Positions 1-64,000 of a DNA stretch of 64,000 nt are shown here, in pieces. Below the pieces are notes generated by a model. It was not told the DNA's origin. It did no database searches and saw only the letters and a list, made by a program, of their open reading frames with translations. The stretch comes from Escherichia phage ECML-183-2. Location: sequence record OL631481.1. One strand, written 5' to 3'. Both the position numbers and the translations under genes were made by a program. Each line of letters begins with the position of its first letter. Positions within the stretch are counted from its first letter, which is position 1.

Positions 1-1
1 A

Positions 2-100
2 TTAGAAGGTTTCTACCGGACTAATGGTGTTGAGGAACATGATATTTTAAACTTAAAAGGTTTTTGTGAAATAGTGGAGGATTTAAATGGCAGCAATTAA
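2..100 (+). CDS. 3' end of an unidentified upstream gene (partial at window edge)
   Basis: Frame open from window start to TAA at 98-100, overlapping nrdB start; too short to identify. Confidence 0.25.
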   Translation, partial: LEGFYRTNGVEEHDILNLKGFCEIVEDLNGSN

Positions 101-1175
101 TTTACATAACGAAGTTTACAAAACAGGAAAATATCCAGTATTTTTAGGGGAACAATTAGGGATTTTTGATTCTGTTAACGTAACTTATCCAGAAATGCAT
201 AAACTCTACAAACTTCAAAAAGCACAAGATTGGGATGAGAATGAAGTTAATCTGGATCAGACACGTAAAGATTTCGTAGCTTGTTCTAAAAACAACTATG
301 ATGTTATGATTAAAAACTTATCGTTCCAATGGGAAAATGATTCTCTTGCAAAATCAATCATCACTTTGTTCTCTCCATTCTTGAGTAACAATGAAGCCTG
401 TGCTATGATGATGAAGCAGAGTGAAATGGAAGTTCTCCATGCGTTAACGTATTCTGAAATAATCCGTCAATGTACTCCAGATCCAATTGAAGTCATCAAT
501 CAGATTATGATTAATGATAAAATTTTCAATCGTATGGGTATCATTGCTGATATCATGGGTCAGTTGGAAGAAGCTGGTCATAAGTATGCTCTAGGATTGA
601 TTGAAGCTAACGATGAACTTCGCTTGCTGATTCTTAAAGGGATGGTAGCCCTGATTGGATTAGAAGGTATTCAGTTTATATCTTCCTTCTCTGCTACTTT
701 TGCTATGGCAGAACAACAACTGTTTGTTGGGGCTTGTAAACTGATCCAGAAAATTATGCTAGATGAAATCTTGCATGTTAAGATGGACTATGCTGTAATT
801 GATGCATTGATGCATGACCCAATTTGGCGTAAAATTTACGAAGATAATATTGAAGAGTTGACTTTGATCCTCGACACTGTTGTTGAACAAGAGGAACAGT
901 GGTGTGACTACCTGTTTAGTGAAGGTCGTTTTATTGTAGGTCTTAACGCCGAATTGTCTAAACAGTGGGTTTATTTCAATGCTGCTCCTATTTATCGTCG
1001 ATTGAAAATGAAAGCCAAGTTTAAAGCACCTAAACATAGTCCTTTAGCTTGGATGGAAAAATGGTTGAATCCTGATTTGATTCAGTCAGCAGCCCAAGAG
1101 ATTCAGTTAACTAATTACAAATTGAATTCAGCTAACAAAGATCTCTCTGATGATGAGGAGCTTGACTTCGAATGA
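87..1175 (+). CDS. nrdB: ribonucleotide reductase class Ia small (beta) subunit
   Basis: 362 aa; diiron/tyrosyl-radical motifs align with E. coli NrdB (EVLHALTYSEIIRQ, DEILH, QEEQWCDYLF); GGAGG RBS. Confidence 0.9.
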   Translation: MAAINLHNEVYKTGKYPVFLGEQLGIFDSVNVTYPEMHKLYKLQKAQDWDENEVNLDQTRKDFVACSKNNYDVMIKNLSFQWENDSLAKSIITLFSPFLSNNEACAMMMKQSEMEVLHALTYSEIIRQCTPDPIEVINQIMINDKIFNRMGIIADIMGQLEEAGHKYALGLIEANDELRLLILKGMVALIGLEGIQFISSFSATFAMAEQQLFVGACKLIQKIMLDEILHVKMDYAVIDALMHDPIWRKIYEDNIEELTLILDTVVEQEEQWCDYLFSEGRFIVGLNAELSKQWVYFNAAPIYRRLKMKAKFKAPKHSPLAWMEKWLNPDLIQSAAQEIQLTNYKLNSANKDLSDDEELDFE

Positions 1176-1381
1176 TTTTGAAATGTGTTGGTATAATCGA
1201 CACATTCAAAGACGTTTTTGATAAAGGGGCTTCTTATGAAGCCTCTGAAATGAAGAATGGTTTTTGTGATGTATTCGGTAAACGCCTGAAGAAAAATGGC
1301 GATCCTTGGCTAGGAGTTATGTCTTGTGGTCATATTATTGTAAATGGTGTTGCCAAATTTGAAATAATTAAGGAGGAATAG
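1172..1381 (+). CDS. hypothetical protein (69 aa)
   Basis: ATGA overlap with nrdB stop; same-strand compact packing. Confidence 0.45.
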   Translation: MILKCVGIIDTFKDVFDKGASYEASEMKNGFCDVFGKRLKKNGDPWLGVMSCGHIIVNGVAKFEIIKEE

Positions 1382-1533
1382 TGGCTGAAAAACTTATTTT
1401 TTGTCCTGTGTGCGGTGGGACGGGACAGATGGAAGTGGAAATTATGGTAACATTTCCTTGCCTGAATTGTCATGGTGAGGGACGAGTAGTAGTCTTTGAA
1501 AAAGAAGGGTTGGAGGTAGAAGATGGAGAGTGA
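1381..1533 (+). CDS. small zinc-ribbon protein (50 aa, GTG start)
   Basis: Not in ORF track (<60 aa); CPVC..CLNC pairs; AGGAGG just upstream; coordinates hand-derived. Confidence 0.35.
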   Translation: MAEKLIFCPVCGGTGQMEVEIMVTFPCLNCHGEGRVVVFEKEGLEVEDGE

Positions 1534-1687
1534 AAAAGAGTATGTTCGCATTCCACGAGAATTAACAGATCACATTGCAGAAGCAATAGCTTTCGAAGCT
1601 AGATGTTGTGGAGGCATTGCTTACGATATTTATGAAGCAATTATTAAAGCTGCTCAAGAAGAGGAGGAGATGAAAAATGGGTATTGA
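1523..1687 (+). CDS. hypothetical small protein (54 aa)
   Basis: Not in ORF track; GGAGG RBS 6 nt upstream of ATG; fills gap before next gene. Confidence 0.3.
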   Translation: MESEKEYVRIPRELTDHIAEAIAFEARCCGGIAYDIYEAIIKAAQEEEEMKNGY

Positions 1688-2003
1688 TATCGAATGGCGT
1701 ATGTTACAGGGTGCACCTTTTAATAAGTGGGAAGAGGCTGTAGGAGAAGATCCTAGAATTGAAGAAGAATTTGATGGAGATTTTAACTGGTTCTTACAAG
1801 AAGGTCTTGACTTAAGTCGAATCTCTCCTTTCTACGATGCTGATGAGTCTTATTGCATATATGGTATTTATTTAGAAGGCGGAGAAGGAAGCGTAGCTGT
1901 AGATCTTGAGCAAGTAAATGAGAATGCAAAAGAAGCCTATGCAGAGCTACTTGAAAAATATAACATTAAAACGGAAACTATTATTTCTCAACATGTCTGG
2001 TAA
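1677..2003 (+). CDS. hypothetical protein (108 aa)
   Basis: ORF track; RBS GAGGAGGAG upstream; acidic protein. Confidence 0.5.
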   Translation: MGIDIEWRMLQGAPFNKWEEAVGEDPRIEEEFDGDFNWFLQEGLDLSRISPFYDADESYCIYGIYLEGGEGSVAVDLEQVNENAKEAYAELLEKYNIKTETIISQHVW

Positions 2004-2012
2004 GGAGAGAAA

Positions 2013-2579
2013 ATGAAAGTAGAAAAAACAAAAATTGAAGGTGCGGTAATTATCAAACCAGACGTTTATAAAGATGACCGTGGTTTCTTTTTAGAAACAT
2101 ATAATGAACAAAAATACGAAGATATCATTGGTAGACAAACTTTCGTTCAAGATAACATGTCTAAATCAAACTTCGGTGTTTTGCGAGGAATGCACTTTCA
2201 AACAAATAATCCGCAAGGTAAGCTTGTTCGTTGTGTAAGTGGTGAAGTATTGGATTTCGCTGTAGACTTACGTAAAGATAGTCCTACTTACGGTGCTTGG
2301 GACGGTGTTGTTCTTCGTGCACGACACCATACGCAGTTTTGGCTTCCACCTGGTTTGGCACATGGTTTTATAGTTTTGAGTATGGATGCTATCTTTGAAT
2401 ACAAATGCACAACTCCATACGACCCTTCTAGTGAAGAAAGTTTACGTTGGGATGATCCTGATATAGGGATCGATTGGGGCTTCGATATGATTTTTGATGA
2501 AGGTTTTAAACCTATCCTATCAACAAAAGATGCAATGGCTAAATCTTTTCAACAGTTACGTAGCGAGGGTGTATGCTAA
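2013..2579 (+). CDS. rmlC: dTDP-4-dehydrorhamnose 3,5-epimerase
   Basis: 188 aa; RmlC cupin signatures (DDRGFF.E, VLRGMHFQ, KLVRCV.GEV.DFAVDLRKDSPTYG, PPGLAHGF). Confidence 0.9.
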   Translation: MKVEKTKIEGAVIIKPDVYKDDRGFFLETYNEQKYEDIIGRQTFVQDNMSKSNFGVLRGMHFQTNNPQGKLVRCVSGEVLDFAVDLRKDSPTYGAWDGVVLRARHHTQFWLPPGLAHGFIVLSMDAIFEYKCTTPYDPSSEESLRWDDPDIGIDWGFDMIFDEGFKPILSTKDAMAKSFQQLRSEGVC

Positions 2580-3415
2580 CATATCTGGTATTGGGTGGTA
2601 ATGGACAACTGGGACAAGCTTTACGTAAAGTTGCCCCTGCAAATGTATCTTTAATTTATCCTAAAGAACGTGTAGATATTACAAATTTTGAAGCTGTGCG
2701 AAACGCTATTGTTGAAGATTATGTAGATGGTGTTATTAATTGCGCCGCTTATACGGCTGTAGATAAAGCCGAACAAGATTTTGCTACTGCTTTGGCTGTT
2801 AATGCTTATGGCCCTGCAAATATTGCGGCAGTGTGCAGCAAACTTAAAATTGATTTTGTGCATATTTCCACAGACTATATTTTTAATTATTCTCATCCTA
2901 TTTTTGAAGACACTGCACCTAACCCAATAAACAATTATGGGTATACGAAAGAACTTGGTGAAAAAATGGTGCGAGGAGTTAACCCAAATGCATATATTAT
3001 TCGAACAGCCTCGGTATATAGCGAATTTGGAAATAACTTTCTAAAAACCATGTTGTCTCGCTATAATGATGGACAACGTGATTTTATTATTGTTGCTGAT
3101 CAGTTCTCTTGTCCAACATATGCTCCAGATTTAGCAGAAGCTATTTTTGAAGTATTAAAAACAGGTTGGTCAAGGTCTGTTAAGACTTACCATTTTGCAG
3201 GAAGCCATCTTATTTCTTGGGCGGAGTTTGCGGAAAAGATCTTGACACAGATGCCAGAACCTGTTAAGATATCGGCGGTATCAGCTTCAACCTATAATGC
3301 TCCAGCAGCACGTCCGGTGAAGTCACAACTAATAACCAGTCACTATCTTACAAAATCAGATTTAAATAAAGGTATTGAACAGTCTTTAGCAGTATTACTT
3401 AATAAGGAGAGGTAA
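2573..3415 (+). CDS. rmlD: dTDP-4-dehydrorhamnose reductase
   Basis: 280 aa; N-terminal Rossmann GGNGQLG, STDYIF, catalytic YGYTK; overlaps rmlC stop. Confidence 0.9.
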   Translation: MLTYLVLGGNGQLGQALRKVAPANVSLIYPKERVDITNFEAVRNAIVEDYVDGVINCAAYTAVDKAEQDFATALAVNAYGPANIAAVCSKLKIDFVHISTDYIFNYSHPIFEDTAPNPINNYGYTKELGEKMVRGVNPNAYIIRTASVYSEFGNNFLKTMLSRYNDGQRDFIIVADQFSCPTYAPDLAEAIFEVLKTGWSRSVKTYHFAGSHLISWAEFAEKILTQMPEPVKISAVSASTYNAPAARPVKSQLITSHYLTKSDLNKGIEQSLAVLLNKER

Positions 3416-3675
3416 TGGAATTTGTAATTTTTGGTAAACCTAACTGTCAATTTTGCGAAATGTCAAAACAACTATTAACCATGCGCAATAAACAGTTTGA
3501 ATATTTAAGTCTTGATCAAGACTATGATTTAGAATCAATGACTAAAACAGTTGTTGATCTTACCGGAGTTCCTCCACGCACATTTCCACAAATTCTGTCT
3601 GAAGTGAACGGGGAGGTAACATACGTAGGCGGTTTTACCGAACTGCGTGATCTCATGGCTCAAATTGCGGAGTAA
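3415..3675 (+). CDS. nrdC: glutaredoxin/thioredoxin (T4 NrdC-like)
   Basis: 86 aa; CQFC active site, C-terminal GGFTELRDL resembles T4 NrdC GGFDQLREY. Confidence 0.75.
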   Translation: MEFVIFGKPNCQFCEMSKQLLTMRNKQFEYLSLDQDYDLESMTKTVVDLTGVPPRTFPQILSEVNGEVTYVGGFTELRDLMAQIAE

Positions 3676-3680
3676 CAATT

Positions 3681-3830
3681 ATGAAAAGTAAACAGAAACG
3701 TAAGATCTTTTCTCGTGCTTTGGCAAATGAGCTGAAGTCCAACATAAAGAAAACGAAACCAAAACGTGAAACTTCTCCAGAACATCTGTTGTTTAATGAG
3801 TTGGATCACGGAGTAGGAGACGACGAATAG
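3681..3830 (+). CDS. small basic protein (49 aa)
   Basis: Not in ORF track; Lys/Arg-rich; coordinates hand-derived. Confidence 0.3.
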   Translation: MKSKQKRKIFSRALANELKSNIKKTKPKRETSPEHLLFNELDHGVGDDE

Positions 3831-3837
3831 GAAGTAA

Positions 3838-4338
3838 ATGGCTAAAGTAGTAGATGAGTTTGATATGCTACGAGTCGATGAAGGACTGAAGCTTACTGTT
3901 TATCAAGATCATCTTGGTTATTGGACAGTTGGCATAGGACACCTTCTGACTAAAATAAAAGATAAAGCAAAGGCTATTCAAATCTTAGATAATCTCCTTG
4001 GTCGTAAGACCAATGGAGTTATCACAGAAAAAGAAGCCCGTCAAATCTTTGCTGACGATGTTGCAAAAGTGAAGAGAGACATAAAAAACAGTGCTATCTT
4101 ATCACCAATCTATGATAAGGTGAGTGATACTCGTAAATTGGGAATAATCAACATGGTTTTCCAGTTGGGGTTAAAAGGTGCTGAAGGGTTTAAAAATAGC
4201 TTGACTTTAATCAGCAATGCATATTATACTCAAGCAGGTAAAAACATGCGTAAAAGCCGATGGTATAGCCAGACGCCAAACCGTGCTGAACGAGTAATTA
4301 AAGTTCTGACTTCTGGAACTTTAGATGCTTACAACTAA
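3838..4338 (+). CDS. e: T4-type lysozyme (endolysin, gene e homolog)
   Basis: 166 aa; colinear with T4 lysozyme (MLRVDEGLKLTVYQDHLGYWTVGIGHLLTK, KSRWYSQTPNRAERVI, GTLDAY); catalytic E/D/T conserved. Confidence 0.9.
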   Translation: MAKVVDEFDMLRVDEGLKLTVYQDHLGYWTVGIGHLLTKIKDKAKAIQILDNLLGRKTNGVITEKEARQIFADDVAKVKRDIKNSAILSPIYDKVSDTRKLGIINMVFQLGLKGAEGFKNSLTLISNAYYTQAGKNMRKSRWYSQTPNRAERVIKVLTSGTLDAYN

Positions 4339-4342
4339 TAAA

Positions 4343-4356
4343 GGGGCTTCGGCCCC
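4343..4356 (+). terminator. GC stem-loop GGGGC-TTCG-GCCCC between e and phoH (weak terminator or stabilising hairpin)
   Basis: Perfect 5-bp stem with TTCG loop; only short T tract after. Confidence 0.4.
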
Positions 4357-4375
4357 TTCTAAAAGGAGTGCTACT

Positions 4376-5134
4376 ATGGGAAATAAAACCGCAGCTAAAA
4401 CACAACGGCAGAAACTGGCTAATTCAGCAAAGATTGAAAGCCGTTATGCAGCAAAAGCGGTAGGTAATGACGATTACCGTTTAGATGAATTTATGCCTGA
4501 AGGGGACCAAAATAAGATTGTTCAAAGCATGATTTGGAATGATCTGACTGTTGTAAATGCTCCGGCAGGGACTGGTAAAACCTCTGTTGCTTTATGGAAA
4601 GCTTTGCAGATGCTTCGTTCAGGAGACTTCCGTAAACTACTTTTTATCAAGAACCCTACTGAAGTCGGAGATGACCAGATTGGTTTCTTGTCTGGGGATA
4701 AAACAGATAAACTAGCAGCACACTATGAATCTACAAAACGTATTTTCCAGCAATTCATGACAGCCAACAAATTGGAAAACGATATTGGATCAGGTAAGAT
4801 CGAATTGAATATTCCTAACTATTTGTTGGGGGCTACCCTGGATAATACAATCGTCATTATTGACGAAGCACAACTTATGTCAACAGAAACACTTAAACTT
4901 CTTATTGAACGTGCAGGTATTAATACGCATGTTATTGTATTAGGCGATGTTCGCCAGACATATGCAATTAAAAAACGTAGCAATGGTCTGCATCAAATTT
5001 TGGAACTTTTATATCCAGAAAATGAAGAAGGTGTTCGTGAGCCAATTGTAGATTTTATTGGATACGTTGAACTGACAACGGACGATAATAAACGTGGACG
5101 TTTGTCTAAACTGATTACTGAAGTGTTTATTTAA
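4376..5134 (+). CDS. phoH: PhoH-like ATPase
   Basis: Start moved to internal ATG with AAGGAG RBS; Walker A APAGTGKTS, Walker B VIIDEAQ. Confidence 0.85.
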   Translation: MGNKTAAKTQRQKLANSAKIESRYAAKAVGNDDYRLDEFMPEGDQNKIVQSMIWNDLTVVNAPAGTGKTSVALWKALQMLRSGDFRKLLFIKNPTEVGDDQIGFLSGDKTDKLAAHYESTKRIFQQFMTANKLENDIGSGKIELNIPNYLLGATLDNTIVIIDEAQLMSTETLKLLIERAGINTHVIVLGDVRQTYAIKKRSNGLHQILELLYPENEEGVREPIVDFIGYVELTTDDNKRGRLSKLITEVFI

Positions 5135-5169
5135 TAATGTGGCAGGGAAGCCATTTATAAGGAGGATTG

Positions 5170-5670
5170 ATGGGTGTAGCAACAATAGCTATCGGAAGAA
5201 GCGGTATAGATGAGTGCTATCAAACGGGACTCGTAAAACCTAACGAATTTCGTCAAATTTGTGTAAACCATATTGAAAAAGAGATTGCTCTTACTTTAGA
5301 GAATATGACCCTCCGAGATAAACTGGAAATGTTTAAATGTTGGTGTCTAGGAGAAGATTGGCTTTTAAACCATTTTCAAGAACTTTCTGATAGTAAAGAA
5401 AGCTTGTTTGATTGTATAATAGGAATAGCTGGCTCCGATCCTAGCCTTCTGCACATAACAGAAGAAGAGGCGAAGTTACTGTTCTTAAGTAATTTGTTTA
5501 ATAAGAAAGCACTGCTTGTTCGTGATTGCAGTGATCTTCTTAATAACCCGCTCGCAACGTCTGATCAAATTTTTGTTGACAAAGAGACACTACGTGCGAT
5601 AGAATACATCTGCAAATATGTGAATGGCGGGAAAGCGGTTCTTAAAACATTAACAGAGGAGGAAGAATAG
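5170..5670 (+). CDS. hypothetical protein (166 aa)
   Basis: ORF track (start at ATG after TTG); AAGGAGG RBS. Confidence 0.5.
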   Translation: MGVATIAIGRSGIDECYQTGLVKPNEFRQICVNHIEKEIALTLENMTLRDKLEMFKCWCLGEDWLLNHFQELSDSKESLFDCIIGIAGSDPSLLHITEEEAKLLFLSNLFNKKALLVRDCSDLLNNPLATSDQIFVDKETLRAIEYICKYVNGGKAVLKTLTEEEE

Positions 5671-6362
5671 TGACGACAATTATTGCAACCAAAAATAAGA
5701 TTTTGAGTGACGGTAAGGTAACTTTTGGTGGACGTGTAGATTCTATTAATTTCAAAAAGGTCCGAAAAATTGGAGATTACCTTGTAGGTGGTGCTGGTCG
5801 TCTGACCTCCGTGCTTTCTTTCTTTCAATGGTTTGAACAAAATCTACAGTGCGAAGCAGCACGTGATGCTGTCCCTGGTTTGATGATTCACTCTGATCCA
5901 GATAAAGAAGATGAAGAGTTTATTGCACTTGTTGTTCATCCAGACGGACGTATTTTCCTGCACGAAGGTAACAACCCAACACGTGCATATCCGATTGATG
6001 AAGAATATTATGCAGTAGGAAGTGGGTCAGACTTTGCTTTAGCTGCTCTTGATGCAGGGGCAACACCAGAACAGGCTATGGAAGTAGCTAAAAAGCGAGA
6101 TGCTTTTTCTGGTGGTGAAACATTTATTGAAGAACAAGACGAGATTATTGAATTAACAGATGATGATTTAGAAAACTTCTCCAAAGAAGAATTGATCAAT
6201 CTTTTGAAATTCGGTAATCCCTACGGTGAAGAAGAACCTCGTAACGTGGCAGGTAACGAGGCGGATACTGAAGAAAAATCTGTTGCAGAAAACAACTTGA
6301 CTTCTAAATCTGAAAATATTAATCTCGTAAATGTGGCGGATTTCGAAGGAACCGCTATTTAA
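5670..6362 (+). CDS. HslV/proteasome-beta-like Ntn peptidase with acidic C-terminal extension
   Basis: GTG start then TTI (N-terminal Thr after fMet), GGAGRLTS and GSGSDFALAA motifs resembling HslV. Confidence 0.55.
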   Translation: MTTIIATKNKILSDGKVTFGGRVDSINFKKVRKIGDYLVGGAGRLTSVLSFFQWFEQNLQCEAARDAVPGLMIHSDPDKEDEEFIALVVHPDGRIFLHEGNNPTRAYPIDEEYYAVGSGSDFALAALDAGATPEQAMEVAKKRDAFSGGETFIEEQDEIIELTDDDLENFSKEELINLLKFGNPYGEEEPRNVAGNEADTEEKSVAENNLTSKSENINLVNVADFEGTAI

Positions 6363-6367
6363 CAAAC

Positions 6368-6389
6368 TGCCCCTTCGGGGGCATTTCTT
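6368..6389 (+). terminator. rho-independent terminator
   Basis: TGCCCC-TTCG-GGGGCA hairpin followed by TTTCTT. Confidence 0.55.
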
Positions 6390-6407
6390 AAACATAGGAG
6401 ATTAATA

Positions 6408-6842
6408 ATGTTACAAGTTCCTGCTAAGTTTGTTGAAGGCGCTATCCACTCTTACCGTCAAACATGTAAGAGGGCAAGAAACTGTTTAGATGGTCTGGTG
6501 GCAAAAACCTATACTGTTGAAAAGAAGAAACGTTGGTTTGGCAAAGATGTTTACGAAGTTAATATTTTTGGTGAACATAAACTAAACCACGATACTCCTG
6601 AAAACATGTTAGAAATATTTCTAAGAGATGACAAAATATCTCCTATGGATTACCAACTTTTAAAATTTTATGATTCTTCTTTGGCTATTGATAAGTTTGT
6701 TGAAGATATTCTGTCTAGAAAAACAGATAAAAACACTTATCCTCTAGAGGCTGATCAAATAGGATTATTAAACGAGATTTCATCCTTTAAAGAGTTGGAT
6801 AATATTACAAAAGAGGAGATTTTAGATGGCATTAGATTATGA
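6408..6842 (+). CDS. hypothetical protein (144 aa)
   Basis: ORF track; RBS AGGAG. Confidence 0.5.
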   Translation: MLQVPAKFVEGAIHSYRQTCKRARNCLDGLVAKTYTVEKKKRWFGKDVYEVNIFGEHKLNHDTPENMLEIFLRDDKISPMDYQLLKFYDSSLAIDKFVEDILSRKTDKNTYPLEADQIGLLNEISSFKELDNITKEEILDGIRL

Positions 6843-7335
6843 TCGCCCAACGAGCGATTATTATCCGACACCGCAAAAAGCAATCAATAGTTTGTTTAGT
6901 GTTATAGATTTCAAAAATCTAAAGGAAGAAGGTTGGGTTTTTGCAGAACCTTGCAGAGGTGAAGCTGAAGCGATTTATCGCCATTTTCCTGAAGGTTCAG
7001 AATATTGCGAACTTGAAGAAGGTAAAGATTATTTTAGTCACGAATGGGAAAATCGTCCCGACATTATAATCACAAATCCTCCATTTAAGTTAGCAATGGA
7101 GTTCTTGGAAAAGAGCTTAAAAGAGGCGGATGTTTGTATTTATCTTCTTCGGTTGGGCTTCTTGGAGTCAAAGAAACGACGAGAGTTCCATCAAAAGAAT
7201 CCACCAACAAACCTTATAGTCCTTTCAGAACGGCCTTCGTTTGTTGCAGGTGGAACAGATAAGACAGCATACGCTTGGTATGTATACGACCCAAAGAATC
7301 GTTTGGGCCTCTCTCAACCATTTTATTTTGTTTAA
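6826..7335 (+). CDS. putative DNA N6-adenine methyltransferase (NPPF motif)
   Basis: 169 aa; DYYPTP and IIITNPPF catalytic-motif-like segments; family not verified. Confidence 0.45.
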   Translation: MALDYDRPTSDYYPTPQKAINSLFSVIDFKNLKEEGWVFAEPCRGEAEAIYRHFPEGSEYCELEEGKDYFSHEWENRPDIIITNPPFKLAMEFLEKSLKEADVCIYLLRLGFLESKKRREFHQKNPPTNLIVLSERPSFVAGGTDKTAYAWYVYDPKNRLGLSQPFYFV

Positions 7336-7347
7336 GGAGTGTGAACT

Positions 7348-7584
7348 ATGGGTAAACTAATTATGACAGTGGCTATTGATTTTGATGAAGTAGATGAAAG
7401 CCTCAACCTTTCACTTTCTACTGACGTAGATGGCGAAATGGATAATATTGAAGCAGCTACTGCTCTTTTCTTCAAAAAAGCCATTGAAGTTTATGCCGAA
7501 CATGCTGCAAATCAGGCAGTAGATTACGGTGGTATCGTGCGAGCTTTAGTTCACTCTACCGAGGGCAATGACTGGGAAGATTAA
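7348..7584 (+). CDS. hypothetical protein (78 aa)
   Basis: ORF track; RBS AAGGAG. Confidence 0.45.
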   Translation: MGKLIMTVAIDFDEVDESLNLSLSTDVDGEMDNIEAATALFFKKAIEVYAEHAANQAVDYGGIVRALVHSTEGNDWED

Positions 7585-7787
7585 TGGCTTACAATTATTA
7601 CTGCATTTATGCACATGAGAAGAAAAAAGGTGACACTGGGACTAACGTTTATGCGGAGTCCGAATCTCATGCAAAAGAGATTGGTGCTATCCTTTTATCA
7701 CGCTGGACTGGAAATAATTACAGTGCAGAAGATATGTTTGCAGAAGTGGATTCTAGTATCCAAGAAGGCAACATAACAACTACGTGA
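7584..7787 (+). CDS. hypothetical protein (67 aa)
   Basis: ORF track; ATG overlaps upstream stop. Confidence 0.4.
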   Translation: MAYNYYCIYAHEKKKGDTGTNVYAESESHAKEIGAILLSRWTGNNYSAEDMFAEVDSSIQEGNITTT

Positions 7788-7795
7788 TATACTTA

Positions 7796-7821
7796 TACTC
7801 CCTTTTCGGAGGGAGTATTTT
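7796..7821 (+). terminator. rho-independent terminator
   Basis: TACTCCC-loop-GGGAGTA hairpin followed by TTTT. Confidence 0.55.
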
Positions 7822-7832
7822 AAGGAGGGATT

Positions 7833-8027
7833 ATGCAGAGCGGAGAAGAACTTTTAGAGAAACAATTCTCAACGCGTCAACAAGCTTTAAGTTATATGGT
7901 TTTTCTAAGCAATCTTGATGTGAATGAGATACTTTTACGGCGCGAAGGTAATTTCTGGAGCGTTAAATATCATGCAACAAGGTCTGTAATCTACCTGGAA
8001 GAGGCGGAATTCTCTTTGGTAGAATGA
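7833..8027 (+). CDS. hypothetical protein (64 aa)
   Basis: ORF track; RBS AAGGAGGG. Confidence 0.45.
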   Translation: MQSGEELLEKQFSTRQQALSYMVFLSNLDVNEILLRREGNFWSVKYHATRSVIYLEEAEFSLVE

Positions 8028-8041
8028 TCCGAGGAGTAGTT

Positions 8042-8614
8042 ATGCGTTCAACTTTCACTGGCAAAATAAATGCTGGTTTGATTTTTACAGCAGTAAGCAT
8101 TCTTAGCAAAAAGTTTAAAGTTGTTAACTTACCTGTGTGTGTCGATTTCGATCATGTTTTTGATCCTTCGAACCCCACTCGTTGCATAGTAAGGAGCAAT
8201 GTTGAAAACCCAACAGAAAATCTTTTTTATGTAACAAAACCATCTCAAAGCATACTTAACCAGGTTGAGGCGAAATTGATACCTAACGGTAAATATTACT
8301 CCTTTTTACCTTGTAAGTCGGTTGAAGTAGAGAATAGCAATACTTTCGCTAATAACTTGTCTGTATTCGTTTTCTTTGTTTCACAGGAAGACGAAACAGA
8401 TGAAATGGTAGCAACAGTGAGATCACTTTATGACTCTTTAGGGGTTGTTTATAGTCAACAAGTGTGCGAAAATAATAAAGCCTGTGTAGATTTCATTATC
8501 AACGGTATTTGTGTTTGTAGAGTAGAATCTTTTTGGCTGCACGATACATATGTGACTGTAGCAGAGGTTATATCTGAACCAAGATTTAGTCATGCGGTTT
8601 CGTTAATAATTTGA
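8042..8614 (+). CDS. hypothetical protein (190 aa)
   Basis: ORF track; start moved to ATG with GAGGAG RBS. Confidence 0.5.
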   Translation: MRSTFTGKINAGLIFTAVSILSKKFKVVNLPVCVDFDHVFDPSNPTRCIVRSNVENPTENLFYVTKPSQSILNQVEAKLIPNGKYYSFLPCKSVEVENSNTFANNLSVFVFFVSQEDETDEMVATVRSLYDSLGVVYSQQVCENNKACVDFIINGICVCRVESFWLHDTYVTVAEVISEPRFSHAVSLII

Positions 8615-8624
8615 GGAGGAAGGA

Positions 8625-8954
8625 ATGGAAATTACTACAGAACAAGCCCTTATCGACGAGGGTCGTAAAATCTTAGAAAAGTATTTAGGGGAGATTCATA
8701 AAACCCCTGGCTATTTGGGTTGGAGAATTGTTGAAGCTGTAGATTTCCTTCCTCGTAACAGTAAAAACGTCGAAATGCGATCTCTTTTCTTATTAGTAAA
8801 GGTGGATGGGGATACGCCTTTTAAAGATGCCGCAGAACATATTGAAAAAGTTGAAGAGAAAGCTTATGCAGAATTTGCCGATCTTGTTTTAGAACAAGAG
8901 ATTGAAGGAAAGGTGAATATTTTTATTTTCTTAGATTTTGAGGAGGATAAGTGA
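8625..8954 (+). CDS. hypothetical protein (109 aa)
   Basis: ORF track; RBS GGAGGAAGG. Confidence 0.5.
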   Translation: MEITTEQALIDEGRKILEKYLGEIHKTPGYLGWRIVEAVDFLPRNSKNVEMRSLFLLVKVDGDTPFKDAAEHIEKVEEKAYAEFADLVLEQEIEGKVNIFIFLDFEEDK

Positions 8955-9694
8955 TCATACACAGAGAAATTACTGTTAAAAGCGATCAAGATCTTTTTAT
9001 AATTGGAGATCTACACGGTTGTTATAATTTGTATGAAAAAGGAAAGGCAAAGTTAGGTATCCGAGATACAGATGTGGTTGTATCTCTAGGAGATCTTACT
9101 GACCGTGGAAAGCAAAACTTTCGTTGTGTTTTAGAATTTACTCGTAAACACAATCGCTACGCTATTCGTGGCAATCATGAAGACATGATGATTAAAGGTA
9201 TGCTGGAAGGAGATCGTAGCTACTACGAGTGTTGGTATCAAAATGGAGGATATACGGTCTTTGAAGAATGTGGTGAAGAAGGAGCTACAGCCTTAGCAAT
9301 GATGACAGAAGATTTACCTGTTGTTCTCATTGTTAACTACAGAGGCATGAAACTTGCGTTTATTCATGGTGGGTATCCATCTTCTTTGGAATATCTCCCT
9401 GTAACAGATATTCCAGAATACATTTCGAAGATGACAAAAACACAGGAAAACCGTTTTGCTGAAGCACTTATGTGGGACAGAGATATGGTAGACTGTGCTA
9501 AAGAGGGAATGAAACTTCCTGTTGTGATGGGTGTGGATTATGTGTTTCATGGACACTCTTATGTAAAAACACCTATTATCAATGCGAATCGTGTTTATAT
9601 GGATACTGGATCTGTGTTCAATAATAACTTAACATTTGCTTATTTCGATATGGACGGTGGTCTTCAATTTTATTCAACTCTTGAGGAGGATTAA
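8951..9694 (+). CDS. Ser/Thr protein phosphatase (lambda-PPase-like metallophosphoesterase)
   Basis: GDLHGC, GDLTDRG, GNHE metal-binding motifs; GTG start with GAGGAGG RBS. Confidence 0.8.
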   Translation: MIIHREITVKSDQDLFIIGDLHGCYNLYEKGKAKLGIRDTDVVVSLGDLTDRGKQNFRCVLEFTRKHNRYAIRGNHEDMMIKGMLEGDRSYYECWYQNGGYTVFEECGEEGATALAMMTEDLPVVLIVNYRGMKLAFIHGGYPSSLEYLPVTDIPEYISKMTKTQENRFAEALMWDRDMVDCAKEGMKLPVVMGVDYVFHGHSYVKTPIINANRVYMDTGSVFNNNLTFAYFDMDGGLQFYSTLEED

Positions 9695-10002
9695 TGTATA
9701 AGATTACAATTATTCAAAGTGTAGGTAATATCCGTAAAGAAGTTATCTTAGAAACAGAAGATGTTAATCTTGTTCGTGAGATTGTTTTTAAGGAAGATAA
9801 CCTGCAAACTGTAGAATCGGATGCACCGAATCTTATGGTGGATCAAGAATATTCTGAACTTCGTCGTATTTTTGAAGAGATTCAGAAGAAAGAAACACAA
9901 CCTACCATAAAACCTTTTGGTCCTTATGATCCGAGCAATCCTAGCAGTCCTTGGATCATGAGAAATACGGAACCCTATACACCTTTTGAAATTACTTGTT
10001 GA
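9694..10002 (+). CDS. hypothetical protein (102 aa)
   Basis: ORF track; RBS GAGGAGG. Confidence 0.5.
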   Translation: MYKITIIQSVGNIRKEVILETEDVNLVREIVFKEDNLQTVESDAPNLMVDQEYSELRRIFEEIQKKETQPTIKPFGPYDPSNPSSPWIMRNTEPYTPFEITC

Positions 10003-10009
10003 GGTGATT

Positions 10010-10591
10010 ATGGCAGAACTGTTCTATACGGGAGTTGGAAGTAGAGACATATCTGAAGAAGAGTGGGCTTTGATGGTAGGCATAGGGAAATGGCTTTCAA
10101 ACCTTGGGTTTAAATTAAGGTCTGGGAAGGCAGAGGGTAGTGATTCTGCTTTTGAAACAGGTGTCCAAGAGTCTGAAAATCCTACTAACAAGGAGATTTA
10201 TGTTCCTTGGGAAAATTTCAAAGGTAATCAGATTCCAGGTGATGTTATTGTTCTTGCAAAACCAGATACAATGAACTATGCTATCTCTGTGCAATGGATC
10301 AAAGATGTTCACCCAGCTTATGAAAAGCTTAAGCAGGGTGCTAGAAAATTGCACCAACGTAATGTGCATCAAGTGTTAGGCAGAGATTTGGAGAATCCTG
10401 CTCCATCATGTTTCTTGTTGGCTTGTGCTAATACTGATAAACATGGAGATGCAAAAGGTGGAACAGCTACGGCTTGGAAGATAGCTAAAGCCAATAATGT
10501 TCCTTGTTTAAACATTCGTGGGAAAACAAAACAAGAGATTTACGATTTTCTACGACCTTTGGTAATGAGGGCAATAACAAGTGATTCCTAG
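10010..10591 (+). CDS. DprA/Smf-like Rossmann-fold (SLOG-type) protein
   Basis: GVGSRD ... LRSGKAEGSDSAFETG resembles DprA core; start moved to ATG after GAGG. Confidence 0.4.
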   Translation: MAELFYTGVGSRDISEEEWALMVGIGKWLSNLGFKLRSGKAEGSDSAFETGVQESENPTNKEIYVPWENFKGNQIPGDVIVLAKPDTMNYAISVQWIKDVHPAYEKLKQGARKLHQRNVHQVLGRDLENPAPSCFLLACANTDKHGDAKGGTATAWKIAKANNVPCLNIRGKTKQEIYDFLRPLVMRAITSDS

Positions 10592-11093
10592 ACGTAAACG
10601 TGGTGAACAAAGAACAAACTTGGCAGAAATCTTAGATTACAACATGGTTAATGATGTGACAAAAGAAATTCTCCCTGTTGTAGAAGATATTCTTCGTAGA
10701 GGGTTACGATTCTGCTCTGATCGGGTGCATTTCATGTGGACACATAAAAGTGACTCCGCTTTGAATTTCTATCCTTTGGACTATACTCTGAACAATACGG
10801 AGATGAAAGATATCAACAAATACTTAATGGGATATAAAGATATAACAGAAACTGTTCTTGGAGAATTGGCAGAAATCTTGGCTAACGATATCCTTAGAAA
10901 TATTAATAAGGCTCTTGACAGAAGCCCAGCAGGAGTAGTAGTATCTTTTGCTGTGCCAGATATGGTTAAATATGAGTCTACAATACCTAATAAAGCTTAT
11001 GCCTTTCTTCGGAGAGACGTTCGTGGAAATGTGTTGGAGATGGAGTCAAACTACAAGATTGAGGAGGTTTTATGGCAGAGTTCGGATCAGTAA
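10581..11093 (+). CDS. hypothetical protein (170 aa)
   Basis: ORF track; GTG start. Confidence 0.45.
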   Translation: MIPRRKRGEQRTNLAEILDYNMVNDVTKEILPVVEDILRRGLRFCSDRVHFMWTHKSDSALNFYPLDYTLNNTEMKDINKYLMGYKDITETVLGELAEILANDILRNINKALDRSPAGVVVSFAVPDMVKYESTIPNKAYAFLRRDVRGNVLEMESNYKIEEVLWQSSDQ

Positions 11094-11362
11094 CAAGTTT
11101 TGAAAGTAACTTCGTTACCGCTTGGGAAGCTTGGGATGAAATGGGTGTTGGGGAACTTTATTTTTACAATGTAACACTACGTCCAGAGTATGCTTACCTG
11201 GTACCAGAAGGAACAGTTCAAATTGGCATGTATTTGTCTTCTCAAGACGGTGTTGTTCAATTTGAGTTTTATTCTAACACAACGGACAACGAATTTACAT
11301 ACCGCGCATTTCATGTCAACATGTCTTTAGGAGAGGAGAAATTTTATGACGACCAAGTTTAA
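11072..11362 (+). CDS. hypothetical protein (96 aa)
   Basis: ORF track; RBS GAGGAGG. Confidence 0.45.
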   Translation: MAEFGSVTSFESNFVTAWEAWDEMGVGELYFYNVTLRPEYAYLVPEGTVQIGMYLSSQDGVVQFEFYSNTTDNEFTYRAFHVNMSLGEEKFYDDQV

Positions 11363-11543
11363 AACAGTAGAAGAAGCCGTAAAAGCAGCTTATGAGGCTT
11401 TAGCGGAAGCAGAGCAGTTAGCAGATGAGACTGGTAAAGGTTTCCGTTTCTCCCCTGAATATGGGATGGGTGGTTATTATGATCCAGAAGACGAAAATGA
11501 GAACACTGGAACAAATTGGCATCCATCTTCTTTAAGTTGTTAA
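11346..11543 (+). CDS. small acidic protein with C-terminal W-H-P-S-S-L-S-C tail (paralog 1 of 3)
   Basis: 65 aa; helical N-terminus; ends NWHPSSLSC. Confidence 0.5.
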   Translation: MTTKFKTVEEAVKAAYEALAEAEQLADETGKGFRFSPEYGMGGYYDPEDENENTGTNWHPSSLSC

Positions 11544-11554
11544 TAGGAGGTAAA

Positions 11555-11824
11555 GTGGGAATCGAAGATATCAAAGGTTATAAACCGCATACCGATGACA
11601 AAATTGGTAAAGTGAATGCTATTAAAGATGCTGAAGTTCGATTAGGATTAATCTTTGATGCTCTAATGTCTGAATTGTGGGCTGAACTGGACGATTGTGA
11701 AGATTTGGAAGAGTCTACCAATATATCCACCCGCCTTGACCAAATTTCAATAGCAAAGACTAAGTTGAAAGAAGCTTCTATGTGGGCCTGTCGTTCCGTT
11801 TTCCAACCAGAGGAGAAATACTAA
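11555..11824 (+). CDS. hypothetical protein (about 89 aa, GTG start)
   Basis: Track ORF trimmed to GTG preceded by TAGGAGGT RBS. Confidence 0.4.
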   Translation: MGIEDIKGYKPHTDDKIGKVNAIKDAEVRLGLIFDALMSELWAELDDCEDLEESTNISTRLDQISIAKTKLKEASMWACRSVFQPEEKY

Positions 11825-12042
11825 TGAGTTATCGTAATGTTGAAGAATTAACTGAAAAAGCCCAAGCTATTATGGCTTTAGTGGACGAACTTACAAAAGA
11901 AGCTGAAGATGCTGGTTTTGGTCTTAGTTTGGAAGATGACGCAATCTGTTTTGAAGATTGGCAATCCTCTTCTTGTTATGGTGAAGGTGATGATGGTTTC
12001 GTCGTTAATTCTCAAGGCGTTTGGCACAGTAGTAGCTGTTAA
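11824..12042 (+). CDS. small acidic protein with C-terminal W-H-S-S-S-C tail (paralog 2 of 3)
   Basis: 72 aa; ATG overlaps upstream TAA; internal WQSSSC and terminal GVWHSSSC. Confidence 0.5.
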   Translation: MSYRNVEELTEKAQAIMALVDELTKEAEDAGFGLSLEDDAICFEDWQSSSCYGEGDDGFVVNSQGVWHSSSC

Positions 12043-12051
12043 GGAGAGATT

Positions 12052-12324
12052 GTGGAGTCTGAAGGCGAACTGCTGATAAAAAAGAAAGTTAAAGAGATGG
12101 AACAAGCACAAAGAAAGTTTCGTAAGGAAATTGAAGAACTTTGTGAACAGTTTCAGGAACAAGCTTGGATAGGTGACTACGGTAACGGAGAAACTTATTA
12201 CCCTACAGGAACACCAGCCGCAGATCACTATATTGATTTCATTTGTGAAGATTATGGTGTAGAGTTGGATGAAAATGGTTTAACCACAAGAGGTGTTTGG
12301 ATCTCTTCTTCCTCAATGTGTTAG
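12052..12324 (+). CDS. small acidic protein with C-terminal W-I-S-S-S-S-M-C tail (paralog 3 of 3)
   Basis: 90 aa; GTG start after AAGGAGAG; ends GVWISSSSMC. Confidence 0.5.
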   Translation: MESEGELLIKKKVKEMEQAQRKFRKEIEELCEQFQEQAWIGDYGNGETYYPTGTPAADHYIDFICEDYGVELDENGLTTRGVWISSSSMC

Positions 12325-12333
12325 TAAATAATA

Positions 12334-12355
12334 ACCCGCTTCGGCGGGTTTTTTA
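12334..12355 (+). terminator. rho-independent terminator
   Basis: ACCCGC-TTCG-GCGGGT hairpin followed by TTTTTT. Confidence 0.75.
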
Positions 12356-12384
12356 TTGACAGGAATCTGGAAGCTTGATAAACT
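12356..12384 (+). promoter_or_regulatory. sigma70-type promoter
   Basis: TTGACA - 17 bp - TAAACT directly after the terminator, 30 bp upstream of next gene. Confidence 0.5.
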
Positions 12385-12414
12385 TAACCTATCAACCAAT
12401 AGAGGAGAAATATT

Positions 12415-13356
12415 ATGGTGTTAATTGGTAGCCGTGCATTACAAATTCATGCTATGGACATGGGAAAAGACTTGTATCGCCCTTGTGTAGATTTAGATTA
12501 CCTGTGTACAGAACAAGAGTGGGAAGAATTATCAAAAATGTTCTCTCAAGATGAGTTTGTTGAACTTGTAGAACGTAAAGGGAACAAGGGCCATGTCAAA
12601 ATGATAGCTGGTGCACATTTGGAATACGATATTGCTTCTCAAGGAGATAGCACAGAAGCTTTGATTAGTTATTGTGAAGATTCTGATGATGTTCGTCGAA
12701 CTTACGCTGGACACGTTGTTGCTCCTTTAGATGTGCTCTACCTTCTTAAAATGAGTCATCGTTTTAAAAAGGATAGTCCTCACTTCTTTAAAACTATGAA
12801 AGATATTCATTTCATGCGATCACTAGGCGCAAAGATCCCAGAAAATCTTAAGAGTGTTTACGAGTTGCGTGAGAAAGAAACATACACTTACTCTCATCCA
12901 AACTTAAACGTGAGAAGTAAAGATTTCTTTAAAGGTGATGAGGTTCCGTATGTTTATGATCATGATTCTATCCATGAAGCAATCGCGGTAATGGATGCTC
13001 CGGCATATAAATCTTATATGAAAGATGGAAGTGAAGTTATGACCAGCAAAGAAAAGTTTTTTGCTCAACCAAAACATGTGCGCCTGTTAGGTGTTTATGA
13101 AGAAGCGTGTGTTTTGGCTTTGGAACGTTCACAAATTCCTTTCGGTGGAGAGATCGGAGGTCCAACCCCTAAGCAAAGTTTTATAATGGCTTTATCTAAA
13201 GTCTGCACATCCATCACTAGTGGTTGGTTTAGGGAATATGCTTGGGAAAACTTTTATGTTGTTATTAAGCTATATGAAAACATGGGCGAAAACGACTATG
13301 TTGAACGTTTTAAAGCTAATCAACATGTAGTAAAGCCTTTTGAAGGAGGTTATTAA
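12415..13356 (+). CDS. hypothetical protein (313 aa), possible nucleotidyltransferase-like N-terminus
   Basis: N-terminal GS ... DLD segment loosely resembles pol-beta-type NTase motif but spacing atypical. Confidence 0.5.
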   Translation: MVLIGSRALQIHAMDMGKDLYRPCVDLDYLCTEQEWEELSKMFSQDEFVELVERKGNKGHVKMIAGAHLEYDIASQGDSTEALISYCEDSDDVRRTYAGHVVAPLDVLYLLKMSHRFKKDSPHFFKTMKDIHFMRSLGAKIPENLKSVYELREKETYTYSHPNLNVRSKDFFKGDEVPYVYDHDSIHEAIAVMDAPAYKSYMKDGSEVMTSKEKFFAQPKHVRLLGVYEEACVLALERSQIPFGGEIGGPTPKQSFIMALSKVCTSITSGWFREYAWENFYVVIKLYENMGENDYVERFKANQHVVKPFEGGY

Positions 13357-13357
13357 T

Positions 13358-13753
13358 ATGTGTGGATATCTTTCAGAAAGTTATTTCAAAGTGACGCATG
13401 AGGATTTAGAAAAAGCACGATTGAAACTGACAGCTATTATTGAATACTCTAATACTGTTGATCACAGATTAAAGACTACTAAAGTATCTGTTCCTTGTTG
13501 GTTAGGTTTACGGCATAAAATAATGTCTCAACATGACCATGTTGTTCGAGAGATGCATGGTTGGTGTTGGTTTCACGATGTGGCTCTGCATTTTGGTTAT
13601 ATTACAGAAGAAGAGCATAGATTCTGTGAACTAACATATCGTATTCCAACCCTTCACGATTTAGATTTGTGGAAGAAAGCAAACGAGATTTTTCTTACAG
13701 AAAGTGATTGGCGTAAAGTTATGGCTTGTCTTGAATGGAGGGGTAATGAGTAA
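13358..13753 (+). CDS. hypothetical protein (131 aa)
   Basis: Track ORF trimmed to ATG with GGAGG RBS. Confidence 0.45.
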   Translation: MCGYLSESYFKVTHEDLEKARLKLTAIIEYSNTVDHRLKTTKVSVPCWLGLRHKIMSQHDHVVREMHGWCWFHDVALHFGYITEEEHRFCELTYRIPTLHDLDLWKKANEIFLTESDWRKVMACLEWRGNE

Positions 13754-14429
13754 AACAGTTTTGTCTATGTTTGACGGATCTGGGATCATGGTGTTACGTT
13801 ATGCCGAAGCAGGTCACAAGTGTTTTTGTGTAAACGCTGATGAAGGGGATCACGGTAAATACGAGGTTAGGATGGAGCACCCAAACATAACCTATGTGAA
13901 TGCCTGGATAGATTCTACATTCAACCCTGAAGATCATGGGATACCTAAACCCGATATTATTTTTGGATTTCCACCTTGCACTATGTTAGCAGGTAGTGGT
14001 AGCAAACACGAACGCAGCACAGAGGAATTGGATGAAGCTTTAGCTAATATTCGTGTAGTGGAAGCTTTGGGTAACAAATATAATGTTCCTTGGATGATTG
14101 AGAACCCAGTAGGTAAACTTTCAACCTTATGGCGTAAACCCGATTTTTACTTTGATCCTTATGAGTATGGTGGGTATTTGTTTGAAGAGGAAGGAAGCTT
14201 TCATCCTAAAATGCCTACCCGTGATGGGTATACAAAGAAAACTTGTATTTGGCACGGCAATGGTTTTGTTCAACCAGTGAAGAAACCAGTAGATCATATA
14301 GGCTGCTTCTGGGGTTGGAAAAGCTTAGGCGGAGCTAGTGCAAAAACAAAACAACTTAGATCCCTAACCGCACGTGGTTTTGCTCGTGCCGTGTTTTTGT
14401 CTAACAATCTTCTAGATAAGGAGAAATAA
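13746..14429 (+). CDS. cytosine-C5 DNA methyltransferase-like protein (atypically short)
   Basis: Motif I-like FDGSG, motif IV-like FPPCT, motif VI-like ENPVG; only ~227 aa, no obvious target-recognition domain. Confidence 0.5.
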   Translation: MSKTVLSMFDGSGIMVLRYAEAGHKCFCVNADEGDHGKYEVRMEHPNITYVNAWIDSTFNPEDHGIPKPDIIFGFPPCTMLAGSGSKHERSTEELDEALANIRVVEALGNKYNVPWMIENPVGKLSTLWRKPDFYFDPYEYGGYLFEEEGSFHPKMPTRDGYTKKTCIWHGNGFVQPVKKPVDHIGCFWGWKSLGGASAKTKQLRSLTARGFARAVFLSNNLLDKEK

Positions 14430-15046
14430 TGTCAAATTCAAAACCAGTAGTTGCTTATCAAGTAGATCGTAATGATGGTGAAGGTAGTGTTGTAGTTTTT
14501 GATACACATGGTCTTGCAGCAAGACGCAAAGGTGCTTGTCTACTGGACATTGGTGGTGAAGATGAATACTGCACTGTACGTAGAGTAAAAGAATTTGATC
14601 AATATGCTGAAAAAGGTTTTGTACCCGTGAAAGCACTATTAGAAGCTGGATGGTGGATACCTAGTGCACATGATTATGATATTTTGGAAGATACAGATGA
14701 ATTCAACAGTGAAGATTTTGTTTTTTCTCTGGATGAAAAATGCGTTTGGAAGGACTGGGATGAAATGGAACGCCATGCTTATTTTATAAACGAAGCATTA
14801 GATCGTAAAACTTGGTTTGAGAATACAGTTAAAGCAGCGTATCCTCAATTTACTTTTACACAGTTTTGGGGTGGCCCACATCATATTACTCATACAGCAT
14901 ATTTCGAGTTCCCAGGCTCACGTTATAAAGGTACTGTTTATTGGGATTGGGACGAGGACAAAGAACCTTCTGCTCAAGACTTCCGTTGCTATGTTTGTCA
15001 AGGTGATCAAGAAGCCCTTGACAAATACCTACAAAGTCTGGTATAG
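14429..15046 (+). CDS. hypothetical protein (205 aa)
   Basis: ORF track; RBS AAGGAG. Confidence 0.5.
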   Translation: MSNSKPVVAYQVDRNDGEGSVVVFDTHGLAARRKGACLLDIGGEDEYCTVRRVKEFDQYAEKGFVPVKALLEAGWWIPSAHDYDILEDTDEFNSEDFVFSLDEKCVWKDWDEMERHAYFINEALDRKTWFENTVKAAYPQFTFTQFWGGPHHITHTAYFEFPGSRYKGTVYWDWDEDKEPSAQDFRCYVCQGDQEALDKYLQSLV

Positions 15047-15063
15047 TGCCAACATCTGAACAA

Positions 15064-15092
15064 AGCCTCCTGTTTCAGGGGGCTTTTCTTTT
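15064..15092 (+). terminator. probable rho-independent terminator
   Basis: AGCCTCC-loop-GGGGGCT imperfect hairpin followed by TTTCTTTT. Confidence 0.5.
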
Positions 15093-15104
15093 ATAGGAGG
15101 GAAT

Positions 15105-15584
15105 ATGTTTCAAGTAAATGTCAATGTGCATAATAGTTACTCTGATTGTGAAACGTGTGGCTATAATTCATCTAATGTTGTTCGTATTAGTGGCGATTTA
15201 GGAGAAGCTTCTTTTGGAGAAGAAGCAAGTTGCTTTAGTGGTATGGATGCAGAATGGAATGATATTGCACATTGGTTGGTGAGCAAACTAAAAGAAAAAG
15301 AGAAACCATTTCCTACTCTGCTTGATCGTTCTCTTGTGGAAGACGCAGGTAAAGCATATGCAGACTATGCGTATGCAGACGGTAAATATTTGGAAGATGA
15401 TAAGGCTAACCATTTGCTTTATGTTTACTATGAAGCTGAATCTGCCTACGATAATTATTACAGCATGTCTAACATCCTACGTCTGTTTGCAGAGTTTGAT
15501 ATTTATTTCGAAGTAGAATTTTCAGAAGATGATGTTTATGAATATGATTCTTATGATCCATTTGAGGAGGAAGAGGGTGAATGA
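15105..15584 (+). CDS. hypothetical acidic protein (159 aa)
   Basis: ORF track; RBS AGGAGGG; highly acidic C-terminus. Confidence 0.5.
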   Translation: MFQVNVNVHNSYSDCETCGYNSSNVVRISGDLGEASFGEEASCFSGMDAEWNDIAHWLVSKLKEKEKPFPTLLDRSLVEDAGKAYADYAYADGKYLEDDKANHLLYVYYEAESAYDNYYSMSNILRLFAEFDIYFEVEFSEDDVYEYDSYDPFEEEEGE

Positions 15585-16168
15585 TAGAACGAAAACCCTT
15601 ACCAGATAGAGACTACTTGTTATCAAGGTTTAGTGTGGAGAATGGTCGTCTTGTTTGGAAACCTAAACCTTCTACAACAAAAGAGAACAAAAGATGGAAT
15701 AGCAGATACGCAGGGAAGATTGCAGGGACTATTGATAAAGCTGGTTACTCTCATGTCAAAATAGACGGTATTGTATACTTGGAGCACAGAGTTTGTTTTA
15801 AAATGTACCATAATTACTGTCCAGATGTTATAGATCATGATGACGGCAATAAGCTTAATAATGCGGAAAGTAATTTATTGGATAGTAACTATTTATTAAA
15901 TAATAACAATAGACATGTGGATGGGTTAGAAGGTATTTATGAAAAGGATGGTGTTTTTCTTTGGGTTATAAACTACAACCAAGAAACTTTCTCTGTTTCA
16001 GGTTTCAAAACTAAAGAGGAAGCTACTGTAGCTAGAGCTTTAGCAAAACAAGAAATTTTGAAAGGATCTTATATCAAAAAAGAAAAGAAGCGTATAGATA
16101 ACACTTCAGGATTAAGTTGTGTGTTTGTGGCAACAAGAGAGAACATTCTTTTTCAAGTTTGTGTTTGA
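15581..16168 (+). CDS. HNH homing-endonuclease-like protein with AP2-type DNA-binding domain (possibly frameshifted)
   Basis: HNH_3-like YLEHRV...IDHDDGNKLNN; AP2-like VSGFKTKEEATVARALA; C-terminus appears to continue in +1 frame after T5 run at 16149-16153. Confidence 0.65.
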   Translation: MIERKPLPDRDYLLSRFSVENGRLVWKPKPSTTKENKRWNSRYAGKIAGTIDKAGYSHVKIDGIVYLEHRVCFKMYHNYCPDVIDHDDGNKLNNAESNLLDSNYLLNNNNRHVDGLEGIYEKDGVFLWVINYNQETFSVSGFKTKEEATVARALAKQEILKGSYIKKEKKRIDNTSGLSCVFVATRENILFQVCV

Positions 16169-16308
16169 CAAGACCACGTATTGCAAATATGGTTTCAACG
16201 ATCCAGAGAGATGTGCTATAGCTCTGGAGAAGCTAAGGTTGAAGGTGATGAAAGAAAAATATAAACCTGCAAATAAAAGCATTTGCGAAAAACATAAGGA
16301 GGAGATTT

Positions 16309-17124
16309 ATGCCGCGTAGAGTCATATTCATAACTGGCGCAGGACTATCTGTGGATAGCGGTATCCCAGCTTTTAGAACAGATACTTCTTCAGGGGAGGC
16401 GTTATGGTCTTCTTATAATCTTTCTGAAGTCTGTGACATTTTCAACTTCCGTGACGGTTATCAGCAAGAACAAGGTATTCTGGATGCTATGGGCGGTTTA
16501 GATGCGGAAGGATATAACCTCTACCGTAAAACTCACGACTTTTACAATAAACGTCGCGCGGAATTAGAGAAAGTTGACCCGAATCCGGCACATCTTCAGA
16601 TTGGGGAATGGTTCAAAAAACATGGTGCAGAAAAGATTATTAACATCACTACTAACGTTGATGACCTCCTTGAACGAGCAGGAGTAGATAGGGAAGAAGT
16701 GCTACATGTGCATGGTTTTCTTCCTGAAATTACTTTTCAAAGAAAAGCTGGACAACCTACAATTGTAAAAGATGTTGGTTATCAAGCCATAGATGTAGAT
16801 GACTACCATTATGTAAAACCTAATGTAATCTTCTTTGGGGAAGCTGCTCCACTTTACACAGATATGTATCATATTTTTGATACACTGACGGCTCAAGATA
16901 TGGTTATCGTTGTAGGCTGCTCTAACCAAGTAATCAACTTCAACTGGGAACTCTTCCCTGCCCTGAATATTGGGGTTAAGATGGTTGTAGTTAACCCAGG
17001 TTTGAATTTTGTAGAACAAACTCTCTACGAAGAACGTGGAGTGCTTGTCTACCGAGAGAAAGCAGGAACAGTCTTCAGTGATGAAGGCTTTATCAAAATG
17101 GTTGAAGACCATTTAAACAAATAA
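16309..17124 (+). CDS. Sir2-family (sirtuin-like) NAD+-dependent protein, no zinc-ribbon
   Basis: GAGLSVDSGIPAFR, TTNVDDLLERAG, HG, VIFFGE, VVGCS motifs; the CxxC..CxxC Zn module is absent. Confidence 0.8.
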   Translation: MPRRVIFITGAGLSVDSGIPAFRTDTSSGEALWSSYNLSEVCDIFNFRDGYQQEQGILDAMGGLDAEGYNLYRKTHDFYNKRRAELEKVDPNPAHLQIGEWFKKHGAEKIINITTNVDDLLERAGVDREEVLHVHGFLPEITFQRKAGQPTIVKDVGYQAIDVDDYHYVKPNVIFFGEAAPLYTDMYHIFDTLTAQDMVIVVGCSNQVINFNWELFPALNIGVKMVVVNPGLNFVEQTLYEERGVLVYREKAGTVFSDEGFIKMVEDHLNK

Positions 17125-17133
17125 ACCACTCAA

Positions 17134-17153
17134 GGGGCTTCGGCCCCTTTCTT
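17134..17153 (+). terminator. rho-independent terminator
   Basis: GGGGC-TTCG-GCCCC hairpin followed by TTTCTTATT. Confidence 0.7.
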
Positions 17154-17167
17154 ATTAGGAGAATAAA

Positions 17168-17440
17168 ATGACTGAAGAAATCCGTGATTACTACCTTGCA
17201 CATTACGTTTACTACTTTGCCAATGCTACACAAAAAGGGGAAGGTAATCTTTACTTGGCAACAGGACATGGAACAGGCGTTAGGAAATCCAATATTGATA
17301 ATGCCTTGGCTCAAGTGGCTGCGGGGCTAGAAGATAAACTTCAAACACCTGTAGTTGTAGTGATGCAAAATATAAGTTACCTAGCAAGTTGTACTGAAAC
17401 CGAATTTAACGCGTCTGAGACGCAATCTAACGAAGAATAA
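17168..17440 (+). CDS. hypothetical protein (90 aa)
   Basis: ORF track; RBS AGGAG. Confidence 0.5.
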   Translation: MTEEIRDYYLAHYVYYFANATQKGEGNLYLATGHGTGVRKSNIDNALAQVAAGLEDKLQTPVVVVMQNISYLASCTETEFNASETQSNEE

Positions 17441-17445
17441 AACAA

Positions 17446-17470
17446 AGGCACCCAAGTGGGTGCCTTTTCT
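17446..17470. terminator. bidirectional rho-independent terminator at the plus/minus block boundary
   Basis: AGGCACCC-loop-GGGTGCCT hairpin with T-runs on both strands. Confidence 0.7.
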
Positions 17471-17509
17471 ATTTTAGAGCGTCTCTGTTCGATTTAGGTG
17501 GGTTCTAGC

Positions 17510-17740
17510 TTACTTGTGTAGTGCTCTCTCGTATAACTCAATAATTAATTCATCTTCTACTGTAATACGCGCCATTTGATCCGTCTTAAGGATTGTTGGT
17601 TGGTAGTGGTGCATTTCACTATTGATACTACAATCCCATTCGTCATAACCTAAATACTCTCCTACATGGACCTTAACCATAAAGGGAAACGGGTTATCTA
17701 CCAAAAATGCCATACAACCTTCTTCGATTTTATTTAACAC
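17510..17740 (-). CDS. hypothetical protein (76 aa)
   Basis: ORF track; last gene of minus-strand block. Confidence 0.45.
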   Translation of the reverse strand: MLNKIEEGCMAFLVDNPFPFMVKVHVGEYLGYDEWDCSINSEMHHYQPTILKTDQMARITVEDELIIELYERALHK

Positions 17741-17764
17741 ACGACCTCCTATTGCTACAGATAT

Positions 17765-17786
17765 GAAAAAACCCGCCGAAGCGGGT
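17765..17786 (-). terminator. rho-independent terminator (minus strand)
   Basis: rc reads AACCCGC-TTCG-GCGGGTT + TTTTTT. Confidence 0.7.
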
Positions 17787-17831
17787 TCTATTGCTACGAT
17801 AGGATCACTATCCTATAGTATTGTTTCTGTG

Positions 17832-18113
17832 TCAAGCCTTAGCGTAGAAAAACTTCTCATATTCAGATTTTGTTACGATTGTGGGGCAATCTTTTGTTCC
17901 ATCCTCGATAACAGGGGCTTCTACCATTCTGGTGTTGAATAAGCAATAAGTTCCACGCATGTAAATACCCAGTTTTGTTTCTACGATGTGCTCTTTACTT
18001 ACGCTTGAAAACTTAATCTCACCATCGGAGTCTCTTATAGCAATAAGCGCATGTTCGGGCCAATCTTTTCCTTTTGCTCCTAAAGCATTATACAATTCTT
18101 GAACGAGTTCCAT
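17832..18113 (-). CDS. hypothetical protein (93 aa)
   Basis: ORF track. Confidence 0.5.
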   Translation of the reverse strand: MELVQELYNALGAKGKDWPEHALIAIRDSDGEIKFSSVSKEHIVETKLGIYMRGTYCLFNTRMVEAPVIEDGTKDCPTIVTKSEYEKFFYAKA

Positions 18114-18125
18114 ATGACCTCCTTA

Positions 18126-18326
18126 TTAAATAACAAATTTTTCTTCTTCTGGCTTATCATAATCTGGAGAATAAACATGTGCGGGATTAAAACCTTTAAA
18201 ATTTCCGCGACCTTTACGTGGACAGTTGAATGTGCGAGCTTGATGATCCCCAAAAGATTTCCCACAATGCATACATTTAAAATCAGTGCGTTTAGTCATG
18301 CCATATCTCCTTTTAAAAGGCTGCAC
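18126..18326 (-). CDS. small zinc-binding protein (66 aa)
   Basis: CMHCGK ... FNCPRKG cysteine pairs. Confidence 0.5.
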   Translation of the reverse strand: MQPFKRRYGMTKRTDFKCMHCGKSFGDHQARTFNCPRKGRGNFKGFNPAHVYSPDYDKPEEEKFVI

Positions 18327-18351
18327 CTGTTGAAGATGCAGCTTTGATAGA

Positions 18352-18453
18352 TTATTTAGATGAGTCTAAAATGTCTTTTACTTTTGCCGTGATAACGTCT
18401 TGATATTTGTTAATAAGATAGCCTACAACTACACCTACGATAAATGAAACCAT
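18352..18453 (-). CDS. small membrane protein (33 aa)
   Basis: Not in ORF track; AAGGAG RBS; single hydrophobic helix; coordinates hand-derived. Confidence 0.4.
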   Translation of the reverse strand: MVSFIVGVVVGYLINKYQDVITAKVKDILDSSK

Positions 18454-18462
18454 TATTTCTCC

Positions 18463-19071
18463 TTATTTAAGTGGTGAGAGAACAATCTCTCGGTTTTTTA
18501 AGAACCAAAGCACGTCATCTTGATCATAGTCTGATCCCTCTGTAGTAGAATTTTTGATAGAATCAAAAAACCAACGAGGTATACCAAAACAACTTCCAGA
18601 TGACTGCATGTCTTTCTGCGACATTTTAAATGTGATTGGAAAATCACAATTATCAATCTCTCGGATATCTGCTGAAGATAAGATTGTAACTTCAACCAGT
18701 TCGTCGTTAGATGTAGTATCGTTGTCTTCCTGAATAATGTCAAATGCTTTTTGCACATCTTTTGCATCTAATGTTAAACCTGTGGCTTTCTGAAAAGCCG
18801 AAACAAAAATTAGAGCTTCTTCAGAGCAAGGGGCTTCCAGCAAATGAGCCATAATAGGTGACAAGCAAATGTTAAGATCTTTGTCATACCAACGAACAAT
18901 CCACACAGGCGTTGCTCCGTTTTGTTTGTCACGAGCCAAAATTGTAACGTGCTGACCTTCTTCTGGTATATGATACAAACCAGAAAAACCAGGACCTGTA
19001 GTAGATTTTTTGACACGTGCTACGTGTCCAACTTCTAAAGGATCTTTACCATCCCAAATCTTCTCTTCCAT
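18463..19071 (-). CDS. hypothetical protein (202 aa)
   Basis: ORF track. Confidence 0.55.
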   Translation of the reverse strand: MEEKIWDGKDPLEVGHVARVKKSTTGPGFSGLYHIPEEGQHVTILARDKQNGATPVWIVRWYDKDLNICLSPIMAHLLEAPCSEEALIFVSAFQKATGLTLDAKDVQKAFDIIQEDNDTTSNDELVEVTILSSADIREIDNCDFPITFKMSQKDMQSSGSCFGIPRWFFDSIKNSTTEGSDYDQDDVLWFLKNREIVLSPLK

Positions 19072-19079
19072 ATAACCTC

Positions 19080-19343
19080 CTAAATAACATCTTTGAAATA
19101 GTGAATCACTTCAATATTATGGTACAAAGTGCTTCGCTCTTTTGTGTACTCTGTTTTAGTAACAAACACTTTTGCAATACCGTACTTATGTGCTGGTAGG
19201 TTTGGATTGGTTTGCATAATTTCTTTCACTACATTTATAGTTTCGTGCTCGGATTCCCAATAAGTGAAGTAACCCTCACTATCAACGATTAAAGACTCGT
19301 TTTCAAGATCTACAAAACAGAAAAATATTGACGGATGGCTCAT
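19080..19343 (-). CDS. hypothetical protein (87 aa)
   Basis: ORF track; ATGA overlap with upstream gene. Confidence 0.5.
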   Translation of the reverse strand: MSHPSIFFCFVDLENESLIVDSEGYFTYWESEHETINVVKEIMQTNPNLPAHKYGIAKVFVTKTEYTKERSTLYHNIEVIHYFKDVI

Positions 19344-19507
19344 TCTTTTTCTTCAACCTTCCTCAAAGCTTTTTGATCGAATATGGCGTGTTGCAATTCC
19401 CCGTTTTCATCGAACCAAGTTACTTTACAAGATTCACCATAACTTTCTATTACTGTCATTCGTTTGTTTGCACCTTTAAGGCAAACCACATCACCTACTT
19501 GCATCAT
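19340..19507 (-). CDS. DUF2158 (YodC-like) small protein (55 aa)
   Basis: Not in ORF track; GDVVCLKGANKRMTV ... CKVTWFDENGELQ resembles YodC family; ATGA overlaps both neighbours. Confidence 0.45.
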   Translation of the reverse strand: MMQVGDVVCLKGANKRMTVIESYGESCKVTWFDENGELQHAIFDQKALRKVEEKE

Positions 19508-19953
19508 GATTGAGTTCCTTTTTGTTTTTCAATAGCTGCACGAATTTCTGCTAAAGGTTCTGCTACCAAGTCTTCAACTTCTTGGATTTGTTCATTCATC
19601 ACATCACGAACCATTTGAATACGCTCTTCAAGGGAAACAGCAAGTTCATCTGCATAAGCCATATTAAGAACGTGGTAGAAATTTTCTTGTGCACTTAAAG
19701 CACCAGATAACAAATAATCCTGATCTTCCTCTGGTAAAAGCATGTGTTGCTCATATTCAGCAAAAGTGTTTTTGTTAATCTCAAGCAAAGCACCCATCAT
19801 AACATCATACTGATAATTTTTATGACCAGGATTGTTTAAAATAATATCTTCAAAGATATTAAGAAGAATCTTAGTAACAAAAGCATTGTTTTCGGCACCT
19901 TCCATCTGACGGATTACCGTGATTACTTCTTTTTCTTTAGCGTTTTGGCTCAT
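19504..19953 (-). CDS. hypothetical protein (149 aa)
   Basis: ORF track. Confidence 0.5.
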   Translation of the reverse strand: MSQNAKEKEVITVIRQMEGAENNAFVTKILLNIFEDIILNNPGHKNYQYDVMMGALLEINKNTFAEYEQHMLLPEEDQDYLLSGALSAQENFYHVLNMAYADELAVSLEERIQMVRDVMNEQIQEVEDLVAEPLAEIRAAIEKQKGTQS

Positions 19954-20143
19954 AGTGTTTCTCCTCTGATTCTATTTCGATATAGCCTGTGGTTTTGCAC
20001 GGGTTACACTCGTAAATTTGACCTACATCCGCCATAACATATCCTTCACCACCACAATAGGGGCAAGGCATAGGAGGACAAGGTATGGACGTAATGATTG
20101 TTACGACATTATCAATTTTCAACATTTTCGCCATTATTACCAT
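19937..20143 (-). CDS. small zinc-ribbon protein (68 aa)
   Basis: CPYCGGEG ... CNPCKTTG. Confidence 0.45.
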   Translation of the reverse strand: MVIMAKMLKIDNVVTIITSIPCPPMPCPYCGGEGYVMADVGQIYECNPCKTTGYIEIESEEKHYEPKR

Positions 20144-20385
20144 TCCGCTATTAACGTCAAACCAAGTGCATCGTTAAAACGCTCAACATTTGAGTATAGG
20201 TATGGAGGGGTTATTTGCTCTAAAATCTGTGCTGCTTCCACTTGGTGCTCTATGTTTTGAGAAGTTCGGGCATAAACTAAGACACCCATTTTATTCAAAA
20301 TAAAAACAGAATCAGACCCATCCAGCTTATCAACGGCTGCATACATTTTAGTCATATCTTCTCCTGGATTACCATTCAGCAACAA
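20137..20385 (-). CDS. hypothetical protein (82 aa)
   Basis: ORF track; C-terminus LIAEW. Confidence 0.45.
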   Translation of the reverse strand: MLLNGNPGEDMTKMYAAVDKLDGSDSVFILNKMGVLVYARTSQNIEHQVEAAQILEQITPPYLYSNVERFNDALGLTLIAEW

Positions 20386-20584
20386 GACTAGGATTCATAG
20401 CAAAAGCTTTGAAAGTTGTTATGTCATGACTAACATTAAAACTAACACCTTTTACTTTCTCTAATATTTGAACTTTCGTCTCTCCGTCCCACGGTAGGAT
20501 GATAACACCATCTTCTGTGATCAACCACCAATGGTTCTCTCCATCTCGTGAATCTTTTGCTTTGTATAGAAAATTGGAACTCAT
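20369..20584 (-). CDS. hypothetical protein (71 aa)
   Basis: ORF track; C-terminus LVAEW similar to neighbour. Confidence 0.45.
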   Translation of the reverse strand: MSSNFLYKAKDSRDGENHWWLITEDGVIILPWDGETKVQILEKVKGVSFNVSHDITTFKAFAMNPSLVAEW

Positions 20585-20786
20585 TCTTCCTCCTGTTCGG
20601 TATTATTCACCTGTGAGACACAATGTAACACAAGCTTTGTGAGTTTGTCAAGGATCTAATTACATTCTACACAAGAAGAGGGGTTAATAACTATAGGAAT
20701 AGTCTCACTATAGGTGCAATACTAGTTAAGAGTTAGATTGATAGGTAAGACTTATCTTAAACAGATAATTGATAGGTGAGTCACCA

Positions 20787-20815
20787 TTGACTTTTTCAAA
20801 AAAGTATGGTACCCT
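20787..20815 (+). promoter_or_regulatory. extended -10 promoter-like element (copy A of a repeated ~60-bp unit)
   Basis: TTGACT-N14-TGg-TACCCT followed by conserved GAGCGATAGCGAGTA at 20830-20844; near-identical copy at 55124-55181. Confidence 0.4.
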
Positions 20816-20945
20816 AAACATATGTTTACGAGCGATAGCGAGTAGTAGATTTCTATATAATAATGTTTCATGTTACTCACGACAGTGAGGTATGAAACGT
20901 AAGTTAAGGTAGATAAACTATGATCATCTATCTACCATCTATTAA

Positions 20946-21155
20946 TCAATATAGATCTAATGTTAGACTAACAGTTATCCAACAAACAATAGCAGTCCAT
21001 ATAACAAGTAATGATCTACAAACTACATCCCATTCAAATACATTGTATGTTAACCATTCTCCCATCACAACAGAAGAACCTAACCAACATCCAACAATAA
21101 CTATAATCCAATAAAAGAATCCTACAGTAGAGTATACAGCAAAAGCTTTTAACAT
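20946..21155 (-). CDS. small membrane protein (69 aa)
   Basis: GGAGG RBS; hydrophobic; overlaps start of next gene. Confidence 0.45.
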   Translation of the reverse strand: MLKAFAVYSTVGFFYWIIVIVGCWLGSSVVMGEWLTYNVFEWDVVCRSLLVIWTAIVCWITVSLTLDLY

Positions 21156-21568
21156 CTTTCCTCCAAAAGTTGTTCAACAGTTTGACGAGTATGATTGTCC
21201 CAGTAAACCTTAGTGAAGTCAAGAGTTCCTTGTTCGTTTCTCTTAGTTTCGAAGAAGTATCCGCCTTCTCTTTCTACTCTGTCTCTAATGTGCTCTATGA
21301 GGTGCTTTTTACAAGATGCTGATAAACAGTGGTCATATTCCCCACGAAGCAATGCTATAGCTGCAAGCCTGTTATCACCAACTTGAGATATTGTCCAAGA
21401 AAGCATACTACCTTTTATACCTAAAGGTGTTTGTCGAATGGAATATCCACCATGCCTACTGATAGAAATTATGGCAAGTGGTTCTCCTGTTAGGGATCTT
21501 CCTAATGCACCTTCTGTTGGACTTCCTTCAATAACACGTTTGAAAAAGGCTTTGATCTTACCTAACAT
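21149..21568 (-). CDS. hypothetical protein (139 aa)
   Basis: ORF track; no confident domain. Confidence 0.5.
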   Translation of the reverse strand: MLGKIKAFFKRVIEGSPTEGALGRSLTGEPLAIISISRHGGYSIRQTPLGIKGSMLSWTISQVGDNRLAAIALLRGEYDHCLSASCKKHLIEHIRDRVEREGGYFFETKRNEQGTLDFTKVYWDNHTRQTVEQLLEERC

Positions 21569-21712
21569 AAGTCCCCCTTAAAAATTTACTTGTTTAAAGT
21601 ATCTCTTACTTGTTCTGCTTGACGTTTAGTAATAAAAGTCCCAACCGAAACGTTAAACTCATTGACTACAGAGAACGATCCATCACGGTTCTCACGAATA
21701 TTAAACAATTTC

Positions 21713-22240
21713 TTACTCATTTCTACCTCCTTCAATGCTTTGTGCCGTACCATCCCAAGCCATTAGAATGTTTTCCAATAGTTCACGAGGCTCTTTAAAC
21801 CAAACTTCCATTTCATCAAGGATCTCGTCCGTGTCGTAAGTATAACCTGGAACACCAAGTTCACATTTCTTAAGATAGCTTTCTAACCAGCGGTGATAAT
21901 TCTTAACCCATTCATACTGTGCTACCTTTTCTTTTACCCAATCTACACGATCTTTATCATAATGTTGAGTGCCAAGGAAAAAACCATTGTGGAAACTTTC
22001 CTCACCGAAAGGATAAATTGGATCTAAACCATCTTCTTCAAATAACATTTTTAATCTGTTTGATGTAGATTTCTTAGTTTCTGAATTGTAGTTTGTGGTT
22101 ATAAGCCAATCTTCCAAACAACGACACAAACCTTGACGAGAATCCCAAGGAAAAACACAATCTCCGACAGGAGCTTGTTTCGCCCATTTCAACCAGCCTT
22201 TAAAAAAGTTATACAGTATGTAGTCTTCAGTGTAATACAT
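21713..22240 (-). CDS. member of a six-copy paralogous family (FY..WL..GAP ... CHLN ... WVK)
   Basis: Start moved to ATG with AAGGAGG RBS; shares N- and C-terminal family motifs. Confidence 0.5.
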   Translation of the reverse strand: MYYTEDYILYNFFKGWLKWAKQAPVGDCVFPWDSRQGLCRCLEDWLITTNYNSETKKSTSNRLKMLFEEDGLDPIYPFGEESFHNGFFLGTQHYDKDRVDWVKEKVAQYEWVKNYHRWLESYLKKCELGVPGYTYDTDEILDEMEVWFKEPRELLENILMAWDGTAQSIEGGRNE

Positions 22241-22291
22241 TATCTCCTCCTTTACGTATACAATAACACCCCGAAGAACGGGGTGCAACTG

Positions 22292-22903
22292 TTATTTAAT
22301 CTGTTTGAAAATTTCGTTTGGAACGGTACCGTTTAAAATACCTTCTACGATCTCTTGTGCAGATGTGTAAGAGAGTCCAAAAGAAGCTACGCCTAAAATT
22401 GCCTCCTTCAAAGGATCTGGCAGGGGTTCAAAATTACCTGCAACAAAGCCACCTGCACAAGCAGCGCCTTCATCATCCCAGAAAACAACTGCTACATCGT
22501 TACCATGCGAAGTTGTGCGATGTGCAATAACTTCAACTTCGGTGCCTTCTTTAGGAACAGAATAAGAACTGTCCCAAGAATATCTTTCCAAGTCAGGAAC
22601 AAAGATAACCTTTTCACCTACTGGCGGCAGTTCACAACGATAATACCAAGAATTTTTTTCGTTCATTGCTTTATTTTCCTCCACGTCTTCAAAAGTAACG
22701 ATCCAATCGTAGCCGTAAGAAAACGGATATTTTAGATCTAAAGAATAAGTTTGACCTAGATCGTCCTCAACAAGAACCATCCTGTCAAAGTTTGCGATGT
22801 TAGGATTATGTTTAATGACAGGGTATGTTTCCCCTACAGTAAATTGTCCTAAATGGTAAAGTTCATCTCTCCAAGTAATTTGGACATAAGTGCATTGAAT
22901 CAT
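22292..22903 (-). CDS. hypothetical protein (203 aa)
   Basis: ORF track. Confidence 0.5.
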   Translation of the reverse strand: MIQCTYVQITWRDELYHLGQFTVGETYPVIKHNPNIANFDRMVLVEDDLGQTYSLDLKYPFSYGYDWIVTFEDVEENKAMNEKNSWYYRCELPPVGEKVIFVPDLERYSWDSSYSVPKEGTEVEVIAHRTTSHGNDVAVVFWDDEGAACAGGFVAGNFEPLPDPLKEAILGVASFGLSYTSAQEIVEGILNGTVPNEIFKQIK

Positions 22904-22907
22904 AAAA

Positions 22908-23180
22908 TCACCCCCAAGAAATATTTATATATCTTACAATGTTTGCACTGTCTAAAGCCATGTTTGCACCACACCCACGCTCGCGCCAGTAACTAACAAT
23001 ACCTTCACAGATACTCTCTTGTATCTTCTTATCACTTGGCATTTCTAGTATAAGACTTGGGTTGTGGATGTTTATGTTATAATATCCTTCCTCTGCGGCT
23101 TGAGCTACCAATTTACTTACTTTTTCAAAGTACGGGGAATTAGTGGCATCTGCTATTGTTTTTAAGGTTTGTCTATCCAT
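22908..23180 (-). CDS. hypothetical protein (90 aa)
   Basis: ORF track. Confidence 0.5.
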   Translation of the reverse strand: MDRQTLKTIADATNSPYFEKVSKLVAQAAEEGYYNINIHNPSLILEMPSDKKIQESICEGIVSYWRERGCGANMALDSANIVRYINISWG

Positions 23181-23545
23181 TATTCTGCCTCATCATAGAA
23201 GAAATCCAACTCTTGTTCCAGTTGTTTAACTTGATCCTTAACCCACTGTACACGTTTTTCATTAAACATGCAACGTTTTTCCTTACACTCTTGCTCAAAA
23301 GATTTTGCTGTGTTAAACGGGAAAGTTGTATCTAAACCAGCATTTTCAAAACTGGCTAATTGCATACCATAAACAGAATATGCTAAAGAATGATCGGCTC
23401 GAAATTCATCACTTATATACATACGTAGACCTCGGCATAAGCCAACATCAGCGTAACCACTTTCTCTTGGAAAGAGACGGAGGTGTTCTAACCAATTATT
23501 ATAGAAATCTAAAAGAATCCTCTTACACTTCAAATCGATTGTCAT
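23180..23545 (-). CDS. member of six-copy paralogous family
   Basis: LLDFYNNWLEHL ... TFPFN ... RVQWVKDQV; start moved to ATG with AAGGAG RBS. Confidence 0.5.
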   Translation of the reverse strand: MTIDLKCKRILLDFYNNWLEHLRLFPRESGYADVGLCRGLRMYISDEFRADHSLAYSVYGMQLASFENAGLDTTFPFNTAKSFEQECKEKRCMFNEKRVQWVKDQVKQLEQELDFFYDEAE

Positions 23546-23945
23546 AAAAAGTTTCTCCTTCATCGAACAAGTTGGCAAGATTGTTCACGGCAATCTGGGT
23601 GGAAAGAAGACAACTGTTTGCAGACACATAAGCACGAGCTATTTTGTAAACATAGGCTTTCGTATTACAATTGTCTAGGATCGGAAGACTTTCGTCGATA
23701 GCATCTATAACACTAAACATCACATCTAAAACTTTAATTGTAAGTATTGTATCTATATCTTCGTAACCTTTTTCAATCCGACCTGAATAGAAAGCATAGT
23801 CCTCAACAGTTCGTCGTTTAAACTGGCGCATAAAATCGGAACCATCTGTAGTAGAATTGAACAAATTTTCAAAAAATACCTCCCATCCGGCAAAAAGGGC
23901 TGACAGCATGATTAAGTGATCTACAGATTCATTTTCTTGTTTCAT
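23523..23945 (-). CDS. hypothetical protein (140 aa)
   Basis: ORF track. Confidence 0.5.
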   Translation of the reverse strand: MKQENESVDHLIMLSALFAGWEVFFENLFNSTTDGSDFMRQFKRRTVEDYAFYSGRIEKGYEDIDTILTIKVLDVMFSVIDAIDESLPILDNCNTKAYVYKIARAYVSANSCLLSTQIAVNNLANLFDEGETFYDNRFEV

Positions 23946-23953
23946 ATCCTCTC

Positions 23954-24631
23954 CTATTTAATGTTCAATCTAGCACACAAGCGAGAAACAGTTTTAGCAT
24001 CCCACTTACCACCACGTGCTGTTGCGATTTTCTTACTATTGAATTTTTCAGCAATAGTTTTGTAAGGTGTATTTAAATCTCTAAGGATCTCCAAGCGTTC
24101 ACGAAATGTCTCTGCAAAAGCGTCTGCTTTAACAGAATTGTATTCCATTTTTCCTTTTCTACGTGCAGCGGCAGTTTTAGGATTAGCACTGCCTAACAAA
24201 ACACCTTTGCTTTTTGCTACAGCAAGACCCTTTTTAATACGATCAGCAATACCTCTAACTTCTTGTTCAGCCAGAACAGACAGAAGCTGTATAACCATTT
24301 TATCTGCGTCTGGCATGATGGCTATCTTAACATCGATCATTTCTAGAAGAGTTGCTACGGAGGCGTTGTTACGACCCAAGCGGTCAACTTTAGCTACCAA
24401 TAAAGTTGCTCCGGTAGCTTTACACATTTCAACCGCTTTAACCAGTTCCTTACGTTGCTTCCAATCGCCCTTACCAGAATAGTATTCAGAAAATTGACCA
24501 ATAACTTCAGCATCAGGCACAGAGTCTAAGAAGTAACGGATATCGTTCTCTTGGCTCTCCATACCATATTGTGCCTCACCTTTTTTCTGTTTAGAAAGAC
24601 GACTGTAAACAACAAACTTTTTCATAACCAC
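23954..24631 (-). CDS. serine recombinase (resolvase/invertase family)
   Basis: VVYSRLSK with nucleophile Ser, LLVAKVDRLGRN, LAEQEVRGIADRIKKGL, C-terminal RGGKW..TVSRL. Confidence 0.8.
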   Translation of the reverse strand: MVMKKFVVYSRLSKQKKGEAQYGMESQENDIRYFLDSVPDAEVIGQFSEYYSGKGDWKQRKELVKAVEMCKATGATLLVAKVDRLGRNNASVATLLEMIDVKIAIMPDADKMVIQLLSVLAEQEVRGIADRIKKGLAVAKSKGVLLGSANPKTAAARRKGKMEYNSVKADAFAETFRERLEILRDLNTPYKTIAEKFNSKKIATARGGKWDAKTVSRLCARLNIK

Positions 24632-24654
24632 TCCTAAACCATTGCTGTATTCTC

Positions 24655-24683
24655 ACTTTACAAAACGAATAAACACTTGTCAA
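24655..24683 (-). promoter_or_regulatory. sigma70-type promoter for the recombinase gene
   Basis: rc reads TTGACA - 17 bp - TAAAGT. Confidence 0.5.
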
Positions 24684-24695
24684 GGTATTTATTAT

Positions 24696-24908
24696 TTACA
24701 GCCATTCTACTTTTAAGCAGTATTCTTCGACATGTTGTTTACGCTTGTTTTTGTCTATGTAAGTGTATTCAACAAATGTCCCAAGATAATCCTTGTCCAC
24801 ATTGTGTTGGCTATTAATTGGACATTTAGTACGACAAACCCGTTGCCACTGACGAAGAATTACGGCTTTGTTTTTAGGATCAAAGGGATGAGGGTAATGT
24901 GCCTTCAT
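24696..24908 (-). CDS. hypothetical protein (70 aa)
   Basis: ORF track. Confidence 0.45.
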   Translation of the reverse strand: MKAHYPHPFDPKNKAVILRQWQRVCRTKCPINSQHNVDKDYLGTFVEYTYIDKNKRKQHVEEYCLKVEWL

Positions 24909-25232
24909 TCACGCCTCCTGTTTTAGTCGAAAAATATTTTGAATAACGAGAGATGTATAGTTATCACTTAGTCCCATAAGTTCTACTTCCAAGTTTCGAA
25001 TATCTTCCACCGTAGGAGGATATGTTGGTAAAAATGCTTGAGCATTGCCAGATCCAACCTCATTGCTGTAAGCAGTTGTAAAATTGTAAGATACAAAACA
25101 TGAAACACCTTTTTGTCGGTACCCGATTAATCGACGAATACACCAGATAAGAGCCAAACCTATGAGAACACCTCCTAAACCAGCTAACAAGAAGGATAAG
25201 TTCATAATAGCTTCGTTAACAACTGCTTGCAT
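24909..25232 (-). CDS. membrane-anchored protein (107 aa)
   Basis: N-terminal hydrophobic segment LSFLLAGLGGVLIGLALIW. Confidence 0.5.
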   Translation of the reverse strand: MQAVVNEAIMNLSFLLAGLGGVLIGLALIWCIRRLIGYRQKGVSCFVSYNFTTAYSNEVGSGNAQAFLPTYPPTVEDIRNLEVELMGLSDNYTSLVIQNIFRLKQEA

Positions 25233-25242
25233 TCTTTTCTCC

Positions 25243-25542
25243 TTAGTTATGTAAACCCAAATGTGCTACAACTTCTCTACGATAAGATAACTGCATAGCG
25301 ATTTTATAGCCAGGATGAAAACCATTTACATCAATGTCATCAAACCAAACCTCAAACGAACCGTGCTTAAGAGTCATTAAGTTGATATACCATTCGATAA
25401 TATAATGATCGTCAGCAATACCTTCGATGTAAAATTCTCGGCAACAGTGAGATAGGTCTTCACTTGTTTCACGTTTCCAGTCTTTGATAGCACCCTTCTC
25501 TTTGGCTTTATTCAGAATCTTGATCAGGTCTTCAACTTGCAT
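25243..25542 (-). CDS. hypothetical protein (99 aa)
   Basis: ORF track; sigma70 promoter upstream. Confidence 0.5.
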   Translation of the reverse strand: MQVEDLIKILNKAKEKGAIKDWKRETSEDLSHCCREFYIEGIADDHYIIEWYINLMTLKHGSFEVWFDDIDVNGFHPGYKIAMQLSYRREVVAHLGLHN

Positions 25543-25596
25543 GTTTCTCTCCTTTTGTGGTTAATCTTTATATTTTAAATATTGTACCGTCTTCTG

Positions 25597-26010
25597 TCAA
25601 ATAGCCTCTTTCTCTAAAACAACTCTTTGGATCACAACATCTTCAATGTTTGCCAAACAATGACCCAAAGTCAATCCTGCCTTGAAAGGTGCTTGTAGTT
25701 TGGATTCGGCTTCTACGCGAACAGAATGTTCCGCTCCGCACATGGTGTAATCTACACGGTAAACATTTAAACCTAAGAACATAGATTCTTCTTCTTCACA
25801 ACAAGGATTGAGTTCAGCCCATTCCCAAGCATCTCCTTCTAAAGCAAATGGAGTGTTGTAATTGAAGAAAGTGCAGCGCGGATATTCCCCGTTGAAAGAA
25901 TCTTTCAACAGGATATATTTCTTACCATTTGCATGGAAGAGTTCTCCTTTGATAACCTTACCTACAAGGATATCACTGTTAGTGGAACGGGTGCAAATAA
26001 ATTTTTTCAT
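25597..26010 (-). CDS. hypothetical protein (137 aa)
   Basis: ORF track; sigma70 promoter upstream. Confidence 0.5.
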   Translation of the reverse strand: MKKFICTRSTNSDILVGKVIKGELFHANGKKYILLKDSFNGEYPRCTFFNYNTPFALEGDAWEWAELNPCCEEEESMFLGLNVYRVDYTMCGAEHSVRVEAESKLQAPFKAGLTLGHCLANIEDVVIQRVVLEKEAI

Positions 26011-26064
26011 GATTTTCTCCTCTCTGTTTCGATGAGATGATTATGACAAAGACAGATCCTTCTG

Positions 26065-26391
26065 TCAACCAATTATTTCTTCTGCTACACGTTCTTTTAC
26101 CCAGTTCACACGATCCACATTCAAATGACAACGGCTTTTTTCCGCTTCTAAGGTGTACTTTCCAAAATTACTGTTGAAAGGCAACACCATAACCAAACCT
26201 TTGAGGTAGAACTGCTCATGCATTTCATCCAGTACAGGTTCGTATCGTTCGCTTTCTCCTATGTCGTAAAAATCATAGAGGTTCGTGCACAAACCTGTGC
26301 AACGGGTGAACGGTTCACCTTCAGGAGCACCAGCTTCCAACCATGCCAAATACGTGCGGTAAAATGTTAATAGTTCTTCGCTCATTTCCAC
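26065..26391 (-). CDS. member of six-copy paralogous family
   Basis: LLTFYRTYLAWLEAGAPEGEPF ... LPFN ... CHLNVDRVNWVKERVA. Confidence 0.5.
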   Translation of the reverse strand: MEMSEELLTFYRTYLAWLEAGAPEGEPFTRCTGLCTNLYDFYDIGESERYEPVLDEMHEQFYLKGLVMVLPFNSNFGKYTLEAEKSRCHLNVDRVNWVKERVAEEIIG

Positions 26392-26594
26392 TCTCCTTCG
26401 TGATAGTAAACCTCAAAAGAATAGTAAGTGAACATGCTCATTGTAACACCTGCCATTTCTGGATCAAAGGGGGTGTTGTTATACATGTCAACTACTGCCT
26501 GACCCGCTGCTTTGGCATGTGCTGCTGAATCACAGGCACAAACATCTTTCTCCCACGGAAACTTGCCATCATACTTAAGACGGACAATCCACAT
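26382..26594 (-). CDS. hypothetical protein (70 aa)
   Basis: ORF track. Confidence 0.45.
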   Translation of the reverse strand: MWIVRLKYDGKFPWEKDVCACDSAAHAKAAGQAVVDMYNNTPFDPEMAGVTMSMFTYYSFEVYYHEGEWK

Positions 26595-26596
26595 GC

Positions 26597-26824
26597 TTAT
26601 TCCTCCATCTCAAACCATTCAGGGAACACTTTATGGAAGACACGGGTTGTTTCCAAAAGGAATTCCAATTCTTTTTCCAGATCTGCGTTCCAATCGTGCA
26701 CTTTAACATTGATTGCCAATGCACTTGCACGGCGACTTAATTCTTGACAGATTGGATCACGCAGAACTATTGAGTCGTAAAACTGACAAACAGCTTCAAG
26801 TTCATACCAGTTATAATCCGACAT
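26597..26824 (-). CDS. hypothetical protein (75 aa)
   Basis: ORF track. Confidence 0.45.
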   Translation of the reverse strand: MSDYNWYELEAVCQFYDSIVLRDPICQELSRRASALAINVKVHDWNADLEKELEFLLETTRVFHKVFPEWFEMEE

Positions 26825-27150
26825 TATTCATCCTCCTCTGCAATACGATCTCTTACCCAATTAATTCTGTCCACGTTCAGGTGACAGGCATCTGCATCTG
26901 ACTCTAAGACATATGCATCGTAGTTCTCATTGAAAGGGAGTTCTTGATTCAACACTTTATGGTAAAACTGTGCGTGCATTTCATCTGACAAGGTTGTTAT
27001 AATGGGGTTGTAATTACCTCTGTGCACATAATCGAACAAGTTGGCACACAAACCACAATCCCGCCGAAAAGGTTTACCATCAGGAGCACCAACATCAATC
27101 CATGCTAGATAAATTTTATAAAACTCCATCAACCTTGCGCTTGTTTTCAT
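26824..27150 (-). CDS. member of six-copy paralogous family
   Basis: LMEFYKIYLAWIDVGAPDGKPF ... LPFN ... CHLNVDRINWVRDRIA; GAGGTGG RBS. Confidence 0.5.
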   Translation of the reverse strand: MKTSARLMEFYKIYLAWIDVGAPDGKPFRRDCGLCANLFDYVHRGNYNPIITTLSDEMHAQFYHKVLNQELPFNENYDAYVLESDADACHLNVDRINWVRDRIAEEDE

Positions 27151-27388
27151 TTAGCCACCTCGTTAGTTTTTCTTGCTCTTTGTTTGCGCGTTCTAAGCTT
27201 CTGAACTTTAAACAGAGGGAACGAGAATCCCTACCCATGCACAAGCTTTCATCTAAGCTGTGCTCCCCAACCAACCAAAGAGAGTATGTTTGAACATCTA
27301 ACCCATAGTTTCTGTCTTTCCATAATCTCACCCCAAGAACATCAAAAGGAGCTTCCGCGACTAAAGAAAGGAACCGATCTTTATTCAT
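27116..27388 (-). CDS. hypothetical protein (90 aa)
   Basis: ATG with AAGGTGG RBS and sigma70 promoter upstream; 35-nt overlap with next gene. Confidence 0.4.
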   Translation of the reverse strand: MNKDRFLSLVAEAPFDVLGVRLWKDRNYGLDVQTYSLWLVGEHSLDESLCMGRDSRSLCLKFRSLERANKEQEKLTRWLNENKRKVDGVL

Positions 27389-27450
27389 ATTACACCACCT
27401 TACTCACGTTGATAATGTATGTATACCATACATAAAATAAATGTCAAGGC

Positions 27451-27651
27451 TTATCGACACAGATAGTTGTAACGATCTGCTTTATCCTCTGCTTCAGCAA
27501 AGTCAGCAATCAAGGAAGTTTTAAGTTCTTCCAACTCTTTCACCCAAGAGTCGTAATCGTTCTGTGTTTCTCCAATAGTTTGGAGAAAACAATCGTCGTA
27601 GCCAATAGACATGGCTAACTCGATAATACGTTCCAGTTTTTCTTCCATCAC
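27451..27651 (-). CDS. hypothetical protein (66 aa)
   Basis: ORF track. Confidence 0.45.
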   Translation of the reverse strand: MMEEKLERIIELAMSIGYDDCFLQTIGETQNDYDSWVKELEELKTSLIADFAEAEDKADRYNYLCR

Positions 27652-28010
27652 TTCTCTCCTTCTACAGACTTCTGTTTAACATAGAAGTAAGCACCACGAG
27701 CAAGATACAAATCATGTTCAATATCGCTCACAGGAAAACCATTTGGATTTTTAAAACCATCTTCTACAGCCAAAATGAGAGATCGTAAACTGATAGCTAA
27801 CAACTCCATTTGATCTTGTAGTTTTCTATTTTCTGCGTAAAGGTTTTTGCATTTTTGTTCTGCATTTTTCCATTGTTCTAATGCATGATCATAGCGGTGC
27901 ATAAGAATAGCTTTTTCTTGTTCACGCTTAAAAGTTTCTTCACAAATGAAACCTGTGCCTAAACCAGTTTCTTCGTCTTTGACAAACACTTCAACAAAAT
28001 CTTTAGACAT
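27648..28010 (-). CDS. hypothetical protein (120 aa)
   Basis: Track ORF trimmed to ATG with AGGAG RBS just after upstream stop. Confidence 0.5.
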   Translation of the reverse strand: MSKDFVEVFVKDEETGLGTGFICEETFKREQEKAILMHRYDHALEQWKNAEQKCKNLYAENRKLQDQMELLAISLRSLILAVEDGFKNPNGFPVSDIEHDLYLARGAYFYVKQKSVEGEK

Positions 28011-28011
28011 A

Positions 28012-28275
28012 TTATCTCCTATTTGCTTTCGGATACTCCCAACCCTCTGGGAGATCTTCTTTACACATCCACTCAAAAGGCCAGCGACAATAACTGTGCC
28101 ACTTTCCATCGAGATACAAACAATCTTCATCTACTGGTCCACAAGGGTTGATAACTACAACACACCCTTTCGCTCGCCAATATTGAACTATTTCAGGGTA
28201 AAAACAAGAAACGTCGGTCCACTCCCAAATACGTTCATCATTCAGACGGTAGGCTGCTGGTAATGTTTCTTTCAT
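28012..28275 (-). CDS. hypothetical protein (87 aa)
   Basis: Track ORF (GTG) trimmed to first ATG. Confidence 0.45.
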   Translation of the reverse strand: MKETLPAAYRLNDERIWEWTDVSCFYPEIVQYWRAKGCVVVINPCGPVDEDCLYLDGKWHSYCRWPFEWMCKEDLPEGWEYPKANRR

Positions 28276-28279
28276 AGTA

Positions 28280-28516
28280 TTAAACCTGAGCCAAGGAGTC
28301 ACGCCAATTACGGCTATCTCCTTCTCCTAAATACCAGTAATCCGCAGCATTAAAAACTTGATAAGGAATACGCCACGCATAAGCGAAATCTGGAATCTCC
28401 GGTTTATGACTGTAACCATAACGCTCGCCACTCGAATCTGTTGCAATATAATTAACAAATTCAGGAACCTCTAAAATTTCACCTTGATACTCTACACGCT
28501 TGAAGCCATCTTCCAC
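28280..28516 (-). CDS. hypothetical protein, 3' part of a gene split by a homopolymer frameshift
   Basis: GTG-start ORF whose frame joins the upstream ORF if the G5 (plus C5) run at 28524-28528 were one base shorter. Confidence 0.4.
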   Translation of the reverse strand: MEDGFKRVEYQGEILEVPEFVNYIATDSSGERYGYSHKPEIPDFAYAWRIPYQVFNAADYWYLGEGDSRNWRDSLAQV

Positions 28517-28736
28517 TTGTTCCTCCCCCTTCTACCAGAAGGGCAAGAAGTTTGATGTGAGGGCAAGTGAAATCTTGTCCTGGATAACGTGAACGGATAT
28601 CAGTTAACAATGCGATCACAGCATCCGATAACTCTTTATAATCCTCATATCTTACAAATGTGCCTTCTGTCGGATCATCAGGACACAAACGCCAAACATC
28701 GTTGCAGTTTACAGCATAATGTCGCACTTTAGTCAT
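28479..28736 (-). CDS. hypothetical protein, 5' part of a gene split by a homopolymer frameshift
   Basis: Overlaps downstream ORF by 38 nt; improbable C-terminal tail after the G5 run. Confidence 0.4.
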   Translation of the reverse strand: MTKVRHYAVNCNDVWRLCPDDPTEGTFVRYEDYKELSDAVIALLTDIRSRYPGQDFTCPHIKLLALLVEGGGTSGRWLQACRVSR

Positions 28737-28745
28737 AAATACCCC

Positions 28746-29144
28746 TTATCGTTGCGTACAATCAGCTTCTAGAGTAAGAACATTCGTTATTGTTTTATCA
28801 TTTTTTAGAAATGCAAACCAAGCCAAAGTGTCTCGATACTCTGTGCGCATCATTACTACTTCAGTAGTGCCAATAAATTGTTGTGAACCGTACATAGCAC
28901 TACCATCTTTACTTTTTTCTCCTGTGTATTGCAGAATGCCACTCATCAAAGCACCGCCTGAATTTTTAAGGATAAAGGAGTTATCTTTATTAATGACAAC
29001 AGAAGCCATTTTCTTAGGACCAGAAATCACTTCACCTTTCAGATTTTTAACAACCACATCTGACACACACTCATAAACTTGAGACGCACTTGCTGTTCCA
29101 AGTGATGCAATGAGTAACAACAAACCTACGATGATCTTTTTCAT
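28746..29144 (-). CDS. secreted protein with signal peptide (132 aa)
   Basis: MKKIIVGLLLLIASLGTASA signal-peptide-like N-terminus. Confidence 0.55.
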   Translation of the reverse strand: MKKIIVGLLLLIASLGTASASQVYECVSDVVVKNLKGEVISGPKKMASVVINKDNSFILKNSGGALMSGILQYTGEKSKDGSAMYGSQQFIGTTEVVMMRTEYRDTLAWFAFLKNDKTITNVLTLEADCTQR

Positions 29145-29240
29145 ATAAACTCTCCTCTTTGTTTACCCGATGCGCCCCCTGTTGGGCGGAAAGGGTTGTA
29201 CGCAAAATTTTTAGCTCCAATCGTCGGGTGTCCCGACTCC

Positions 29241-29447
29241 TTACGCTTTTAATGTTTTAACAGAATGACAAGCTTTGCAAACAATAACCGGAACAAGTTC
29301 ATCTCCATTATCCGCATAAATCACTGTTTTCTTCATTCTGCCACCACATGAACAATACTCTGTATGATCCGCTGGAATATTAAATATTCCGTAATCACTT
29401 TCATACTGTTTCTTACATATGGACACTGCTTTCGTAAAACAAGACAT
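29241..29447 (-). CDS. small zinc-ribbon protein (68 aa)
   Basis: CSCGG ... CKACH. Confidence 0.45.
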   Translation of the reverse strand: MSCFTKAVSICKKQYESDYGIFNIPADHTEYCSCGGRMKKTVIYADNGDELVPVIVCKACHSVKTLKA

Positions 29448-29449
29448 GC

Positions 29450-29671
29450 CTACTCCGCAAGAACCTTCACTTCGTCAGAGAAGAATACGTAATCACAACC
29501 TTCCCAAACATCTTCTTCAAACCACTCCCATCCCTCGACTTTGGACATTTCTTCTATCGTAACAAAGAATGTTGTCATATCCTCACTAACAAGATGTGCT
29601 TCAACAACAAAAGGAATCTGAACATTCTCAAAACCAACATAACCCAATACATCACAAACTCTAATTTTCAT
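29450..29671 (-). CDS. hypothetical protein (73 aa), paralog of 33785..34015
   Basis: Shared WEW.E..W.G.DYVFF segment. Confidence 0.45.
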   Translation of the reverse strand: MKIRVCDVLGYVGFENVQIPFVVEAHLVSEDMTTFFVTIEEMSKVEGWEWFEEDVWEGCDYVFFSDEVKVLAE

Positions 29672-29672
29672 A

Positions 29673-29861
29673 TTATGCTCCTCTGTAGATTATGTTGGTG
29701 CGTTCACACTCTGCTACCAGCAAGCGATTAGCAATGTTATCCATAGGAACATCAATCTCTACACTCCAGGCATTGATACACACTTCTTCAATCTTTGCTC
29801 CCAACGTTTGTGCGATCAGAGCAACAGCCCCAGCATATTCAAGTTTAATCTCAATTACCAT
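29673..29861 (-). CDS. hypothetical protein (62 aa)
   Basis: Track ORF trimmed to internal ATG. Confidence 0.4.
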   Translation of the reverse strand: MVIEIKLEYAGAVALIAQTLGAKIEEVCINAWSVEIDVPMDNIANRLLVAECERTNIIYRGA

Positions 29862-29875
29862 TTTGCACCTCAAGG

Positions 29876-30106
29876 TTATTTGTCTTGCTTGTATCTTACA
29901 AGGCGATCACACTCCAGGTCAAGAAATTTCTCCGCATTTCGTTCATGTTTGAGCACAATACATTGTTCTTTCCAGTCTGTAGCTCTTTGCTGCGCTGCTC
30001 CTGGGTCAAAATCCCAAAGCCATGCCGCGAAAAGAACAACTACCCAAAGCCATACCGCGAAAAGAACAACTATAACAATTACTAAGAAACTAAACACTAT
30101 TGGCAT
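29876..30106 (-). CDS. small membrane protein with internal 10-aa duplication
   Basis: Hydrophobic core VVLFAVWLW VVVLFAAWLW encoded by a 2x30-bp tandem repeat. Confidence 0.45.
   Translation of the reverse strand: MPIVFSFLVIVIVVLFAVWLWVVVLFAAWLWDFDPGAAQQRATDWKEQCIVLKHERNAEKFLDLECDRLVRYKQDK
30003..30062. repeat. 2 x 30-bp in-frame tandem duplication
   Basis: cccaaagccat[g/a]ccgcgaaaagaacaacta repeated head-to-tail, 1 mismatch. Confidence 0.8.
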
Positions 30107-30411
30107 TGCACATCCTCCTGTGTAGCATGATCTTTTACCCATTTTATACGGGCAGCATTCAAATGCAATAGCCCGTTTCTTTGTGCAAAATCATATTTAA
30201 ACCAGTCTCCGTCATCAAACGGGTATTCTTCAGACAACCCTGCTTCTCGAAATTGCATTTGCATTTCATAATTTAGATCATCGTAACCACCAGTCCAAAG
30301 GTAGAGGCAACTGCACAAACCTTTATCGTGCCAGAAAGGATTATTATCTGGAGCACCAGCTAACAGCCAATTATGATAGGCTTGATAAAATTCTTTAAGT
30401 TCTTCTGACAT
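30097..30411 (-). CDS. member of six-copy paralogous family
   Basis: LKEFYQAYHNWLLAGAPDNNPF ... YPFD ... LHLNAARIKWVKDHA. Confidence 0.5.
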   Translation of the reverse strand: MSEELKEFYQAYHNWLLAGAPDNNPFWHDKGLCSCLYLWTGGYDDLNYEMQMQFREAGLSEEYPFDDGDWFKYDFAQRNGLLHLNAARIKWVKDHATQEDVQCQ

Positions 30412-30609
30412 TTAACCCCCTGTGTACAGTGTTGAAAGATACACAGCAAAAGCATTCTCGGCTGTTTTAACCTCCTCTTCAAGATCTTCACGCTCTGTTG
30501 GCGTTAGCGCATTTCGCACAGCAGCGTCTGCTTCTCGGATTTTTCTTACTAAACGTGAAACATCTTTCAGTTGTTGAAAAGTAGCCATAATCTTCCTCCT
30601 TTTAGTCAA
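30412..30609 (-). CDS. hypothetical protein (65 aa)
   Basis: ORF track. Confidence 0.45.
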   Translation of the reverse strand: MTKRRKIMATFQQLKDVSRLVRKIREADAAVRNALTPTEREDLEEEVKTAENAFAVYLSTLYTGG

Positions 30610-30835
30610 ACCAGTTGTATTCGGAAGGGTAACGAGCGTAGTTTGGCTTGTACCCCAGTCTTTTCATCTTAACAGACATACGAGTGAAGCCAAAGGTTGT
30701 TTTGCCCTTAGACATAAACTTCTTCCCACTCTTCATTGGCTTCTTAGGGTTTTTGATCGTCTGGTGTAACGCTCGCGCAAGCCACAGAGTGTATGCGCTC
30801 GGCACTTGATTAACTTTCATCTTGTTACCTTTCAT
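30602..30835 (-). CDS. small basic protein (77 aa)
   Basis: Track ORF trimmed to ATG with AAGGAGG RBS; Lys-rich. Confidence 0.45.
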   Translation of the reverse strand: MKGNKMKVNQVPSAYTLWLARALHQTIKNPKKPMKSGKKFMSKGKTTFGFTRMSVKMKRLGYKPNYARYPSEYNWFD

Positions 30836-30845
30836 CGAAACCTCC

Positions 30846-31055
30846 TTAGTGAACTTCGTGCCAAGTGCCAAACTCTTCTGCTGATACTTTAGGAACGGCA
30901 TGAGTTTCTCGATATTTGTTTAAAGCTTTCTCAATGGCTGTAGCAAAAACATCTTGTGATTTATAAGGCATATAATAAGAGCGTCCCATGTATGCCACTG
31001 CATCACGTAATTCTTCTGCTTGCTCTTGTGTAACTGTCAATGTGATAGTAACCAT
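30846..31055 (-). CDS. hypothetical protein (69 aa)
   Basis: Track ORF trimmed to internal ATG. Confidence 0.45.
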   Translation of the reverse strand: MVTITLTVTQEQAEELRDAVAYMGRSYYMPYKSQDVFATAIEKALNKYRETHAVPKVSAEEFGTWHEVH

Positions 31056-31354
31056 TATTTCACCTCCGACCAATCAATAGTGATCCACTCGTATGCCCCG
31101 TTCAGATCCATTTCTTTATAAACAATAAGCCCACGCTCACGAAGAATTGCTACTGCTTCATCCATCCACTTCACCTGATTGTAGATCGCCCCTGGGTGGG
31201 TAGGGGAATTATCTAGACCAAAATCAGATGGCGTGAAATTTCTTGAAGAGTTTCCCGCTCGTGCTTCAGCAAAACATGTCTCGATCACTTCTTCAACAGG
31301 GAAGTTGAAGGAAGCTTCTTTTGCAATACGGCGTAACTGTTCAGTCAGATTCAT
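31055..31354 (-). CDS. hypothetical protein (99 aa)
   Basis: ORF track. Confidence 0.5.
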   Translation of the reverse strand: MNLTEQLRRIAKEASFNFPVEEVIETCFAEARAGNSSRNFTPSDFGLDNSPTHPGAIYNQVKWMDEAVAILRERGLIVYKEMDLNGAYEWITIDWSEVK

Positions 31355-31381
31355 CTTATTCTCCTTTCGTTGTGTGAAACA

Positions 31382-31819
31382 TTACAGCAGATCTAATGCT
31401 TTCAACTCTTCTTTCAATGATTCAGGCAGGTCACATTCAATGTCAATCAGAGATAACAAGTGACCAACAATGCCTTCCAGATGTTGATACTCACTATAAC
31501 TTATAAATTCAGAATTGTAAACAGAAACATCCTTAGTTTCTTTCACAACTTCCCCCGCAGACACACACATAAAAAAGTTACGCTCTCCGCGAGCTAACAA
31601 TATCTCCCAACTCCTGAACGGATACTGTCCAGCTTCAATAATATCTCCGCTGTCCAATAAAGTCAATGAGCAAACAGACCCTGATTCACTAACATCTTCG
31701 ACGCGGAAACAAGACCCTTCAATCAAAGCTGCCATTTTGAAATTTTCATCAGAAATCATAGAGAAAGCTTCACATGCAGCTTTGCTTTTGAAACAGTAAA
31801 CAGCATTAACTTTGAACAT
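31382..31819 (-). CDS. hypothetical protein, MFK-family paralog 1 of 3
   Basis: N-terminus MFKVNAVYCFKS shared with two tandem neighbours. Confidence 0.5.
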   Translation of the reverse strand: MFKVNAVYCFKSKAACEAFSMISDENFKMAALIEGSCFRVEDVSESGSVCSLTLLDSGDIIEAGQYPFRSWEILLARGERNFFMCVSAGEVVKETKDVSVYNSEFISYSEYQHLEGIVGHLLSLIDIECDLPESLKEELKALDLL

Positions 31820-31828
31820 AATAGCTCC

Positions 31829-32614
31829 TTATTTTATTACCGCAGTAGGCTCAATACTAACAACACCAATACGCTCATAGATCTCAACAGTAGAAATTGG
31901 ATATTCTTCCTTCATCTTTTTTGCTTCCGTGGCGATCTCTTCATAAGAATGTGACACCAATTGGACATTCATGCCTTTAACAATAGCATAGTGTTTAAAA
32001 TTCGCTGCGGATTCCTCTTGTTTAGGCTCAACAACATCTTTAATATTTTTAAAATAAGGGTTATCGCTTTTGATTAGCAGTGCACAAGCTTCCTTGAACC
32101 AGCCTTCACCTGCTACATGATTTGTATTACATACAAGCCTACGGATTGCTGTTACATCTTGTCCAACCATCTTTGTGATCACGAAAGGATCATCGCCAAT
32201 AAGATCGGAAATTTTTCGGTTTACATTGTTTGTCGTTTGTCCTCCGTCAATATAATTGGCGAAAAGCTTACGATCTTGTTCACTTGCAAACTTATAGACA
32301 CCACCTTCTACAAAGACACAGCCTCCTGTAGGAGAATCTTCATAATCTTCAGGAGTATGTTCTTCAAAACGAGCATAATCCATACAACTTACAAGCTTAT
32401 AACCTTCAGGGAAAAGCCCAGAACCAGCTTCGATGATTTTATTTGTGTCTAATACCTTCACCTTAGATACAGAACCAAGAAAATCAACATCCAAAACTTT
32501 AAACTTGCTATCTTGAATGCAACCTACAAAGAAAGCGTTACCAATACTAGCTTTACCAAAATTCTTTTTGGTATCTTCCGATTTGAAATTATAAATAAAA
32601 CCTACTTTAAACAT
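31829..32614 (-). CDS. hypothetical protein, MFK-family paralog 2 of 3 (261 aa)
   Basis: N-terminus MFKVGFIYNFKSED. Confidence 0.5.
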   Translation of the reverse strand: MFKVGFIYNFKSEDTKKNFGKASIGNAFFVGCIQDSKFKVLDVDFLGSVSKVKVLDTNKIIEAGSGLFPEGYKLVSCMDYARFEEHTPEDYEDSPTGGCVFVEGGVYKFASEQDRKLFANYIDGGQTTNNVNRKISDLIGDDPFVITKMVGQDVTAIRRLVCNTNHVAGEGWFKEACALLIKSDNPYFKNIKDVVEPKQEESAANFKHYAIVKGMNVQLVSHSYEEIATEAKKMKEEYPISTVEIYERIGVVSIEPTAVIK

Positions 32615-32626
32615 AACATTCCCCTT

Positions 32627-33082
32627 TTAAACAAAAGATACGCCGATGGTAGCAACAACCATACGTTTATAAACTTCAACCTCTTCTGTAGGATTAGCCA
32701 TTTTATGCTCTGCTGCTTCTTTCAAAGCTTCTTCATAACTTTCAAATCCAGAAATACAGGTGTCATCAGTCATTACAACATACCACTCTTCTTTTGTTGT
32801 ATCAACAGGTTCTTCTTGGGGTTTTCCACGACCACCACGAACACCACCGTCAACAAAATAATCTATATGAGCAGAATTGATTATGTAACGATCCCCATCA
32901 CTAGCAGTGATAATACCGTCTCTCCCTATCACAACAATTGACAAGATATTACCATTTGCATCAGTGCTCAACACCTCGAAAAAATTCTCTCCAATGATAG
33001 CAGCAATACTGTTATCAAAGGTAGAATATAATCGCATATAGTCTTCATCCTGGAAACGGTAGACATGACCTTCTTTAAACAT
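32627..33082 (-). CDS. hypothetical protein, MFK-family paralog 3 of 3
   Basis: N-terminus MFKEGHVYRFQDED. Confidence 0.5.
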   Translation of the reverse strand: MFKEGHVYRFQDEDYMRLYSTFDNSIAAIIGENFFEVLSTDANGNILSIVVIGRDGIITASDGDRYIINSAHIDYFVDGGVRGGRGKPQEEPVDTTKEEWYVVMTDDTCISGFESYEEALKEAAEHKMANPTEEVEVYKRMVVATIGVSFV

Positions 33083-33536
33083 TGCTCTCTCCTCCTAGTT
33101 CATCATACCATTTCAAAGCGTCTTTTGGAAGCATACCAAAATCTTCTTTTAGTTCTTTTTCAATCTCTTCTTGCATTTCCATCAGCATTTTCAATTGACG
33201 AACTTTTTTGTGCATAGCCACATTTCTTTCATTAAGATTTGTCACTACATTATTTGCACGACTTGGTGGAAATGACAAAGGTTTCACGGGAAGATAATCT
33301 TCAATATTATCTAGTGCGTTACGAAAATTATGATCCAAGAAACGCACATCTACACGATTGTAATCGGCAGCTACAACAGTGAACACTTTAAACGGCACAT
33401 TGGATAAAGTATGTTGCACACAGACAGTACCCATATTACCTTCAATTTTACTGGTAACTTCCAGCAAACCTGTATGAGCACTAACATAATCGTGAACACA
33501 TTGCACATAAGCTGCCAGTATAGTGAATTGTCTCAT
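33075..33536 (-). CDS. hypothetical protein (153 aa)
   Basis: ORF track. Confidence 0.5.
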   Translation of the reverse strand: MRQFTILAAYVQCVHDYVSAHTGLLEVTSKIEGNMGTVCVQHTLSNVPFKVFTVVAADYNRVDVRFLDHNFRNALDNIEDYLPVKPLSFPPSRANNVVTNLNERNVAMHKKVRQLKMLMEMQEEIEKELKEDFGMLPKDALKWYDELGGESNV

Positions 33537-33781
33537 TTTCTACCTCCCCATAATGCTAACATTTTATTGAAAATGGAAACGCGTCGTGCGCGAGATGCCA
33601 TATCATAATTCATTCTTTCCGTCTCTGCAAGAAATTGATCTACGGTAATCAACGCTTCTGTCTTCTCTTTCAGAGTTTGCATATTCATCCATTCACATTC
33701 AGAGTACCAATTATCGAAATACAAACTATCAAGAAGATCCATTGCTGCTTCATTCTGTTGTGGTGTGATCATTGCACACAA
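33533..33781 (-). CDS. hypothetical protein (82 aa)
   Basis: ORF track. Confidence 0.45.
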   Translation of the reverse strand: MCAMITPQQNEAAMDLLDSLYFDNWYSECEWMNMQTLKEKTEALITVDQFLAETERMNYDMASRARRVSIFNKMLALWGGRK

Positions 33782-33784
33782 CCC

Positions 33785-34015
33785 TTAATAGACAATTTCA
33801 TATTCGTGAGGAAAGAAAACATAATCTTCCCCTTCTCGTGCATCTATCTCGTCCCAAAACCATTCCTGCACTTCCATCATCTTCGAGAATCGCACATGAG
33901 CAAGCCCACTGTATTCCACAGTAGCTTCCAACACAAGTGGAAATTTTGCATGGACAAGTCCTTTATAACCACCATCATTCTCAATACGAATTTTCATGCG
34001 TTTCATGTTATGCAT
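33785..34015 (-). CDS. hypothetical protein (76 aa), paralog of 29450..29671
   Basis: Shared EDYVFF segment. Confidence 0.45.
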   Translation of the reverse strand: MHNMKRMKIRIENDGGYKGLVHAKFPLVLEATVEYSGLAHVRFSKMMEVQEWFWDEIDAREGEDYVFFPHEYEIVY

Positions 34016-34217
34016 CCTTCAGACCCTTAATAAAGTAACGACCAACCGGATTCCCTCGGAAGTATTCGTTAATGAAATCGATAACACACGTTTCACTGCC
34101 TGTCACAACGGACGGCTTAAAGTTTTGGAATTCTACAGCTACACGGCTGGCTTTAGCCAGTGCTTGCACACGTGTAGGATCAGTCAAGAACATTGTGACA
34201 GTTTTCAAATTCTTCAT
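34008..34217 (-). CDS. hypothetical protein (69 aa)
   Basis: ORF track. Confidence 0.45.
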   Translation of the reverse strand: MKNLKTVTMFLTDPTRVQALAKASRVAVEFQNFKPSVVTGSETCVIDFINEYFRGNPVGRYFIKGLKDA

Positions 34218-34266
34218 TTCATCTCCTCATTGGCTATCTGTTATGTCGTCCATTATACAAACATCT

Positions 34267-34605
34267 TTATTCAATGCAAGCATTATTTGCATCTTCAATG
34301 CGATCTTTCACCCACTGAAGACGTAACTCGTTGGTATGACACGCTAAACCTATGCACTCTGAAAGGTAATCCATGCAATCTGCATTAAACGGGAAATTGT
34401 AATCTAGTCCTGCACCAATAAACTGGGATTTCATCTCTTGTTGTAGACGAGGTAACAGTTCATCAGGGTATGTTCCCTCTACATACTTAATCAAACATAT
34501 GCACAAACCACTCGTTGTGTGACCTTCTACCTCACCAGCAAGCCAAGCTTTGTAAAACTTCATTAGACGTAAACTACTTAACGGAACATTTTTACTCTCT
34601 TGCAT
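34267..34605 (-). CDS. member of six-copy paralogous family
   Basis: LMKFYKAWLAGEVEG ... NFPFN ... CHTNELRLQWVKDRIE; GAGGAG RBS. Confidence 0.5.
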   Translation of the reverse strand: MQESKNVPLSSLRLMKFYKAWLAGEVEGHTTSGLCICLIKYVEGTYPDELLPRLQQEMKSQFIGAGLDYNFPFNADCMDYLSECIGLACHTNELRLQWVKDRIEDANNACIE

Positions 34606-34944
34606 GACAATCTCCTCTCATCGTTAGCCATCTTTCATGGCAATCATCAATCACCAACATCATACGATCAATCTTAAGGAATTACAATCGAATTATCATA
34701 GGGGATTCCTATCAATTATCCCATATATACCGATTATTTTTGACACCCCATTCTTGTATAAAAAGTAACCCAAAATATCCACGGGGAGAGATTATTTCGA
34801 CACACCCTGTTTCATGGCAATCATGGCAAGAATATCTAATAGAATCAATATCATATGGCAAAAATCATGGCGCATACGTAAGAAGTGCTTAACGCGAATT
34901 TTCGGGCCGTCAGGTCCACGCAGCGACAATTCCCAAATATCATG

Positions 34945-34967
34945 CGAATGAGAATAATTATCATTCG
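34945..34967. promoter_or_regulatory. Fur-box-like palindrome
   Basis: cgaatgagaataattatcattcg; near-perfect dyad, ~13/15 match to TGATAATCATTATCA. Confidence 0.3.
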
Positions 34968-35126
34968 TATTCAATGACTTATGCAAGGCTCATGCCAACA
35001 TAGCGACAAGGTGGGCCACCTGATTATAAATCACACAAACACTTATTTATCAATGGTTTGGCAACTTCATCATATGACGGAACAATGTCAACTAATCCCG
35101 CTCATGACAGACGGACTATTATTTAT

Positions 35127-35145
35127 ATGAGAATGATTATTATTT
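35127..35145. promoter_or_regulatory. Fur-box-like site
   Basis: atgagaatgattattattt. Confidence 0.25.
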
Positions 35146-35379
35146 AAACGTTTATTAACATATAAACTAAAATAAATCAAGAATTTTCTGATTTTATTTA
35201 CGTTTAAGAGAAGGTGCTCAACATCCTACCGGATCGCCGTTGGCAATCCTCGGATATTTACGCCCCCATGATTAAGGTTTATCTCTTTTATAGCTCAACA
35301 TTCCCGCCTGTGGCGGTAACATTTCGCCCCCAAAATTATTGACTTTTATTCTATTATGTGCATAGTGTGCAATGTATCG

Positions 35380-35397
35380 GAATGATGATAATCATCC
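35380..35397. promoter_or_regulatory. Fur-box-like site
   Basis: gaatgatgataatcatcc; ~13/14 match to ATAATGATAATCAT. Confidence 0.3.
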
Positions 35398-36181
35398 TCC
35401 CATTGCCCCCATAATTATTGCCATGCTAATTGTTTCATTACGTAATTATTACAATGACTATTGTTATTGCGCTAATGTTATGATCTTGGTAATTACATAT
35501 AATGCTAATAATAAGCCAGCGCAATAAGTGTAAGCGTCATTACGCTTGCAATTATTGCAAGCTACGCAGTAACAAGAAATAACCATCACCGATGGTTATG
35601 ATTGTTGGGGTGTAGTTGGCTTATTATTAGCTCGCTATGTGTCCGGCATAGCGTGCTAATGATGACTCTGTGAATGATTCGTTTTGTAATGATTTCATTC
35701 AGGCACTATTTTGCTAATAGTTATTATTTTAATGGTTTCGTTTGTTATTGTTCGTTAGTTGGTTGTTTTGTCGTGTTATCGTTATTTTGCTTAGTATTTA
35801 TCATGGTTTGATTGTTTGTCGTTATCAATCATCTTGCTATTATTCCTTTGATTATGATTAGTTTGCTTATTGTTTTATGTTGTTTGTTGGTTAGTTGTTG
35901 CGAACTATTATCAACATTATAATTATGCGCTTATATTGCATAGATAATCATGGGTAGATGATAATGGTTATCATTGCACTAGAAAGGAGGTAAAAGGGTG
36001 TTTTTGATGGTTTGTTGTTGGTTGTTGATCGATTTTAACCGCTCTAAATAGCTCTCTAACAGCCTGTTGCCCTGGGATGTATGGTTATTCGTTTAATGGT
36101 CGATTAGCTCGATACCGTGATTTATTCAGTTTTGTTCTGTGTCGGTTTTTCATAGGCGAAAGCTATCAACATTGTTCGGGC

Positions 36182-36208
36182 AAAAAGAAAGGGCGCTTTG
36201 TGCGCCCT
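36182..36208 (-). terminator. rho-independent terminator closing the cassette array
   Basis: rc reads AGGGCGC-loop-GCGCCCT + TTTCTTTTT. Confidence 0.6.
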
Positions 36209-36223
36209 GGTATGAAATGTTAT

Positions 36224-36607
36224 TTACTGATAAGCTGGATCGTTTGTTATATCAATCCAATGAGATAAATTAATTTTATTTTTTGCTTTCATTTTCTCGA
36301 TCAAACGTTCGGCTAATGTCTCGGAACGAATATAAACGTTTTCGCTAAAATCTTGCCCCGTTTCTTCGTCGATCATCTCACGATATTCGATTTTTCCGAT
36401 AAACGCGTGATTCAGCGCATAAGTTTTACCCGTGTACCAGTTATGCAAATGGATCTCACATTTATAATCATCGCTATACCCTTCGGTTGTTCTAACTTCA
36501 ACCAGGTCGCCTTTAAACACTGATAAGCACCACATAGGATCACGGTCTACAGCGCCGTTAAAGTCTTTACCGTTTACAGTCGCTGCCAGGTTGATGATAT
36601 TGCTCAT
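36224..36607 (-). CDS. hypothetical protein (127 aa)
   Basis: Track ORF trimmed to ATG after promoter; N-terminal track extension runs through leader. Confidence 0.5.
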   Translation of the reverse strand: MSNIINLAATVNGKDFNGAVDRDPMWCLSVFKGDLVEVRTTEGYSDDYKCEIHLHNWYTGKTYALNHAFIGKIEYREMIDEETGQDFSENVYIRSETLAERLIEKMKAKNKINLSHWIDITNDPAYQ

Positions 36608-36653
36608 GGTGATTCCTCGTTTACCGTTTAAAATGATTTGCCCTACGTGATAA

Positions 36654-36682
36654 ATAATAATGCAAGCGTGATCCGGTGTCAA
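36654..36682 (-). promoter_or_regulatory. sigma70-type early promoter (first cassette of array)
   Basis: rc reads TTGACA - 17 bp - TATTAT. Confidence 0.5.
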
Positions 36683-36856
36683 TAGGTAAAATTGTAAAGA
36701 TTTGATAGTTTGTTCCTTTGATGTTTTGTTGTTTGATAGGCGTTAGTTATCAATATATAGCGGGGTCTTCCGGTGATTATCTTCCCCTGCTCCCAGGTGC
36801 CGCCCGTTCAATAAGTATAACAAAAAATAGGACTATTGCAAGCCCTATTTATTATC

Positions 36857-36991
36857 TTAAAACCAGGTGCCAACCGTTTCCAATAGGTCACTGACTACAA
36901 GGACAACACTGATCAGCACATGTTCAACCATGAAAGGGATAAGCGCCAGCGTTGCTACTACGATCCCCATTGTGATGATTACCTTTCTCAT
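36857..36991 (-). CDS. small membrane protein (44 aa)
   Basis: Not in ORF track; hydrophobic; no clear RBS; coordinates hand-derived. Confidence 0.3.
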   Translation of the reverse strand: MRKVIITMGIVVATLALIPFMVEHVLISVVLVVSDLLETVGTWF

Positions 36992-37278
36992 TGTTGGCGG
37001 TTTACGTAAGCTTTACCGTTTACGGTCATCGGTATGGCCTCAAGGTCTGGATCTTCCTTAAGGTCGCGTGCAAGCTCACCGCAGCGGATACCCTCGAATC
37101 CGTAGTACTCTGTTGTGCCGTCCTGGAAAGTTTTAGCGGCAAGGCATAGGCGATAATTAACGCCGATCCGGTTTATTGCGTTGATATCGGTTAGCGTGAT
37201 GGATTCTGGCAACTCATTAGCCAGTACAGGCGCGTTAATACCAACAACCAGGGCAACTACTGCGATCATCTTTTTCAT
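36988..37278 (-). CDS. secreted protein with signal peptide (96 aa)
   Basis: MKKMIAVVALVVGINAPVLA signal-peptide-like. Confidence 0.5.
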   Translation of the reverse strand: MKKMIAVVALVVGINAPVLANELPESITLTDINAINRIGVNYRLCLAAKTFQDGTTEYYGFEGIRCGELARDLKEDPDLEAIPMTVNGKAYVNRQQ

Positions 37279-37332
37279 GCGTCTATCCTCTTCCTATTGC
37301 GTTTAATGGGGCGTTACCGCCCCGCTTATGGT

Positions 37333-37569
37333 TTATTGATTGATGTTATGATGAAAGTTATTTTCTTCAATAGCTTTTAAAATAAAAGCCGTGATCGCTT
37401 TCGTGTCTACTTGTTCGAACGTATCAGAATAAGCCCAATAATAATCATCCCCTACTTTCGGCGGGTAAACCTGGACAAGGAGATCGCCACCTGGTTGATC
37501 TATAAGCTCAACATGTAAGCCGGATGATTCAGCGGTTTTAACGGCGTTTAATACTGTTGCAATACTCAT
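37333..37569 (-). CDS. hypothetical protein (78 aa)
   Basis: ORF track; GC hairpin 37307-37322 downstream. Confidence 0.5.
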   Translation of the reverse strand: MSIATVLNAVKTAESSGLHVELIDQPGGDLLVQVYPPKVGDDYYWAYSDTFEQVDTKAITAFILKAIEENNFHHNINQ

Positions 37570-37613
37570 AATCTTTTCCTTTCTGATGTGGGGCGTTGCC
37601 GCCCCTTTGTTGA

Positions 37614-37913
37614 TTAGATCGCTGTTTCCAGTAGTTCGGCTAACGTCTTACCGCCTGATAGTTGGTCTAACGTTTGCTCTTCTGGCAAGAAATTAGCTGA
37701 TATTAATCCGACTTGATTTCCTTTGTGCCAATTAGCTTGACGGATGATTCCATCCTTTAAAGATTTTACCGCCATTGTGCAACCGTCGCCAAATGATTCA
37801 TTTTTATGATCCATTACTTCATAAGCGCCCAGCTTGCTGCTGTTAGGCACCATTAACGCGAATACATCACCAACAACCAGCTTTTCTACGGTAACAATAG
37901 CGATAGTTTCCAT
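37614..37913 (-). CDS. hypothetical protein (99 aa)
   Basis: ORF track; GC hairpin 37590-37605 downstream. Confidence 0.5.
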   Translation of the reverse strand: METIAIVTVEKLVVGDVFALMVPNSSKLGAYEVMDHKNESFGDGCTMAVKSLKDGIIRQANWHKGNQVGLISANFLPEEQTLDQLSGGKTLAELLETAI

Positions 37914-37930
37914 TTTACTTTCCTCATTAT

Positions 37931-37986
37931 CGGCGGCACCATTGCCGCCCTACGCATTAAATATAAGTTATCTAAGAGATTAGATC
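37931..37986 (-). promoter_or_regulatory. PeSL-like cassette (early promoter + 5' stem-loop)
   Basis: rc: TTGATC-17-TATATT then GGCGGCA-ATGG-TGCCGCC hairpin. Confidence 0.5.
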
Positions 37987-37991
37987 AAGGA

Positions 37992-38183
37992 TTATTTTGT
38001 AAAGATTACAGCTTCATCAAAATTTTCAACATAGTAAGCAAGCTCTTCATTTGCTGCAACCATTCCTAAAAGTTGGCTATAAGATAAACCTTTGATCCCT
38101 TCCTCGTTGTTTAATGCTTCGATGATTTCATCAACGGGCGCAAAAAACATGTTATTCGATTCCAGGTAGGAGATGGTTTTCAT
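37992..38183 (-). CDS. hypothetical protein (63 aa)
   Basis: ORF track; own cassette upstream. Confidence 0.5.
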   Translation of the reverse strand: MKTISYLESNNMFFAPVDEIIEALNNEEGIKGLSYSQLLGMVAANEELAYYVENFDEAVIFTK

Positions 38184-38204
38184 AATGTTTACCTTTTTCG
38201 GGGA

Positions 38205-38260
38205 GCGGCACCATTGCCGCCCTACGTGGTAAATATTAGCACACTGGCGATCTGTGTCAA
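38205..38260 (-). promoter_or_regulatory. PeSL-like cassette
   Basis: rc: TTGACA-16-TAATAT then GCGGCA-ATGG-TGCCGC hairpin. Confidence 0.55.
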
Positions 38261-38266
38261 TACTTT

Positions 38267-38653
38267 TTATTCAATATAAATCAAATTATCTTCACCAATG
38301 TAAGCCGACACGTTCGGCATAAACTTAGCTGCATTGGTTAGGCGGTTCGCCGTGTTAGTGGTGTATATTTCAGGGCGATCCCAAAAGCCTACGCCGTGAC
38401 CGTTACGGGTAAAATGTAAATCATTCCCGATCTGGTTGGCTGTTGCGCCGTCGCTCATTGCCTCAGAGATAGCGGCAAGATTAGCATTAATAAAGGCTGT
38501 TACATCCTGGGCGATCCGTTGATGGGCTTGATCTGAAAAATCATAATCAGTCATGTCATCTATAAAATTACCTTCATGATCCCTTGCGGATTCAGCAAAA
38601 ATAAAGGCTTCTTTATAACCGTTGATGATTTCAATAATGATTTCTGTTTTCAT
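38267..38653 (-). CDS. hypothetical protein (128 aa)
   Basis: ORF track; conserved-looking GHGVGFWDR segment, family unknown. Confidence 0.5.
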   Translation of the reverse strand: MKTEIIIEIINGYKEAFIFAESARDHEGNFIDDMTDYDFSDQAHQRIAQDVTAFINANLAAISEAMSDGATANQIGNDLHFTRNGHGVGFWDRPEIYTTNTANRLTNAAKFMPNVSAYIGEDNLIYIE

Positions 38654-38874
38654 GCTGTACGCTCGACAATAATAATAGTTTGCGGGATCTCGTTTTCTAC
38701 TACTAACAAGGCTTTTTTCTGTGTGATAGATATTTTAACACGTTGTAAAGTAGCGGTGAAATCTTTCATTTCATTATGCGCGGACTTCGTGCAATGCCAG
38801 ATCTCAGGCTTACCAACTTGTAAGCCGCGTAAAAATTCCGTTTTGCCTGTTTTGTTCGTGATCATTTGTTTCAC
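38650..38874 (-). CDS. hypothetical protein (74 aa)
   Basis: ORF track. Confidence 0.45.
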   Translation of the reverse strand: MKQMITNKTGKTEFLRGLQVGKPEIWHCTKSAHNEMKDFTATLQRVKISITQKKALLVVENEIPQTIIIVERTA

Positions 38875-38875
38875 C

Positions 38876-38980
38876 TTAACCGATACCGTGGGAAGATAGG
38901 ATCATGTTAGCCATAGTTGCAACCACTCCAACCGATAACGCCAGGCCCACTATTACAACCGTGAAAATTTTCTCTAACAT
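38876..38980 (-). CDS. small membrane protein (34 aa)
   Basis: Track ORF trimmed to ATG with GAGGG RBS; upstream part is hairpin read-through. Confidence 0.45.
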   Translation of the reverse strand: MLEKIFTVVIVGLALSVGVVATMANMILSSHGIG

Positions 38981-38996
38981 GATTCTACCCTCATTA

Positions 38997-39059
38997 ATGG
39001 GCGTTGCACCATTGCCCCGCCCTACGTAATACACTTTACCAGATAACAAATTATTGTCA
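38997..39059 (-). promoter_or_regulatory. PeSL-like cassette
   Basis: rc: TTGACA-16-TAAAGT then GC hairpin. Confidence 0.5.
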
Positions 39060-39124
39060 AGGTTTATTTTACTTCCCAAACGGAAAATTCACTGCGTGGC
39101 GGGAAGTATTCCCCGCCTTATTAA

Positions 39125-39295
39125 TTACTCTTCATCGTCGCCGTTATAGTATTCAATGCCGTTTTCATCGGTTACGGTGATGTTAACGCCACCGATAGCA
39201 ACACGATCACGGGCAAACGTCATAGCTTCATTTAAATCTTCAGACCAAAAAATATTGTGACCTTTGCGCGATACATAAAACATAGTCGGGATCAT
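39125..39295 (-). CDS. hypothetical protein (56 aa)
   Basis: Track ORF trimmed to internal ATG; GC hairpin 39097-39116 downstream. Confidence 0.45.
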   Translation of the reverse strand: MIPTMFYVSRKGHNIFWSEDLNEAMTFARDRVAIGGVNITVTDENGIEYYNGDDEE

Positions 39296-39318
39296 GATTT
39301 GTTTCTCTTCTGTTGTGA

Positions 39319-39379
39319 GCGGTGGACCATTCCGCCGCCCTATGTGGTAAACTTTACTACGTTGTTTGCCTGTTGTCAA
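39319..39379 (-). promoter_or_regulatory. PeSL-like cassette
   Basis: rc: TTGACA-17-TAAAGT then GGCGG-loop-CCGCC hairpin. Confidence 0.5.
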
Positions 39380-39380
39380 A

Positions 39381-39665
39381 TTATTTTTTAATGTTTTGCC
39401 CTACAAAATTGATCACTTCCTTAAGCTGTCTCTCTGTCATGATCGTACCTGGTAACTCTTCTTTAATTTCTTCCGGTAAATAGATATTACCGCGCCAGGT
39501 TAACAAACAACCGTTTTGATCTTCGCAGATAGAATAAGAAAACATCCACTCGCAATCATTTTCAAGCTCCCAAAAACACAAAAAGTCTTCTTTCCCTAAG
39601 TTTTCAACGGTTAAACATAATCCGCGACGTGCTGCATAATTAGTCAGGCTTTTTGTGATTTTCAT
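39381..39665 (-). CDS. hypothetical protein (94 aa)
   Basis: Track ORF trimmed to internal ATG. Confidence 0.5.
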   Translation of the reverse strand: MKITKSLTNYAARRGLCLTVENLGKEDFLCFWELENDCEWMFSYSICEDQNGCLLTWRGNIYLPEEIKEELPGTIMTERQLKEVINFVGQNIKK

Positions 39666-39686
39666 GATTTTTCTCTCTTCTTGTGA

Positions 39687-39742
39687 GCGGCACCATTGCC
39701 GCCCTACAAGATACATATTATCAGACTAGGCGGACTTGTCAA
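39687..39742 (-). promoter_or_regulatory. PeSL-like cassette
   Basis: rc: TTGACA-16-TAATAT then GCGGCA-ATGG-TGCCGC hairpin. Confidence 0.55.
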
Positions 39743-39743
39743 A

Positions 39744-39854
39744 CTATTTTTTCTTTTTCTTTGCTTCCAACCGTCTAAGGTTACGGCTTGACTTATTTCG
39801 CAAGGCGCTTAGATCGTCGTACCCTTTCCATGCTTGCATATCTTTCGGATTCAT
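39744..39854 (-). CDS. small basic protein (36 aa)
   Basis: Not in ORF track; AAGGGG RBS; hand-derived coordinates. Confidence 0.3.
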   Translation of the reverse strand: MNPKDMQAWKGYDDLSALRNKSSRNLRRLEAKKKKK

Positions 39855-39863
39855 GTTATCCCC

Positions 39864-40025
39864 TTACTTGTTAGCCGGATCATATACCAGGACCGCGCCG
39901 CTTGCTTTCACGCTTTCCGCTTCATAGTTGCGCAGATCGTTTTCTGTAAGGTTGAGCGCGATCACTTCCTCGATCTCAACGTCAGCGGCAAGGGCGATCT
40001 CTTTGATAATGTCTGTTGTTTTCAT
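39864..40025 (-). CDS. small acidic protein (53 aa)
   Basis: Not in ORF track; AAGGTG RBS; hand-derived coordinates. Confidence 0.35.
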   Translation of the reverse strand: MKTTDIIKEIALAADVEIEEVIALNLTENDLRNYEAESVKASGAVLVYDPANK

Positions 40026-40035
40026 AGTACGCACC

Positions 40036-40155
40036 TTATAAGATGATTGATAAGATAGTGATAACGAAAGCGATTATACTGATGGCAAATGTCATCTTTT
40101 TACCTTCGGATACTGCCGGATTTTCTACCGTGTATTCTACTGTGTACTTGCTCAT
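40036..40155 (-). CDS. small membrane protein (39 aa)
   Basis: Not in ORF track; C-terminal hydrophobic helix; directly after cassette. Confidence 0.35.
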   Translation of the reverse strand: MSKYTVEYTVENPAVSEGKKMTFAISIIAFVITILSIIL

Positions 40156-40178
40156 CGTGTAATCCTCTCGTTTGCTTT

Positions 40179-40235
40179 GGGAACTATTCCCGCCGCCTTA
40201 TGAATTAAATATACACTATCTCAAAATGATTGCAA
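40179..40235 (-). promoter_or_regulatory. PeSL-like cassette
   Basis: rc: TTGCAA-16-TATATT then GGGAA-TAG-TTCCC hairpin. Confidence 0.5.
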
Positions 40236-40252
40236 GCCTTTTTCTAAATTAT

Positions 40253-40537
40253 TTATGCAGTAAACAAACCATCATTTACAACGGCGGCGATGATCTCCCG
40301 TGCCATTGATTCAGGGAAAGGGGCGCTATAGTCCTGGCTTGTCTCATCGGTATCAGTGATCCAATGATAAGCTAACGAGTAAAAGCCTTTACTAACTGTT
40401 TTCAGTGAGATGATGATCACTCGGTCAAGCTTATTGGTGAATGTTGCCGTTAATGTGTTACCCTCCTGCGTCATGTTGGACAAGTAAGCGGGATCATTAA
40501 TCAGGGAAAACATTAGCACGGTGTTAGCTTTACTCAT
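40253..40537 (-). CDS. hypothetical protein (94 aa)
   Basis: Track ORF trimmed to internal ATG; the track ATG lies inside the hairpin loop. Confidence 0.5.
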   Translation of the reverse strand: MSKANTVLMFSLINDPAYLSNMTQEGNTLTATFTNKLDRVIIISLKTVSKGFYSLAYHWITDTDETSQDYSAPFPESMAREIIAAVVNDGLFTA

Positions 40538-40557
40538 GATTGCATCCTCAAAGGGGC

Positions 40558-40612
40558 GCGGCACCATTGCCGCCCTACACGATAACTATAACACAATGTA
40601 AAACAGGATCAA
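40558..40612 (-). promoter_or_regulatory. PeSL-like cassette
   Basis: rc: TTGATC-16-TATAGT then GCGGCA-ATGG-TGCCGC hairpin. Confidence 0.5.
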
Positions 40613-40815
40613 CCTTTATTTTTCCACGGTGTCAGCTTGTTAATCATTGGTGATAAATAGCGTTTACCAACGTAAAACAGTACGCCAACTGATGCAACGG
40701 CGGCGATCTCATGTAAGGAGGAAGGTCGCGCGGTGTCATAATAGGTACCAATAATAGCAATAGCGGCTACTGCGGCAATGTCTGTAATAATTTTTTCTTG
40801 TTTTGCGGTGATCAT
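40609..40815 (-). CDS. small membrane protein (68 aa)
   Basis: Track ORF trimmed to internal ATG; two hydrophobic segments. Confidence 0.5.
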   Translation of the reverse strand: MITAKQEKIITDIAAVAAIAIIGTYYDTARPSSLHEIAAVASVGVLFYVGKRYLSPMINKLTPWKNKG

Positions 40816-40838
40816 AATATTTACCTTTTTGTATGGTG

Positions 40839-40895
40839 GGGGAACTATTCCCCGCCTGATGTAATACAGTTTAACAGGTCCGGTTATGGTGTCAA
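40839..40895 (-). promoter_or_regulatory. PeSL-like cassette
   Basis: rc: TTGACA-15-TAAACT then GGGGAA-TAG-TTCCCC hairpin. Confidence 0.5.
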
Positions 40896-40901
40896 CCACT
40901 T

Positions 40902-41087
40902 TTAAAGATATTTTATATTGATAACGTTTTCAGGTTTAACCTTGTTGTGATGTGCATCAACATAGATCAAACCATCGTCAGAAAAGCCCAGGATCACGCC
41001 CTGCGCAATAAAACCGTATTCGTCACGGTAACGCACGGCTATTTTTAACGTTGCGTTGTAGGCTGTTTTAAGCTCGTTTAAAGTCAT
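40902..41087 (-). CDS. hypothetical protein (61 aa)
   Basis: ORF track. Confidence 0.45.
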   Translation of the reverse strand: MTLNELKTAYNATLKIAVRYRDEYGFIAQGVILGFSDDGLIYVDAHHNKVKPENVINIKYL

Positions 41088-41108
41088 TTTTGTTTATCCT
41101 CTACATGT

Positions 41109-41136
41109 AAAAAGAAAGGGCGCTTGGTGCGCCCTT
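41109..41136 (-). terminator. rho-independent terminator inside the array
   Basis: rc reads AAGGGCGC-ACCAA-GCGCCCTT + TCTTTTT. Confidence 0.6.
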
Positions 41137-41142
41137 GTTATG

Positions 41143-41289
41143 TTAATCCTCTAAATCCATCCAATTATATTTGTCACTCTTCCCGCGCTTTGTTTTATTA
41201 CGCTTGTCGCCTTTTCGGATCACTTCCTCGTTCCAGGCCTTGCGGATCTTGGAAGATTGAATTTTTTCTGCGCGATTAGATGTATTCAT
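41143..41289 (-). CDS. small basic protein (48 aa)
   Basis: Not in ORF track; AAGAGGA RBS; Lys/Arg-rich. Confidence 0.4.
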   Translation of the reverse strand: MNTSNRAEKIQSSKIRKAWNEEVIRKGDKRNKTKRGKSDKYNWMDLED

Positions 41290-41309
41290 TTTGTTTCCTC
41301 TTTATATGA

Positions 41310-41362
41310 GCGGCACCATTGCCGCTATATTATTAATTTAAACTGTTTTGTAAAATTGTCAA
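41310..41362 (-). promoter_or_regulatory. PeSL-like cassette
   Basis: rc: TTGACA-16-TAAATT then GCGGCA-ATGG-TGCCGC hairpin. Confidence 0.5.
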
Positions 41363-41368
41363 GGTTTA

Positions 41369-41722
41369 TCATTGATAAGAGCAAGCAAGGATCACGCCTG
41401 CAATATAAAGCCAATAATTTTCCCTTTCTCGTTGGATTTTATCATCGCTGCTATTCTCTTTAATGTATCCCCAGGATGTTAACAGGCGATCAATTTCCCA
41501 ATATTCGAAAGCGATATTGATATCTGATGGCAAGCCTTGTAACCATGATGCAAGTGCTTTAACAATACTATAATTAAAACGTGATTGGTTATCAGGGTAC
41601 CAGTACTCGGAATTAAAACGGTGCATCAATTCCGCGATCTTCTCTTTTTCGGTTGTAATACCGTAATCATTAAAATCGATAGCGGCAAGGATGTACTCTT
41701 TAATTGCATTTTGTGCTTTCAT
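41369..41722 (-). CDS. hypothetical protein (117 aa)
   Basis: ORF track. Confidence 0.5.
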   Translation of the reverse strand: MKAQNAIKEYILAAIDFNDYGITTEKEKIAELMHRFNSEYWYPDNQSRFNYSIVKALASWLQGLPSDINIAFEYWEIDRLLTSWGYIKENSSDDKIQRERENYWLYIAGVILACSYQ

Positions 41723-41741
41723 GGTCTTTCTCTCTTTTTGA

Positions 41742-41798
41742 GCGGGAACTATTCCCGCCCTACGTGTAACAGTTTACTAAAAATTAAATCCGTGTCAA
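41742..41798 (-). promoter_or_regulatory. PeSL-like cassette
   Basis: rc: TTGACA-16-TAAACT then GCGGGAA-TAG-TTCCCGC hairpin. Confidence 0.55.
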
Positions 41799-41801
41799 GC
41801 T

Positions 41802-42023
41802 TTATTTTGTTACTACCATTTGGTACCCTGTTTCAATGTTAGTAAATACTGTTATCCCGTCCTGGCGTTCACTCATTAGCATACAAGGCGCTAACATCCT
41901 TTCTACTGCCTTGCACTCATTGTAAACGGCGGTTATGTCTCCTGCGGCCTTGTCTTCTGTGGTGAATGTATCGTTTACGTAAACCTGACCAGCGACAACG
42001 GCGACAATAGCGAAAGTGATCAT
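41802..42023 (-). CDS. hypothetical protein (73 aa), shares MITFA 5' end with next-upstream gene
   Basis: ORF track; first ~20 nt of CDS plus RBS duplicated at 42245-42270. Confidence 0.5.
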   Translation of the reverse strand: MITFAIVAVVAGQVYVNDTFTTEDKAAGDITAVYNECKAVERMLAPCMLMSERQDGITVFTNIETGYQMVVTK

Positions 42024-42054
42024 GATGTTTCCTTGTTAGTAGTGGTTTCTCTTC

Positions 42055-42095
42055 TCTATAGCGCCCATTGTAAGGCGCTATAACGAAAAGTCAAC
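42055..42095 (-). promoter_or_regulatory. variant cassette (promoter overlapping TATAGCGCC hairpin)
   Basis: rc: TTGACT-16-TACAAT with 9-bp-stem hairpin overlapping. Confidence 0.4.
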
Positions 42096-42097
42096 GA

Positions 42098-42265
42098 TTA
42101 TTTTTTAAGGCTTAAAGTACCTAACTTGTCAGCATGACGCAGACCAGGGAAGATCCATTTGCCTGATTCATCTTTCACCGGGGCTTTAAGCGTAGCGCCC
42201 AGGTTGGCGGCGTTAACTTTACGTGCAACGTTGCGAGCGGCTTCACGGGTAGCGAAAGTGATCAT
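42098..42265 (-). CDS. small protein (55 aa) starting MITFA
   Basis: Not in ORF track; hand-derived; same 5' end as 41802..42023. Confidence 0.4.
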   Translation of the reverse strand: MITFATREAARNVARKVNAANLGATLKAPVKDESGKWIFPGLRHADKLGTLSLKK

Positions 42266-42289
42266 GATATTTTCCTCTTCTCTTTGTTA

Positions 42290-42351
42290 GGCGGTGGACC
42301 ATTCCGCCGCCTTGATGTAATACAGTTTACTTTATTTTTGCAGTATTGCAA
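42290..42351 (-). promoter_or_regulatory. PeSL-like cassette
   Basis: rc: TTGCAA-16-TAAACT then GGCGG-loop-CCGCC hairpin. Confidence 0.5.
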
Positions 42352-42357
42352 GCGGTT

Positions 42358-42570
42358 TTATGAAATAATCGTCAAAGTAAAATTGTAATCACCTGATTGA
42401 TACAATACTTTATCACCGAACGTTCCAACACGTTTAACATTGCAATATATACCCATAACACTTTTTACATCTTTGATATTCTTCACGCCTGTAATATCTT
42501 TATTAAAATGATCGTGATCAGAAAATAAAACTTGTTTTGCATTTTTCAACAAGGTGCGGATATTAGCCAT
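42358..42570 (-). CDS. hypothetical protein (70 aa)
   Basis: ORF track. Confidence 0.5.
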   Translation of the reverse strand: MANIRTLLKNAKQVLFSDHDHFNKDITGVKNIKDVKSVMGIYCNVKRVGTFGDKVLYQSGDYNFTLTIIS

Positions 42571-42595
42571 CGTGATAATCTCTCTTCTGTTGTGA

Positions 42596-42651
42596 GCGGC
42601 ACTATTGCCGCCCTACGTAATACAGTTTACTCTTTTTCTTTCCCGTGTCAA
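42596..42651 (-). promoter_or_regulatory. PeSL-like cassette
   Basis: rc: TTGACA-16-TAAACT then GCGGCA-ATAG-TGCCGC hairpin. Confidence 0.55.
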
Positions 42652-42660
42652 CAATCTTTT

Positions 42661-42888
42661 TCAGATTAATTCATCCAGGCATAACAGGCGATCAACGTTG
42701 AGATCGGTTAGGCTGATGGTTGGCACCTGGTAGGATTCGATGTACTCGACGCTCGCATATTCTCCAAAATTAGCAATAGCCCACTTATTCAAGATCTCAC
42801 ATACATCATTAATCTTTTTGTTTGTTACAACTGCTACAACCTGGGAACTGCCAACGGTGCCGGATACACGAACAATATTGATAGCCAT
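42661..42888 (-). CDS. hypothetical protein (75 aa)
   Basis: ORF track. Confidence 0.5.
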   Translation of the reverse strand: MAINIVRVSGTVGSSQVVAVVTNKKINDVCEILNKWAIANFGEYASVEYIESYQVPTISLTDLNVDRLLCLDELI

Positions 42889-42911
42889 AATCTTTAATCT
42901 CTCTGTTGTTG

Positions 42912-42970
42912 GCGGGAAACCATTTCCCGCCCTATGTGATACATCTTACACTAATTTTAAACGTTGTCAA
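42912..42970 (-). promoter_or_regulatory. PeSL-like cassette
   Basis: rc: TTGACA-16-TAAGAT then GCGGGAAA-TGG-TTTCCCGC hairpin. Confidence 0.55.
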
Positions 42971-42980
42971 CTGTTTTTTA

Positions 42981-43220
42981 TTACATTCCAACCATCGCGG
43001 CACGGATCGCAGTAGTGCTATATTTGAAACCGTCTGGAGTTTTATCTTGTCCAGTTTGTTCCAGAAAAAGCATCATATCCCGCGCCGCATCATTACGATT
43101 AGCATTAGCGTTAATAAAATCCAAGGCCAACCGATACAATGATTCATCGTTATTAATCCAAAGGCTTACATTCCAATGAGTTTTGTTTTTGTGACCGTTG
43201 TACATTTTAGATTTAGCCAT
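42981..43220 (-). CDS. hypothetical protein (79 aa)
   Basis: ORF track. Confidence 0.5.
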   Translation of the reverse strand: MAKSKMYNGHKNKTHWNVSLWINNDESLYRLALDFINANANRNDAARDMMLFLEQTGQDKTPDGFKYSTTAIRAAMVGM

Positions 43221-43244
43221 GATTTTTCTCTCTTTTTCAGTGAG

Positions 43245-43303
43245 GCGGGAAGTGTTCCCGCTCTCTATGTAATACAGTTTACTCTTTTTATTCGTGCTGT
43301 CAA
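43245..43303 (-). promoter_or_regulatory. PeSL-like cassette
   Basis: rc: TTGACA-16-TAAACT then GCGGGAA-CACT-TCCCGC hairpin. Confidence 0.55.
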
Positions 43304-43309
43304 TGCTTT

Positions 43310-43675
43310 TTATAAATCTTTTTTACGTTTTACATCGCTTGCATGACTGTATACAGTGATCCCATTGTCACGGCAAAAACGGGAAAGATACGCGCCGCGT
43401 GAAAATTCCTTGCCCTCAAGGTTGATAACCTTGCTAAATTCTTCCAGGGCGACGGTATCAAAATGATCACCATAGCCATATTGAAACGGAACGTTAACCA
43501 CCTCGATCAGTTTACCGCCGATCTCAACGTCAACCAGTAAAGAAAAATATGTGTTACCGTAGGACTGTTGAAACCAGCGACGGGCACTAATATGCACCGC
43601 CTCAATGCTGGATAATTCAATTTTAGCCGTGTTAGCCAGGGTAGCATAAGCGGAAACATTGATATTAATAGCCAT
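43310..43675 (-). CDS. hypothetical protein (121 aa)
   Basis: ORF track. Confidence 0.5.
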   Translation of the reverse strand: MAININVSAYATLANTAKIELSSIEAVHISARRWFQQSYGNTYFSLLVDVEIGGKLIEVVNVPFQYGYGDHFDTVALEEFSKVINLEGKEFSRGAYLSRFCRDNGITVYSHASDVKRKKDL

Positions 43676-43701
43676 GGTGTCACTCTCTCTTTTTGGTTAG
43701 T

Positions 43702-43753
43702 GGGAAGTATTCCCGATAAAAGTTATTATGCTTATACTATCACTCATTGTCAA
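43702..43753 (-). promoter_or_regulatory. PeSL-like cassette
   Basis: rc: TTGACA-17-CATAAT then GGGAA-TAC-TTCCC hairpin. Confidence 0.5.
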
Positions 43754-43772
43754 TAGTATAAGACTAAAACTT

Positions 43773-43952
43773 TTAACGATAATCATTATAGGCTTTATTG
43801 ACCTGGCGAATGTAACATTCGAAAGCAAGATCAATGTATTCGTATTCACGCACATAATCACCATAGGTCACTACATACATTTTTAAAGTTTCCTCATAAG
43901 CCAGGAGGATCGAATCTAAACCTATAATCTCAGTTTTTGCAATGATAGCCAT
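43773..43952 (-). CDS. hypothetical small protein (59 aa)
   Basis: Not in ORF track; AAAAGG RBS; hand-derived coordinates. Confidence 0.4.
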   Translation of the reverse strand: MAIIAKTEIIGLDSILLAYEETLKMYVVTYGDYVREYEYIDLAFECYIRQVNKAYNDYR

Positions 43953-43974
43953 GATGTTAACCTTTTATTGTTGG

Positions 43975-44029
43975 CGGCACCATTGCCGCCCTACGTGATA
44001 AACTATACCAGAAGTTTAAACAGTGTCAA
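43975..44029 (-). promoter_or_regulatory. PeSL-like cassette
   Basis: rc: TTGACA-15-TATAGT then GCGGCA-ATGG-TGCCGC hairpin. Confidence 0.5.
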
Positions 44030-44035
44030 CCGTTT

Positions 44036-44398
44036 TTATTCGTAAATTTTACCGCTTTCGGCCCATACCATAACGCGGCGCATACTATCCCAAGTGTTTT
44101 GATCCAGGTTTAAGCCGTGCAACTCTTCGGTACTTCCCAGACCAGGTACCGCTTTGTTGTAAGTCGCATATAAGCGCCCTTGATACTCATACGCCAGAGT
44201 AAGATCCGTTTGAATCATCTTTTTAAGCATAGCATTAAGCATCATATTAGCGGCATGTTGATCACGTTTTAGCGGTAACATGTCAATAAGGGCGCGATAA
44301 GCTGAAACATGAATATCAACCGTTTCACGTGGTAAATTTTTCATATCATCGCGGAAGGACACCAGGTTTAACATGATAGTATTGATTTGCTTGCTCAT
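44036..44398 (-). CDS. hypothetical protein (120 aa)
   Basis: ORF track; AAGGG RBS. Confidence 0.5.
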   Translation of the reverse strand: MSKQINTIMLNLVSFRDDMKNLPRETVDIHVSAYRALIDMLPLKRDQHAANMMLNAMLKKMIQTDLTLAYEYQGRLYATYNKAVPGLGSTEELHGLNLDQNTWDSMRRVMVWAESGKIYE

Positions 44399-44419
44399 TG
44401 TGTTACCCTTTTTTGTTTT

Positions 44420-44480
44420 GGCGGGGAAGTATTCCGCCGCCCTATGTGATACATCTTATCAGATTAAAAAACGTTGTCAA
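44420..44480 (-). promoter_or_regulatory. PeSL-like cassette
   Basis: rc: TTGACA-16-TAAGAT then GGCGG-loop-CCGCC hairpin. Confidence 0.55.
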
Positions 44481-44488
44481 GAATATTT

Positions 44489-44584
44489 TTAGAAAATAAT
44501 AGCCGCTACTACAATCCAAAATGGAACGGCTAGAATGATAGCGTTAATCGTTCCAACCGTCAAGCTATTTTCTTTATTAATCAT
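44489..44584 (-). CDS. small membrane protein (31 aa)
   Basis: Not in ORF track; AAGAGG RBS; hydrophobic C-terminus. Confidence 0.35.
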   Translation of the reverse strand: MINKENSLTVGTINAIILAVPFWIVVAAIIF

Positions 44585-44613
44585 TGTAAGCCTCTTGCAT
44601 AATTTCACTATGA

Positions 44614-44670
44614 GCGGCACCATTGCCGCCCTACGTGGTAAATATTATGCCAGTGGCGGCGATATGTCAA
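44614..44670 (-). promoter_or_regulatory. PeSL-like cassette
   Basis: rc: TTGACA-17-TAATAT then GCGGCA-ATGG-TGCCGC hairpin. Confidence 0.55.
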
Positions 44671-45224
44671 AGACTATTTTCAAAGTTTTCTAGTGCGATC
44701 CTTTTTTCTTCCTCTGTCGGCTGATAATCAGGAAAAGCATCAACACACAACAACGGCGGGATCTCTTCGTACTCTTCCTCTTCCGTTGTCTCCTCGTCTT
44801 CCTCCTGGGCTATGGCTGCAATTTTGGCTAATTTTCTTTCAGCTTGAATCAATTTACCATCAAGTACGTTTTTTGCCATGTTGTAAGCGGTCCAGGTGAT
44901 GCGCTTACTTTCCAGTGCTTGATCAAGCGCCGCTATCTTGCTGGGGTATTCATCCAGGACACGAAAAGCCGGATCAACTTTGTACAAAGGATTATCTTTC
45001 GCGCCGTCGCTCGCATCTTCCGCACTGGATAAATCAGCGTTACCATTTGCCAGCCAGCCAGGGCGCACATAACGCGCTTTTACGTTGCCGTTACTACGTG
45101 CTAATCTGTTACCTATTTGCTCACCACTATATCCCGTGGATTCATCGATAAGATGATCGGGAATGATGCGCGGATCATCTGCTTCATGTTTTACCCAAGA
45201 CTGGATCACATATTCGCGGCCCAT
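44667..45224 (-). CDS. hypothetical protein (185 aa), acidic C-terminus
   Basis: Track ORF trimmed to ATG; no cassette of its own, coupled to upstream gene. Confidence 0.5.
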   Translation of the reverse strand: MGREYVIQSWVKHEADDPRIIPDHLIDESTGYSGEQIGNRLARSNGNVKARYVRPGWLANGNADLSSAEDASDGAKDNPLYKVDPAFRVLDEYPSKIAALDQALESKRITWTAYNMAKNVLDGKLIQAERKLAKIAAIAQEEDEETTEEEEYEEIPPLLCVDAFPDYQPTEEEKRIALENFENSL

Positions 45225-45225
45225 A

Positions 45226-45483
45226 TTAACCACCTTTTTTCAACAATTGGCATACTTTAAAAAGACTTGCTGAATCCTTGCAAGGGTAGAAAGATGTACG
45301 ATAATCACGTACGCCAACCTTGCGGATCTCGATGTTCTCGCATGTTGTTTGATCAAAGATATTTATTTCATCACGCCCCCTTATATAAACATAGTGGGGA
45401 TGTATTAACGCATATTTTGCTAATCTGTAAAAAGCGTTATCTTTGAACGCGATCACGTGACCTTTTAATTTGATGTAAAACAT
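45226..45483 (-). CDS. hypothetical protein (85 aa)
   Basis: ORF track. Confidence 0.5.
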   Translation of the reverse strand: MFYIKLKGHVIAFKDNAFYRLAKYALIHPHYVYIRGRDEINIFDQTTCENIEIRKVGVRDYRTSFYPCKDSASLFKVCQLLKKGG

Positions 45484-45501
45484 TCTACCACCTTACAAAT
45501 A

Positions 45502-45556
45502 GCGGGAACTATTCCCGCTTTATGTAACATATTAACAAATTATTCGTTAATGTCAA
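45502..45556 (-). promoter_or_regulatory. PeSL-like cassette
   Basis: rc: TTGACA-16-TAATAT then GCGGGAA-TAG-TTCCCGC hairpin. Confidence 0.55.
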
Positions 45557-45559
45557 ACC

Positions 45560-45832
45560 TTAAAGCAAAAACGCTACATCTTGCGCTTTTAGTGTAGTAT
45601 CAACCATTTTCGGGCTTTTATAATCAACAAAGCGCGCGGTTTTTTCAATAGCGAAACCGAGATAATCTTGTTTATTGAATTTACATTCTTTCTTAAATGT
45701 TTCCCGCGCCACGGTGATCGCTGCGTCCAGGGATAAACGCCCGTCAATGTTGATATTTGCGAAAGATCCGCCACCGCTCATAGGTTTACCAGTGGTGCCA
45801 GCTACGATCATTGTTGCGCTATATGATGCCAT
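45560..45832 (-). CDS. hypothetical protein (90 aa)
   Basis: Track ORF trimmed to internal ATG. Confidence 0.5.
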   Translation of the reverse strand: MASYSATMIVAGTTGKPMSGGGSFANINIDGRLSLDAAITVARETFKKECKFNKQDYLGFAIEKTARFVDYKSPKMVDTTLKAQDVAFLL

Positions 45833-45857
45833 GATTATAATCTCTCTTCTGTTGTGA

Positions 45858-45918
45858 GCGGCTGGACCATTCCGCCGCCCTATGTGATACATCTTATCAG
45901 GTTGTTGTTTGTTGTCAA
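45858..45918 (-). promoter_or_regulatory. PeSL-like cassette
   Basis: rc: TTGACA-16-TAAGAT then GGCGG-loop-CCGCC hairpin. Confidence 0.55.
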
Positions 45919-45924
45919 TACTTT

Positions 45925-46122
45925 TTATTCTATTCCTGCAATTTGATTAACGCGCTTGCATTTTGTAGCGTGCTGGTCTTCTGTAATGACTCCCATTTCT
46001 AACAGGGAATCAATGAAAGATAAAACCGTTTCATGATCATCCTGGGGATGACTGAACTCAGTAAAACCGTTTACCACGACGCTGATTTGTCCTGCTTTCG
46101 CTACTATGTGCAATGTTGCCAT
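45925..46122 (-). CDS. hypothetical protein (65 aa)
   Basis: Track ORF trimmed to internal ATG with GGAG RBS. Confidence 0.5.
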   Translation of the reverse strand: MATLHIVAKAGQISVVVNGFTEFSHPQDDHETVLSFIDSLLEMGVITEDQHATKCKRVNQIAGIE

Positions 46123-46143
46123 GATTTTAACTCCAAATAATGA

Positions 46144-46200
46144 GCGGCACCATTGCCGCCCTACGTGGTAAATATTATGCCGCCACCTGGCGAACGTCAA
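46144..46200 (-). promoter_or_regulatory. PeSL-like cassette (last/upstream-most of array)
   Basis: rc: TTGACG-17-TAATAT then GCGGCA-ATGG-TGCCGC hairpin 46144-46159. Confidence 0.55.
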
Positions 46201-46309
46201 TCACTTTTTCAATCTTTTTTATTTTCTTTTTGCTTGCTATATATAAAAGAAAGGGCTATCATCTTTCTACCGCGCCAACCAGGGCGCACATCAAAGAAAG
46301 GGCGATACC

Positions 46310-46576
46310 ATGACAAATACTACATTACACCTTATGCACTCATTGGGCTGGCAAGGCGGCACGGTGCACCAGGTAGCAAGCGCAACGGGCTTAAAGGTTG
46401 AAACAGTTCTCAACCTGGGCGATCATAAGGTGGAAGAAATAGATCATTTTGATACGTTCGCAAATGGTTATCTATGGGCTTGCAGTGGCGGCGGGGAAAG
46501 CAAGATACCACCAGGGGCGCGGGGCGATATGTATTTTTGGTTAGGTGTCCTATCCTGGCAAGAAAACAAAAAATAA
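46310..46576 (+). CDS. hypothetical protein (88 aa) in GC-rich island
   Basis: Only plus-strand ORF in the minus block; weak RBS; local composition unlike surrounding DNA. Confidence 0.3.
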   Translation: MTNTTLHLMHSLGWQGGTVHQVASATGLKVETVLNLGDHKVEEIDHFDTFANGYLWACSGGGESKIPPGARGDMYFWLGVLSWQENKK

Positions 46577-46578
46577 TC

Positions 46579-46607
46579 TTGACAAGCCCAGGGATCGGGC
46601 TTATACT
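46579..46607 (+). promoter_or_regulatory. sigma70-type promoter of unknown target
   Basis: TTGACA-17-TATACT; downstream ~100 nt GC-rich with long-range complementarity, no ORF. Confidence 0.4.
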
Positions 46608-46838
46608 GTTTTACATACAGAAGAGGAAGCGCCACCCCACGGCGTAAAGGCGGGGCTAACATACCAGGGGGGGCACTGGTTGGAAGGTTGATCGCCGGTA
46701 GGCTGGGCGCTATATATTTGTAAAGAAATGTAAAGATAAAATAATCGCTTGCTTTCCTGGCTGGATCTGTTATTCTTATTACATGGCGAGGGGACACGGG
46801 AGCGCGAGACAAACACCGCCCCTGCGCGTCATTCTCTA

Positions 46839-46858
46839 AATGAGAATGATTATCATTT
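46839..46858. promoter_or_regulatory. Fur-box-like site
   Basis: aatgagaatgattatcattt; ~15/17 match to TGATAATGATAATCATT. Confidence 0.3.
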
Positions 46859-46898
46859 ACCTTATCAAATAAGAATCAATCTCATTTATAAACCTAAA

Positions 46899-46919
46899 TG
46901 CGAATCATTATCATTTGCA
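46899..46919. promoter_or_regulatory. Fur-box-like palindrome
   Basis: tgcgaatcattatcatttgca; contains AATCATTATCA. Confidence 0.3.
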
Positions 46920-46967
46920 TTTCCATATGAGAACTCTTCTCATTCCCATCTGCATAAATTTTTGTAA

Positions 46968-47146
46968 ACTTTAAATTTTGCTTTTGTACTTTCATTTTTG
47001 TAAAAGCAAAAAAACTTTAAATACTGTGGGCGCGCAAAATTTTTAAAATTTTCCTTGACTTTTGAGTTTTGTTTTGTATCTAACATTTTAAGATAATTTT
47101 CCTAAACTTTAAATTTTGGTTTTCAACTTTCACTTTTGTAAATTCT
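46968..47146. repeat. AT-rich direct repeats (two ~40-bp units) with inverted AAACTTTAAA/TTTAAAGTTT elements
   Basis: aaactttaaattttgcttttgtactttcatttttgtaaa vs aaactttaaattttggttttcaactttcacttttgtaaa. Confidence 0.6.
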
Positions 47147-47303
47147 TAAAAAGTTTAAATAATTTGAGGGATTTTTGAGATAATAGGTAGTGGGAATTTG
47201 AGATAACCTTTAATCTTATTAGTAGACCTTCAGGAACCCACTCAGATCGAATCCTAGTGATGCAAACTGAAAAAGACAAGGGTTTGTATAGGACAAAATA
47301 ACA

Positions 47304-47328
47304 GGCTCTCTACGGTGCTGTAGGAGCC
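47304..47328. terminator. hairpin terminator downstream of NADAR gene
   Basis: GGCTC ... GAGCC stem with T-rich tracts on both strands. Confidence 0.45.
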
Positions 47329-47384
47329 TTATTTCTGTGCTACAAAGTGACACCTTTGTTCTAAAAATGAAAAAAGTTAAAATA

Positions 47385-47927
47385 TCACAAATATCGTCTT
47401 TGCGGTATTTTGTCTGGGAAAAGTATTTCGATCAGTTTGTTATGATATTTACCTAAAAGATTTTGCCCTTTCCAGTTGACCGGATTTAGCACCCCTGGTT
47501 CATACATTCCCATTCCAATACCGTAAACCTTATCGTAAGGACTTGCTTCAACAAACGTTTTGTATTGGTAAAGGTGTAAGTCTGCATACAAATCTGGATT
47601 CTGTACATATTTCAAGCATAAACCTCGCATAACAATACGCTCACGGTTCTCTTCCCATACGTTGTTATCAAAATCCGACACTGCCCTACCCATACGTTTG
47701 TAATAAGCTTGAATCTTCTCATCTTTCCGTATCAAACTATGAGTCAGAATAGCCTGTGCAGTGTTGTGATCATTAAAAAGCAAAGCTTTACGCCACATTA
47801 TGTATTGTTCGACACAATTAAATGTCTGATTGTAACCTGGTTCGGTTTCTGTAAAGGGTGCAATATACCAATTACTAAAAACATCTTTATGTGAAAAGAA
47901 GAATACATAATCATCAGTTATTCGCAT
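47385..47927 (-). CDS. NADAR-domain (YbiA-like) protein
   Basis: 180 aa; FSNWY, EQYIMWRKA, WEENRERIVMRGL..KY.QNP.L, VEASPYD, GQNLLGK colinear with E. coli YbiA. Confidence 0.75.
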   Translation of the reverse strand: MRITDDYVFFFSHKDVFSNWYIAPFTETEPGYNQTFNCVEQYIMWRKALLFNDHNTAQAILTHSLIRKDEKIQAYYKRMGRAVSDFDNNVWEENRERIVMRGLCLKYVQNPDLYADLHLYQYKTFVEASPYDKVYGIGMGMYEPGVLNPVNWKGQNLLGKYHNKLIEILFPDKIPQRRYL

Positions 47928-48138
47928 TTTTCATACTCTCCAAAATTTCACGTTGCCCTTGCTGATAGGCTTTCATCAGAACTACTTTAAGGTTTGTCTC
48001 CAAGAGGTCTTCATTGTAATTATACCGCTCCACAACATATGTCAATTCATCATAAAGATGAAGAACGGGGTAGAATACAGGGTTATCTGCTAAACGTGCC
48101 ATAGTTTCTCCTTTGTTAATCCATCCACCAGTAGCCAT
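47914..48138 (-). CDS. hypothetical protein (74 aa)
   Basis: ORF track. Confidence 0.45.
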   Translation of the reverse strand: MATGGWINKGETMARLADNPVFYPVLHLYDELTYVVERYNYNEDLLETNLKVVLMKAYQQGQREILESMKNANN

Positions 48139-48481
48139 AAACTGCGTCTGCGTCGATGAGTTTGTGTTTGTTGTTCCGCATGTAGTCTAAGATAAGTAGA
48201 CGTTTATTGTATCTGGAGAGATTATGACCCTCTTTTCCGCCATAGTCAAAATATTTTGCAAGATCTTTACACTCAAACAAAATCAGTTCGGGAGTTTCTT
48301 CACACTGGTCTGTCTGGTACACTTGACGAATGATCATGTATACATCGTCGTCTTCCGCTAAATGCTCTACTGGTCCACATCCAGCAGGAACAAATTCATA
48401 GTCCCATCTGATCAGATGTTTCTCTACTGCTTCAAAGAAGTCCATTCTTTCGTTGCGCATAATTTGAACGTCAACTAACAT
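48116..48481 (-). CDS. hypothetical protein (121 aa)
   Basis: ORF track. Confidence 0.45.
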   Translation of the reverse strand: MLVDVQIMRNERMDFFEAVEKHLIRWDYEFVPAGCGPVEHLAEDDDVYMIIRQVYQTDQCEETPELILFECKDLAKYFDYGGKEGHNLSRYNKRLLILDYMRNNKHKLIDADAVYGYWWMD

Positions 48482-49659
48482 GTTTCCTCCTGTAATGTTC
48501 CACCATAAAGTTTATAAATGTTTTGTATTGATGCCATGCAAGATAACTCCGCTGTCTCTGTGTAGCCATCTGGCATAGCATATTTGCTCACTGCTTCCGT
48601 GTGAAGGACACGCTTACAACGCTTTTCTGCATCTTTGCATTGCTTCACAGTAGGGAAGTGCCACACTTGGCCCTGTTTCATAGTAAACACATTACGACTA
48701 TTTTGTTCTTTGATACGGCGATTACTATTATTAGCAATACCAAACTTCAGTGCACAGATAATATCTTGCTCATCGTAAATATAATTAATGTAGGCTTGTT
48801 GTTGATTTTTGTTAGCACACTGCGGACAACCTTGTCCTATGTTTAAAAGGTTGTTTGCAGTTCCTTTTTGTTCCCCATGACTCTTACATACGTATTTAAA
48901 CTTACCTATAGAAGATGGTTTGGTAATCCATCCTATCCAAACATACCCTTTCTTTTCTATTTTCTTTCTTACTTTATACGTAATCTGTTCCGCTGTATAC
49001 CTATAAGATGCAGAGCAACGGCAGGGTAAGTGTCCATATTTAAGATTGCTACGCGTCATATAAAACTTACCATCACATAGTCCAGCTTTAACATATTCAT
49101 CATGAGAACAAACAGGACACTGAACCATCCATACTGGATCACACCCTTTACGTTCCCCCGTGTTGGTGAAAATAGTGCCTTCCTTAAACTTCCCTGTAGA
49201 AAAGAAATCTGCAATATGTTGATCGTCGGGTATTGTTTGTGACCTCCTTGTGTTCTCATACCTACATATAAGACAACCACTGCCATGTTTAAAACTATCA
49301 AAACTACATGTATTCCATTCATGACCATACCTACAACGTAGCATCATTTTCGTACGCGCACCTTTAAACGGTTCTACGATACCTATGATGGTAATCCCCT
49401 TAGCTTCCGCTATTGGTTTACATTCAGTAAGGTATGTTTTTAAATCTTTAATTTGACCTGCACACATAGGACAACCACTACCACGTTTAAAACTGTTAAT
49501 ACTTGTAGTATCCCATTTATAACCACAATGACACAACAAATCAAGTTTTGTATTAACCCCTTTCCATTCTCCCGTCCATCCTAAGATTTGGATTTGCTTA
49601 CTCTCTGCTATTGGTTGACACTCTTCTTTATATTGTTCCCATGATTTTGGTGCTGCCAT
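48475..49659 (-). CDS. T5orf172 (GIY-YIG-like) domain protein with four N-terminal CxxC zinc-ribbon repeats
   Basis: Repeated W..F..GSGCP.C units; C-terminal YINYIYDEQD..KFGIANN..RR ... GYTETAEL. Confidence 0.5.
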   Translation of the reverse strand: MAAPKSWEQYKEECQPIAESKQIQILGWTGEWKGVNTKLDLLCHCGYKWDTTSINSFKRGSGCPMCAGQIKDLKTYLTECKPIAEAKGITIIGIVEPFKGARTKMMLRCRYGHEWNTCSFDSFKHGSGCLICRYENTRRSQTIPDDQHIADFFSTGKFKEGTIFTNTGERKGCDPVWMVQCPVCSHDEYVKAGLCDGKFYMTRSNLKYGHLPCRCSASYRYTAEQITYKVRKKIEKKGYVWIGWITKPSSIGKFKYVCKSHGEQKGTANNLLNIGQGCPQCANKNQQQAYINYIYDEQDIICALKFGIANNSNRRIKEQNSRNVFTMKQGQVWHFPTVKQCKDAEKRCKRVLHTEAVSKYAMPDGYTETAELSCMASIQNIYKLYGGTLQEETC

Positions 49660-49693
49660 CTGTTGCTCCTCTTATTAATCTGATATCCATACA

Positions 49694-49716
49694 AGAGAAA
49701 ACCCGCCGAAGCGGGT
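49694..49716 (-). terminator. rho-independent terminator
   Basis: rc reads AACCCGC-TTCG-GCGGGTT + TTCTCTT. Confidence 0.6.
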
Positions 49717-49734
49717 TTAATAAATCTCAACTTA

Positions 49735-50874
49735 TTAGAACACGCTACCTAATGTGGTGGAACGTTGTGTTACAGGCTCCAGCACCACTCGCAGAGTGTT
49801 TCCTGGTGTAGTGCTCATCACCAGGATCTTACCACCTTCAATCAGATCACAAGTTAGACCATCAGCAGTTGCACATAGATCAATATGTGGATCACCATCT
49901 TCATCCAGGATAACATAACTGTTGGTTTCCATTGCTTCAACTTCATCATCTTTCAAGCTTTGCAGATAGATGTTCAGGGAACAAGCACCCGACAAAAACT
50001 TAGTAGGGGTGAAGTCGTGCCAGTTATTGATCCAATTCACCTTCAGAGTTTTGCCATTAGCTACGATAGAAGCCACATTCCATTTAGCATCATTGCCTAA
50101 AGAAATACCCATCATTTCAAGGCATTCTTTAAAAGTCATTTTTGGATAGAAATTCAATTCTTCTACAATGCCTTGAATAACATCGAAAGACAACTCTGTG
50201 CTAACATCCCATAAACGTTGGAAGTTATCTACGTGTTTTTTATTTACCAAGTTCTTATCCAAGTAATCTAACATAGTTTCACTAGACAGTTTATCGTAAT
50301 TGAAACTGTAATAGATACGACTAGGACGGTTTACAAAATATTCCGAGATATAGCCGCTATTTTTAGTGAGGATGTAAAGTTTATTTCCACTTCCTGTTCC
50401 ATCCAACAAGGTCAACAGTGCTTCCTGATCTTCTTTCTTAGCGTACACTTTATCAAATTCGTCAAATAAAACAACAGCACGATCTGTAATTTTACTCATA
50501 AATTCTAAGAATCCAGCATCTGTGTAAGGCTGTGTCACCAAAATGGTTGGAATACCTAAACCTTCTGTGGACATTAGGGACATGCTAATTAGTTTAGCCA
50601 ACATCGTCTTACCACTGCCTTTTGTCCCTGTCAGTAACACCCCAGTATTTTTACCTTCTTTACTACGACGAGCAAATGTTTTAATAACATGTGCGGCGCG
50701 ATCTTTAGTTTCCCCATAAAGAGTGTTCGGAAGAGAGAAACTTTCACCACGCACTAAAGAGTAGTTACCGTGCGGATCGCAGTTGACAACCCAAACTCCA
50801 GCAGGAAGTTTATTAGCTTCAACGCCATATTCCTTATTTACAACAGCTACATCTCCAAAAATAGTGTATTTCAT
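49735..50874 (-). CDS. AAA+ ATPase
   Basis: Walker A GTKGSGKT, Walker B VVLFDEFD; ~170-aa C-terminal domain of unknown function. Confidence 0.7.
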   Translation of the reverse strand: MKYTIFGDVAVVNKEYGVEANKLPAGVWVVNCDPHGNYSLVRGESFSLPNTLYGETKDRAAHVIKTFARRSKEGKNTGVLLTGTKGSGKTMLAKLISMSLMSTEGLGIPTILVTQPYTDAGFLEFMSKITDRAVVLFDEFDKVYAKKEDQEALLTLLDGTGSGNKLYILTKNSGYISEYFVNRPSRIYYSFNYDKLSSETMLDYLDKNLVNKKHVDNFQRLWDVSTELSFDVIQGIVEELNFYPKMTFKECLEMMGISLGNDAKWNVASIVANGKTLKVNWINNWHDFTPTKFLSGACSLNIYLQSLKDDEVEAMETNSYVILDEDGDPHIDLCATADGLTCDLIEGGKILVMSTTPGNTLRVVLEPVTQRSTTLGSVF

Positions 50875-51230
50875 TAGAACGTTTCTCCTTTTAAAATAAT
50901 TACTGTAAACTTTGCAGTTTTTTCACTCTTAATATTCTTGACTAATAAGTATTCTCCTCCAAGGGCATCTTTGTATTGTTTAATAGCTACTATTTCATTT
51001 TTGCAAGTAGCTATAATCGAATAAAAAGGACGTTCCGTGTTATCTTCTTTTCCTGTATATGCCTCAACATCTTTGCACTCTTCTAGAACACCATTCCCAG
51101 GTGTATAGTAAAACTTGTTGCCTGTGATCACAACATCTTTACCAATATCCGTTTTAACTGCTACAAATTTTTGAGCGTAAGTGGTGAAGCTTACGGTAGC
51201 CAGCAATGTGGCTAAGATTAATTTTTTCAT
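50874..51230 (-). CDS. secreted/lipoprotein-like protein
   Basis: Trimmed to ATG with AGGAGGG RBS; MKKLILATLLATVSFTTYA signal-peptide-like. Confidence 0.5.
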   Translation of the reverse strand: MKKLILATLLATVSFTTYAQKFVAVKTDIGKDVVITGNKFYYTPGNGVLEECKDVEAYTGKEDNTERPFYSIIATCKNEIVAIKQYKDALGGEYLLVKNIKSEKTAKFTVIILKGETF

Positions 51231-51241
51231 AAACTTCCCTC

Positions 51242-51406
51242 CTATTCCCACAACATACAAATCGCAGCGACAAACATATTAGCAATAGCCGCACCAAGAA
51301 CTATAAACATCGCCAGTTCAGAACAATATTCACCAACCAGAGGGGATACTATTGCACAAAGTAGTCCCAATGTCAAACACAAATTGATGATGAAGTTTAA
51401 AATCAT
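51242..51406 (-). CDS. small membrane protein (54 aa)
   Basis: Not in ORF track; AAGGAGAG RBS; two hydrophobic segments. Confidence 0.4.
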   Translation of the reverse strand: MILNFIINLCLTLGLLCAIVSPLVGEYCSELAMFIVLGAAIANMFVAAICMLWE

Positions 51407-51415
51407 ATTCTCTCC

Positions 51416-51580
51416 TTACAACCAACCCTTTGCCTGGTAGCCTTTAGAAAATCCATCTTCCCATTCTTCGAATTCCTTTTTGTGTGTCATTGGACAATAT
51501 GGATTTACTTTATTAAACATACCAAACTTGAACCCTGCGGTATACCCCTTCTTAAAAGCTATTGATTCTAAAGAGATCAT
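51416..51580 (-). CDS. hypothetical protein (54 aa)
   Basis: Track ORF trimmed to internal ATG with AGGAGA RBS. Confidence 0.4.
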   Translation of the reverse strand: MISLESIAFKKGYTAGFKFGMFNKVNPYCPMTHKKEFEEWEDGFSKGYQAKGWL

Positions 51581-51593
51581 ATTCTTTCTCCTC

Positions 51594-51845
51594 TTAGAAC
51601 TCGACAATTATTTTGTCTAAGTGTTCTGCTTCAACTTGGGATAATGTTAACACCTGCACCAAACCTCTGTCAATGCCTAATTTGATCACTTGCAAATAAT
51701 CGCCAAAAAGATCAGAGATTTCAATCTGGTGTTCAGTAACCACCACGACCTCGTTACCCTTGGTATACTCTCTCCAGATTCGTCCACACTTGTAAATGAA
51801 ATCTTTCTGGTCTTCACTGATCATCTTAGGCTTAACGCTTAACAT
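51594..51845 (-). CDS. hypothetical protein (83 aa)
   Basis: ORF track. Confidence 0.45.
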   Translation of the reverse strand: MLSVKPKMISEDQKDFIYKCGRIWREYTKGNEVVVVTEHQIEISDLFGDYLQVIKLGIDRGLVQVLTLSQVEAEHLDKIIVEF

Positions 51846-52183
51846 TACATACTCCCGTATTCTGGTTCAATATTATGTTTACGACAAATGGTATCCCAAC
51901 GTTCATTACCAAAACTTCTTCCATGTAGAGCGTTAAATGCGAAATGCTCTGCCAACCACAATACTACATCATCAGGATCTGTGTCAAGAGGAATTCTAAA
52001 CTCTCGATCATAACGCATACGCAGAATAAAATCCTTATCATCTTCAAGGAGATACATGTGACTTTTAGCCCGTGATGCCAAATCAAAGAAAGGAGGCTCG
52101 TCTTTCCAAACGTGACGCTCAACTTCAACACCATGATCAACTACCAGAGTAGCGATCACCTCTCTCATTTCTTTACTAAACAT
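51845..52183 (-). CDS. hypothetical protein (112 aa)
   Basis: Track ORF (TTG) trimmed to ATG with GGAGG RBS. Confidence 0.5.
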   Translation of the reverse strand: MFSKEMREVIATLVVDHGVEVERHVWKDEPPFFDLASRAKSHMYLLEDDKDFILRMRYDREFRIPLDTDPDDVVLWLAEHFAFNALHGRSFGNERWDTICRKHNIEPEYGSM

Positions 52184-52193
52184 ATTACCTCCA

Positions 52194-52370
52194 TTAACCA
52201 ATTAGTTCAACCGATTTGCAAATGTAGATCCAAACTGGAGTGAGCATAAGAGTTATACCGAATGCACAATTCCACTTAATTCCCATTTCCTCTATTAGAG
52301 ACATGATTAAGCCAACAGCACTAATAATCAGATAAATCCCTAAGAAAGCCATTGTGAAGAATTCAGACAT
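52194..52370 (-). CDS. small membrane protein (58 aa)
   Basis: Track ORF trimmed to ATG; hydrophobic. Confidence 0.45.
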   Translation of the reverse strand: MSEFFTMAFLGIYLIISAVGLIMSLIEEMGIKWNCAFGITLMLTPVWIYICKSVELIG

Positions 52371-52372
52371 AT

Positions 52373-52729
52373 TTAGCTCCAAAGATTATCAAAATAACTA
52401 GCGAATAAAAGACGGCCCTCTAACCGTGCCTTCCTTTGATCTTCAGCATACACGATTTCTGGATTACCACTATCAATAAAAGCATTCTCCATCTTTTCTA
52501 AAATATTTAACCACTCTCTTCTACCTGTCTCCTCTTCTTCATCTGTATACGGCGCACTTCTATTTGGATACAAAACACGCATCAGTTTAGTGGGGATCAT
52601 GACAAACGTGCTATTGTTTGTCTTCTCACGGAAGGCTTTAATTCCTGCATAGATTACCTTCCCCAAAGCTGCATCCAAATCCATCAGGTCACTTTCTTCT
52701 ATTTGAATTTCATCGTGTACAATTTTCAT
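52373..52729 (-). CDS. hypothetical protein (118 aa)
   Basis: ORF track. Confidence 0.5.
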   Translation of the reverse strand: MKIVHDEIQIEESDLMDLDAALGKVIYAGIKAFREKTNNSTFVMIPTKLMRVLYPNRSAPYTDEEEETGRREWLNILEKMENAFIDSGNPEIVYAEDQRKARLEGRLLFASYFDNLWS

Positions 52730-53013
52730 CGTGCCTTCTCCCGATCTGCATCTAATTTCAACAAGAAAGCTGTATACTCTTCCGAACCTTGGTGTAAAAA
52801 CATGTGATAAGAGCTTACCAGTTTCTTCGTTGTCGTATAACGTTCCATTTCCCCAACAACACCTCCACCTAGTGTGTAGAGCACAATACCTTCAACTCCA
52901 ACATGGGTTACTACTTCAACCAAATCTCTGTTATCCCAATAGTAGTTAGGTGACACAATAAGATCTCCCACTGCCAGTTTAATGTTTGCTACTTCGTCTT
53001 GTGAATAGTACAT
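52726..53013 (-). CDS. hypothetical protein (95 aa)
   Basis: ORF track. Confidence 0.5.
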   Translation of the reverse strand: MYYSQDEVANIKLAVGDLIVSPNYYWDNRDLVEVVTHVGVEGIVLYTLGGGVVGEMERYTTTKKLVSSYHMFLHQGSEEYTAFLLKLDADREKAR

Positions 53014-53025
53014 TTTGTTCTCCTC

Positions 53026-53319
53026 TCACATTAAGACACGTTTTGTATCGATGGGTGCATTATCAAACATGTTAAGAACATTGTCAAGCAGTTTTACTAA
53101 TTCATTTGTAATTTGTTCTTTTGAACGGGAGGAAGTGAGCACTTTGCTTTCACCAATGATATGCATAACTTTTATAGGGGCATCTAAAATAATGTTGTGT
53201 TGACGATCCTCTTCAAAAGAAGCCAACCATTTCTCATTGTTACCGTGCAAGGCTACAATCACACCAAAACCGTTAATTGTTTCAGAAATATTCTTAGTTG
53301 CTAAAGTAATGTTCATCAT
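53026..53319 (-). CDS. hypothetical protein (97 aa), first gene of minus block
   Basis: ORF track; divergent promoter region upstream. Confidence 0.5.
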   Translation of the reverse strand: MMNITLATKNISETINGFGVIVALHGNNEKWLASFEEDRQHNIILDAPIKVMHIIGESKVLTSSRSKEQITNELVKLLDNVLNMFDNAPIDTKRVLM

Positions 53320-53342
53320 CTACCTCTCTTGTTAATGTTCAT

Positions 53343-53370
53343 ACATGATACCTGAAAATAATTTCAGATC
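53343..53370 (-). promoter_or_regulatory. sigma70-type promoter (leftward)
   Basis: rc reads TTGATC-16-TATCAT. Confidence 0.4.
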
Positions 53371-53373
53371 AAG

Positions 53374-53401
53374 TATTGACATACTTTTTAATCTTGTTAA
53401 G
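53374..53401 (+). promoter_or_regulatory. sigma70-type promoter (rightward)
   Basis: TTGACA-16-TAAGAT about 30 bp upstream of 53434. Confidence 0.45.
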
Positions 53402-53433
53402 ATCAACTCCTACCAAACAAAAGGAGAAAACAA

Positions 53434-53877
53434 ATGCAAAACATCCAAAACATCAAACTGACTTGGCCCGAAGCTAAAGAAGCAATGAAGGAAGGTAGAC
53501 GTGTTGAGCACCGCCATTTTTGTGGTGGCGAATGGTTTGAGATGCGAGATGGTGTTATTCTCGACGAACAAGGTTATAACATGGAAACTTGGTTCAGAGG
53601 GGAAGCTTGGCAGGAAGAGGGTTGGTCTGTAATTGAAAAAGAAGACAGTAAGGAAGAAGGCGTGTTGTCTAATGTAGAACGCGAGATGAGGGAAACAAAG
53701 ATACCTGCTTTGGATTTTGTATACCTGGAAGAACTTGTGGCAGCATCTTTTGTAGCAGGAAACCTTTGGAATACACCTGTTAGCCGACTGGAGAACCAAA
53801 ATAACCCGTCTACTCGTAATCACAAGCTTTATAAGGGTAAAGGTCACAACAAATTAAAGAAAGGAAAGAAGAAATGA
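53434..53877 (+). CDS. DUF2829-like protein (Tad2-like candidate) with Lys-rich C-terminal tail
   Basis: N-terminal ~65 aa W.EAKEAMKEGRRV ... GEAWQEEGWSVIE resembles DUF2829 pattern; remainder unassigned. Confidence 0.4.
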   Translation: MQNIQNIKLTWPEAKEAMKEGRRVEHRHFCGGEWFEMRDGVILDEQGYNMETWFRGEAWQEEGWSVIEKEDSKEEGVLSNVEREMRETKIPALDFVYLEELVAASFVAGNLWNTPVSRLENQNNPSTRNHKLYKGKGHNKLKKGKKK

Positions 53878-54020
53878 TCTACAAAAACAAGTTCACTGGT
53901 TGTCTTCGTAAATTTATCGATAAGAAAGGGTATGTTTCTCTTGACAACGGGGCTACATGGATAGAGAATGGCGCTTCAGAACAATTGATTAAAGCTTTGC
54001 CTTACTACGAGGAGGTTTAA
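53874..54020 (+). CDS. hypothetical small protein (48 aa)
   Basis: Not in ORF track; ATGA overlap with upstream stop; hand-derived. Confidence 0.35.
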   Translation: MIYKNKFTGCLRKFIDKKGYVSLDNGATWIENGASEQLIKALPYYEEV

Positions 54021-54344
54021 ATGTCAAACAGTCTGTTTAGCGTGTCAATTGCACCACGTGTCAATATCCGTTGTCAGTTTGTTACTTTACCTGGTGTAAC
54101 GCATATCACATTAGAATACGATCCTCGCTCACGAGACAACCCAATCACAGGGAAAATTGATTGTGCTTATGGAGACTTTGTTATGGATCACCAAACCCTC
54201 TTATGCTGTGTGCAACGCTTACAGGCAGGATCTTTATACATCTTTAAGAAAACAGTGTTCCAAGAGATTGCTCAAGCAGTTGAAAGCGGTATGGAGACTC
54301 TTAACGTTATGATTGAAGCAGCCAACAAGAAGGAGGTTTTATGA
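54021..54344 (+). CDS. hypothetical protein (107 aa)
   Basis: ORF track; GAGGAGG RBS. Confidence 0.5.
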   Translation: MSNSLFSVSIAPRVNIRCQFVTLPGVTHITLEYDPRSRDNPITGKIDCAYGDFVMDHQTLLCCVQRLQAGSLYIFKKTVFQEIAQAVESGMETLNVMIEAANKKEVL

Positions 54345-54601
54345 CACTTTATCACGTAACTACAGAAGGCGACTGTGAAGGCCGCACTACAAAAGATTTG
54401 GGGTATGTTGAAGCAGATTCACCTGAACATGCTATCAAATACCTGCATTCCATCGGGAAGTATGCGGGTTATGAGTATACTATCTACGAGGTTGAAATTA
54501 TTAACCTTATACAAGTGGCAACTCCTATGGCAGAGTTGAAACATCTTAAGGCAAAAGTAAGACCTGGTATAGTGTCCGATTACAAAGGGGAAGTAAAGTG
54601 A
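54341..54601 (+). CDS. hypothetical protein (86 aa)
   Basis: ORF track; AAGGAGG RBS. Confidence 0.5.
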   Translation: MTLYHVTTEGDCEGRTTKDLGYVEADSPEHAIKYLHSIGKYAGYEYTIYEVEIINLIQVATPMAELKHLKAKVRPGIVSDYKGEVK

Positions 54602-54810
54602 GTGGATGGATTAAAGTATCTGGTACCGAGGATGTTCCTATCGGAGAGTGGCTTGTAATCATGGCAAACGGCAAGAAGGGATTCTGTGAAGTTAACAAAA
54701 CACGCAATGGCACGATAGCTGTTATCAATGGTCATTTTTATTTTGACTTGGCACCTGTGATCGCATACCATGCACTACCAACATATGAAGAGGAGATTAA
54801 CAATGGCTAA
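54598..54810 (+). CDS. hypothetical protein (70 aa)
   Basis: ORF track. Confidence 0.5.
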   Translation: MSGWIKVSGTEDVPIGEWLVIMANGKKGFCEVNKTRNGTIAVINGHFYFDLAPVIAYHALPTYEEEINNG

Positions 54811-55120
54811 CAAAGAACCACATGTATATACTGCACTGGTAAAGCACTTGAACAAAGAACGTAACAGGATCATTGCAGATTATCGTAAATTTAAACGTAG
54901 TAGTCTAAATCGTAAATACATGCCACATGCAGCTTTTGACGCTACACGTGCAGTATTTCGTGCAAAGATTGCGGAAATGGATAATCTGCTTAAGCTTGCA
55001 CGATTATCTATTCATGCATCCAAAGTAACAGGAGTCACTCACTTCTTTGACTTCGATACTAAAGCACTATATGCACCAGAAGCAGGTGAACAATTGATTT
55101 ATCTACTTACCAAAAAATAA
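54803..55120 (+). CDS. hypothetical protein (105 aa)
   Basis: Track ORF trimmed to ATG overlapping upstream stop. Confidence 0.5.
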   Translation: MANKEPHVYTALVKHLNKERNRIIADYRKFKRSSLNRKYMPHAAFDATRAVFRAKIAEMDNLLKLARLSIHASKVTGVTHFFDFDTKALYAPEAGEQLIYLLTKK

Positions 55121-55123
55121 GTG

Positions 55124-55152
55124 TTGACTTTTTTCAAAAAATATGCTACCCT
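55124..55152 (+). promoter_or_regulatory. extended -10 promoter-like element (copy B of repeated unit)
   Basis: TTGACT-N14-TGc-TACCCT then GAGCGATAGCGAGTA at 55167-55181; long structured leader before 55297. Confidence 0.45.
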
Positions 55153-55296
55153 AACCCCGAAGGGTCGAGCGATAGCGAGTATAGATTATGTAATAGATTA
55201 ATCTCTATCGTTAGATGTTCGAAGAACAGAGATTTAAGTACTTGTTCTTATCGGTAGATGATCGTAAGATCAAGAACAATAATAGGAGAGTGTGTT

Positions 55297-55494
55297 ATGT
55301 TAGTCAGTGAAATACTACCTGACTCTAATGGTAATCAGATCACTGTTGATTGGTTTCCTGGTACTGGTACACTAGATCTAACTGCTGAATGGTCTGGTGA
55401 TATTTATGGAGAAGGTGTATTATCATTGTCTACAGAACAAATGATCATCCTTCGTGACTTCTTAATTAGTTTAGATCTAGGAGAAAACAAATGA
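55297..55494 (+). CDS. hypothetical protein (65 aa)
   Basis: Track ORF trimmed to ATG with AGGAGAG RBS. Confidence 0.45.
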   Translation: MLVSEILPDSNGNQITVDWFPGTGTLDLTAEWSGDIYGEGVLSLSTEQMIILRDFLISLDLGENK

Positions 55495-55760
55495 GTAAAA
55501 CTTCTGTTGAGTTTATCGAGAAATCCCCTGTTCCAAAGTTATACCGTTTATCTGAAATTGAACCTATGTCTGTTTTCTACTATTACATTGCAGAAGTAGA
55601 TGAACAAGAACGGGAATACTATTTGGCTACAGATACAGGTGCAGTGTGCTTAACAGGTTCTCGTGCAGGAGAATACATTGTGAATAGTCGTTTTAATGAA
55701 GCAGACTCCTGTTGGGCTAAGGTTGAAACTAAGATTGTCATCAACATCACCAATCATTAA
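55491..55760 (+). CDS. hypothetical protein (89 aa)
   Basis: ORF track. Confidence 0.5.
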   Translation: MSKTSVEFIEKSPVPKLYRLSEIEPMSVFYYYIAEVDEQEREYYLATDTGAVCLTGSRAGEYIVNSRFNEADSCWAKVETKIVINITNH

Positions 55761-55842
55761 GACTAATCTGACAAAGAGTTACTTGACATGTGCAAAGCTC
55801 TTTGTGTAGAATAAAGATTCACTTACTAAGGAGATTTTATAA

Positions 55843-56040
55843 ATGGCTACAAAGAAACAGAAAATGAAATGTCTTACTCTCACTGAACTGGGTCAAGCTT
55901 CCAACTGCGTTACTGTTGGTAAGATTTATTCTACAGTTCTTGATAAAGACAACAACAGTTTTACTTTCAAAGATGATAACGGAAACCCTCAAGTTGGAAT
56001 CTACCCTTCCTGTGCTTTTGGTACTTGGGAAAAAGTTTAA
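55843..56040 (+). CDS. hypothetical protein (65 aa)
   Basis: ORF track; AAGGAG RBS. Confidence 0.45.
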   Translation: MATKKQKMKCLTLTELGQASNCVTVGKIYSTVLDKDNNSFTFKDDNGNPQVGIYPSCAFGTWEKV

Positions 56041-56058
56041 TTAACTGATCGGAGGGAG

Positions 56059-56233
56059 TATGCAAGACAAGAAAAACAATGTTCGTTATGCTTTGTACGG
56101 ACGTATGGGCGTAGACTGTGAATGGAGACTTCTGTTACAGCGTATTCCCTCTTATCAAGAAGCTATGACGAAGCGAGAACATTATAAGAAGACGTGGAGA
56201 CACGTTGTTTGCAAACATTACGAGGAGGCATGA
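56059..56233 (+). CDS. hypothetical small protein (57 aa)
   Basis: Not in ORF track; GGAGGGAG RBS; stop overlaps next start. Confidence 0.35.
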
Positions 56234-56541
56234 TGAGCACATTATCAACAGCAGTCAAGTTCCACCAGGATTATGAAGAAGCTGTCAAAGATGCTGACAA
56301 TCCTTCCTCATTAGTGTTTGAGGATCGTACAGGTTTGAAGTGGGTTAAATCTTTCGATGAGATCTATTTCTGGTATCCGCAGGGAGCCACAAGCGATAGT
56401 TCTCTGTATAGCTACGAACTGGAATACCGTGGCCCTGTAGACGAAGATGAAAACTTTATCATGTATTTCGTAAATAATGGTTGCGGTGAAACGTTTAATG
56501 TTGTATTCTCTAAAGCAGATGAGTCTGACGAGGAGGTGTAA
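56230..56541 (+). CDS. hypothetical protein (103 aa), tandem paralog 1
   Basis: Trimmed to ATG with GAGGAGG RBS; shares FIMYFVNNGCGETFNVVF with next gene. Confidence 0.5.
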   Translation: MMSTLSTAVKFHQDYEEAVKDADNPSSLVFEDRTGLKWVKSFDEIYFWYPQGATSDSSLYSYELEYRGPVDEDENFIMYFVNNGCGETFNVVFSKADESDEEV

Positions 56542-56846
56542 TGTTGTATAATCCGACTTTAAGCTTGGCAGTTGCAGCCCACATGCTGTACAATGATTCT
56601 GTGAAGGATGAGTTGTCGCCTGTGAGTTTAGCTTTCTATCTGATAGACAGGGATTGGATGTTCTCTGGTGAGGATGAAATCTACTACGTAAATTCACGAG
56701 GTTTTATTGAAAGTTTTGAACTTGAACATCGCGCACCAACAGCAGAAGATGATCGTTTTATTATGTTCTGTGTAAATGATGGTTACGGAGAGGTATATGA
56801 CGTAGTATTCTTCAAAAACCGACAGAAGACTGAAGAGGAATTCTAA
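56541..56846 (+). CDS. hypothetical protein (101 aa), tandem paralog 2
   Basis: FIMFCVNDGYGEVYDVVF matches upstream gene. Confidence 0.5.
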   Translation: MLYNPTLSLAVAAHMLYNDSVKDELSPVSLAFYLIDRDWMFSGEDEIYYVNSRGFIESFELEHRAPTAEDDRFIMFCVNDGYGEVYDVVFFKNRQKTEEEF

Positions 56847-57209
56847 ATGAAAAGGCTACTTTGTGTCCTGATGTTGATGATTGCCACCAATGCTACAGCC
56901 GCCCGTGATGGTTTCAAGATTGGGGTGGAAGGTAGCCAATTCTTCACTTGGTATGGTGGTGAAGCTGTCTACCAGGTGGATGATAAAAAGTATAACTGCA
57001 AGTTTGATCGTATAGATCGTGGAGTGGATAATTGGGGTGACGCTTACAAAGCCACAGGTTTCTATTGCACAAAAGATTTATATATTACAGTCAAAGAACC
57101 ACAAGACAATAGAAAGGTGTTGTTCATTGTGGTAAACCCTGCTAAATTTGAAGAACGTAAAGCTTACTATGCAGATATGTTCATTGAATACAAAAAGGAG
57201 GAAAAATGA
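56847..57209 (+). CDS. secreted protein with signal peptide (120 aa)
   Basis: MKRLLCVLMLMIATNATAA signal-peptide-like. Confidence 0.5.
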   Translation: MKRLLCVLMLMIATNATAARDGFKIGVEGSQFFTWYGGEAVYQVDDKKYNCKFDRIDRGVDNWGDAYKATGFYCTKDLYITVKEPQDNRKVLFIVVNPAKFEERKAYYADMFIEYKKEEK

Positions 57210-57568
57210 GAGAAACAATCGTAGATGTTGTTATTAATGGTCAACGTTATGTGCCTGTTGTAGAGAAAGCTGAACCAGACGCTTTAGATGTTGTTTTTGA
57301 AGACGATGATCTTGGAACTGTTACTGTGCGTGAATATTTCAGACGACTGCTCTCTACACTTTGGGAAGAAGAAGATAGTTTCAGTGGTAAACGTCCATTC
57401 GGTAACTCTTGCTGGCAGTTTGATTTGATTATCGGTTTGATCGATGCTGGTTATCTGGAGGGTAAAGTTTATCGTGATGAAGATGGTGGTATAGAAGATA
57501 CCGACTATGATCGTGAAGAAGCAGATAAACTCATCCAAGGTCTGATCGCACGTATGTGTTTAGGTTAA
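57206..57568 (+). CDS. hypothetical protein (120 aa)
   Basis: ORF track; AAGGAGG RBS. Confidence 0.5.
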   Translation: MRETIVDVVINGQRYVPVVEKAEPDALDVVFEDDDLGTVTVREYFRRLLSTLWEEEDSFSGKRPFGNSCWQFDLIIGLIDAGYLEGKVYRDEDGGIEDTDYDREEADKLIQGLIARMCLG

Positions 57569-57569
57569 T

Positions 57570-57938
57570 ATGAAGGTATTAAACTTTTACCATTTAGGCA
57601 AAACAATCCCAGAAGGTGCTGTTTATATTGGTAGAGCTATGCCTCACATGGGGCTAAAAGCCTCCAAGTTCGCAAATCCTTTTAAGTTAAAAGAGGATGA
57701 ACCACGAGGATCAACTATACAAAGGTATAAAGAGTGGTTGTGGGAGCAAATTCGTTGTGGTAAGATCACTCTTGAAGATTTATTAGAGTTAGAAGGGAAA
57801 GATTTAGTTTGCTTCTGCTCACCTCAACCTTGTCATGGAGATGTATTGGTAGCAGCCGTAGCTTGGGCTAGAAAAGAGTGGGACAAAAGGCATCCTACTT
57901 ATGTAGACAATTATTGGATTTGGGAGGAGAATTTTTGA
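57570..57938 (+). CDS. DUF4326-like protein
   Basis: VYIGR ... SKFANPF ... LVCFCSPQPCHGDVL pattern typical of DUF4326. Confidence 0.5.
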   Translation: MKVLNFYHLGKTIPEGAVYIGRAMPHMGLKASKFANPFKLKEDEPRGSTIQRYKEWLWEQIRCGKITLEDLLELEGKDLVCFCSPQPCHGDVLVAAVAWARKEWDKRHPTYVDNYWIWEENF

Positions 57939-58288
57939 AAAATATTATTGATGTAGATGTGTTTGGTATCACAACACTACAAGACAAACAAGCAACATTG
58001 TATTATCATAAAAAAGAGGACCAAGCTTACATCTACATCGGGGCAGAAAAGTTTGGTGTCGGAGATATGGTTTTAAATGTTGAAGGAGATCTTCCTTTAG
58101 AACAAAAGTTGAAAGTTTTTCGTTTCACAGGAGATGTTAAACTAGACGGCGTTATCGCAATCCTACAAGAAGACCATTATTATATGGTAACTTTCGTTAC
58201 TCCTGCTTTCTCTGGCCTTAATGGAGAAGACGCTCTTAATGATGTTATTATCTTAAAGATTGGTAATGCTCTAAACGATGTAAACTAA
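57935..58288 (+). CDS. hypothetical protein (about 117 aa, TTG start)
   Basis: Track ORF trimmed to TTG with GGAGGA RBS; TTGA overlap with upstream stop. Confidence 0.4.
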   Translation: MKNIIDVDVFGITTLQDKQATLYYHKKEDQAYIYIGAEKFGVGDMVLNVEGDLPLEQKLKVFRFTGDVKLDGVIAILQEDHYYMVTFVTPAFSGLNGEDALNDVIILKIGNALNDVN

Positions 58289-58301
58289 AGGGGGAGTGAG
58301 T

Positions 58302-58811
58302 ATGTTCTTTGATGCAAATTCTCTTTTTGTATCTACAGCAGGGCAGTCTGCTGTTAATGCAGAATTTGAGGAAAGAGAAGAATGGATTGATAATCACAAC
58401 TACGATCCAGGTAATTTAAACTGGTGCAGTTTGGATGTTGGTAATCTTAGTCGAGATAATGCACTTAGAGCATACTACTCTGTATATACTGTTGACAATC
58501 TTTATCAATACTACGTGTTTCGTAGTCTTATTGTTAATCTTAATTTAGCTGGACGTTTAAAGAACAATAAGGCATTCACATTGGGACATTATATTCCCTT
58601 CCGTAAAGGGGGTGTGCATTTTCCATGTAATTGGATCATTCAAACACGAAAAGAAAACAGTTTAGCAGGAGACACCATGCCAAGATTTAAAGATAAGTGG
58701 ACATGGGAAAAACAAATGGGATACATTAATGCACATTTGCCACCTAATCTAAAAGAACCTTACGCCAGCAGAGCTAAGGAAATGATGAGGATTGTCAAGA
58801 GTTTTTATTAA
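58302..58811 (+). CDS. hypothetical protein with HNH-nuclease-like motif
   Basis: GHYIPFRKGG ... N ... ENS segment resembles an HNH core; low certainty. Confidence 0.4.
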   Translation: MFFDANSLFVSTAGQSAVNAEFEEREEWIDNHNYDPGNLNWCSLDVGNLSRDNALRAYYSVYTVDNLYQYYVFRSLIVNLNLAGRLKNNKAFTLGHYIPFRKGGVHFPCNWIIQTRKENSLAGDTMPRFKDKWTWEKQMGYINAHLPPNLKEPYASRAKEMMRIVKSFY

Positions 58812-58825
58812 GAGAGGAGAAATAC

Positions 58826-60418
58826 GTGTCTACACAATTGAGTTTTACACCTACCGATGAACAATACGCTATTGAAAGTGGGTATCAAGAAAATCGTTTC
58901 GTTACAATTCAAGCTAAATCTGGATCAGGTAAAACGTCAACACTGTATATGTTGGCTAATGGCACAAATGATAGTATTCTATACTTGGCGTTTAACAAAA
59001 GTATGGCAGAGGAAGCTCGACGTAAAATGCCGCCTAATGTTATGTGCCGAACGCTACATTCAATCTGTTACCAGCGTCTTCCACAAAACCTTCGACACAA
59101 ATTGTCTCGTCCAGAAGGTCAATATGTTAACGTAGCTGGAACTGGTAGTGAGATTGCCAAAAAATTCAAGATTCAGAATTTGATTGATAAGAATGGTAAA
59201 GTGCTACTGACTCGTGCAATGATCGGGTTAATGGTAAAACAAACTTTAGCTAAATATGAGTTTTCTGACGATGAACATATTGGACATAAACATTTTCCTA
59301 AAGTGCATATGTCAGATCTTAAACGTAAGAACATCAACGAACAAAAACTTATTAATGAAGTTGTTAAATATGCGAAGCAACTTTGGCGTGAGCGTATTGA
59401 TCCTAAATCAGAAACCATTATGACTCATGACACCTATGTGAAACTCTTTGAATTGAGTAAAGAAGATTTAGGATACGATATTATTTTTGGAGATGAATTC
59501 CAGGATGTTAACCCTGCATTCCTGTCTATCCTTCGCAATGCTAAATCGGCTAAACGTATTGTTGTTGTGGGTGATGAATTTCAGAGTATTTATCAGTTCC
59601 GTGGAAGCCAGAACATGATGAAGCAAACGGCTACATATGGGGTTGAGTTGCCTCTGACAGCTTGTTTTCGCTTTGGTCCTAAAGTTGCGGACATTGCCAA
59701 TGCGATCCTTTCTGATCGCTCACCTCTGAAGCATCCGCTGGTAGGCAAAGGTTATGATACTGTCACTGGAAGTTTTCATTCTGATGTGGTAGATTATAGT
59801 AAACCTTACACCATTATTTTCCGTAAGAATTTGACCCTGTTGCTCGAAGCTATGGATCGAATCGCTAACGGAGAAGAGATTATTATTAACGTAGATACCA
59901 AAGATTTCATTTCTATGGTTGATAGTGTTAATGCTTTACGTAGAGGTGATTTGGACAAAGTTAAGCATGAGACAGTTCTACCTTACACTTCTTGGGAAGA
60001 ATTTGTAGAGTGTGCAGAATCAGATCCTGATGCAAAACGACTTTTAAACATTGTTGTTTCTGGTAAAGCTAATAATATTGCATACACTTTACGTATGCAC
60101 CGTAACTCTCCAACGGCTAAAGTTACTTTAACTACGGCCCATAAATCAAAAGGTTTGGAGTGGGATCAGGTTATTGTTGCAAATGACTTTCCTTCTAATT
60201 ATGATAAGAAGGGTGAGTGGGTAGGTCTTGAAGAATCAGAACGAAATCTTCTGTATGTTGCACATACACGTTGTATTAAATGTCTACAATGGAACCGGAC
60301 TGTTCAAGAGATTCTAGACATGCATCGTTTAGGTAAGAGCACGGCTCCTGTATCCGAAGAAGATAAACTTATAGCTGCCCTTGCTCGTAAGATTAATCAA
60401 ATCAGAGAGGATCGTTAA
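58826..60418 (+). CDS. UvrD/Rep-like superfamily 1 DNA helicase
   Basis: 530 aa; Walker A AKSGSGKTS, motif II FGDEFQDV, motif III VVGDEFQSIYQFRGS, motif V TAHKSKGLEWD, motif VI YVAHTR. Confidence 0.8.
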   Translation: MSTQLSFTPTDEQYAIESGYQENRFVTIQAKSGSGKTSTLYMLANGTNDSILYLAFNKSMAEEARRKMPPNVMCRTLHSICYQRLPQNLRHKLSRPEGQYVNVAGTGSEIAKKFKIQNLIDKNGKVLLTRAMIGLMVKQTLAKYEFSDDEHIGHKHFPKVHMSDLKRKNINEQKLINEVVKYAKQLWRERIDPKSETIMTHDTYVKLFELSKEDLGYDIIFGDEFQDVNPAFLSILRNAKSAKRIVVVGDEFQSIYQFRGSQNMMKQTATYGVELPLTACFRFGPKVADIANAILSDRSPLKHPLVGKGYDTVTGSFHSDVVDYSKPYTIIFRKNLTLLLEAMDRIANGEEIIINVDTKDFISMVDSVNALRRGDLDKVKHETVLPYTSWEEFVECAESDPDAKRLLNIVVSGKANNIAYTLRMHRNSPTAKVTLTTAHKSKGLEWDQVIVANDFPSNYDKKGEWVGLEESERNLLYVAHTRCIKCLQWNRTVQEILDMHRLGKSTAPVSEEDKLIAALARKINQIREDR

Positions 60419-60670
60419 ATGGCAGGGTATCACATAACAGACATTAAGAAACAACCTTATGGCAGCATAGAAAAGATTAAAGAGGAAGTAGAAGAACTTT
60501 TTGATGCTGTTGAACAGGATTGCAAAATAATGCAACTTGTTGAATTATCAGATATTATAGGGGCTGTTGAAGGAGTTTTAGAACAACAGTTCCCAGATAT
60601 GACTTTACAAGATTTAATCATTATGTCCGGCATTACTAAACGCGCTTTCCGCACAGGAGGAAGATCATGA
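60419..60670 (+). CDS. hypothetical protein (83 aa), possibly MazG-like all-alpha NTP pyrophosphohydrolase
   Basis: EEVEELFDAV ... ELSDIIGAVEGVL pattern; weak. Confidence 0.4.
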   Translation: MAGYHITDIKKQPYGSIEKIKEEVEELFDAVEQDCKIMQLVELSDIIGAVEGVLEQQFPDMTLQDLIIMSGITKRAFRTGGRS

Positions 60671-61221
60671 ACGTAGCTGTTATTGCTCAAGCTATTGATT
60701 ACTACGGGCGATTTGCGGAGATGTTGGAAGTCCCTTATCTTGTAGATGCGGATATCCTTGCATATACATTACCAGAAGGTAAAGAGGATCGCCCCTTGGG
60801 GCATCCTAATGGTAAGTTCTACGTAGCCAGTGCAGAGCAGTCTTTCCTCCAGATGGAGAAAGATGGGTTTGAATTTTCAACAGATCATCCTTATATGGCT
60901 CTAACACCTTGCTACCGAACAGAAGAAGAGTTGGATGATGCTCATTTTAACATTTTCTTAAAGTTGGAAATTATTGAGTTTTATCCAGGAGCGTCCGTCA
61001 AAGAATATGCCGAAACTATGCGCTATTTCTTTTGGACGTATTACAAAGTTCAAACTCAAATCATAGAGACAGATATTGGTCTTGACGTGGAAGATATGTA
61101 TGGGTTAGAATTAGGTTCGTTTGGGATGAGAACTTCTCCACAAGGTCATCCATATTTATACGCCACTGGTATCGCAGAGCCTAGGGCATCTATTGCAATA
61201 AAACGAGGAGGGTTATTATGA
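60667..61221 (+). CDS. hypothetical protein (184 aa)
   Basis: ORF track; CYRTEEELDDAHFNIFLKLE and GLELGSFGMR loosely resemble class II aaRS motifs 2/3, unverified. Confidence 0.5.
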   Translation: MNVAVIAQAIDYYGRFAEMLEVPYLVDADILAYTLPEGKEDRPLGHPNGKFYVASAEQSFLQMEKDGFEFSTDHPYMALTPCYRTEEELDDAHFNIFLKLEIIEFYPGASVKEYAETMRYFFWTYYKVQTQIIETDIGLDVEDMYGLELGSFGMRTSPQGHPYLYATGIAEPRASIAIKRGGLL

Positions 61222-62579
61222 ATGTATATGCACATAAGCAAGATTTGGTAACAGCGGCAAACAATCGGGGCTTGTTCGATAGGCTTTGCAAAGCTATTGA
61301 GATTGCATATGGTTGGACTAAAGAGACAGATCCTAAACTTACAGGACAATATGCTCTTTTACACGGTTGCACAAATTTTCCATACATCTGTCACACAGTC
61401 GGGACCGATGAATTTTCTGGAGAGCCGACAATAGGAGATAATGAACTACGTTTTACAGGAGATGCAATGCTAGATTTAATTTTTAAGAAAACTAAAATGC
61501 TAAAAATTGAAGATGTTTACACAGACACTAGTAACCTTTCTGAAGAAGAAATTGGAGAAATGATTACTACTTTCAATAATACAACAGGGAAGAGTTTTTG
61601 GACTAAAAGCGATGCTTCCCGTCTTAAACGAGTAGACCCTGCTATTCCAGAAGACGGTAAGAAGTATCGAAAAGTTATCTTTTACGATAAAATGGCAGGT
61701 CTGGATGCTCTACATCTTGAGTGTGGAAGCCTTGTGCCTCCGGCTGTTAGAGAACATGAATTTGCAGTTGAGGTTGAAGCACAGGAGTTTAAAGATATGT
61801 TTTATACTAAGCATGTAAGAAAAGTGGAAGATGTGGAACAACAAAAAGAGACTTTTGAACCAGAAGACACAGAGCCTACCTATATTCCTAATACAGGTGT
61901 TATGCCTTCAGAAGATTTCGTGCAGGTTCGCTTCAACAACGGTAAAACAGAGGTTGCTAAGGGGACAGTATTCAACTGGAGTGTTGACAATAATCACGAT
62001 CTGGAAGAATGGGCGATTAAAGAATACTTCATTCTCCCGCGCACGGCAAAATACAACTATCATAATGGTGGACACCGCCCTTGTGGTGGTCACGTAGAAG
62101 TTCTCTTCCGTGACGGAACTACGGATAGTGGATCGGCTACGCATTTCACTTGGGGTCATCATGAACAGGATCGGGATATTGTTGGTTGGCTTCCAACTAA
62201 CAACCCTAAACCACGTTACCGCAAGCGTCGTCAGAAGCCGCCAGTAGGTAAGAAGAGTGTCGTTCGTGTCCTCTACACTACACAACAGACCTACACATTT
62301 AAAAATGTGGTAGACGTGCAAGTGACTGAGGAGCGAGTTTATATCCAATATGATCGTGAAGTTACAGAGGGTATCAAAGAATCGGTTACTACCGAAATTG
62401 AAAATAAGCTTGTTATGGCGATCATTGTGGAAGAAAGTAAAGTAGAGAACGGTAAAGCCTACACTGTTCGTGATAGCTTCTTGCGTAATATCGATGGAAC
62501 TTGGGATTATAATGGACATGATGGGACCGCTGTAAAGAACGGTAAGATTATGGGAAGACAATTCCTCTCCAAACGATAA
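61218..62579 (+). CDS. hypothetical protein (453 aa)
   Basis: ORF track; no confident motif. Confidence 0.5.
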   Translation: MNVYAHKQDLVTAANNRGLFDRLCKAIEIAYGWTKETDPKLTGQYALLHGCTNFPYICHTVGTDEFSGEPTIGDNELRFTGDAMLDLIFKKTKMLKIEDVYTDTSNLSEEEIGEMITTFNNTTGKSFWTKSDASRLKRVDPAIPEDGKKYRKVIFYDKMAGLDALHLECGSLVPPAVREHEFAVEVEAQEFKDMFYTKHVRKVEDVEQQKETFEPEDTEPTYIPNTGVMPSEDFVQVRFNNGKTEVAKGTVFNWSVDNNHDLEEWAIKEYFILPRTAKYNYHNGGHRPCGGHVEVLFRDGTTDSGSATHFTWGHHEQDRDIVGWLPTNNPKPRYRKRRQKPPVGKKSVVRVLYTTQQTYTFKNVVDVQVTEERVYIQYDREVTEGIKESVTTEIENKLVMAIIVEESKVENGKAYTVRDSFLRNIDGTWDYNGHDGTAVKNGKIMGRQFLSKR

Positions 62580-62680
62580 AACTTAAAGGCGCACTTTGCG
62601 CCTTTTTTTGATTTTACTCAAAGCTTTTTTCGGTTGGAAGAGGTAGAATAATAGTTCTACTCACAAAATAAGGATTAATA

Positions 62681-64000
62681 ATGAAAGATTTGTACCAAGA
62701 TGTTTTTTCTTTTTTAGATCGTACTTCAGAAACATACACTAGAGAGAATGCAAACAAACCTTCCCACCTCGTTAACACGCATAGGGATCTCTTGGCGGGG
62801 ATTTTAAGCAAACATATGGCAATGACACAGATACTGCCAAAAAACTTGTCAGAGTGGCATACAGAAGGTTTTGGACATATTCACGACTTGGATTATCTAC
62901 TCTCTCCTCTTACAAACTGTTGTCTTGTTAATTATCAAGATATGTTAGAGAATGGTTTTAAGATCGGAGCCGCACAGATAGAAAAACCAAAATCTATTGG
63001 GGTAGCTACCACAGTACTAACTCAAATTATCCAAGCTGTTGCCTCCAGTCAGTATGGAGGTCAGACGTGTGCGCACATTGATAAAGGTCTTAGTCCTTAT
63101 GTTGAAGCTAGTTTCCTTAAAAACATGGAGATAACCAAACGTCGCTACGGTTGTTATGCAAGGAAAGAAGCCCTAGAAATGACCGAACAAGATGTATATG
63201 ATGCTATGCAAACTCTCTTGTATCAGGTTAATACTTTAATGAGTGTTAATGGACAATCTCCTTTTATTACAATCAGTATGGGTCTGGATACCTCTGTTTT
63301 TGGCAGAATGATCACAGCTAACTATCTTAAAGTGCATAGTAACGGTCTAGGCAAAGATCATGTAACACCTGTATTCCCTAAAGTTATTTTCTTTTTACAA
63401 GAAGGTGTTAACATGAAACCTAGTGATCCTAATTATGACCTTAAGCAACAAGCTTTGGCATGTTGTGCTGATCGTATTTATCCAGATTTTATTTCTGTTC
63501 CTTTGAACAAAGAAGTTACGGGATCAGCAGATGGTACTGTTACGAGTATGGGTTGTCGTTCCTTTTTGTCGTACTATGCCACCGAACAAGGAGAAAAATA
63601 TGATGGACGATTCAACCTTGGAGTAGTTTCTATCAATTTACCTCTGATGGCTGCGGAAGCGAGAAGTAAAGGAGAATCTTTCACCGACCTCCTTAATAAA
63701 CATATGGAGATAGCCTACGATGCTCACATGTTACGTGTAAACCGTATTAGGCATACCAAAGCATCTGAAAACCCTATTCTTTTCATGGAAGGGGCTTTAG
63801 CGCGTTTAAATGCCAATGATGAAATTGGTGTTTTGTTTGAAGGTGGTTATGCTTCTATTAGTATTGGTTATGTAGGTCTTGCCGAAGCTTTGGAAATCCT
63901 TTATCCAGAAGAAAAAGATAAAAAGGAACTTGGTAAAAGCATTCTGCAACATATGAAAGATGTGTGTGCTGTGTTTAAAGAACGATCTAATTTGGCGTTT
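62681..64000 (+). CDS. nrdD: anaerobic ribonucleotide reductase class III large subunit (5' partial, runs off window)
   Basis: Open frame from ATG 62681 to window end (440 codons, no stop); colinear with T4 NrdD (RDLLAGI, HIHDLDY, NCCLV, PKSIGVAT, MGCRSFLS). Confidence 0.85.
   Translation, partial: MKDLYQDVFSFLDRTSETYTRENANKPSHLVNTHRDLLAGILSKHMAMTQILPKNLSEWHTEGFGHIHDLDYLLSPLTNCCLVNYQDMLENGFKIGAAQIEKPKSIGVATTVLTQIIQAVASSQYGGQTCAHIDKGLSPYVEASFLKNMEITKRRYGCYARKEALEMTEQDVYDAMQTLLYQVNTLMSVNGQSPFITISMGLDTSVFGRMITANYLKVHSNGLGKDHVTPVFPKVIFFLQEGVNMKPSDPNYDLKQQALACCADRIYPDFISVPLNKEVTGSADGTVTSMGCRSFLSYYATEQGEKYDGRFNLGVVSINLPLMAAEARSKGESFTDLLNKHMEIAYDAHMLRVNRIRHTKASENPILFMEGALARLNANDEIGVLFEGGYASISIGYVGLAEALEILYPEEKDKKELGKSILQHMKDVCAVFKERSNLAF

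Follow-up and report, generated by a model that had tools for sequence, protein, structure and literature searches.

The six small open reading frames that recur through the presumed early region of Escherichia phage ECML-183-2 (OL631481.1) are real genes, and each encodes a diverged member of a single family of phage-restricted proteins, which corresponds to PHROG 2510 and includes gp3 of phage N4. The window, i.e., the 64,000-nt stretch of DNA that was analyzed, belongs to Phapecoctavirus, with 96–97% identity to phAPEC8 relatives, and the six genes lie within the long leftward small-gene block of this phAPEC8-like myovirus. All six ORFs (here p1 to p6) are present on the minus strand between positions 21713 and 34605, where an original prediction made from the sequence alone had placed them, and all are preceded by Shine-Dalgarno-like sequences. 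The proteins are acidic, with a calculated pI of 4.5–5.1, and can be aligned over the whole core, in which G-L-C, P-F, and R..W-V are invariant. BLASTP comparisons were significant for 15 of 15 pairs (E 1e-5 to 1e-41, identity 26–51%), and a search of the whole window, translated in all six frames, with a family HMM gave exactly six matches (E 1e-32 to 1e-44), whereby the next best match had E>1 and there is thus no seventh copy in the window. With both comparisons significant, the proposed paralogous family of six is genuine, and the shared N-terminal and C-terminal motif blocks on which it had been based are borne out by an alignment of 80 diverse members.

Full-length matches to PHROG 2510 were obtained for all six proteins (E 1e-25 to 1e-31); most of them also show weaker matches to PHROG 6418 and PHROG 27059, and p3 and p4 match PHROG 2176. 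These are catalogue groups only, without a structure or Pfam counterpart. The family sequences are already catalogued but uncharacterized, PHROG 2510 being labelled as of unknown function. The small size of the ORFs is all that speaks for a chance or compositional similarity, or for functionless, decaying duplicates. This explanation can be regarded as refuted, since the HMM finds nothing above noise in the window besides the six genes, the ORFs are intact and each has a ribosome-binding site, dN/dS is 0.11, the fold predictions are of high confidence, and homologues number in the thousands.

Individual genes and turnover of the set

The family domain of p1 (21713..22240) occupies 112 codons at 21905..22240 on the minus strand (HMM E 1e-33; PHROG 2510 over residues 4–121). 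Its counterpart in relatives is a separate 112-aa gene ending in ...QYEWG*, and the p1 orthologues of L001, L002, and L010 are 112 aa long. The C-terminal extension, comprising the last 65 residues and encoded at 21713..21904 on the minus strand, matches PHROG 19887 (E 1e-44 to 1e-45) and corresponds in relatives to an overlapping 67-aa ORF, whereby two separate CDS are annotated there. DNA alignment with vB_Ec-G1 and phAPEC8_ev052 revealed a 1-nt deletion in a G-run at ~21907–21909, which turns GAATGGGGTTAAG into GAATGGGTTAAG. Because one G is missing, p1 is fused in frame to the next ORF. The description of p1 as a single gene thus holds for the family domain but not for 21713..21904, which is a fused separate ORF.

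The next four genes, all on the minus strand, were assigned to the family by alignment, PHROG 2510, and the HMM. The p2 gene (23180..23545, 121 aa) lacks the GAP..PF block and carries AAGGAG 8 nt upstream of its ATG at 23545. For p3 (26065..26391), ATG 26385, which gives a protein of 106 aa, is the more likely true start than GTG 26391, and p3 orthologues are indeed 106 aa long. This gene represents an insertion of one gene only, which three close relatives lack; a blastn search gave no match to it in L001, L002, and L010, and it shows 95–99% identity to copies in other Phapecoctavirus records. Its nearest paralogue is p4 (26824..27150, 108 aa), with ~50% identity, which has orthologues in all three relatives. 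The p5 gene (30097..30411, 104 aa) is under very strong purifying selection in comparison with relatives (pS 0.25–0.40, pN 0.004–0.008).

The sixth gene, p6, is chimeric: when its protein and DNA sequences were aligned with the A and B genes of Schickermooser and phAPEC8_ev052, it proved to join parts of two tandem paralogues in frame. Residues 1–74 with helices 1–3 (34384..34605, minus strand) derive from tandem paralogue A, and residues 75–112 with helices 4–5 (34267..34383, minus strand) from tandem paralogue B, whereby the crossover lies inside the common AGLDYN(F/L)PFN codons at ~34381–34413. The set thus turns over in two ways, as single genes are inserted or deleted and as tandem copies recombine in frame, and phages that are near-identical differ in their family sets through these events. 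Relatives carry 5–6 or more copies. Such a turnover of copy number is as expected for accessory genes.

The pooled dN/dS of the orthologues is 0.108, compared with 0.161 for neighboring genes. Each paralogue is thus kept by purifying selection, which fits distinct retained roles, and the low value argues against a residue-level arms race. No residue-level diversifying selection was seen among the orthologues, for which counts are small; a possible exception is p4, which alone has more non-synonymous than synonymous changes, again at very small counts. It had been suggested that six copies are maintained in a streamlined genome because diversity matters, for example to bind different host targets or to counter different defenses. 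The genome is not streamlined, being that of a myovirus of ~150 kb, for which roughly 270 genes are annotated. The idea of diversity-driven maintenance is supported in part, namely by the retained paralogues, the variable middle of the proteins, and the turnover of the set, but not with regard to diversifying selection, to multiple copies in other phages, or to diversification as the sole principle.

Predicted fold, conserved residues, and comparison with known families

The family domain spans ~100 residues and is predicted to form five helices (AF2 pLDDT 91.2 for p3), which are predicted equally for the chimeric p6 (pLDDT 90.9). Family members from BFVD superpose with TM 0.7–0.84. In p3 numbering, F10, G33, C35, P71, F72, R94, W97, and V98 are invariant in all six window proteins and in the 80 diverse members. 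Cys35 lies at the N-terminal end of helix 2; in tandem-domain proteins all repeats retain it, including those in which the adjacent Gly/Leu differ. The variable segments are the helix 2–3 loop and the region around helix 4, so that the variable middle described before is also seen in the 80-member alignment. Since about ten polar residues including the invariant Cys are conserved across the family, a shared site is suggested rather than pure target diversification.

Neither profile searches nor structure prediction placed the family in a known structural or enzymatic family. Pfam, NCBIfam, and PADLOC gave no match at threshold for the six proteins and their multi-domain homologues, and when the 80 members were scanned singly against Pfam, no family was matched by more than one of them. 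Among PDB sequence profiles nothing was significant (best E 0.38), a profile of the 80 members found none at E up to 10, and no solved structure was matched by the family model in a PDB fold comparison. The absence of a recognizable enzymatic motif, as stated in the original prediction, thus extends to enzymatic and structural families in Pfam, NCBIfam, PADLOC, and the sequences and folds of the PDB. Word-indexed protein searches with the 80-member alignment and its consensus returned few matches with uninformative names, and literature searches on PHROG 2510-type groups, the N4 gp3 accession, N4 early genes, and Phapecoctavirus anti-defense yielded nothing on the family.

It is rather unlikely that the domain acts as a small enzyme or binds a metal or cofactor, with Cys35, His89, Glu56, Glu82, Gln60, and Asn91 forming an active or metal site for the modification of some molecule of the host or phage. 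The paralogues would then differ in substrate, and some, such as p2 without the His, may be inactive. Such a site is consistent with the invariance of Cys35 in the 80 members and all tandem repeats, with the conservation of His89 (81%), Glu56 (90%), Gln60 (95%), Asn91 (93%), and Arg94 (100%) among the 80 members, and with the strong purifying selection. However, no enzyme family or fold is similar, at 100 residues, a five-helix bundle is on the small side for an enzyme, and the multi-copy and tandem-domain architecture is commoner in binding modules. Moreover, His89 and Cys88 are not universal, as p2 has Met at position 89 and p1 and p5 lack Cys88.

Two specific candidates were rejected. A relationship to the T4 GoF-like mRNA metabolism modulator is contradicted by the finding that none of the six proteins matches the goF PHROGs; the goF annotations in relatives sit on orthologues of window positions 31382–33082 and not on family members, and only 31829–32614 matches the goF PHROGs, weakly. 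The second lead came from weak structural matches in BFVD to Pakpunavirus proteins, together with the report on PaoP5 Dap2 and Dap1, which bind Lon and ExsA (PMC13083879). Dap2 and Dap1 are likewise small early proteins of a virulent myovirus but unrelated to the family, since every PaoP5 ORF had E>6 with the HMM and the hhalign probability for Dap2 was 2.1%.

Distribution in other phages and possible roles

The family comprises 1,830 clusters at 50% identity and is almost confined to phages of Proteobacteria. It was found in 250 phage records, which include Stephanstirmvirinae, Schitoviridae, Autographiviridae, Straboviridae, Vequintavirinae, and jumbo phages, and all of the proteins are annotated as hypothetical. 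A pattern-seeded scan of a 185,579-species genome collection with a narrower alignment yielded one locus, a prophage early operon in which the family gene comes after CI, Cro, and antirepressor genes. Only 1 of 72,556 plasmid records contains a member, and this is itself a phage-plasmid. Arrays of several copies and proteins with tandem domains are met with repeatedly in unrelated phages; in 14 of 15 IMG/VR loci, however, there is a single copy. Since most sampled phages have one copy, multiplicity is not intrinsic to the function.

N4 gp3 (YP_950481, NC_008720 1214-1528) matches the family HMM with E 1.8e-19. Together with its Schitoviridae counterparts it shares the length and the invariant GLC, PF, and R..W of the window proteins, and its gene belongs to the early operon, where gp1 and gp2 precede it and gp2 is its direct neighbor (early-region organization of N4: PMC4496689). 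In metagenomic N4-like phages, the gene stands after Phage_N4_Gp1 and Phage_N4_Gp2 (Pfam) and before RNAPII. N4 and most N4-like contigs differ from the ECML-183-2 window in that they have one copy and not six. The first two annotated genes of the rightward small-gene block of Schickermooser, gp001 and gp002, are its A and B copies. From the gene position and the N4 homologue we infer an early timing also for ECML-183-2.

The location downstream of gp1 and gp2 and upstream of RNAPII in N4 and metagenomic N4-like phages, as well as the strong conservation of orthologues, could hint at proteins that serve the phage's own program as transcription or replication cofactors, comparable to N4 gp1 and gp2, and have no host targets. 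We consider this unlikely, since the family also occurs in T4-like, phAPEC8-like, and T7-like phages, a lambdoid prophage, and a phage-plasmid, whose transcription strategies are entirely different, and since near-identical phages have gained, lost, and recombined copies, unlike what is seen for core regulatory factors.

Our preferred explanation, which we hold only tentatively and at somewhat less than an even chance, is that the family consists of early host-interference proteins that combine a shared scaffold and a putative binding site with paralogue-specific surfaces. The six proteins would be expressed early, would be cytoplasmic, and would act in host take-over or counter-defense. A rigid conserved scaffold would bear a putative polar and aromatic site made up of Cys35, Glu56, Gln60, Tyr79, Glu82, His89, Asn91, Arg94, and Trp97 (p3 numbering), which may recognize one common class of ligand or partner, whereas the variable helix 2–3 loop, helix 4, and the adjacent loops would set the specificity of each paralogue. 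Several copies would then broaden the range of targets that the phage can handle. Support for an anti-defense role is indirect and comes from the presumed early position, the acidity, the phage restriction, and the gene turnover. Anti-restriction families such as ArdA and KlcA occur on plasmids. Because several families of this kind are plasmid-borne, the near-absence of the present family from plasmids counts against a counter-defense role, and the conserved polar set with the invariant Cys counts against host interference because it fits an enzyme or cofactor site equally well. The low dN/dS, the single copy in most sampled phages, and the lack of resemblance to known anti-defense proteins also weigh against the preferred explanation. 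It is possible, although with a probability well below one half, that the site centered on Cys, Arg, and Trp performs a biochemical function that is new to phages, be it that of a takeover or counter-defense effector or of a small enzyme or ligand binder, and that its specificity is diversified in a modular manner via paralogue arrays, tandem-domain fusions, and in-frame chimeras.

No family member is similar to known anti-defense proteins according to PADLOC and fold comparisons; likenesses to such systems are analogies only. Like early anti-restriction and host-takeover proteins such as T7 Ocr (gp0.3) and ArdA, the family proteins are small and acidic, and their genes are among the first of an early block. 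They differ from both in resembling no solved structure in sequence or fold, from ArdA in being essentially absent from plasmids, and from a DNA-mimic surface of the Ocr/ArdA kind in their putative conserved polar and aromatic core site. By analogy with the small early proteins Acb2, Tad1, and Tad2 of phages, in which Arg and aromatic residues are likewise conserved, the proteins might be sponges that bind up small-molecule immune signals (cyclic nucleotides or ADP-ribose derivatives), the paralogues differing in the signal they take up. The small, early, and phage-restricted character would agree with this, as would the several paralogues and tandem domains and the conserved residues of kinds typical for nucleotide pockets (Arg, Trp, Phe, Tyr, Gln, and Asn). 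Nevertheless, this idea appears improbable, as it is drawn from analogy only: no structural or sequence relationship to Acb2, Tad1, and Tad2 is detectable, and no solved structure is similar by fold or sequence, although the PDB includes sponge structures such as that of Acb2.

With a confidently predicted fold but no solved relative and no Pfam entry, the family accounts for one of the larger portions of the "dark matter" among phage proteins. The membership of gp3 makes N4 a tractable model, from which a function could carry over to thousands of genes. The phAPEC8-like phages give an example of accessory-family evolution: purifying selection preserves each of the old paralogues, and at the same time gene insertion and in-frame recombination at conserved motifs keep changing the composition of the set. 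Should a counter-defense or takeover role be established for the proteins, this would have a bearing on the host range of therapeutic E. coli phages in the phAPEC8-like group.

As regards the surroundings of the genes, scans for tRNAs and repeats upstream of the small-gene block gave nothing notable, and promoter and terminator scans of the window showed no excess over shuffled background. Among the consensus matches of the scan is a terminator-like G+C-rich hairpin followed by a T-rich tail at 22266..22286 on the minus strand. This putative terminator is located directly upstream of the p1 ribosome-binding site, and an equivalent terminator is present in the annotation of Schickermooser.

Six diverged members of one phage protein family

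The original prediction described six paralogous genes with a common N-terminal and a common C-terminal block, and all six open reading frames (ORFs) are present on the minus strand at 21713..22240 (p1), 23180..23545 (p2), 26065..26391 (p3), 26824..27150 (p4), 30097..30411 (p5), and 34267..34605 (p6), each with an upstream ribosome-binding site. The six proteins align over the entire core with invariant G-L-C, P-F, and R..W-V elements, and all 15 pairwise BLASTP comparisons among them were significant (26–51% identity). With a family HMM, the six-frame translation of the whole window yielded exactly p1–p6 (E 1e-32 to 1e-44), with no further copy and no other match better than E=1. All six match PHROG 2510 (function unknown), and coliphage N4 gp3, an early protein, belongs to the same family (HMM E 1.8e-19). 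Tested for membership, the six genes belong to the PHROG 2510/N4 gp3-like family. The ORFs, the alignment, and the BLASTP, HMM, and PHROG 2510 matches therefore confirm the observation, with three corrections. In p1, the absence of one G from a G-run at ~21907–21909 fuses a 112-aa family gene to the next ORF, which encodes 67 aa (PHROG 19887) and overlaps it; the two are separate CDS in relatives. The start codon of p3 is probably the ATG at 26385, giving 106 aa as in its orthologues. Thirdly, p6 is a chimera of two tandem paralogues (see below). Contrary to the original assumption, the genome is not streamlined but large (relatives have ~150 kb), with many small unknown genes.

The 14 kb around the six genes show 96–97% identity over 90–98% of their length to many Phapecoctavirus Escherichia phages (Stephanstirmvirinae, e.g., phAPEC8, ECO340P1, and AV125), which are myoviruses of ~150 kb and in which the six genes are annotated as “hypothetical protein”. 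There is thus no novelty at the sequence level, since the six sequences are already public as hypothetical proteins, and the family is functionally and structurally uncharacterised. Literature searches on N4 gp3 and PHROG 2510 returned nothing. What is new here is the link to N4 gp3, the breadth of the family, its conserved-site signature, and the dynamics of chimeras and indels.

Predicted fold and conserved positions

The AlphaFold2 model of p3, built on a 22-sequence alignment, comprises five helices (pLDDT 91.2, pTM 0.84), and the model of p6, which is a chimera, has the same architecture (pLDDT 90.9). All six proteins are acidic (pI 4.5–5.1). Good matches in a viral predicted-structure library (TM 0.7–0.84) were uncharacterised without exception and came from widely differing phages, namely Burkholderia JG068, Rhizobium Palo, Achromobacter Axy12, Delftia RG-2014, PhiW-14 (Delftia), Klebsiella KP8, Pectobacterium Wc4, and BcepSaruman. 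Scans of Pfam, NCBIfam, and PADLOC yielded no match, no Pfam family was matched by more than one of 80 members scanned one by one, and sequence-profile searches of the PDB gave nothing significant (best E 0.38; the 80-member profile had no match). The earlier statement that no enzymatic motif is recognisable thus held in all four databases, and it extends to structural families. Membership in goF and in Dap2 was also tested and rejected, so that the six genes are outside every characterised family tested (Pfam, NCBIfam, PADLOC, PDB, goF, and Dap2).

Conservation was computed on 80 diverse family members. In p3 numbering, F10, G33, C35, P71, F72, R94, W97, and V98 are invariant, S4, L7, Y11, L34, E56, Q60, F61, L66, and N91 are conserved in at least 90%, and N37, N73, Y79, E82, and H89 in 60–85% of the members. 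In tandem-domain proteins the Cys is retained in each repeat, even where its neighbours are altered. Variation, including variation in length, falls mainly in the loop between helices 2 and 3 and the start of helix 3 (residues 42–55) and in the loops around helix 4. Going by the alignment, the family is a conserved scaffold unusually rich in conserved polar residues, which suggests one common site amid paralogue-specific surfaces, be it an active site or a pocket for a ligand or partner; the polar residues would then cluster in space. With such a Cys, the proteins could be small Cys-dependent enzymes or carry a metal or cofactor site, a reading which finds no counterpart among the enzyme families searched and seems rather doubtful. 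A common pocket could also serve a sponge for immune signals, which we consider very unlikely. As a separate observation, phage alia (Justusliebigvirus, 14938–15522) encodes a 194-aa member in which the family domain is followed by an extra C-terminal region of ~80 residues, and in which NIC replaces GLC, so that the Cys is retained and the Gly and Leu are lost.

Distribution, copy-number turnover, and possible role

When 1.84 billion representative proteins were searched exhaustively with a family profile, 1,830 clusters matched at E<=1e-3, and 837 did so at E<=1e-10. In many of these proteins, which have 200–344 aa, the domain occurs two or three times in tandem; a few have hydrophobic segments at the N-terminus or end in a zinc-ribbon-like tail. 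A tblastn search with p3 matched 250 phage records, including Stephanstirmvirinae, where each genome is matched at one to eight places, N4-like Schitoviridae, Rhizobium Autographiviridae, a T4-like Yersinia phage in which DNA ligase is followed by four copies in tandem, Vequintavirinae-like phages, and one jumbo Erwinia phage; every host named in the listed phage records belongs to the Proteobacteria. Beyond phages, the family hardly occurs. A pattern-seeded scan of a 185,579-species genome collection found one locus, which lies in the early operon of a prophage, following the genes for the repressor, Cro, and the antirepressor, and only one of 72,556 plasmid records contains a member, this record being a phage-plasmid. 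The phage-plasmid (E. coli plasmid NZ_CP148392.1, 44180–54461) also carries Phd/Doc, DUF968, a PAPS-reductase-family gene, a DUF2829 protein, and dut, and its family member has 159 aa and hence an extra region. In two metagenomic N4-like contigs the family gene follows Phage_N4_Gp1 and Phage_N4_Gp2 (Pfam) and precedes RNAPII, which is an early operon position. Genes placed in this way might encode a phage-intrinsic regulator, although this is unlikely.

Near-identical phages of the phAPEC8 group differ in family copy number. In the region compared, vB_Ec-G1 has five copies, and phAPEC8_ev052 and Schickermooser have six each, in sets composed differently from that of the window. The p3 gene is missing in these three relatives and 95–99% identical in others; it represents the insertion or deletion of one gene. 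At the start of the block, Schickermooser and phAPEC8_ev052 have a pair of tandem paralogues that overlap, A (114 aa) and B (127 aa), and p6 consists of residues 1–74 of A joined in-frame to the C-terminal 38 residues of B, with the crossover in the common AGLDYN(F/L)PFN codons. A different chimera of A and B, in which the PLSS codons hold the crossover, is present in vB_Ec-G1. In phage alia, from the sister genus Justusliebigvirus, the corresponding 26 kb contain two members, and 14 of 15 IMG/VR loci hold one copy, the remaining one four. Since the identity of p3 to members in unrelated phages (41–45%) exceeds that to four paralogues of its own genome (30–38%), the paralogues are old or horizontally acquired. 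Two local divergence hot spots on the minus strand, 26382–26594 and 28280–28736, have 70–87% nucleotide identity to relatives (the latter against two of the three only) between phages otherwise 96–99% identical, which indicates mosaic replacement of single small genes.

Pooled dN/dS against the three relatives (Nei–Gojobori; the comparisons are not independent) was lower for the family (0.108) than for neighbouring genes (0.161). The extreme case is p5 (pN 0.004–0.008 versus pS 0.25–0.40), and p4 is the only copy in which non-synonymous changes outnumber synonymous ones, with very few sites counted. Overall, each paralogue is maintained, and it is old divergence, gene flux, and recombination that account for the diversity, not fast change of single residues.

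Early host interference, i.e., host take-over or counter-defence, is the best-supported reading, which we put forward tentatively on indirect evidence: the family is confined to phages, its genes are among the first in the early operons of several phage types unrelated to one another, the proteins are of small size and acidic, close relatives gain and lose the genes, and arrays and tandem-domain fusions recur. The suggestion that six copies counter many different defences is tempered in that the family is rare on plasmids, dN/dS is low, and most phages have one copy.

Neighbouring features of the window

At 29876–30142 (minus strand), an ORF of 88 aa overlaps p5 at its 3' end, by 46 nt, and contains a strongly hydrophobic segment that is probably transmembrane; in the distant family members P0039, P0041, and P0121, N-terminal hydrophobic segments are instead fused to the family domain. 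A second paralogue pair (29450–29671 and 33785–34015, minus strand; PHROG 15322, 37% identity) lies two to three genes downstream of p5 and p6, respectively, a spacing which may reflect the old duplication of a segment of several genes. Three adjoining paralogous minus-strand genes (31382–31819, 31829–32614, and 32627–33082) have a common N-terminus MFKxxxxYxF, with the module present twice in 31829–32614. Some are annotated as “goF mRNA metabolism modulator” in relatives; this annotation is weakly supported, as only 31829–32614 matches goF PHROGs (E ~1e-6), and none of the three matches Pfam.

Upstream of p6, the first gene of the block, ~2 kb (~34650–36900) contain short ORFs only and may be a regulatory or intergenic region. 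It includes five copies of the T-rich direct repeat TTTGATGGTTTGTTGTT, several hairpins resembling terminators, and a sigma-70-like site (11/12) at 36682–36654 (promoter and terminator scans of the window did not exceed shuffled background), and a 20-nt repeat occurs just upstream of p6 (34628–34647 and 34805–34824). In the middle of the small-gene block, 23954–24631 (minus strand) encodes a serine recombinase (Pfam Resolvase, E 5e-18), which several relatives mis-annotate as “methionine ABC transporter ATP-binding protein” and others list as DNA invertase or resolvase. Two adjoining plus-strand ORFs (56194–56541 and 56541–56846) are paralogous to each other (44% identity, E 2e-17) and unrelated to the six-copy family.

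Follow-up and report, generated by a model that had tools for sequence, protein, structure and literature searches.

The locus at positions 23,954 to 24,631 raises the question of what a small serine recombinase does in the genome of a lytic phage, for which the original prediction had offered an inversion switch, the resolution of replication multimers or a remnant of a mobile element. The window (the whole stretch of 64,000 nucleotides from Escherichia phage ECML-183-2 that was analysed) was 98% identical to Phapecoctavirus genomes (phAPEC8-like, Stephanstirmvirinae, ~150-kb myoviruses). The genome had been taken for T4-like, which was not borne out, and the only T4-like element found nearby was the DUF7202 gene upstream of the recombinase. 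The phage is strictly lytic, and the gene was rightly identified as a complete small serine recombinase. Overall, the identity and integrity of the recombinase, its distribution, its relocation and the absence of a local switch were jointly considered highly probable.

Gene, Promoter and Catalytic Domain

An ORF at 23,954 to 24,631 on the minus strand was confirmed in the 64-kb window. The mechanical ORF call started from a GTG at 24,631 that overlaps a ribosome-binding site, AGGAG (24,631 to 24,635, minus strand, read from the sequence), located 5 nt upstream of an ATG at 24,625; the ATG is therefore the true start of the recombinase. The resulting CDS (23,954 to 24,625, minus strand, stop codon included) encodes 223 aa (MKKFVVYSRLSK...ARLNIK), which is the same length as annotated in the orthologs, and the AGGAG-N5-ATG layout was also present in them. 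The ORF of the original prediction thus stood but its length of 225 aa, counted from the GTG inside the ribosome-binding site, did not.

A sigma-70-type promoter (TTGACA-17-TAAAGT, 24,655 to 24,683, minus strand) was predicted by consensus scan with 10 of 12 positions matched, in agreement with the claim that the gene has a consensus promoter of its own. A promoter of the form TTGACA/TTGCAA-17-TAnnnT was found at the same position in nine of ten orthologs including those of Vibrio phages and ICP1. The dedicated promoter is unexceptional in this region since about eight other perfect TTGACA −35 promoters were found on the same strand within 17–37 kb. The intergenic space to the upstream gene is 64 bp and is taken up by the promoter and the ribosome-binding site. 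This upstream neighbour (24,696 to 24,908) is a 70-aa gene with ~80% DNA identity to T4-like phages, and its counterpart in the T4-like phage AR1 is named tk.3. It was also the only neighbouring gene with a match in the Pfam scan (DUF7202), and the neighbours of the recombinase are small hypothetical proteins. The wider region of small early accessory genes includes Sir2 and, in a related assembly, an Acb2/Tad1-like gene. A 26-bp dyad over the window promoter (AATAAATAC-N8-GTGTTTATT) was considered as a candidate site and rejected, as it was absent from phiWec181 and phi92 and was not significant (p = 0.5).

The search in Pfam showed a match with the Resolvase family PF00239 (E = 5e-18) in which aa 5–142 aligned with positions 2–144 of the 145-position HMM, with a score of 66 bits against a curated cut-off of 23.3, so that the entire catalytic domain was spanned. 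A match with PHROG 125, named 'DNA invertase', was also obtained (E = 3e-32). In a 33-member family alignment with 29–100% identity to the window protein, the Y7-x-R9-x-S11 motif and residues R58, D81, R82 and R85 were invariant. The full resolvase/invertase catalytic domain of the original prediction was confirmed by the near end-to-end match and these residues, and the alignment of the catalytic serine held on comparison, with S11 conserved in all 33 sequences down to 29% identity.

The AlphaFold (AF2) model of the recombinase had a pLDDT of 87.8 and showed helices at aa 109–139, 149–172, 175–183, 188–197 and 210–219. In this model a catalytic fold of mixed alpha/beta type leads into a long alpha-E helix, as in the serine recombinase superfamily, and the domains were delimited as a catalytic domain (aa 1 to ~105), an alpha-E helix (aa 109–139) and a helical C-terminal DNA-binding domain (aa ~149–219). 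Foldseek matched the model with the catalytic domains of Sin, gamma-delta, Bxb1 and TP901-1 with a probability of 1.00, and residues 2–97 of the family profile aligned with residues 3–97 of TP901-1 integrase. Both the alignment and the model argue for a catalytically intact small serine recombinase as the predicted gene product.

Domain Architecture

The sequence beyond the catalytic domain showed a weak, sub-threshold match with PF07508 at aa 187–216 which covered only positions 19–48 of the 102-position model, and PF07508 was precomputed for several members of the family. The family profile aligned aa 117–216 with the alpha-E and recombinase-domain region of SPbeta SprA and Bxb1. With hhalign, the same stretch aligned with a 448-aa large serine recombinase of a related prophage at 92% probability; the alignment spans the motif IA..LN..G..T.RGG.W and stops at residue 171 of the 448-aa relative.

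The large serine recombinases (Bxb1, TP901-1, phiC31 and SPbeta SprA) therefore share the catalytic domain with the phage protein, and the first part of their recombinase domain aligns with it, including the motif IA..LN..G..T.RGG.W....V. However, these enzymes have a full recombinase domain, a zinc ribbon and a coiled coil (~450–700 aa), whereas the 223-aa protein has only part of the recombinase domain and neither a zinc ribbon nor a coiled coil. The zinc ribbon and coiled coil define large serine recombinases and control directionality. The predicted make-up is that of a truncated large-serine-recombinase type with the catalytic domain, alpha-E and, of the recombinase domain, the first helical sub-domain only. 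The protein is not of the phage-integrase kind, as its domains are incomplete and no insertion in host genomes was matched.

The catalytic fold and residues, the alpha-E helix, the size of ~200 aa and a C-terminal DNA-binding domain are shared with Tn3/gamma-delta resolvase and Sin. The relatives of the phage protein likewise have a dyad with a 2-bp centre beside the gene that overlaps its 5' region. In contrast to Tn3/gamma-delta, the phage gene has no transposase partner and no res region with three subsites: no res region with several subsites was found in the 64 bp upstream (best dyad 9 of 14 pairs, p = 0.5), and no linked transposase with terminal inverted repeats was found among the neighbouring small hypothetical proteins. 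The N-terminal motif of the phage protein carries the longer RxS-x(9-10)-G...Q insert that occurs in large serine recombinases, and its C-terminal domain is closer to the start of the large-recombinase domain than to the resolvase helix-turn-helix. A large-serine-recombinase lineage is indicated because both the N-terminal motif and the C-terminal domain resemble it. As for the IS607 type, the catalytic domain begins at residue 1–5 and the DNA-binding domain is C-terminal instead of N-terminal and MerR-like.

All NCBIfam models were matched below their cut-offs, with the YneB-like resolvase, XisF and Mpi as the best hits. The match with the Mpi master invertase family covered aa 22–193 with E = 7e-5 and 22.6 bits against a cut-off of 272. 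Membership in a defence system was rejected as the PADLOC search of the recombinase gave no match.

Distribution and Previous Annotation

The identical protein (100%) was present in more than 60 GenBank phage records, and the exact protein was indexed in 884 blocks of public assemblies. Annotations varied between recombinase family protein, DNA invertase, resolvase and serine recombinase, and many records misname the gene as 'methionine ABC transporter ATP-binding protein'. A tblastn search showed an identity of 99–100% in Phapecoctavirus, 74–75% in phiWec181 and phiWec188, 57% in Justusliebigvirus including phi92 gp053 and 55–57% in the Klebsiella and Serratia members. Distant copies were found in large Vibrio phages (35–39%) and in ICP1 (30%), where the homolog lies in a variable accessory stretch of some isolates only. 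Since approximately 137 recombinase-positive records were obtained compared to 135 Stephanstirmvirinae records identified by a closely related large terminase, the gene is near-universal in the subfamily. It is vertically inherited there.

Named orthologs included phi92 gp053 ('DNA invertase'), phAPEC8 G377_gp216 ('putative site-specific recombinase'), ESCO13 ('resolvase'), UP17 ('serine recombinase') and SKA64 ORF101. These are the same gene, with a 100% or 57% identical protein of equal length and the same dedicated promoter. The recombinase is thus an ordinary and already annotated gene of a well-sampled lytic subfamily. No experimental work on the orthologs was found in the literature, where the SKA64 paper speculates that a resolvase/invertase keeps concatemers as single genomes (PMC10282059). 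One paper reports no recombinase in ESCO5 or ESCO37 (PMC10269720), whereas tblastn showed the gene in both, at 100% and 99.6% identity.

The gene was intact in phAPEC8 itself. In the Schickermooser isolate, the catalytic half is destroyed by six small deletions that all fall within the first 280 nt; the recombinase appears to be dispensable for laboratory growth because this phage is still viable with a broken copy.

The locus was unmatched in 5,426 complete E. coli genomes and 72,556 plasmids and hence there was no sign of lysogeny or plasmid-like persistence. Neither attP/attB sites nor lysogeny were seen in these genomes and plasmids, in line with the earlier remark that temperate hallmarks are missing, and persistence of the phage as a prophage or plasmid was rejected on the zero matches. 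Recombinase genes are red flags in phage-therapy screening, for which Phapecoctavirus and Justusliebigvirus are popular candidates. That the gene occurs throughout a subfamily of strictly lytic phages, and that thousands of E. coli genomes showed no copy of it in a prophage or plasmid, helps in reading this flag.

Inverted Repeats and Genome Collinearity

The recombinase would be an inversion enzyme if, in the manner of Gin, Cin and Hin, it flipped a promoter or gene segment between sites in inverted orientation. Like Hin, Gin, Cin and Pin, it is a serine recombinase encoded by a tailed phage and carries the PHROG label 'DNA invertase', and the family profile put Gin slightly above the resolvases (2.7e-16 compared to 3.7e-15). 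The weak NCBIfam match with Mpi, although far under its cut-off, points in the same direction; Bacteroides Mpi is itself a serine recombinase. This master invertase acts in trans on many distant sites, which shows that a serine invertase can act away from its own gene (PMC4747536). However, the phage gene is not flanked by inverted sites, there is neither an invertible segment nor a link with tail fibres, and the identity between Gin and the phage protein is low (E = 0.006 with the single sequence).

The search for inverted repeats was run on the window and on a composite genome of 149,107 bp which consisted of the window and the rest of the 98%-identical DE16 genome, and no credible pair was obtained. 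In the self-blast of the composite, no inverted pair of at least 20 nt was found beyond terminator hairpins and AT-rich palindromes. The 25 longest inverted pairs in the window were 70–80% complementary, which is the chance level when terminator hairpins are set aside, and were rejected as inversion sites. The GC-hairpin repeats at 37.9–46.2 kb were rejected as recombination sites as they are cassettes of promoter, 5'-UTR stem-loop and ribosome-binding site, all oriented with the genes. Clusters of Fur-box-like palindromes at ~35 kb and 46.9 kb were considered as the bounds of an invertible 12-kb segment, but this segment was inverted in no genome. Invertible tail-fibre segments near the prophage relatives L170 and L173 were also dismissed since flanking inverted repeats were not found.

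Genome orientation was compared by megablast against 50,697 phage records with the window at 12–37 kb and 33–53 kb, a 25-kb tail-fibre/replication region and two further 25-kb chunks. At 12–37 kb, 33–53 kb and the tail-fibre/replication region, for which the matches were listed in full, every close genome matched at one same-strand place, apart from breaks at record ends; the close genomes numbered about 60, were near-identical and came from many laboratories. Nothing inverted appeared in the summary counts and the few matches sampled for the structural and nucleotide-metabolism chunks. In addition, ten independent assemblies that encode the exact protein were collinear over ±10 kb around the gene. 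The comparison covered the window at 12–53 kb and all but ~11 kb of the remainder of the genome, and inversions under ~1 kb could evade a megablast test of collinearity.

An inversion switch near 24 kb, as suggested originally, found no support in credible inverted repeats or in the orientation of the ~60 genomes and ten assemblies. Inversion was largely refuted by these alignments for segments larger than ~1 kb in the regions compared, and the recombinase is predicted not to be part of a switch beside the gene or in any compared region. An inverted second copy nearby was also seen in none of the 26 relatives that carry the family site described below. Altogether, inversion between sites of the phage is a highly improbable role.

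Relatives and Family Dyad Site

Homologs with full-length homology numbered 93 at 96–100% coverage, and relatives were found in viral contigs (467) and genomes (234). Those with 31–43% identity were located in prophages (one beside a large serine integrase), Rhodobacterales islands and plasmids, and one relative was part of a satellite-like element with primase and small-terminase genes. The small plasmids with a relative were those of Klebsiella (5.8 kb), Synechococcus (6.4 kb) and Marinovum (pMaD11, 5.8 kb), the last of which carries RepA and a ParA-like gene. The 5.8-kb Klebsiella plasmid has a 34-bp dyad with a 2-bp centre located 34 bp before the start codon, and the family site predicted in it is TCATTTGTTTGCCG-AA-CGGCAAATTTATGA.

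A dyad scan was applied to the 110 nt upstream of 182 family genes (14+(0-2)+14, with 200 dinucleotide shuffles each). Significant dyads (p < 0.05) were present in 39 of the 182 upstream regions compared to 9.1 expected. Nearly all of the 39 dyads had a 2-bp centre, were located 5–30 nt from the start codon and shared the core (A/T)ACG-NN-CGT(T/A). When the definition was fixed at an ACG-NN-CGT core, one mismatch being allowed, and a minimum of 10 paired positions out of 14, the site was present within 110 nt of the start in 26 of 163 loci, and two control windows each gave 0 of 163. The relatives that carried the site had 31–38% identity to the window protein, and a second copy of the site was found in the 3–4 kb flanks of none of the 26. 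The single adjacent dyad has the geometry of a putative serine-recombinase crossover site that occurs once per replicon. Such one-site geometry is expected for multimer resolution or possibly integration and suggests that local inversion is not the reaction. Serine recombinases of ~220 aa with the ACG-NN-CGT dyad are defined here as a putative, so far uncharacterised clade, and the family site (a 30-bp dyad upstream of the gene with an ACG-NN-CGT core) may serve as a starting point for its biochemistry. Enzymes of this short form, derived from large serine recombinases, could also be of interest for genome engineering.

The phage protein belongs to this clade by homology but not by site. Neither the window nor any of the eight loci with at least 45% identity showed the ACG-NN-CGT dyad, and the best dyad upstream of the window gene had 9 of 14 pairs (p = 0.5). 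When the 149-kb composite was searched for sites of the family type, 3 matches were obtained compared to 3.9 expected. The best genome-wide dyad of this type (7,409 to 7,438) was rejected, as it falls within a coding sequence and is conserved neither in phi92 nor in the Klebsiella phage. The ACG-NN-CGT core of the relatives resembles the Mpi repeat consensus, which is presumably ARACGTWCGT, and Mpi-type sites in the composite phage genome were not above chance. A strictly lytic lineage has long kept an intact recombinase while the gene-adjacent site of its relatives is missing.

Relocation of the Recombinase Gene

The position of the gene was compared by blastp of the ORFs and by comparison of the junction sequences. 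In phi92, the Serratia phage, the Klebsiella phage and two metagenomic relatives, the unit of promoter and gene was located between the orthologs of the ORFs at 7,584 to 7,787 and 7,833 to 8,027 of the window. The block around this position, with endolysin, PhoH, HslV-like peptidase and methyltransferase on to NinI-like phosphatase and DprA-like genes, is fully syntenic with the window at 3.8–11.4 kb. The corresponding position in the window (7,788 to 7,832, plus strand) is an empty site with a terminator-like hairpin (ACTCCCTTTTCGGAGGGAGT) and a ribosome-binding site, where phi92/Justusliebigvirus-type genomes hold the unit. In phages at 49%, 39% and 35% identity, the recombinase adjoins orthologs of the DprA-like or methyltransferase genes, and the position at 7.8 kb is considered ancestral because the gene has this location in these more distant phages as well.

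In Phapecoctavirus, the ancestral block is intact and the recombinase is missing from it. The synteny indicates that the unit of promoter and gene moved by ~16 kb and onto the other strand in this lineage. This was the single relocation seen across the subfamily. Neither repeats nor target duplications were found at the junctions of the occupied and the empty site, so that footprints of a precise excision or insertion were rejected, and the empty site resembles a simple deletion that reuses a similar ribosome-binding site. The family-type dyad at 7,409 to 7,438 lies ~350 bp from the ancestral locus.

Genome Ends and Putative Function

The phi92 genome is annotated with identical 343-bp direct terminal repeats, and BME3 was reported with 342-bp repeats (PMC12210895). 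The reverse complement of the phi92 repeat aligned to the window at ~34,891 to 35,218 in a 1.6-kb stretch that is free of ORFs, and several GenBank records begin or end at window position ~34,890. The recombinase gene is therefore ~10.3 kb from the physical genome end in the leftward early region. No lox-like or other candidate site was identified in the 343-bp terminal repeat. Cre of P1 can circularise the incoming genome, which is terminally redundant, and can also resolve dimers; in hosts proficient for recombination it is not essential. The likeness of Cre/lox to the phage recombinase is a functional analogy only, as Cre belongs to the tyrosine recombinases and its phage is temperate.

The recombinase would be expressed early from its host-type promoter ~10 kb from the physical genome end and would act in trans by the usual serine-recombinase mechanism, in which dimers bound at two sites synapse, the four strands are cut through phosphoserine links, the subunits rotate and the strands are rejoined. 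The most likely reaction would be resolution (deletion) between direct copies of a single site, because the relatives carry one dyad per replicon and some of them are on 6-kb plasmids with Rep/Par genes. The site copies could lie on different genome units within replication multimers or concatemers; alternatively, they could lie in the two 343-bp terminal repeats, and the reaction would circularise the incoming genome. Multimer resolution, which was among the roles suggested for the gene, gains indirect support by analogy with the relatives on 5.8–6.4 kb plasmids and the single dyad adjacent to their genes. A lack of paired cognate sites does not count against a resolvase because one site per genome copy suffices. 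Against resolution, no site was found in the window upstream region or in the 149-kb composite, multimer resolution would not obviously be needed by a lytic phage whose DNA is packaged from terminal-repeat concatemers, Schickermooser is viable with a broken gene, and the analogy is drawn from relatives with 31–40% identity. Resolution-type recombination as the specific role is possible but rather doubtful. The combined statement that the gene encodes an intact, early-expressed, trans-acting recombinase which was relocated, serves no local switch and is most likely of the resolution type is put forward as a tentative reading in which doubt slightly outweighs confidence.

Another account, which we regard as unlikely, is that a plasmid-type resolvase was captured by the ancestor, lost its adjacent site and was kept, over a divergence wider than that of a subfamily, as an immediate-early enzyme acting in trans, which would either circularise the genome through the terminal repeats in a Cre/lox-like manner or rearrange host or competitor DNA. 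The latter possibility can also be considered irrespective of the origin of the gene. As a takeover or counter-defence gene, an immediate-early recombinase would have its target outside the phage DNA and would rearrange host, prophage, satellite or plasmid DNA, for instance to put a defence locus or a competitor out of action. The host-type promoter, the early accessory region with Sir2 and, in the related assembly, the Acb2/Tad1-like gene are consistent with such a role, as are the failure to find a cognate site in the phage genome, the restriction of the distant ICP1 homolog to the variable accessory stretch of some isolates and the dispensability in one isolate. However, no candidate host site and no PADLOC match were found, the literature search gave no known precedent, and the near-universal presence in Escherichia, Klebsiella and Serratia phages argues for a target common to all hosts. 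A target outside the phage genome is thus judged improbable.

The gene could also be a selfish or functionless passenger, i.e., a cassette derived from a mobile element that hitch-hikes or moves by itself without a role for the phage. The family is associated with mobile elements, being common in prophages, genomic islands, plasmids and a satellite-like element, the unit of promoter and gene is found at different places in different genera, and the copy in Schickermooser is broken. The gene was kept, however, in essentially all of the ~135 genomes with invariant catalytic residues, the divergence of the orthologs (55–75%) is within the range of the neighbouring genes, only one relocation was seen, and the junctions without repeats or target duplications give no sign of self-mobilisation. 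The proposal of a mobile-element remnant does not agree with a gene that is near-universal in the subfamily and whose catalytic residues are invariant at 55–75% ortholog identity, and a passenger without function is decidedly unlikely. Finally, it is very unlikely that the protein is mainly a DNA-binding regulator (a repressor or an architectural protein) with recombination as a secondary activity, like the resolvases that repress their own promoter. A pure regulator would have no need of the catalytic residues, all of which are invariant, and neither the sequence nor the position of the dyads is conserved across the subfamily, with none in the window copy (p = 0.5). The dyads that favour regulation are located over the gene's own promoter or 5' UTR in the Klebsiella phage (ATGAAGAGTA-N5-TACTCTTCAT) as well as in the Vibrio phage L087 (13 of 14 pairs) and in L011, and the family site of the relatives at 5–30 nt from the start codon has a layout that would imply autoregulation.

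Candidate crossover site and gene context of the recombinase

In distant relatives sharing 31-38% identity with the recombinase, the upstream scan revealed a dyad of 30 bp that has a 2-bp centre and the core (A/T)ACG-NN-CGT(T/A) and lies 5-30 nt upstream of the start codon. The ACG-NN-CGT dyad was found upstream in 26 of the 163 loci carrying relatives compared to 0 of 163 in controls. The dyad-bearing loci were in the range of L016-L169 and L190 (e.g. L169, L164, L054, L143 and L144), and the dyad of a Klebsiella plasmid was located at 4325-4354 of NZ_CP118334.1, upstream of a recombinase relative. No second dyad copy was found near the gene at the 26 dyad-bearing loci. The dyad probably serves this uncharacterised clade of recombinases as its cognate crossover site.

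In distant phages (viral contigs L009, L010 and L011), the recombinase was at most approximately 1 kb from an ortholog of the gene annotated as DprA-like in phi92, a phage of the same subfamily, and in a 139-kb Vibrio-type contig the two genes were directly adjoining. This proximity suggests that the linkage is old and was broken in Phapecoctavirus. The ortholog in the window (9986-10591) had no Pfam match.

The gene directly upstream of the recombinase (24696-24908, minus strand) encodes a 70-aa protein matching Pfam DUF7202 (E = 2e-37). It showed 78-82% DNA identity to a gene that many T4-like coliphages carry, named tk.3 in the AR1 annotation, which indicates that unrelated groups of lytic phages have exchanged genes. 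In addition, a family of small paralogous proteins of approximately 108-190 aa was scattered around the recombinase, all on the minus strand (21713-22288, 23180-23578, 26065-26391, 26824-27150, 30097-30411 and 34267-34605). The paralogs had the motifs ..YLAWL..GAP.G.PF.R..GLC.NL.. and ..DRV.WVK.R.. in common, and none of the six ORFs had a Pfam match.

The recombinase of Schickermooser (L174, NC_048196.1 approximately 11,300-11,600) had six small deletions of 1, 1, 7, 1, 2 and 7 nt within the first 280 nt, while the remainder of the gene and its flanks showed approximately 98-99% identity to the window. Deletions packed this closely would be unusual under neutral decay, and a sequencing problem may have produced them.

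Genome terminus and repeats

The physical genome terminus lies inside the window, at approximately 34,891-35,218. This segment aligned to the 343-bp direct terminal repeat that is annotated in phi92, and position ~34,890 is the start or end point of several GenBank records of the genus. The match was enclosed by an ORF-free stretch at approximately 34,610-36,220. In the BME3 record PP239276.1 (ends compared as L186 and L187), the 342-bp terminal repeat was present three times. Two of the copies are complete and lie 861 bp from each other, and the third, a partial one, is at the record start. This arrangement resembles an artefact of assembly or circularisation at the ends of the record.

A search for palindromes with at most 2 mismatches to the 7-1-7 form of the Fur-box consensus, TGATAATnATTATCA, produced seven in the window compared to 0.74 expected, a number reached in 0 of 100 shuffles. 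These were concentrated in the terminal-repeat region (34949-34963, 35128-35142 and 35959-35973) and around 46.9 kb (46841-46855 and 46899-46913), with the others at 19811 and 58493. The clustering, together with a perfect TGATAATGATTATCA in the phi92 terminal repeat, points to possible binding of host Fur or a phage protein to these candidate sites at the genome ends or an origin. The second cluster was adjoined by a 67-nt direct repeat (46957-47023 and 47095-47161, 84% identity, 138 nt apart) that could be an origin or other regulatory region.

Another direct-repeat family was scattered over approximately 37,930-46,180. Main-type copies were at 37933, 38205, 39687, 40558, 41310, 42596, 43974, 44614 and 46144, and variant-type copies at approximately 39319, 42291, 44431 and 45869. 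On the minus (gene) strand, each repeat reads as an early promoter near consensus by sequence (TTGACA-17-TAATAT/TATAGT), a conserved 5'-UTR stem-loop (GGGCGGCAATGGTGCCGC), an RBS and an ATG, an arrangement that looks similar to the promoter-early-stem-loop cassettes of T4-type phages. Gene shuffling in this variable region could be driven by the dispersed repeats.

Database annotation

Many GenBank records mislabel the recombinase as "methionine ABC transporter ATP-binding protein" or "putative ABC transporter ATP-binding protein". Near-identical genomes were deposited as Campylobacter phages B15, C3 and A145, Acinetobacter phage ABPW7 and Klebsiella phage ZCKP1, and these host labels thus look doubtful.

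Follow-up and report, generated by a model that had tools for sequence, protein, structure and literature searches.

The 64,000-nt stretch of Escherichia phage ECML-183-2 analyzed here (hereafter, the window) belongs to a Phapecoctavirus (phAPEC8-like, Stephanstirmvirinae), its best matches being Phapecoctavirus genomes that are 95-97% identical along the full stretch. Between a first gene at 34267-34605 and a last gene at 36224-36682, both on the minus strand, lies a region (34606-36223) that the original prediction had described as gene-free. Our analysis agrees: neither strand carries an ORF of more than 64 aa or a conserved ORF, no tRNA or tmRNA gene was found, and the stretch is left unannotated in nearly all homologous records. 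The phages phi92, BME3, Schickermooser and WPEC1 share one order here, namely last gene, terminator, about 1.0-1.1 kb of non-coding DNA, direct terminal repeat (DTR), about 280-350 nt of non-coding DNA and first gene. The features recognized in the region are collected in Table 1.

Table 1. Features of the gene-free region, in window coordinates (DTR, direct terminal repeat)
Feature	Position	Strand	Basis or remark
Left-end unique non-coding leader	34606-34890	-	promoter-like sites toward first gene
Promoter-like TTGTAA-17-TATGAT	34687->34659	-	consensus match
Promoter-like TTTATA-18-AATAAT	34762->34733	-	consensus match
Promoter-like TTGCCA-18-AATAAT	34820->34791	-	consensus match
Outer DTR border, putative cut motif AAGAAGTGCT|TAACGCGAATTT	34881-34902	+	same motif in relatives
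DTR, 328 bp	34891-35218	.	homology; single copy in assembly
Fur-box-like 9-1-9 palindrome AATGAGAAT-A-ATTATCATT, inside DTR	34944-34968	.	15/19 and 14/19 to GATAATGATAATCATTATC
IHF-consensus TATCAATGGTTTG (WATCAANNNNTTR), mid-DTR	35048-35060	+	perfect consensus in all three lineages
Second Fur-box-like palindrome, inside DTR	35129-35147	.	14/19
Inner DTR border, putative cut motif TTTAAGAGAAGGTGCT|CAACATCC	35201-35226	+	same motif in relatives
75-bp lineage-specific insertion between two GCTCAACAT copies	35219-35293	.	most variable part of the region
Third Fur-box-like palindrome	35378-35399	.	15/19
Iteron-like GCTAAT(N2)TT repeats upstream of fold	35425-35503	+	copies at 35425, 35471, 35504, 35626 (minus), 35655, 35713
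Palindrome TTATTGCGC/GCGCAATAA	35464-35527		
Y-shaped structured element, three-way junction plus hairpin	35504-35653	+	fold z, covariation
P1	35504-35518 with 35617-35631	+	encloses P2 and P3
P2	35521-35558	+	
Palindrome GCTTGCAATTATTGCAAGC	35546-35564		
P3	35561-35616	+	apical hairpin 35579-35599
Palindrome AACCATCACCGATGGTT	35581-35597		
P4	35633-35653	+	3' of the P1-P3 unit
Palindrome CGCTATG/CATAGCG	35633-35653		
AT-rich, C-poor tract	35669-36030	+	T/G-rich in Phapecoctavirus
Fourth Fur-box-like palindrome ATGATAA-TGG-TTATCAT	35954-35978	.	14/19 and 15/19
Conserved block adjoining terminator	36086-36189	.	76-82% identical to Justusliebigvirus
Intrinsic terminator AGGGCGC-ACAAA-GCGCCCT then TTCTTTTT	36190-36208	-	hairpin + run

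The segment 34891-35218 is 97-99% identical to the terminal repeats of Schickermooser (NC_048196) and WPEC1 (PV659873), whose records carry exact repeats of 329 and 328 bp, respectively, at both ends. Klebsiella phage phi1_175008 has an exact 343-bp repeat at both record ends, and the phi92 record annotates a DTR-L and a DTR-R of 343 bp. The terminal repeat was given as 328 bp in Schickermooser (PMC6563267) and as 342 bp in BME3 by PhageTerm (PMC12210895), and members of the Stephanstirmvirinae "terminate with direct terminal repeats" (PMC12695924); the DTR itself is already known for this subfamily. Several independent records start or stop exactly at window position 34890/34891, and those of WPEC2 and Mt1B1_P17 have 34891 as their first base. 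By homology, the same sequence is found at both ends, as in short DTR ends of the T7 type. We therefore assign 34891-35218, with high confidence, to the DTR that marks the genome ends, and we expect virion DNA to carry it at both of them. Its position in ECML-183-2 rests on homology to relatives, fixed ends being reported for its relatives BME3 (PhageTerm) and Schickermooser. Since the segment is a DTR by homology, the gene-free region would be the junction of the genome ends: with a probability of roughly 0.8, both physical ends of a linear genome with short DTRs (T7-type) meet here, and the assembly holds the repeat once. A packaging site was among the options proposed at the outset, and the region does contain, by homology, the DTR together with both cut borders. 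The DTR as the organizing feature had been missed in that first reading.

Both borders of the DTR carry an identical oriented motif, in full ...RGNTGCT|YAAC. Five phages from three lineages have GCT|YAAC, embedded in conserved flanks, at each of the two borders, the outer-border motif being common to phi92, BME3, Schickermooser, WPEC1 and Klebsiella phage phi1_175008; a conserved specific sequence thus stands at the presumed cut positions, as at exact ends of the T7 type. TGCTYAAC occurs in the 64 kb as five plus-strand and two minus-strand copies, two of which are the DTR borders. We consider that GCT|YAAC is probably the terminase cut site. A third copy, GCT|CAAC at 35293, leaves the exact inner border in the window ambiguous by 75 bp; the insertion in between is missing in Schickermooser, and within-genus identity is lowest over 35206-35285, with a minimum of 0.34 at 35246-35285. 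The comparison of the region with E. coli genomes gave no high-identity match. Its only match in host or plasmid DNA is an 80-nt segment across the outer border, including GCT|YAAC. Copies of it adjoin a serine recombinase gene; about 4.5% of complete E. coli genomes have one, and so does an IncF plasmid, and a tRNA-Leu island is among the carriers. This segment may be the packaging signal proper.

On the left of the DTR, the leader contains a weak internal duplication of about 177 bp, and 34686-34765 is 70% conserved relative to Justusliebigvirus. Its promoter-like sites face the first small genes and are candidate promoters. Within the DTR, the IHF consensus is best read against its frequency in the window (6 found, 7.4 expected), a single match being at chance level. 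Fur-box-like sites scoring 13-15/19 are enriched 9- to 18-fold relative to the rest of the window and to Markov simulations, and they are conserved across genera. Four candidate sites share the 9-1-9 dyad of E. coli Fur boxes (GATAATGATAATCATTATC, NATWAT hexamer arrays). The first is conserved in the DTRs of phi92, BME3 and the Klebsiella phage; the phi92 counterpart of the second, GATAATGATTATCATTTAC, reaches 16/19 in a hand count on the alignment; and the fourth is the best-conserved short block of the tract described below, with TAATGGTTATCATT kept also in the vequintavirus-like Av-05. The same palindrome recurs in a second gene-free region (46836-46918), and it could therefore equally be the operator of a phage-encoded regulator. 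Promoters, IHF site and Fur-like boxes are consensus matches only.

On the other side of the DTR, non-coding right-end DNA continues for about 970 nt up to the minus-strand terminator. The terminator hairpin has 7 pairs (6 GC) and lies 15 nt past the stop codon of the last gene, so that a GC-rich hairpin and U-run are found downstream of a same-strand gene. All lineages have kept its stem and A-run almost unchanged, and the phAPEC8, Schickermooser and Paula records annotate a terminator here. The stretch that runs into it (36100-36207) is 81.5% identical to Av-05; on both strands of 35990-36215, no conserved structure was found beyond the terminator. Between the fold described below and this block lies a tract that the original prediction called "almost only G and T" over 35700-35950. 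This was overstated, as G+T amounts to 69.3% (T 51, G 18, A 20, C 10), with the best 60 nt reaching 85%, but no other 250-nt window of the 64 kb is as keto-skewed (mean keto content 50.3%, sd 4.3). The degenerate GTT repeats reported there are present but weak (TRF score 30). In every lineage, the roughly 300 nt past the fold have 5-12% C and a GC skew of +0.22 to +0.55. T-richness is restricted to Phapecoctavirus, the GT tract being one genus's version of a conserved C-poor tract, a restriction that the original prediction had not recognized. On minus-strand RNA, the tract is A/C-rich and G-poor. With 70-77% AT in all lineages, it resembles the AT-rich unwinding element that adjoins the repeats of an iteron-type origin.

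All four palindromes quoted in the original prediction are present. The accompanying claim of dense inverted repeats holds for a nested block that folds far better than shuffles, but a naive count of perfect hairpins is unexceptional. Over 35490-35670, none of 200 shuffles folded as well as the native sequence (z of -8.1 for plus-strand RNA, -6.75 for minus-strand RNA and -9.6 for plus-strand DNA). We rejected the palindromes as protein-binding dyads: together, they make one Y-shaped plus-strand fold of about 150 nt. Compensatory changes were detected in 14 of the 53 pairs with 10 sequences, and compensatory double changes in 15 of 53 pairs with 20 distinct sequences. In the latter set, 99.4% of the cells are paired, versus 91.4% in shuffles and 24-53% in slid-partner controls, and the observed pairing and covariation values were reached by 0 of 500 shuffles. 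Base pairs are thus kept via compensatory changes beyond controls, as expected of a conserved fold. The 20 sequences hold 105 G-T cells in 12 columns, all of them wobbles on the plus strand, and no A-C cell; the plus strand is more stable than the minus strand by 14-26 kcal/mol in 20/20 sequences. The excess of G-T over A-C could partly stem from a mutational bias making the plus strand G/T-rich, and not from strand selection alone. We regard the Y fold as very probably real and plus-strand specific; the structured-element option of the original prediction is backed by covariation, as structure.

The Y element is present as one copy per genome in fixed orientation, and in every lineage 538-625 nt separate its start from the genome end. 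Scanning for distant copies returned one IMG/VR hit (L025), which was rejected as a chance match within a gene; the other hits all came from Stephanstirmvirinae-like contigs. The fold is not recognizable in the Vequintavirinae-like Av-05 (12.9 bits, E 0.27). Rfam 15 gave no match for the whole window at gathering score, and a search of the region at E up to 10 returned only chance-level matches (eukaryotic and archaeal snoRNA families and two bacterial families).

The ends of phi92 and other Stephanstirmvirinae (328-343 bp DTRs) are homologous DNA with the same DTR, border motif, terminator and gene order; the window shows no difference in kind and is a member of this group. In the Stephanstirmvirinae records and papers that we covered, only the repeat is noted, without a cut motif, fold or repeated boxes, and our literature search found no described non-coding element, replication origin or transcriptome for these phages. 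Apparently undescribed so far are the cut motif, the Y element and the palindromes resembling Fur boxes, whose functions we infer.

Among more distant systems, the concatemer junction of T7 and T3 comprises a 160-230-bp terminal repeat and flanking non-coding repeat arrays, and it has early promoters at the left end; pacB lies close to the right end, as does an inverted repeat able to form a hairpin. As here, a short exact terminal repeat lies within more than 1 kb of non-coding DNA, the left-end promoters, candidates in the window, point inward, repeats and an inverted repeat occur near the terminal repeat on the right-end side, and the mechanism of repeat duplication is unresolved. There is, however, no sequence similarity; the window phage is a myovirus, apparently with host-type promoters, the same cut motif is found at both of its borders, and its inverted repeat is a covarying three-way junction instead of a simple hairpin. 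The T5 injection-stop region, situated within the long terminal repeat, comprises about 1.5 kb of non-coding DNA with many repeats and palindromes. It resembles our region in being gene-free, close to a genome end and dense in direct and inverted repeats, but in the window the part dense in repeats is located outside the terminal repeat and at the end predicted to enter last.

The fold itself recalls the T-shaped hairpin of the AAV inverted terminal repeat and the hairpin origins or single-strand initiation signals of rolling-circle replicons, in which an outer stem likewise surrounds a pair of smaller hairpins; further points in common are strand specificity and an overlap between the outer stem and repeated, here putative, binding motifs. 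The Y fold differs in being situated 538-625 nt inside the molecule and not at its end, and there is no Rep-type nickase nearby; the likeness is topological only. The pRNA of phi29 is likewise a three-way-junction structured nucleic acid encoded near a phage genome end. The Y element differs in having no Rfam family match and in being known as a fold, not as a transcript, and phi29 differs from the window phage in its protein-primed replication and absence of a DTR.

According to the genome-end reading, the terminase would recognize motifs of the GCT|YAAC type; a cut at the outer copy would start the genome and a cut at the inner copy of the next junction would end it, so that the repeat must be duplicated during maturation. 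The directly repeated cut motif alone does not account for this duplication. In the left flank (34606-34890), host-type promoters would drive the first small genes inward from the first-entering end. The right flank (35219-36189) would be the non-coding right end, where the last gene would stop at the conserved intrinsic terminator and the C-poor tract, through its G-poor minus-strand RNA, would keep read-through off the junction and provide easily melted DNA. The zone of GCTAAT repeats, Fur-box-like palindromes and IHF consensus is a candidate site for assembling a packaging or end-replication complex. As its most likely role, the Y fold would act as single-stranded DNA or as a plus-sense transcript in replication or maturation of the right end, possibly as a loading or priming signal for a T7-like primase-helicase or as part of repeat copying; we give a function in end replication or packaging slightly less than an even chance. 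That it represents a new class of structured nucleic acid working at DTR genome ends, together with the linked idea of an 80-nt packaging signal, is a more tentative proposal, which we rate at clearly less than even.

The right-hand half of the region (35400-36030) could also be a replication origin, which the original prediction had listed among its options; this reading is compatible with the genome-end one, and we consider it doubtful. An initiator would bind the GCTAAT repeats, a plus-sense transcript or displaced plus strand would fold into the Y, and the tract would melt or hold a persistent RNA-DNA hybrid priming the leading strand, as at ColE1 and T4 oriF/oriG. T7 has secondary origins near its genome ends. 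GCTAAT motifs are repeated in every lineage with varying copy number (7 in the region versus 33 in the other 62 kb), the AT-richness and positive plus-strand GC skew of the tract give the polarity under which a hybrid with plus-sense RNA and displacement of the plus strand are favored, the fold sits on this same strand, and the relative WPEC1 is annotated with a DNA primase/helicase. The repeats are, however, irregular in spacing and only modestly enriched, there is no adjacent initiator gene, no conserved promoter was found, and the DnaA box TTATNCACA has no perfect match, its one-mismatch matches (5 in 1.6 kb versus about 2 expected from the window average) not being significantly enriched. 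A skew check over the window led us to reject a replication-type switch: GC and AT skew track gene orientation, that is, GC skew follows the direction of transcription with a local blip only at the tract, and skew likewise follows gene orientation in rV5 (PMC3606486). Slightly less probable is that the right flank serves mainly as a transcription insulator, in which the terminator would be followed by C-rich, G-poor, unstructured minus-strand RNA that loads Rho, and stable hairpins would halt leftover read-through before the early region of the next genome in the concatemer. The conserved terminator, a minus-strand RNA that would have 5-12% G and C > G in all lineages, and a T-run after the P3 apical hairpin on the minus strand fit this idea. 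It explains neither the covarying three-way junction nor the fixed distance to the genome end, which an insulator does not need, and the fold is selected on the plus strand; on the minus strand, 105/1060 cells (10%) would be A-C mismatches.

The Y element might alternatively be a stand-alone plus-strand non-coding RNA gene whose role, such as regulating host or phage genes, has nothing to do with the genome ends. Every helix covaries, three G-U pairs are invariant, the plus strand is always the more stable one under RNA parameters, and the element is conserved in isolates, IMG/VR contigs and metagenomes. We nevertheless think this unlikely: no plus-strand promoter conserved at a fixed offset upstream of the fold and no plus-strand terminator 3' of P4 were found, relaxing the Rfam search to E = 10 gave no match, P1 covaries in its 5' arm, which adjoins variable repeat DNA, and a fixed distance to the genome end is not expected of an ordinary small-RNA gene. 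Hidden small protein genes, such as a hydrophobic 17-aa peptide (35998-36051) or hydrophobic peptides of the GT tract, are very improbable. The 17-aa ORF stands behind a strong Shine-Dalgarno (AAGGAGG), which together with a GTG is found at 35985-36000, and a few records annotate 6-8 tiny hypothetical proteins across the region. Seventeen ORFs (17-64 aa) of 34606-36223 were checked for staying open in relatives, and none was kept across genera: phiWec179 (about 80% identical) has 15 of them broken, one of the remaining two is interrupted in closer relatives, ORF 35742-35861(+) survives only within Phapecoctavirus, and all 17 are broken in three or all four Justusliebigvirus sequences. The small ORFs were rejected for want of conservation, including the 17-aa one, whose Shine-Dalgarno and start codon are missing in phiWec179 and Justusliebigvirus. 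Equally hard to credit is a region of decayed, functionless DNA, for instance gene remnants. Positions 35219-35293 are prone to indels and, at the outer DTR border, some 80 nt are similar to DNA flanking a recombinase gene in E. coli islands, but blocks are conserved between genera that otherwise share little DNA, compensatory changes are present in the Y fold, and conservation extends to the architecture and to the distances from the genome end.

According to a review, it has yet to be settled how phages with exact terminal repeats recognize their ends and how they restore the repeat when concatemers are processed (PMC13595956). The genome-end reading offers a short list of candidate cis-elements for packaging and end replication that can be mutated singly, including a strongly supported fold of defined polarity and position, whose strand specificity predicts which DNA strand or transcript gets exposed in maturation or replication. 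Phages of this group are widely isolated for therapy. The start points of their records vary greatly, which shows that the ends frequently go unplaced; for orienting these genomes, the GCT|YAAC motif of the two borders is a base-precise landmark. If the 80-nt segment is the packaging signal, its copies in E. coli and the IncF plasmid would mimic that signal, enabling these phages to package the elements concerned. For the Y element, three roles are conceivable: as a folded single strand, it might prime or direct the duplication of the terminal repeat; it might serve to load the replicative helicase at the right end; or, as a plus-sense RNA, it might take part in packaging initiation. It could thereby help explain how the ends of such phages are copied and packaged.

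In our homology search, about 100 phage records matched 34606-36223. Those that match best, full length and at 95-97% identity, are genomes of Phapecoctavirus, the phAPEC8-like E. coli myoviruses of the Stephanstirmvirinae with genomes of around 150 kb. The region sits within a long minus-strand gene block (about 17 kb to about 53 kb of the window) where the GC skew is negative. As originally predicted, it lacks a credible ORF: the longest is at most 64 aa, and none of 17 ORFs of 17-64 aa checked against an alignment of ten relatives is maintained across genera. In phiWec179 (around 80% identical) 15 of the 17 are broken, and one of the two intact ORFs is broken in closer relatives; in Justusliebigvirus, each of the 17 is broken in at least three of the four sequences. 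The last surviving ORF is intact only within Phapecoctavirus. We rejected as a gene a 17-aa hydrophobic ORF behind AAGGAGG, whose ribosome-binding site and start codon are both lost in phiWec179 and Justusliebigvirus. Several listed records carry Campylobacter, Acinetobacter or Pseudomonas as phage host, yet their sequence here is nearly identical to that of these coliphages; such host labels are probably unreliable.

Features in and around the gene-free region and in a second gene-free region (window coordinates)
Feature	Position	Strand	Remark
Flanking gene	34267-34605	-	
Segment similar to E. coli	34862-34942		spans outer DTR border
DTR end AACGCGAWTTTC			conserved block, three lineages
Fur-box-like 9-1-9 palindromes	34944-34968, 35129-35147		conserved block, three lineages
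Perfect IHF consensus	35048-35060		conserved block, three lineages
Dyad AAATCAAGA..TTCTGATTT			conserved block, three lineages
Third GCT|CAACAT copy	35293		
Y fold, P1	35504-35518 with 35617-35631	+	outer stem
Y fold, P2	35521-35558	+	hairpin
Palindrome GCTTGCAA-NNN-TTGCAAGC	35546-35564		perfect; overlaps P2 3' arm and P3 base
Y fold, P3	35561-35616	+	hairpin; apical hairpin 35579-35599
Alternative P4 pairing	35620-35663		inverted repeat I9
Y fold, P4	35633-35653	+	hairpin
Last surviving ORF	35742-35861	+	
17-aa ORF	35985-36051		rejected
Terminator-adjoining block	36086-36189		
Terminator	36190-36208	-	
Flanking gene	36224-36682	-	
Second gene-free region	46200-47385		
Near-consensus promoter TTGACA-17-TATACT	46579-46607	+	second region
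Fur-box-like palindrome, two copies	46836-46918		46836-46866 (16/19) and 46894-46918

Many independent records start or stop within the region, several at one identical base. Record comparison revealed exact repeats of 329 bp at both record ends of Schickermooser (reported as 328 bp; PMC6563267), 328 bp in WPEC1 and 343 bp in Klebsiella phage phi1_175008. The phi92 record annotates DTR-L and DTR-R of 343 bp, the BME3 repeat is 342 bp by PhageTerm (PMC12210895), and Stephanstirmvirinae genomes are described as ending in direct terminal repeats in a 2025 paper (PMC12695924). The Schickermooser and WPEC1 repeats align to 34890/34891-35218 with 97-99% identity and map there only once, so the assembly holds a single repeat copy with the two genome ends joined. 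These joined ends suffice alone to explain 1.6 kb without genes in a tightly packed genome. As the DTR is already annotated or published for the subfamily, this core explanation is an ordinary one. In phi92, BME3, Schickermooser and WPEC1 the layout is the same: last gene, terminator, around 1.0-1.1 kb of non-coding DNA, DTR, around 280-350 nt of non-coding DNA, first gene. In general plan the region is similar to the T7/T3 concatemer junction, though unrelated to it in sequence. Between 34000 and 46000 the base composition shifts at the locus despite genes remaining on the minus strand (GC skew around -0.2 and AT skew around 0 on the left; around -0.05 and -0.15 on the right), which fits two abutting gene modules, the left and right genome ends.

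The outer DTR border reads GTGCT|TAACGCGAWTTTC and the inner TTTAAGARA..GCT|CAACA, the bar marking the putative cut. Both motifs hold in the window, Schickermooser, WPEC1, phi92, BME3 and the Klebsiella phage. Over the 64 kb, TGCTYAAC has five plus-strand and two minus-strand copies, the DTR borders accounting for two of them. The motif shared by the borders is probably the terminase cut site. The third GCT|CAACAT copy bounds a 75-bp insertion missing from Schickermooser, and nowhere in the region is conservation lower than in this segment. Around 80 nt over the outer border, including the cut motif GCT|YAACGCGAA, are 82-84% identical to an E. coli segment (5001-5079 of sequence L037, NZ_CP024257; 4001-4079 of sequence L036, NZ_CP126938) directly 3' of a gene for a 183-aa serine recombinase (Pfam Resolvase). 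Of 5426 complete E. coli genomes, 242 carry this recombinase-linked segment, as does an IncF plasmid. On one chromosome it lies within a degraded-prophage-like island of around 12 kb at tRNA-Leu, encoding an O-like replication initiator, a weak major-head match, a split tape measure, a Dit-like protein and an integrase; beyond the segment, the island has no further match to the window. The segment might mimic a packaging signal, serve as a target site for the recombinase or be left over from a transfer.

Inside the repeat, the IHF consensus match taken alone is not above chance. Fur-box matches of at least 13/19 number 11 in the 1.6-kb region versus 49 in the other 62 kb, and those of at least 14/19 number 7 versus 15 elsewhere in the window; Markov simulations of the region gave means of 1.3 and 0.27, respectively. 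By their sequence, these palindromes could bind host Fur or a phage regulator. The second gene-free region, which carries the same palindrome twice, also has a near-consensus promoter followed by a GC-rich, structured-looking stretch, and CTTTAAATTTTG...TTTTGTAAA repeats; it has no Rfam or tRNA match. Left of the DTR, three promoter-like sites (consensus matches only) on the minus strand face the first small genes. T7 early promoters point inward at the T7 left end, and the predicted promoters resemble them in this respect.

The palindromes quoted in the original prediction were all found, and together they form one conserved fold, the Y fold: a 15-bp outer stem P1 around hairpins P2 and P3, then hairpin P4. 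The folding z of 35490-35670 is -8.1 for plus-strand RNA, -6.75 for minus-strand RNA and -9.6 for plus-strand DNA. Ten aligned sequences (Phapecoctavirus, Justusliebigvirus and relatives that infect Klebsiella) give 53 pairs, 14 with compensatory double changes. Among 20 distinct sequences, 99.4% of cells pair versus 91.4% in column shuffles and 24-53% when partners are slid by 1-3 columns; 15 pairs carry double changes, and none of 500 shuffles reached the observed values. The P1 arms, more than 100 nt apart, switch jointly (GC to CG, AU to CG, GC to AU), which is not expected of paired binding half-sites. A covariance model search detected exactly one copy per genome, in constant orientation, with matches of 141-187 bits in isolates as well as in contigs from IMG/VR and metagenomes. 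The distance from the physical genome end to the start of the fold is 538-625 nt in six phages, which represent three lineages. It matches no Rfam family, and literature searches found no published description.

The folded strand is the window plus strand, since non-Watson-Crick pairs are G-T on this strand (105 cells in 12 columns) with no A-C, and it is more stable than the minus strand by 14-26 kcal/mol in all 20 sequences. This strand has its 5' end at the right end of the genome. As it is G/T-rich, part of the asymmetry could stem from mutation biased toward these two bases.

Other pairings can be drawn within the fold. The 35546-35564 palindrome could, by its sequence, form a hairpin excluding both P2 and P3; it is invariant in 20/20 distinct sequences, with no covariation. 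The P1 3' arm (TTATTATTAGC) can pair instead with GCTAATGAT directly after P4, lengthening P4 to 17 bp, a pairing without covariation support in the Klebsiella and metagenome lineages. GCTAAT-type repeats, differing in copy number between lineages, flank and overlap P1. Where Phapecoctavirus has ACC in the P3 apical loop, Justusliebigvirus has the reverse complement, GGT. P2 is longer in Justusliebigvirus and KP2025 through perfect palindromic insertions of around 20 nt (sequences L008 and L018). Loop inversion and insertions are of the kind expected from template switching within DNA palindromes.

The predicted GT-rich tract is real and, over 35700-35950, more keto-skewed than any other 250 nt of the window, but "almost only" G and T was overstated (69% G+T), and of the degenerate GTT repeats TRF gives only weak period-7 repeats. 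The corresponding stretch is rich in A, T and G, rather than in G and T, in Justusliebigvirus and the Klebsiella phages; common to all lineages are 5-12% C, a GC skew of +0.22 to +0.55 and 70-77% A+T. The main rival explanation, compatible with the genome-end reading, is that the right half is a replication origin, which we consider rather unlikely. Three readings fit the tract itself. As part of an origin, it may melt or form hybrids easily. A second reading is that C is depleted because the plus strand there is often single-stranded DNA. In the third, the minus-strand RNA, low in G and with more C than G, would serve to load Rho downstream of the intrinsic terminator. This terminator is nearly invariant across all lineages, and the adjoining block is conserved out to the vequintavirus-like phage Av-05, with no conserved structure. 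Vequintavirus-like phages likewise have a gene-free gap (rV5 paper, Figure 2; PMC3606486), of around 1.9 kb in Av-05 (sequence L020, 726-2642). The Av-05 gap shares with our region only the terminator-adjoining block and a TAATGGTTATCATT box, and the Y fold is unrecognisable in it.

The analysis shows that the region is homologous to mapped DTRs, has the border motif, lacks coding and holds a covarying fold of defined strand and position; the functions given to these parts are inferred. We take the region to be where the genome of a DTR phage ends and is packaged. Terminase would cut at the motif common to both borders, left-end promoters would begin early transcription, and right-end transcription would be halted well ahead of the junction. 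A nucleoprotein complex may assemble on the repeated motifs of the right end, where the Y fold on the plus strand, as ssDNA or RNA, may work in replication or maturation of that end. Accessible records and papers describe neither the cut motif shared by the borders, nor the covarying Y fold and its polarity, nor the cluster of Fur-box-like palindromes. If it takes part in repeat duplication or packaging, the Y fold would bear on a question treated as unsettled for DTR phages (PMC13595956).
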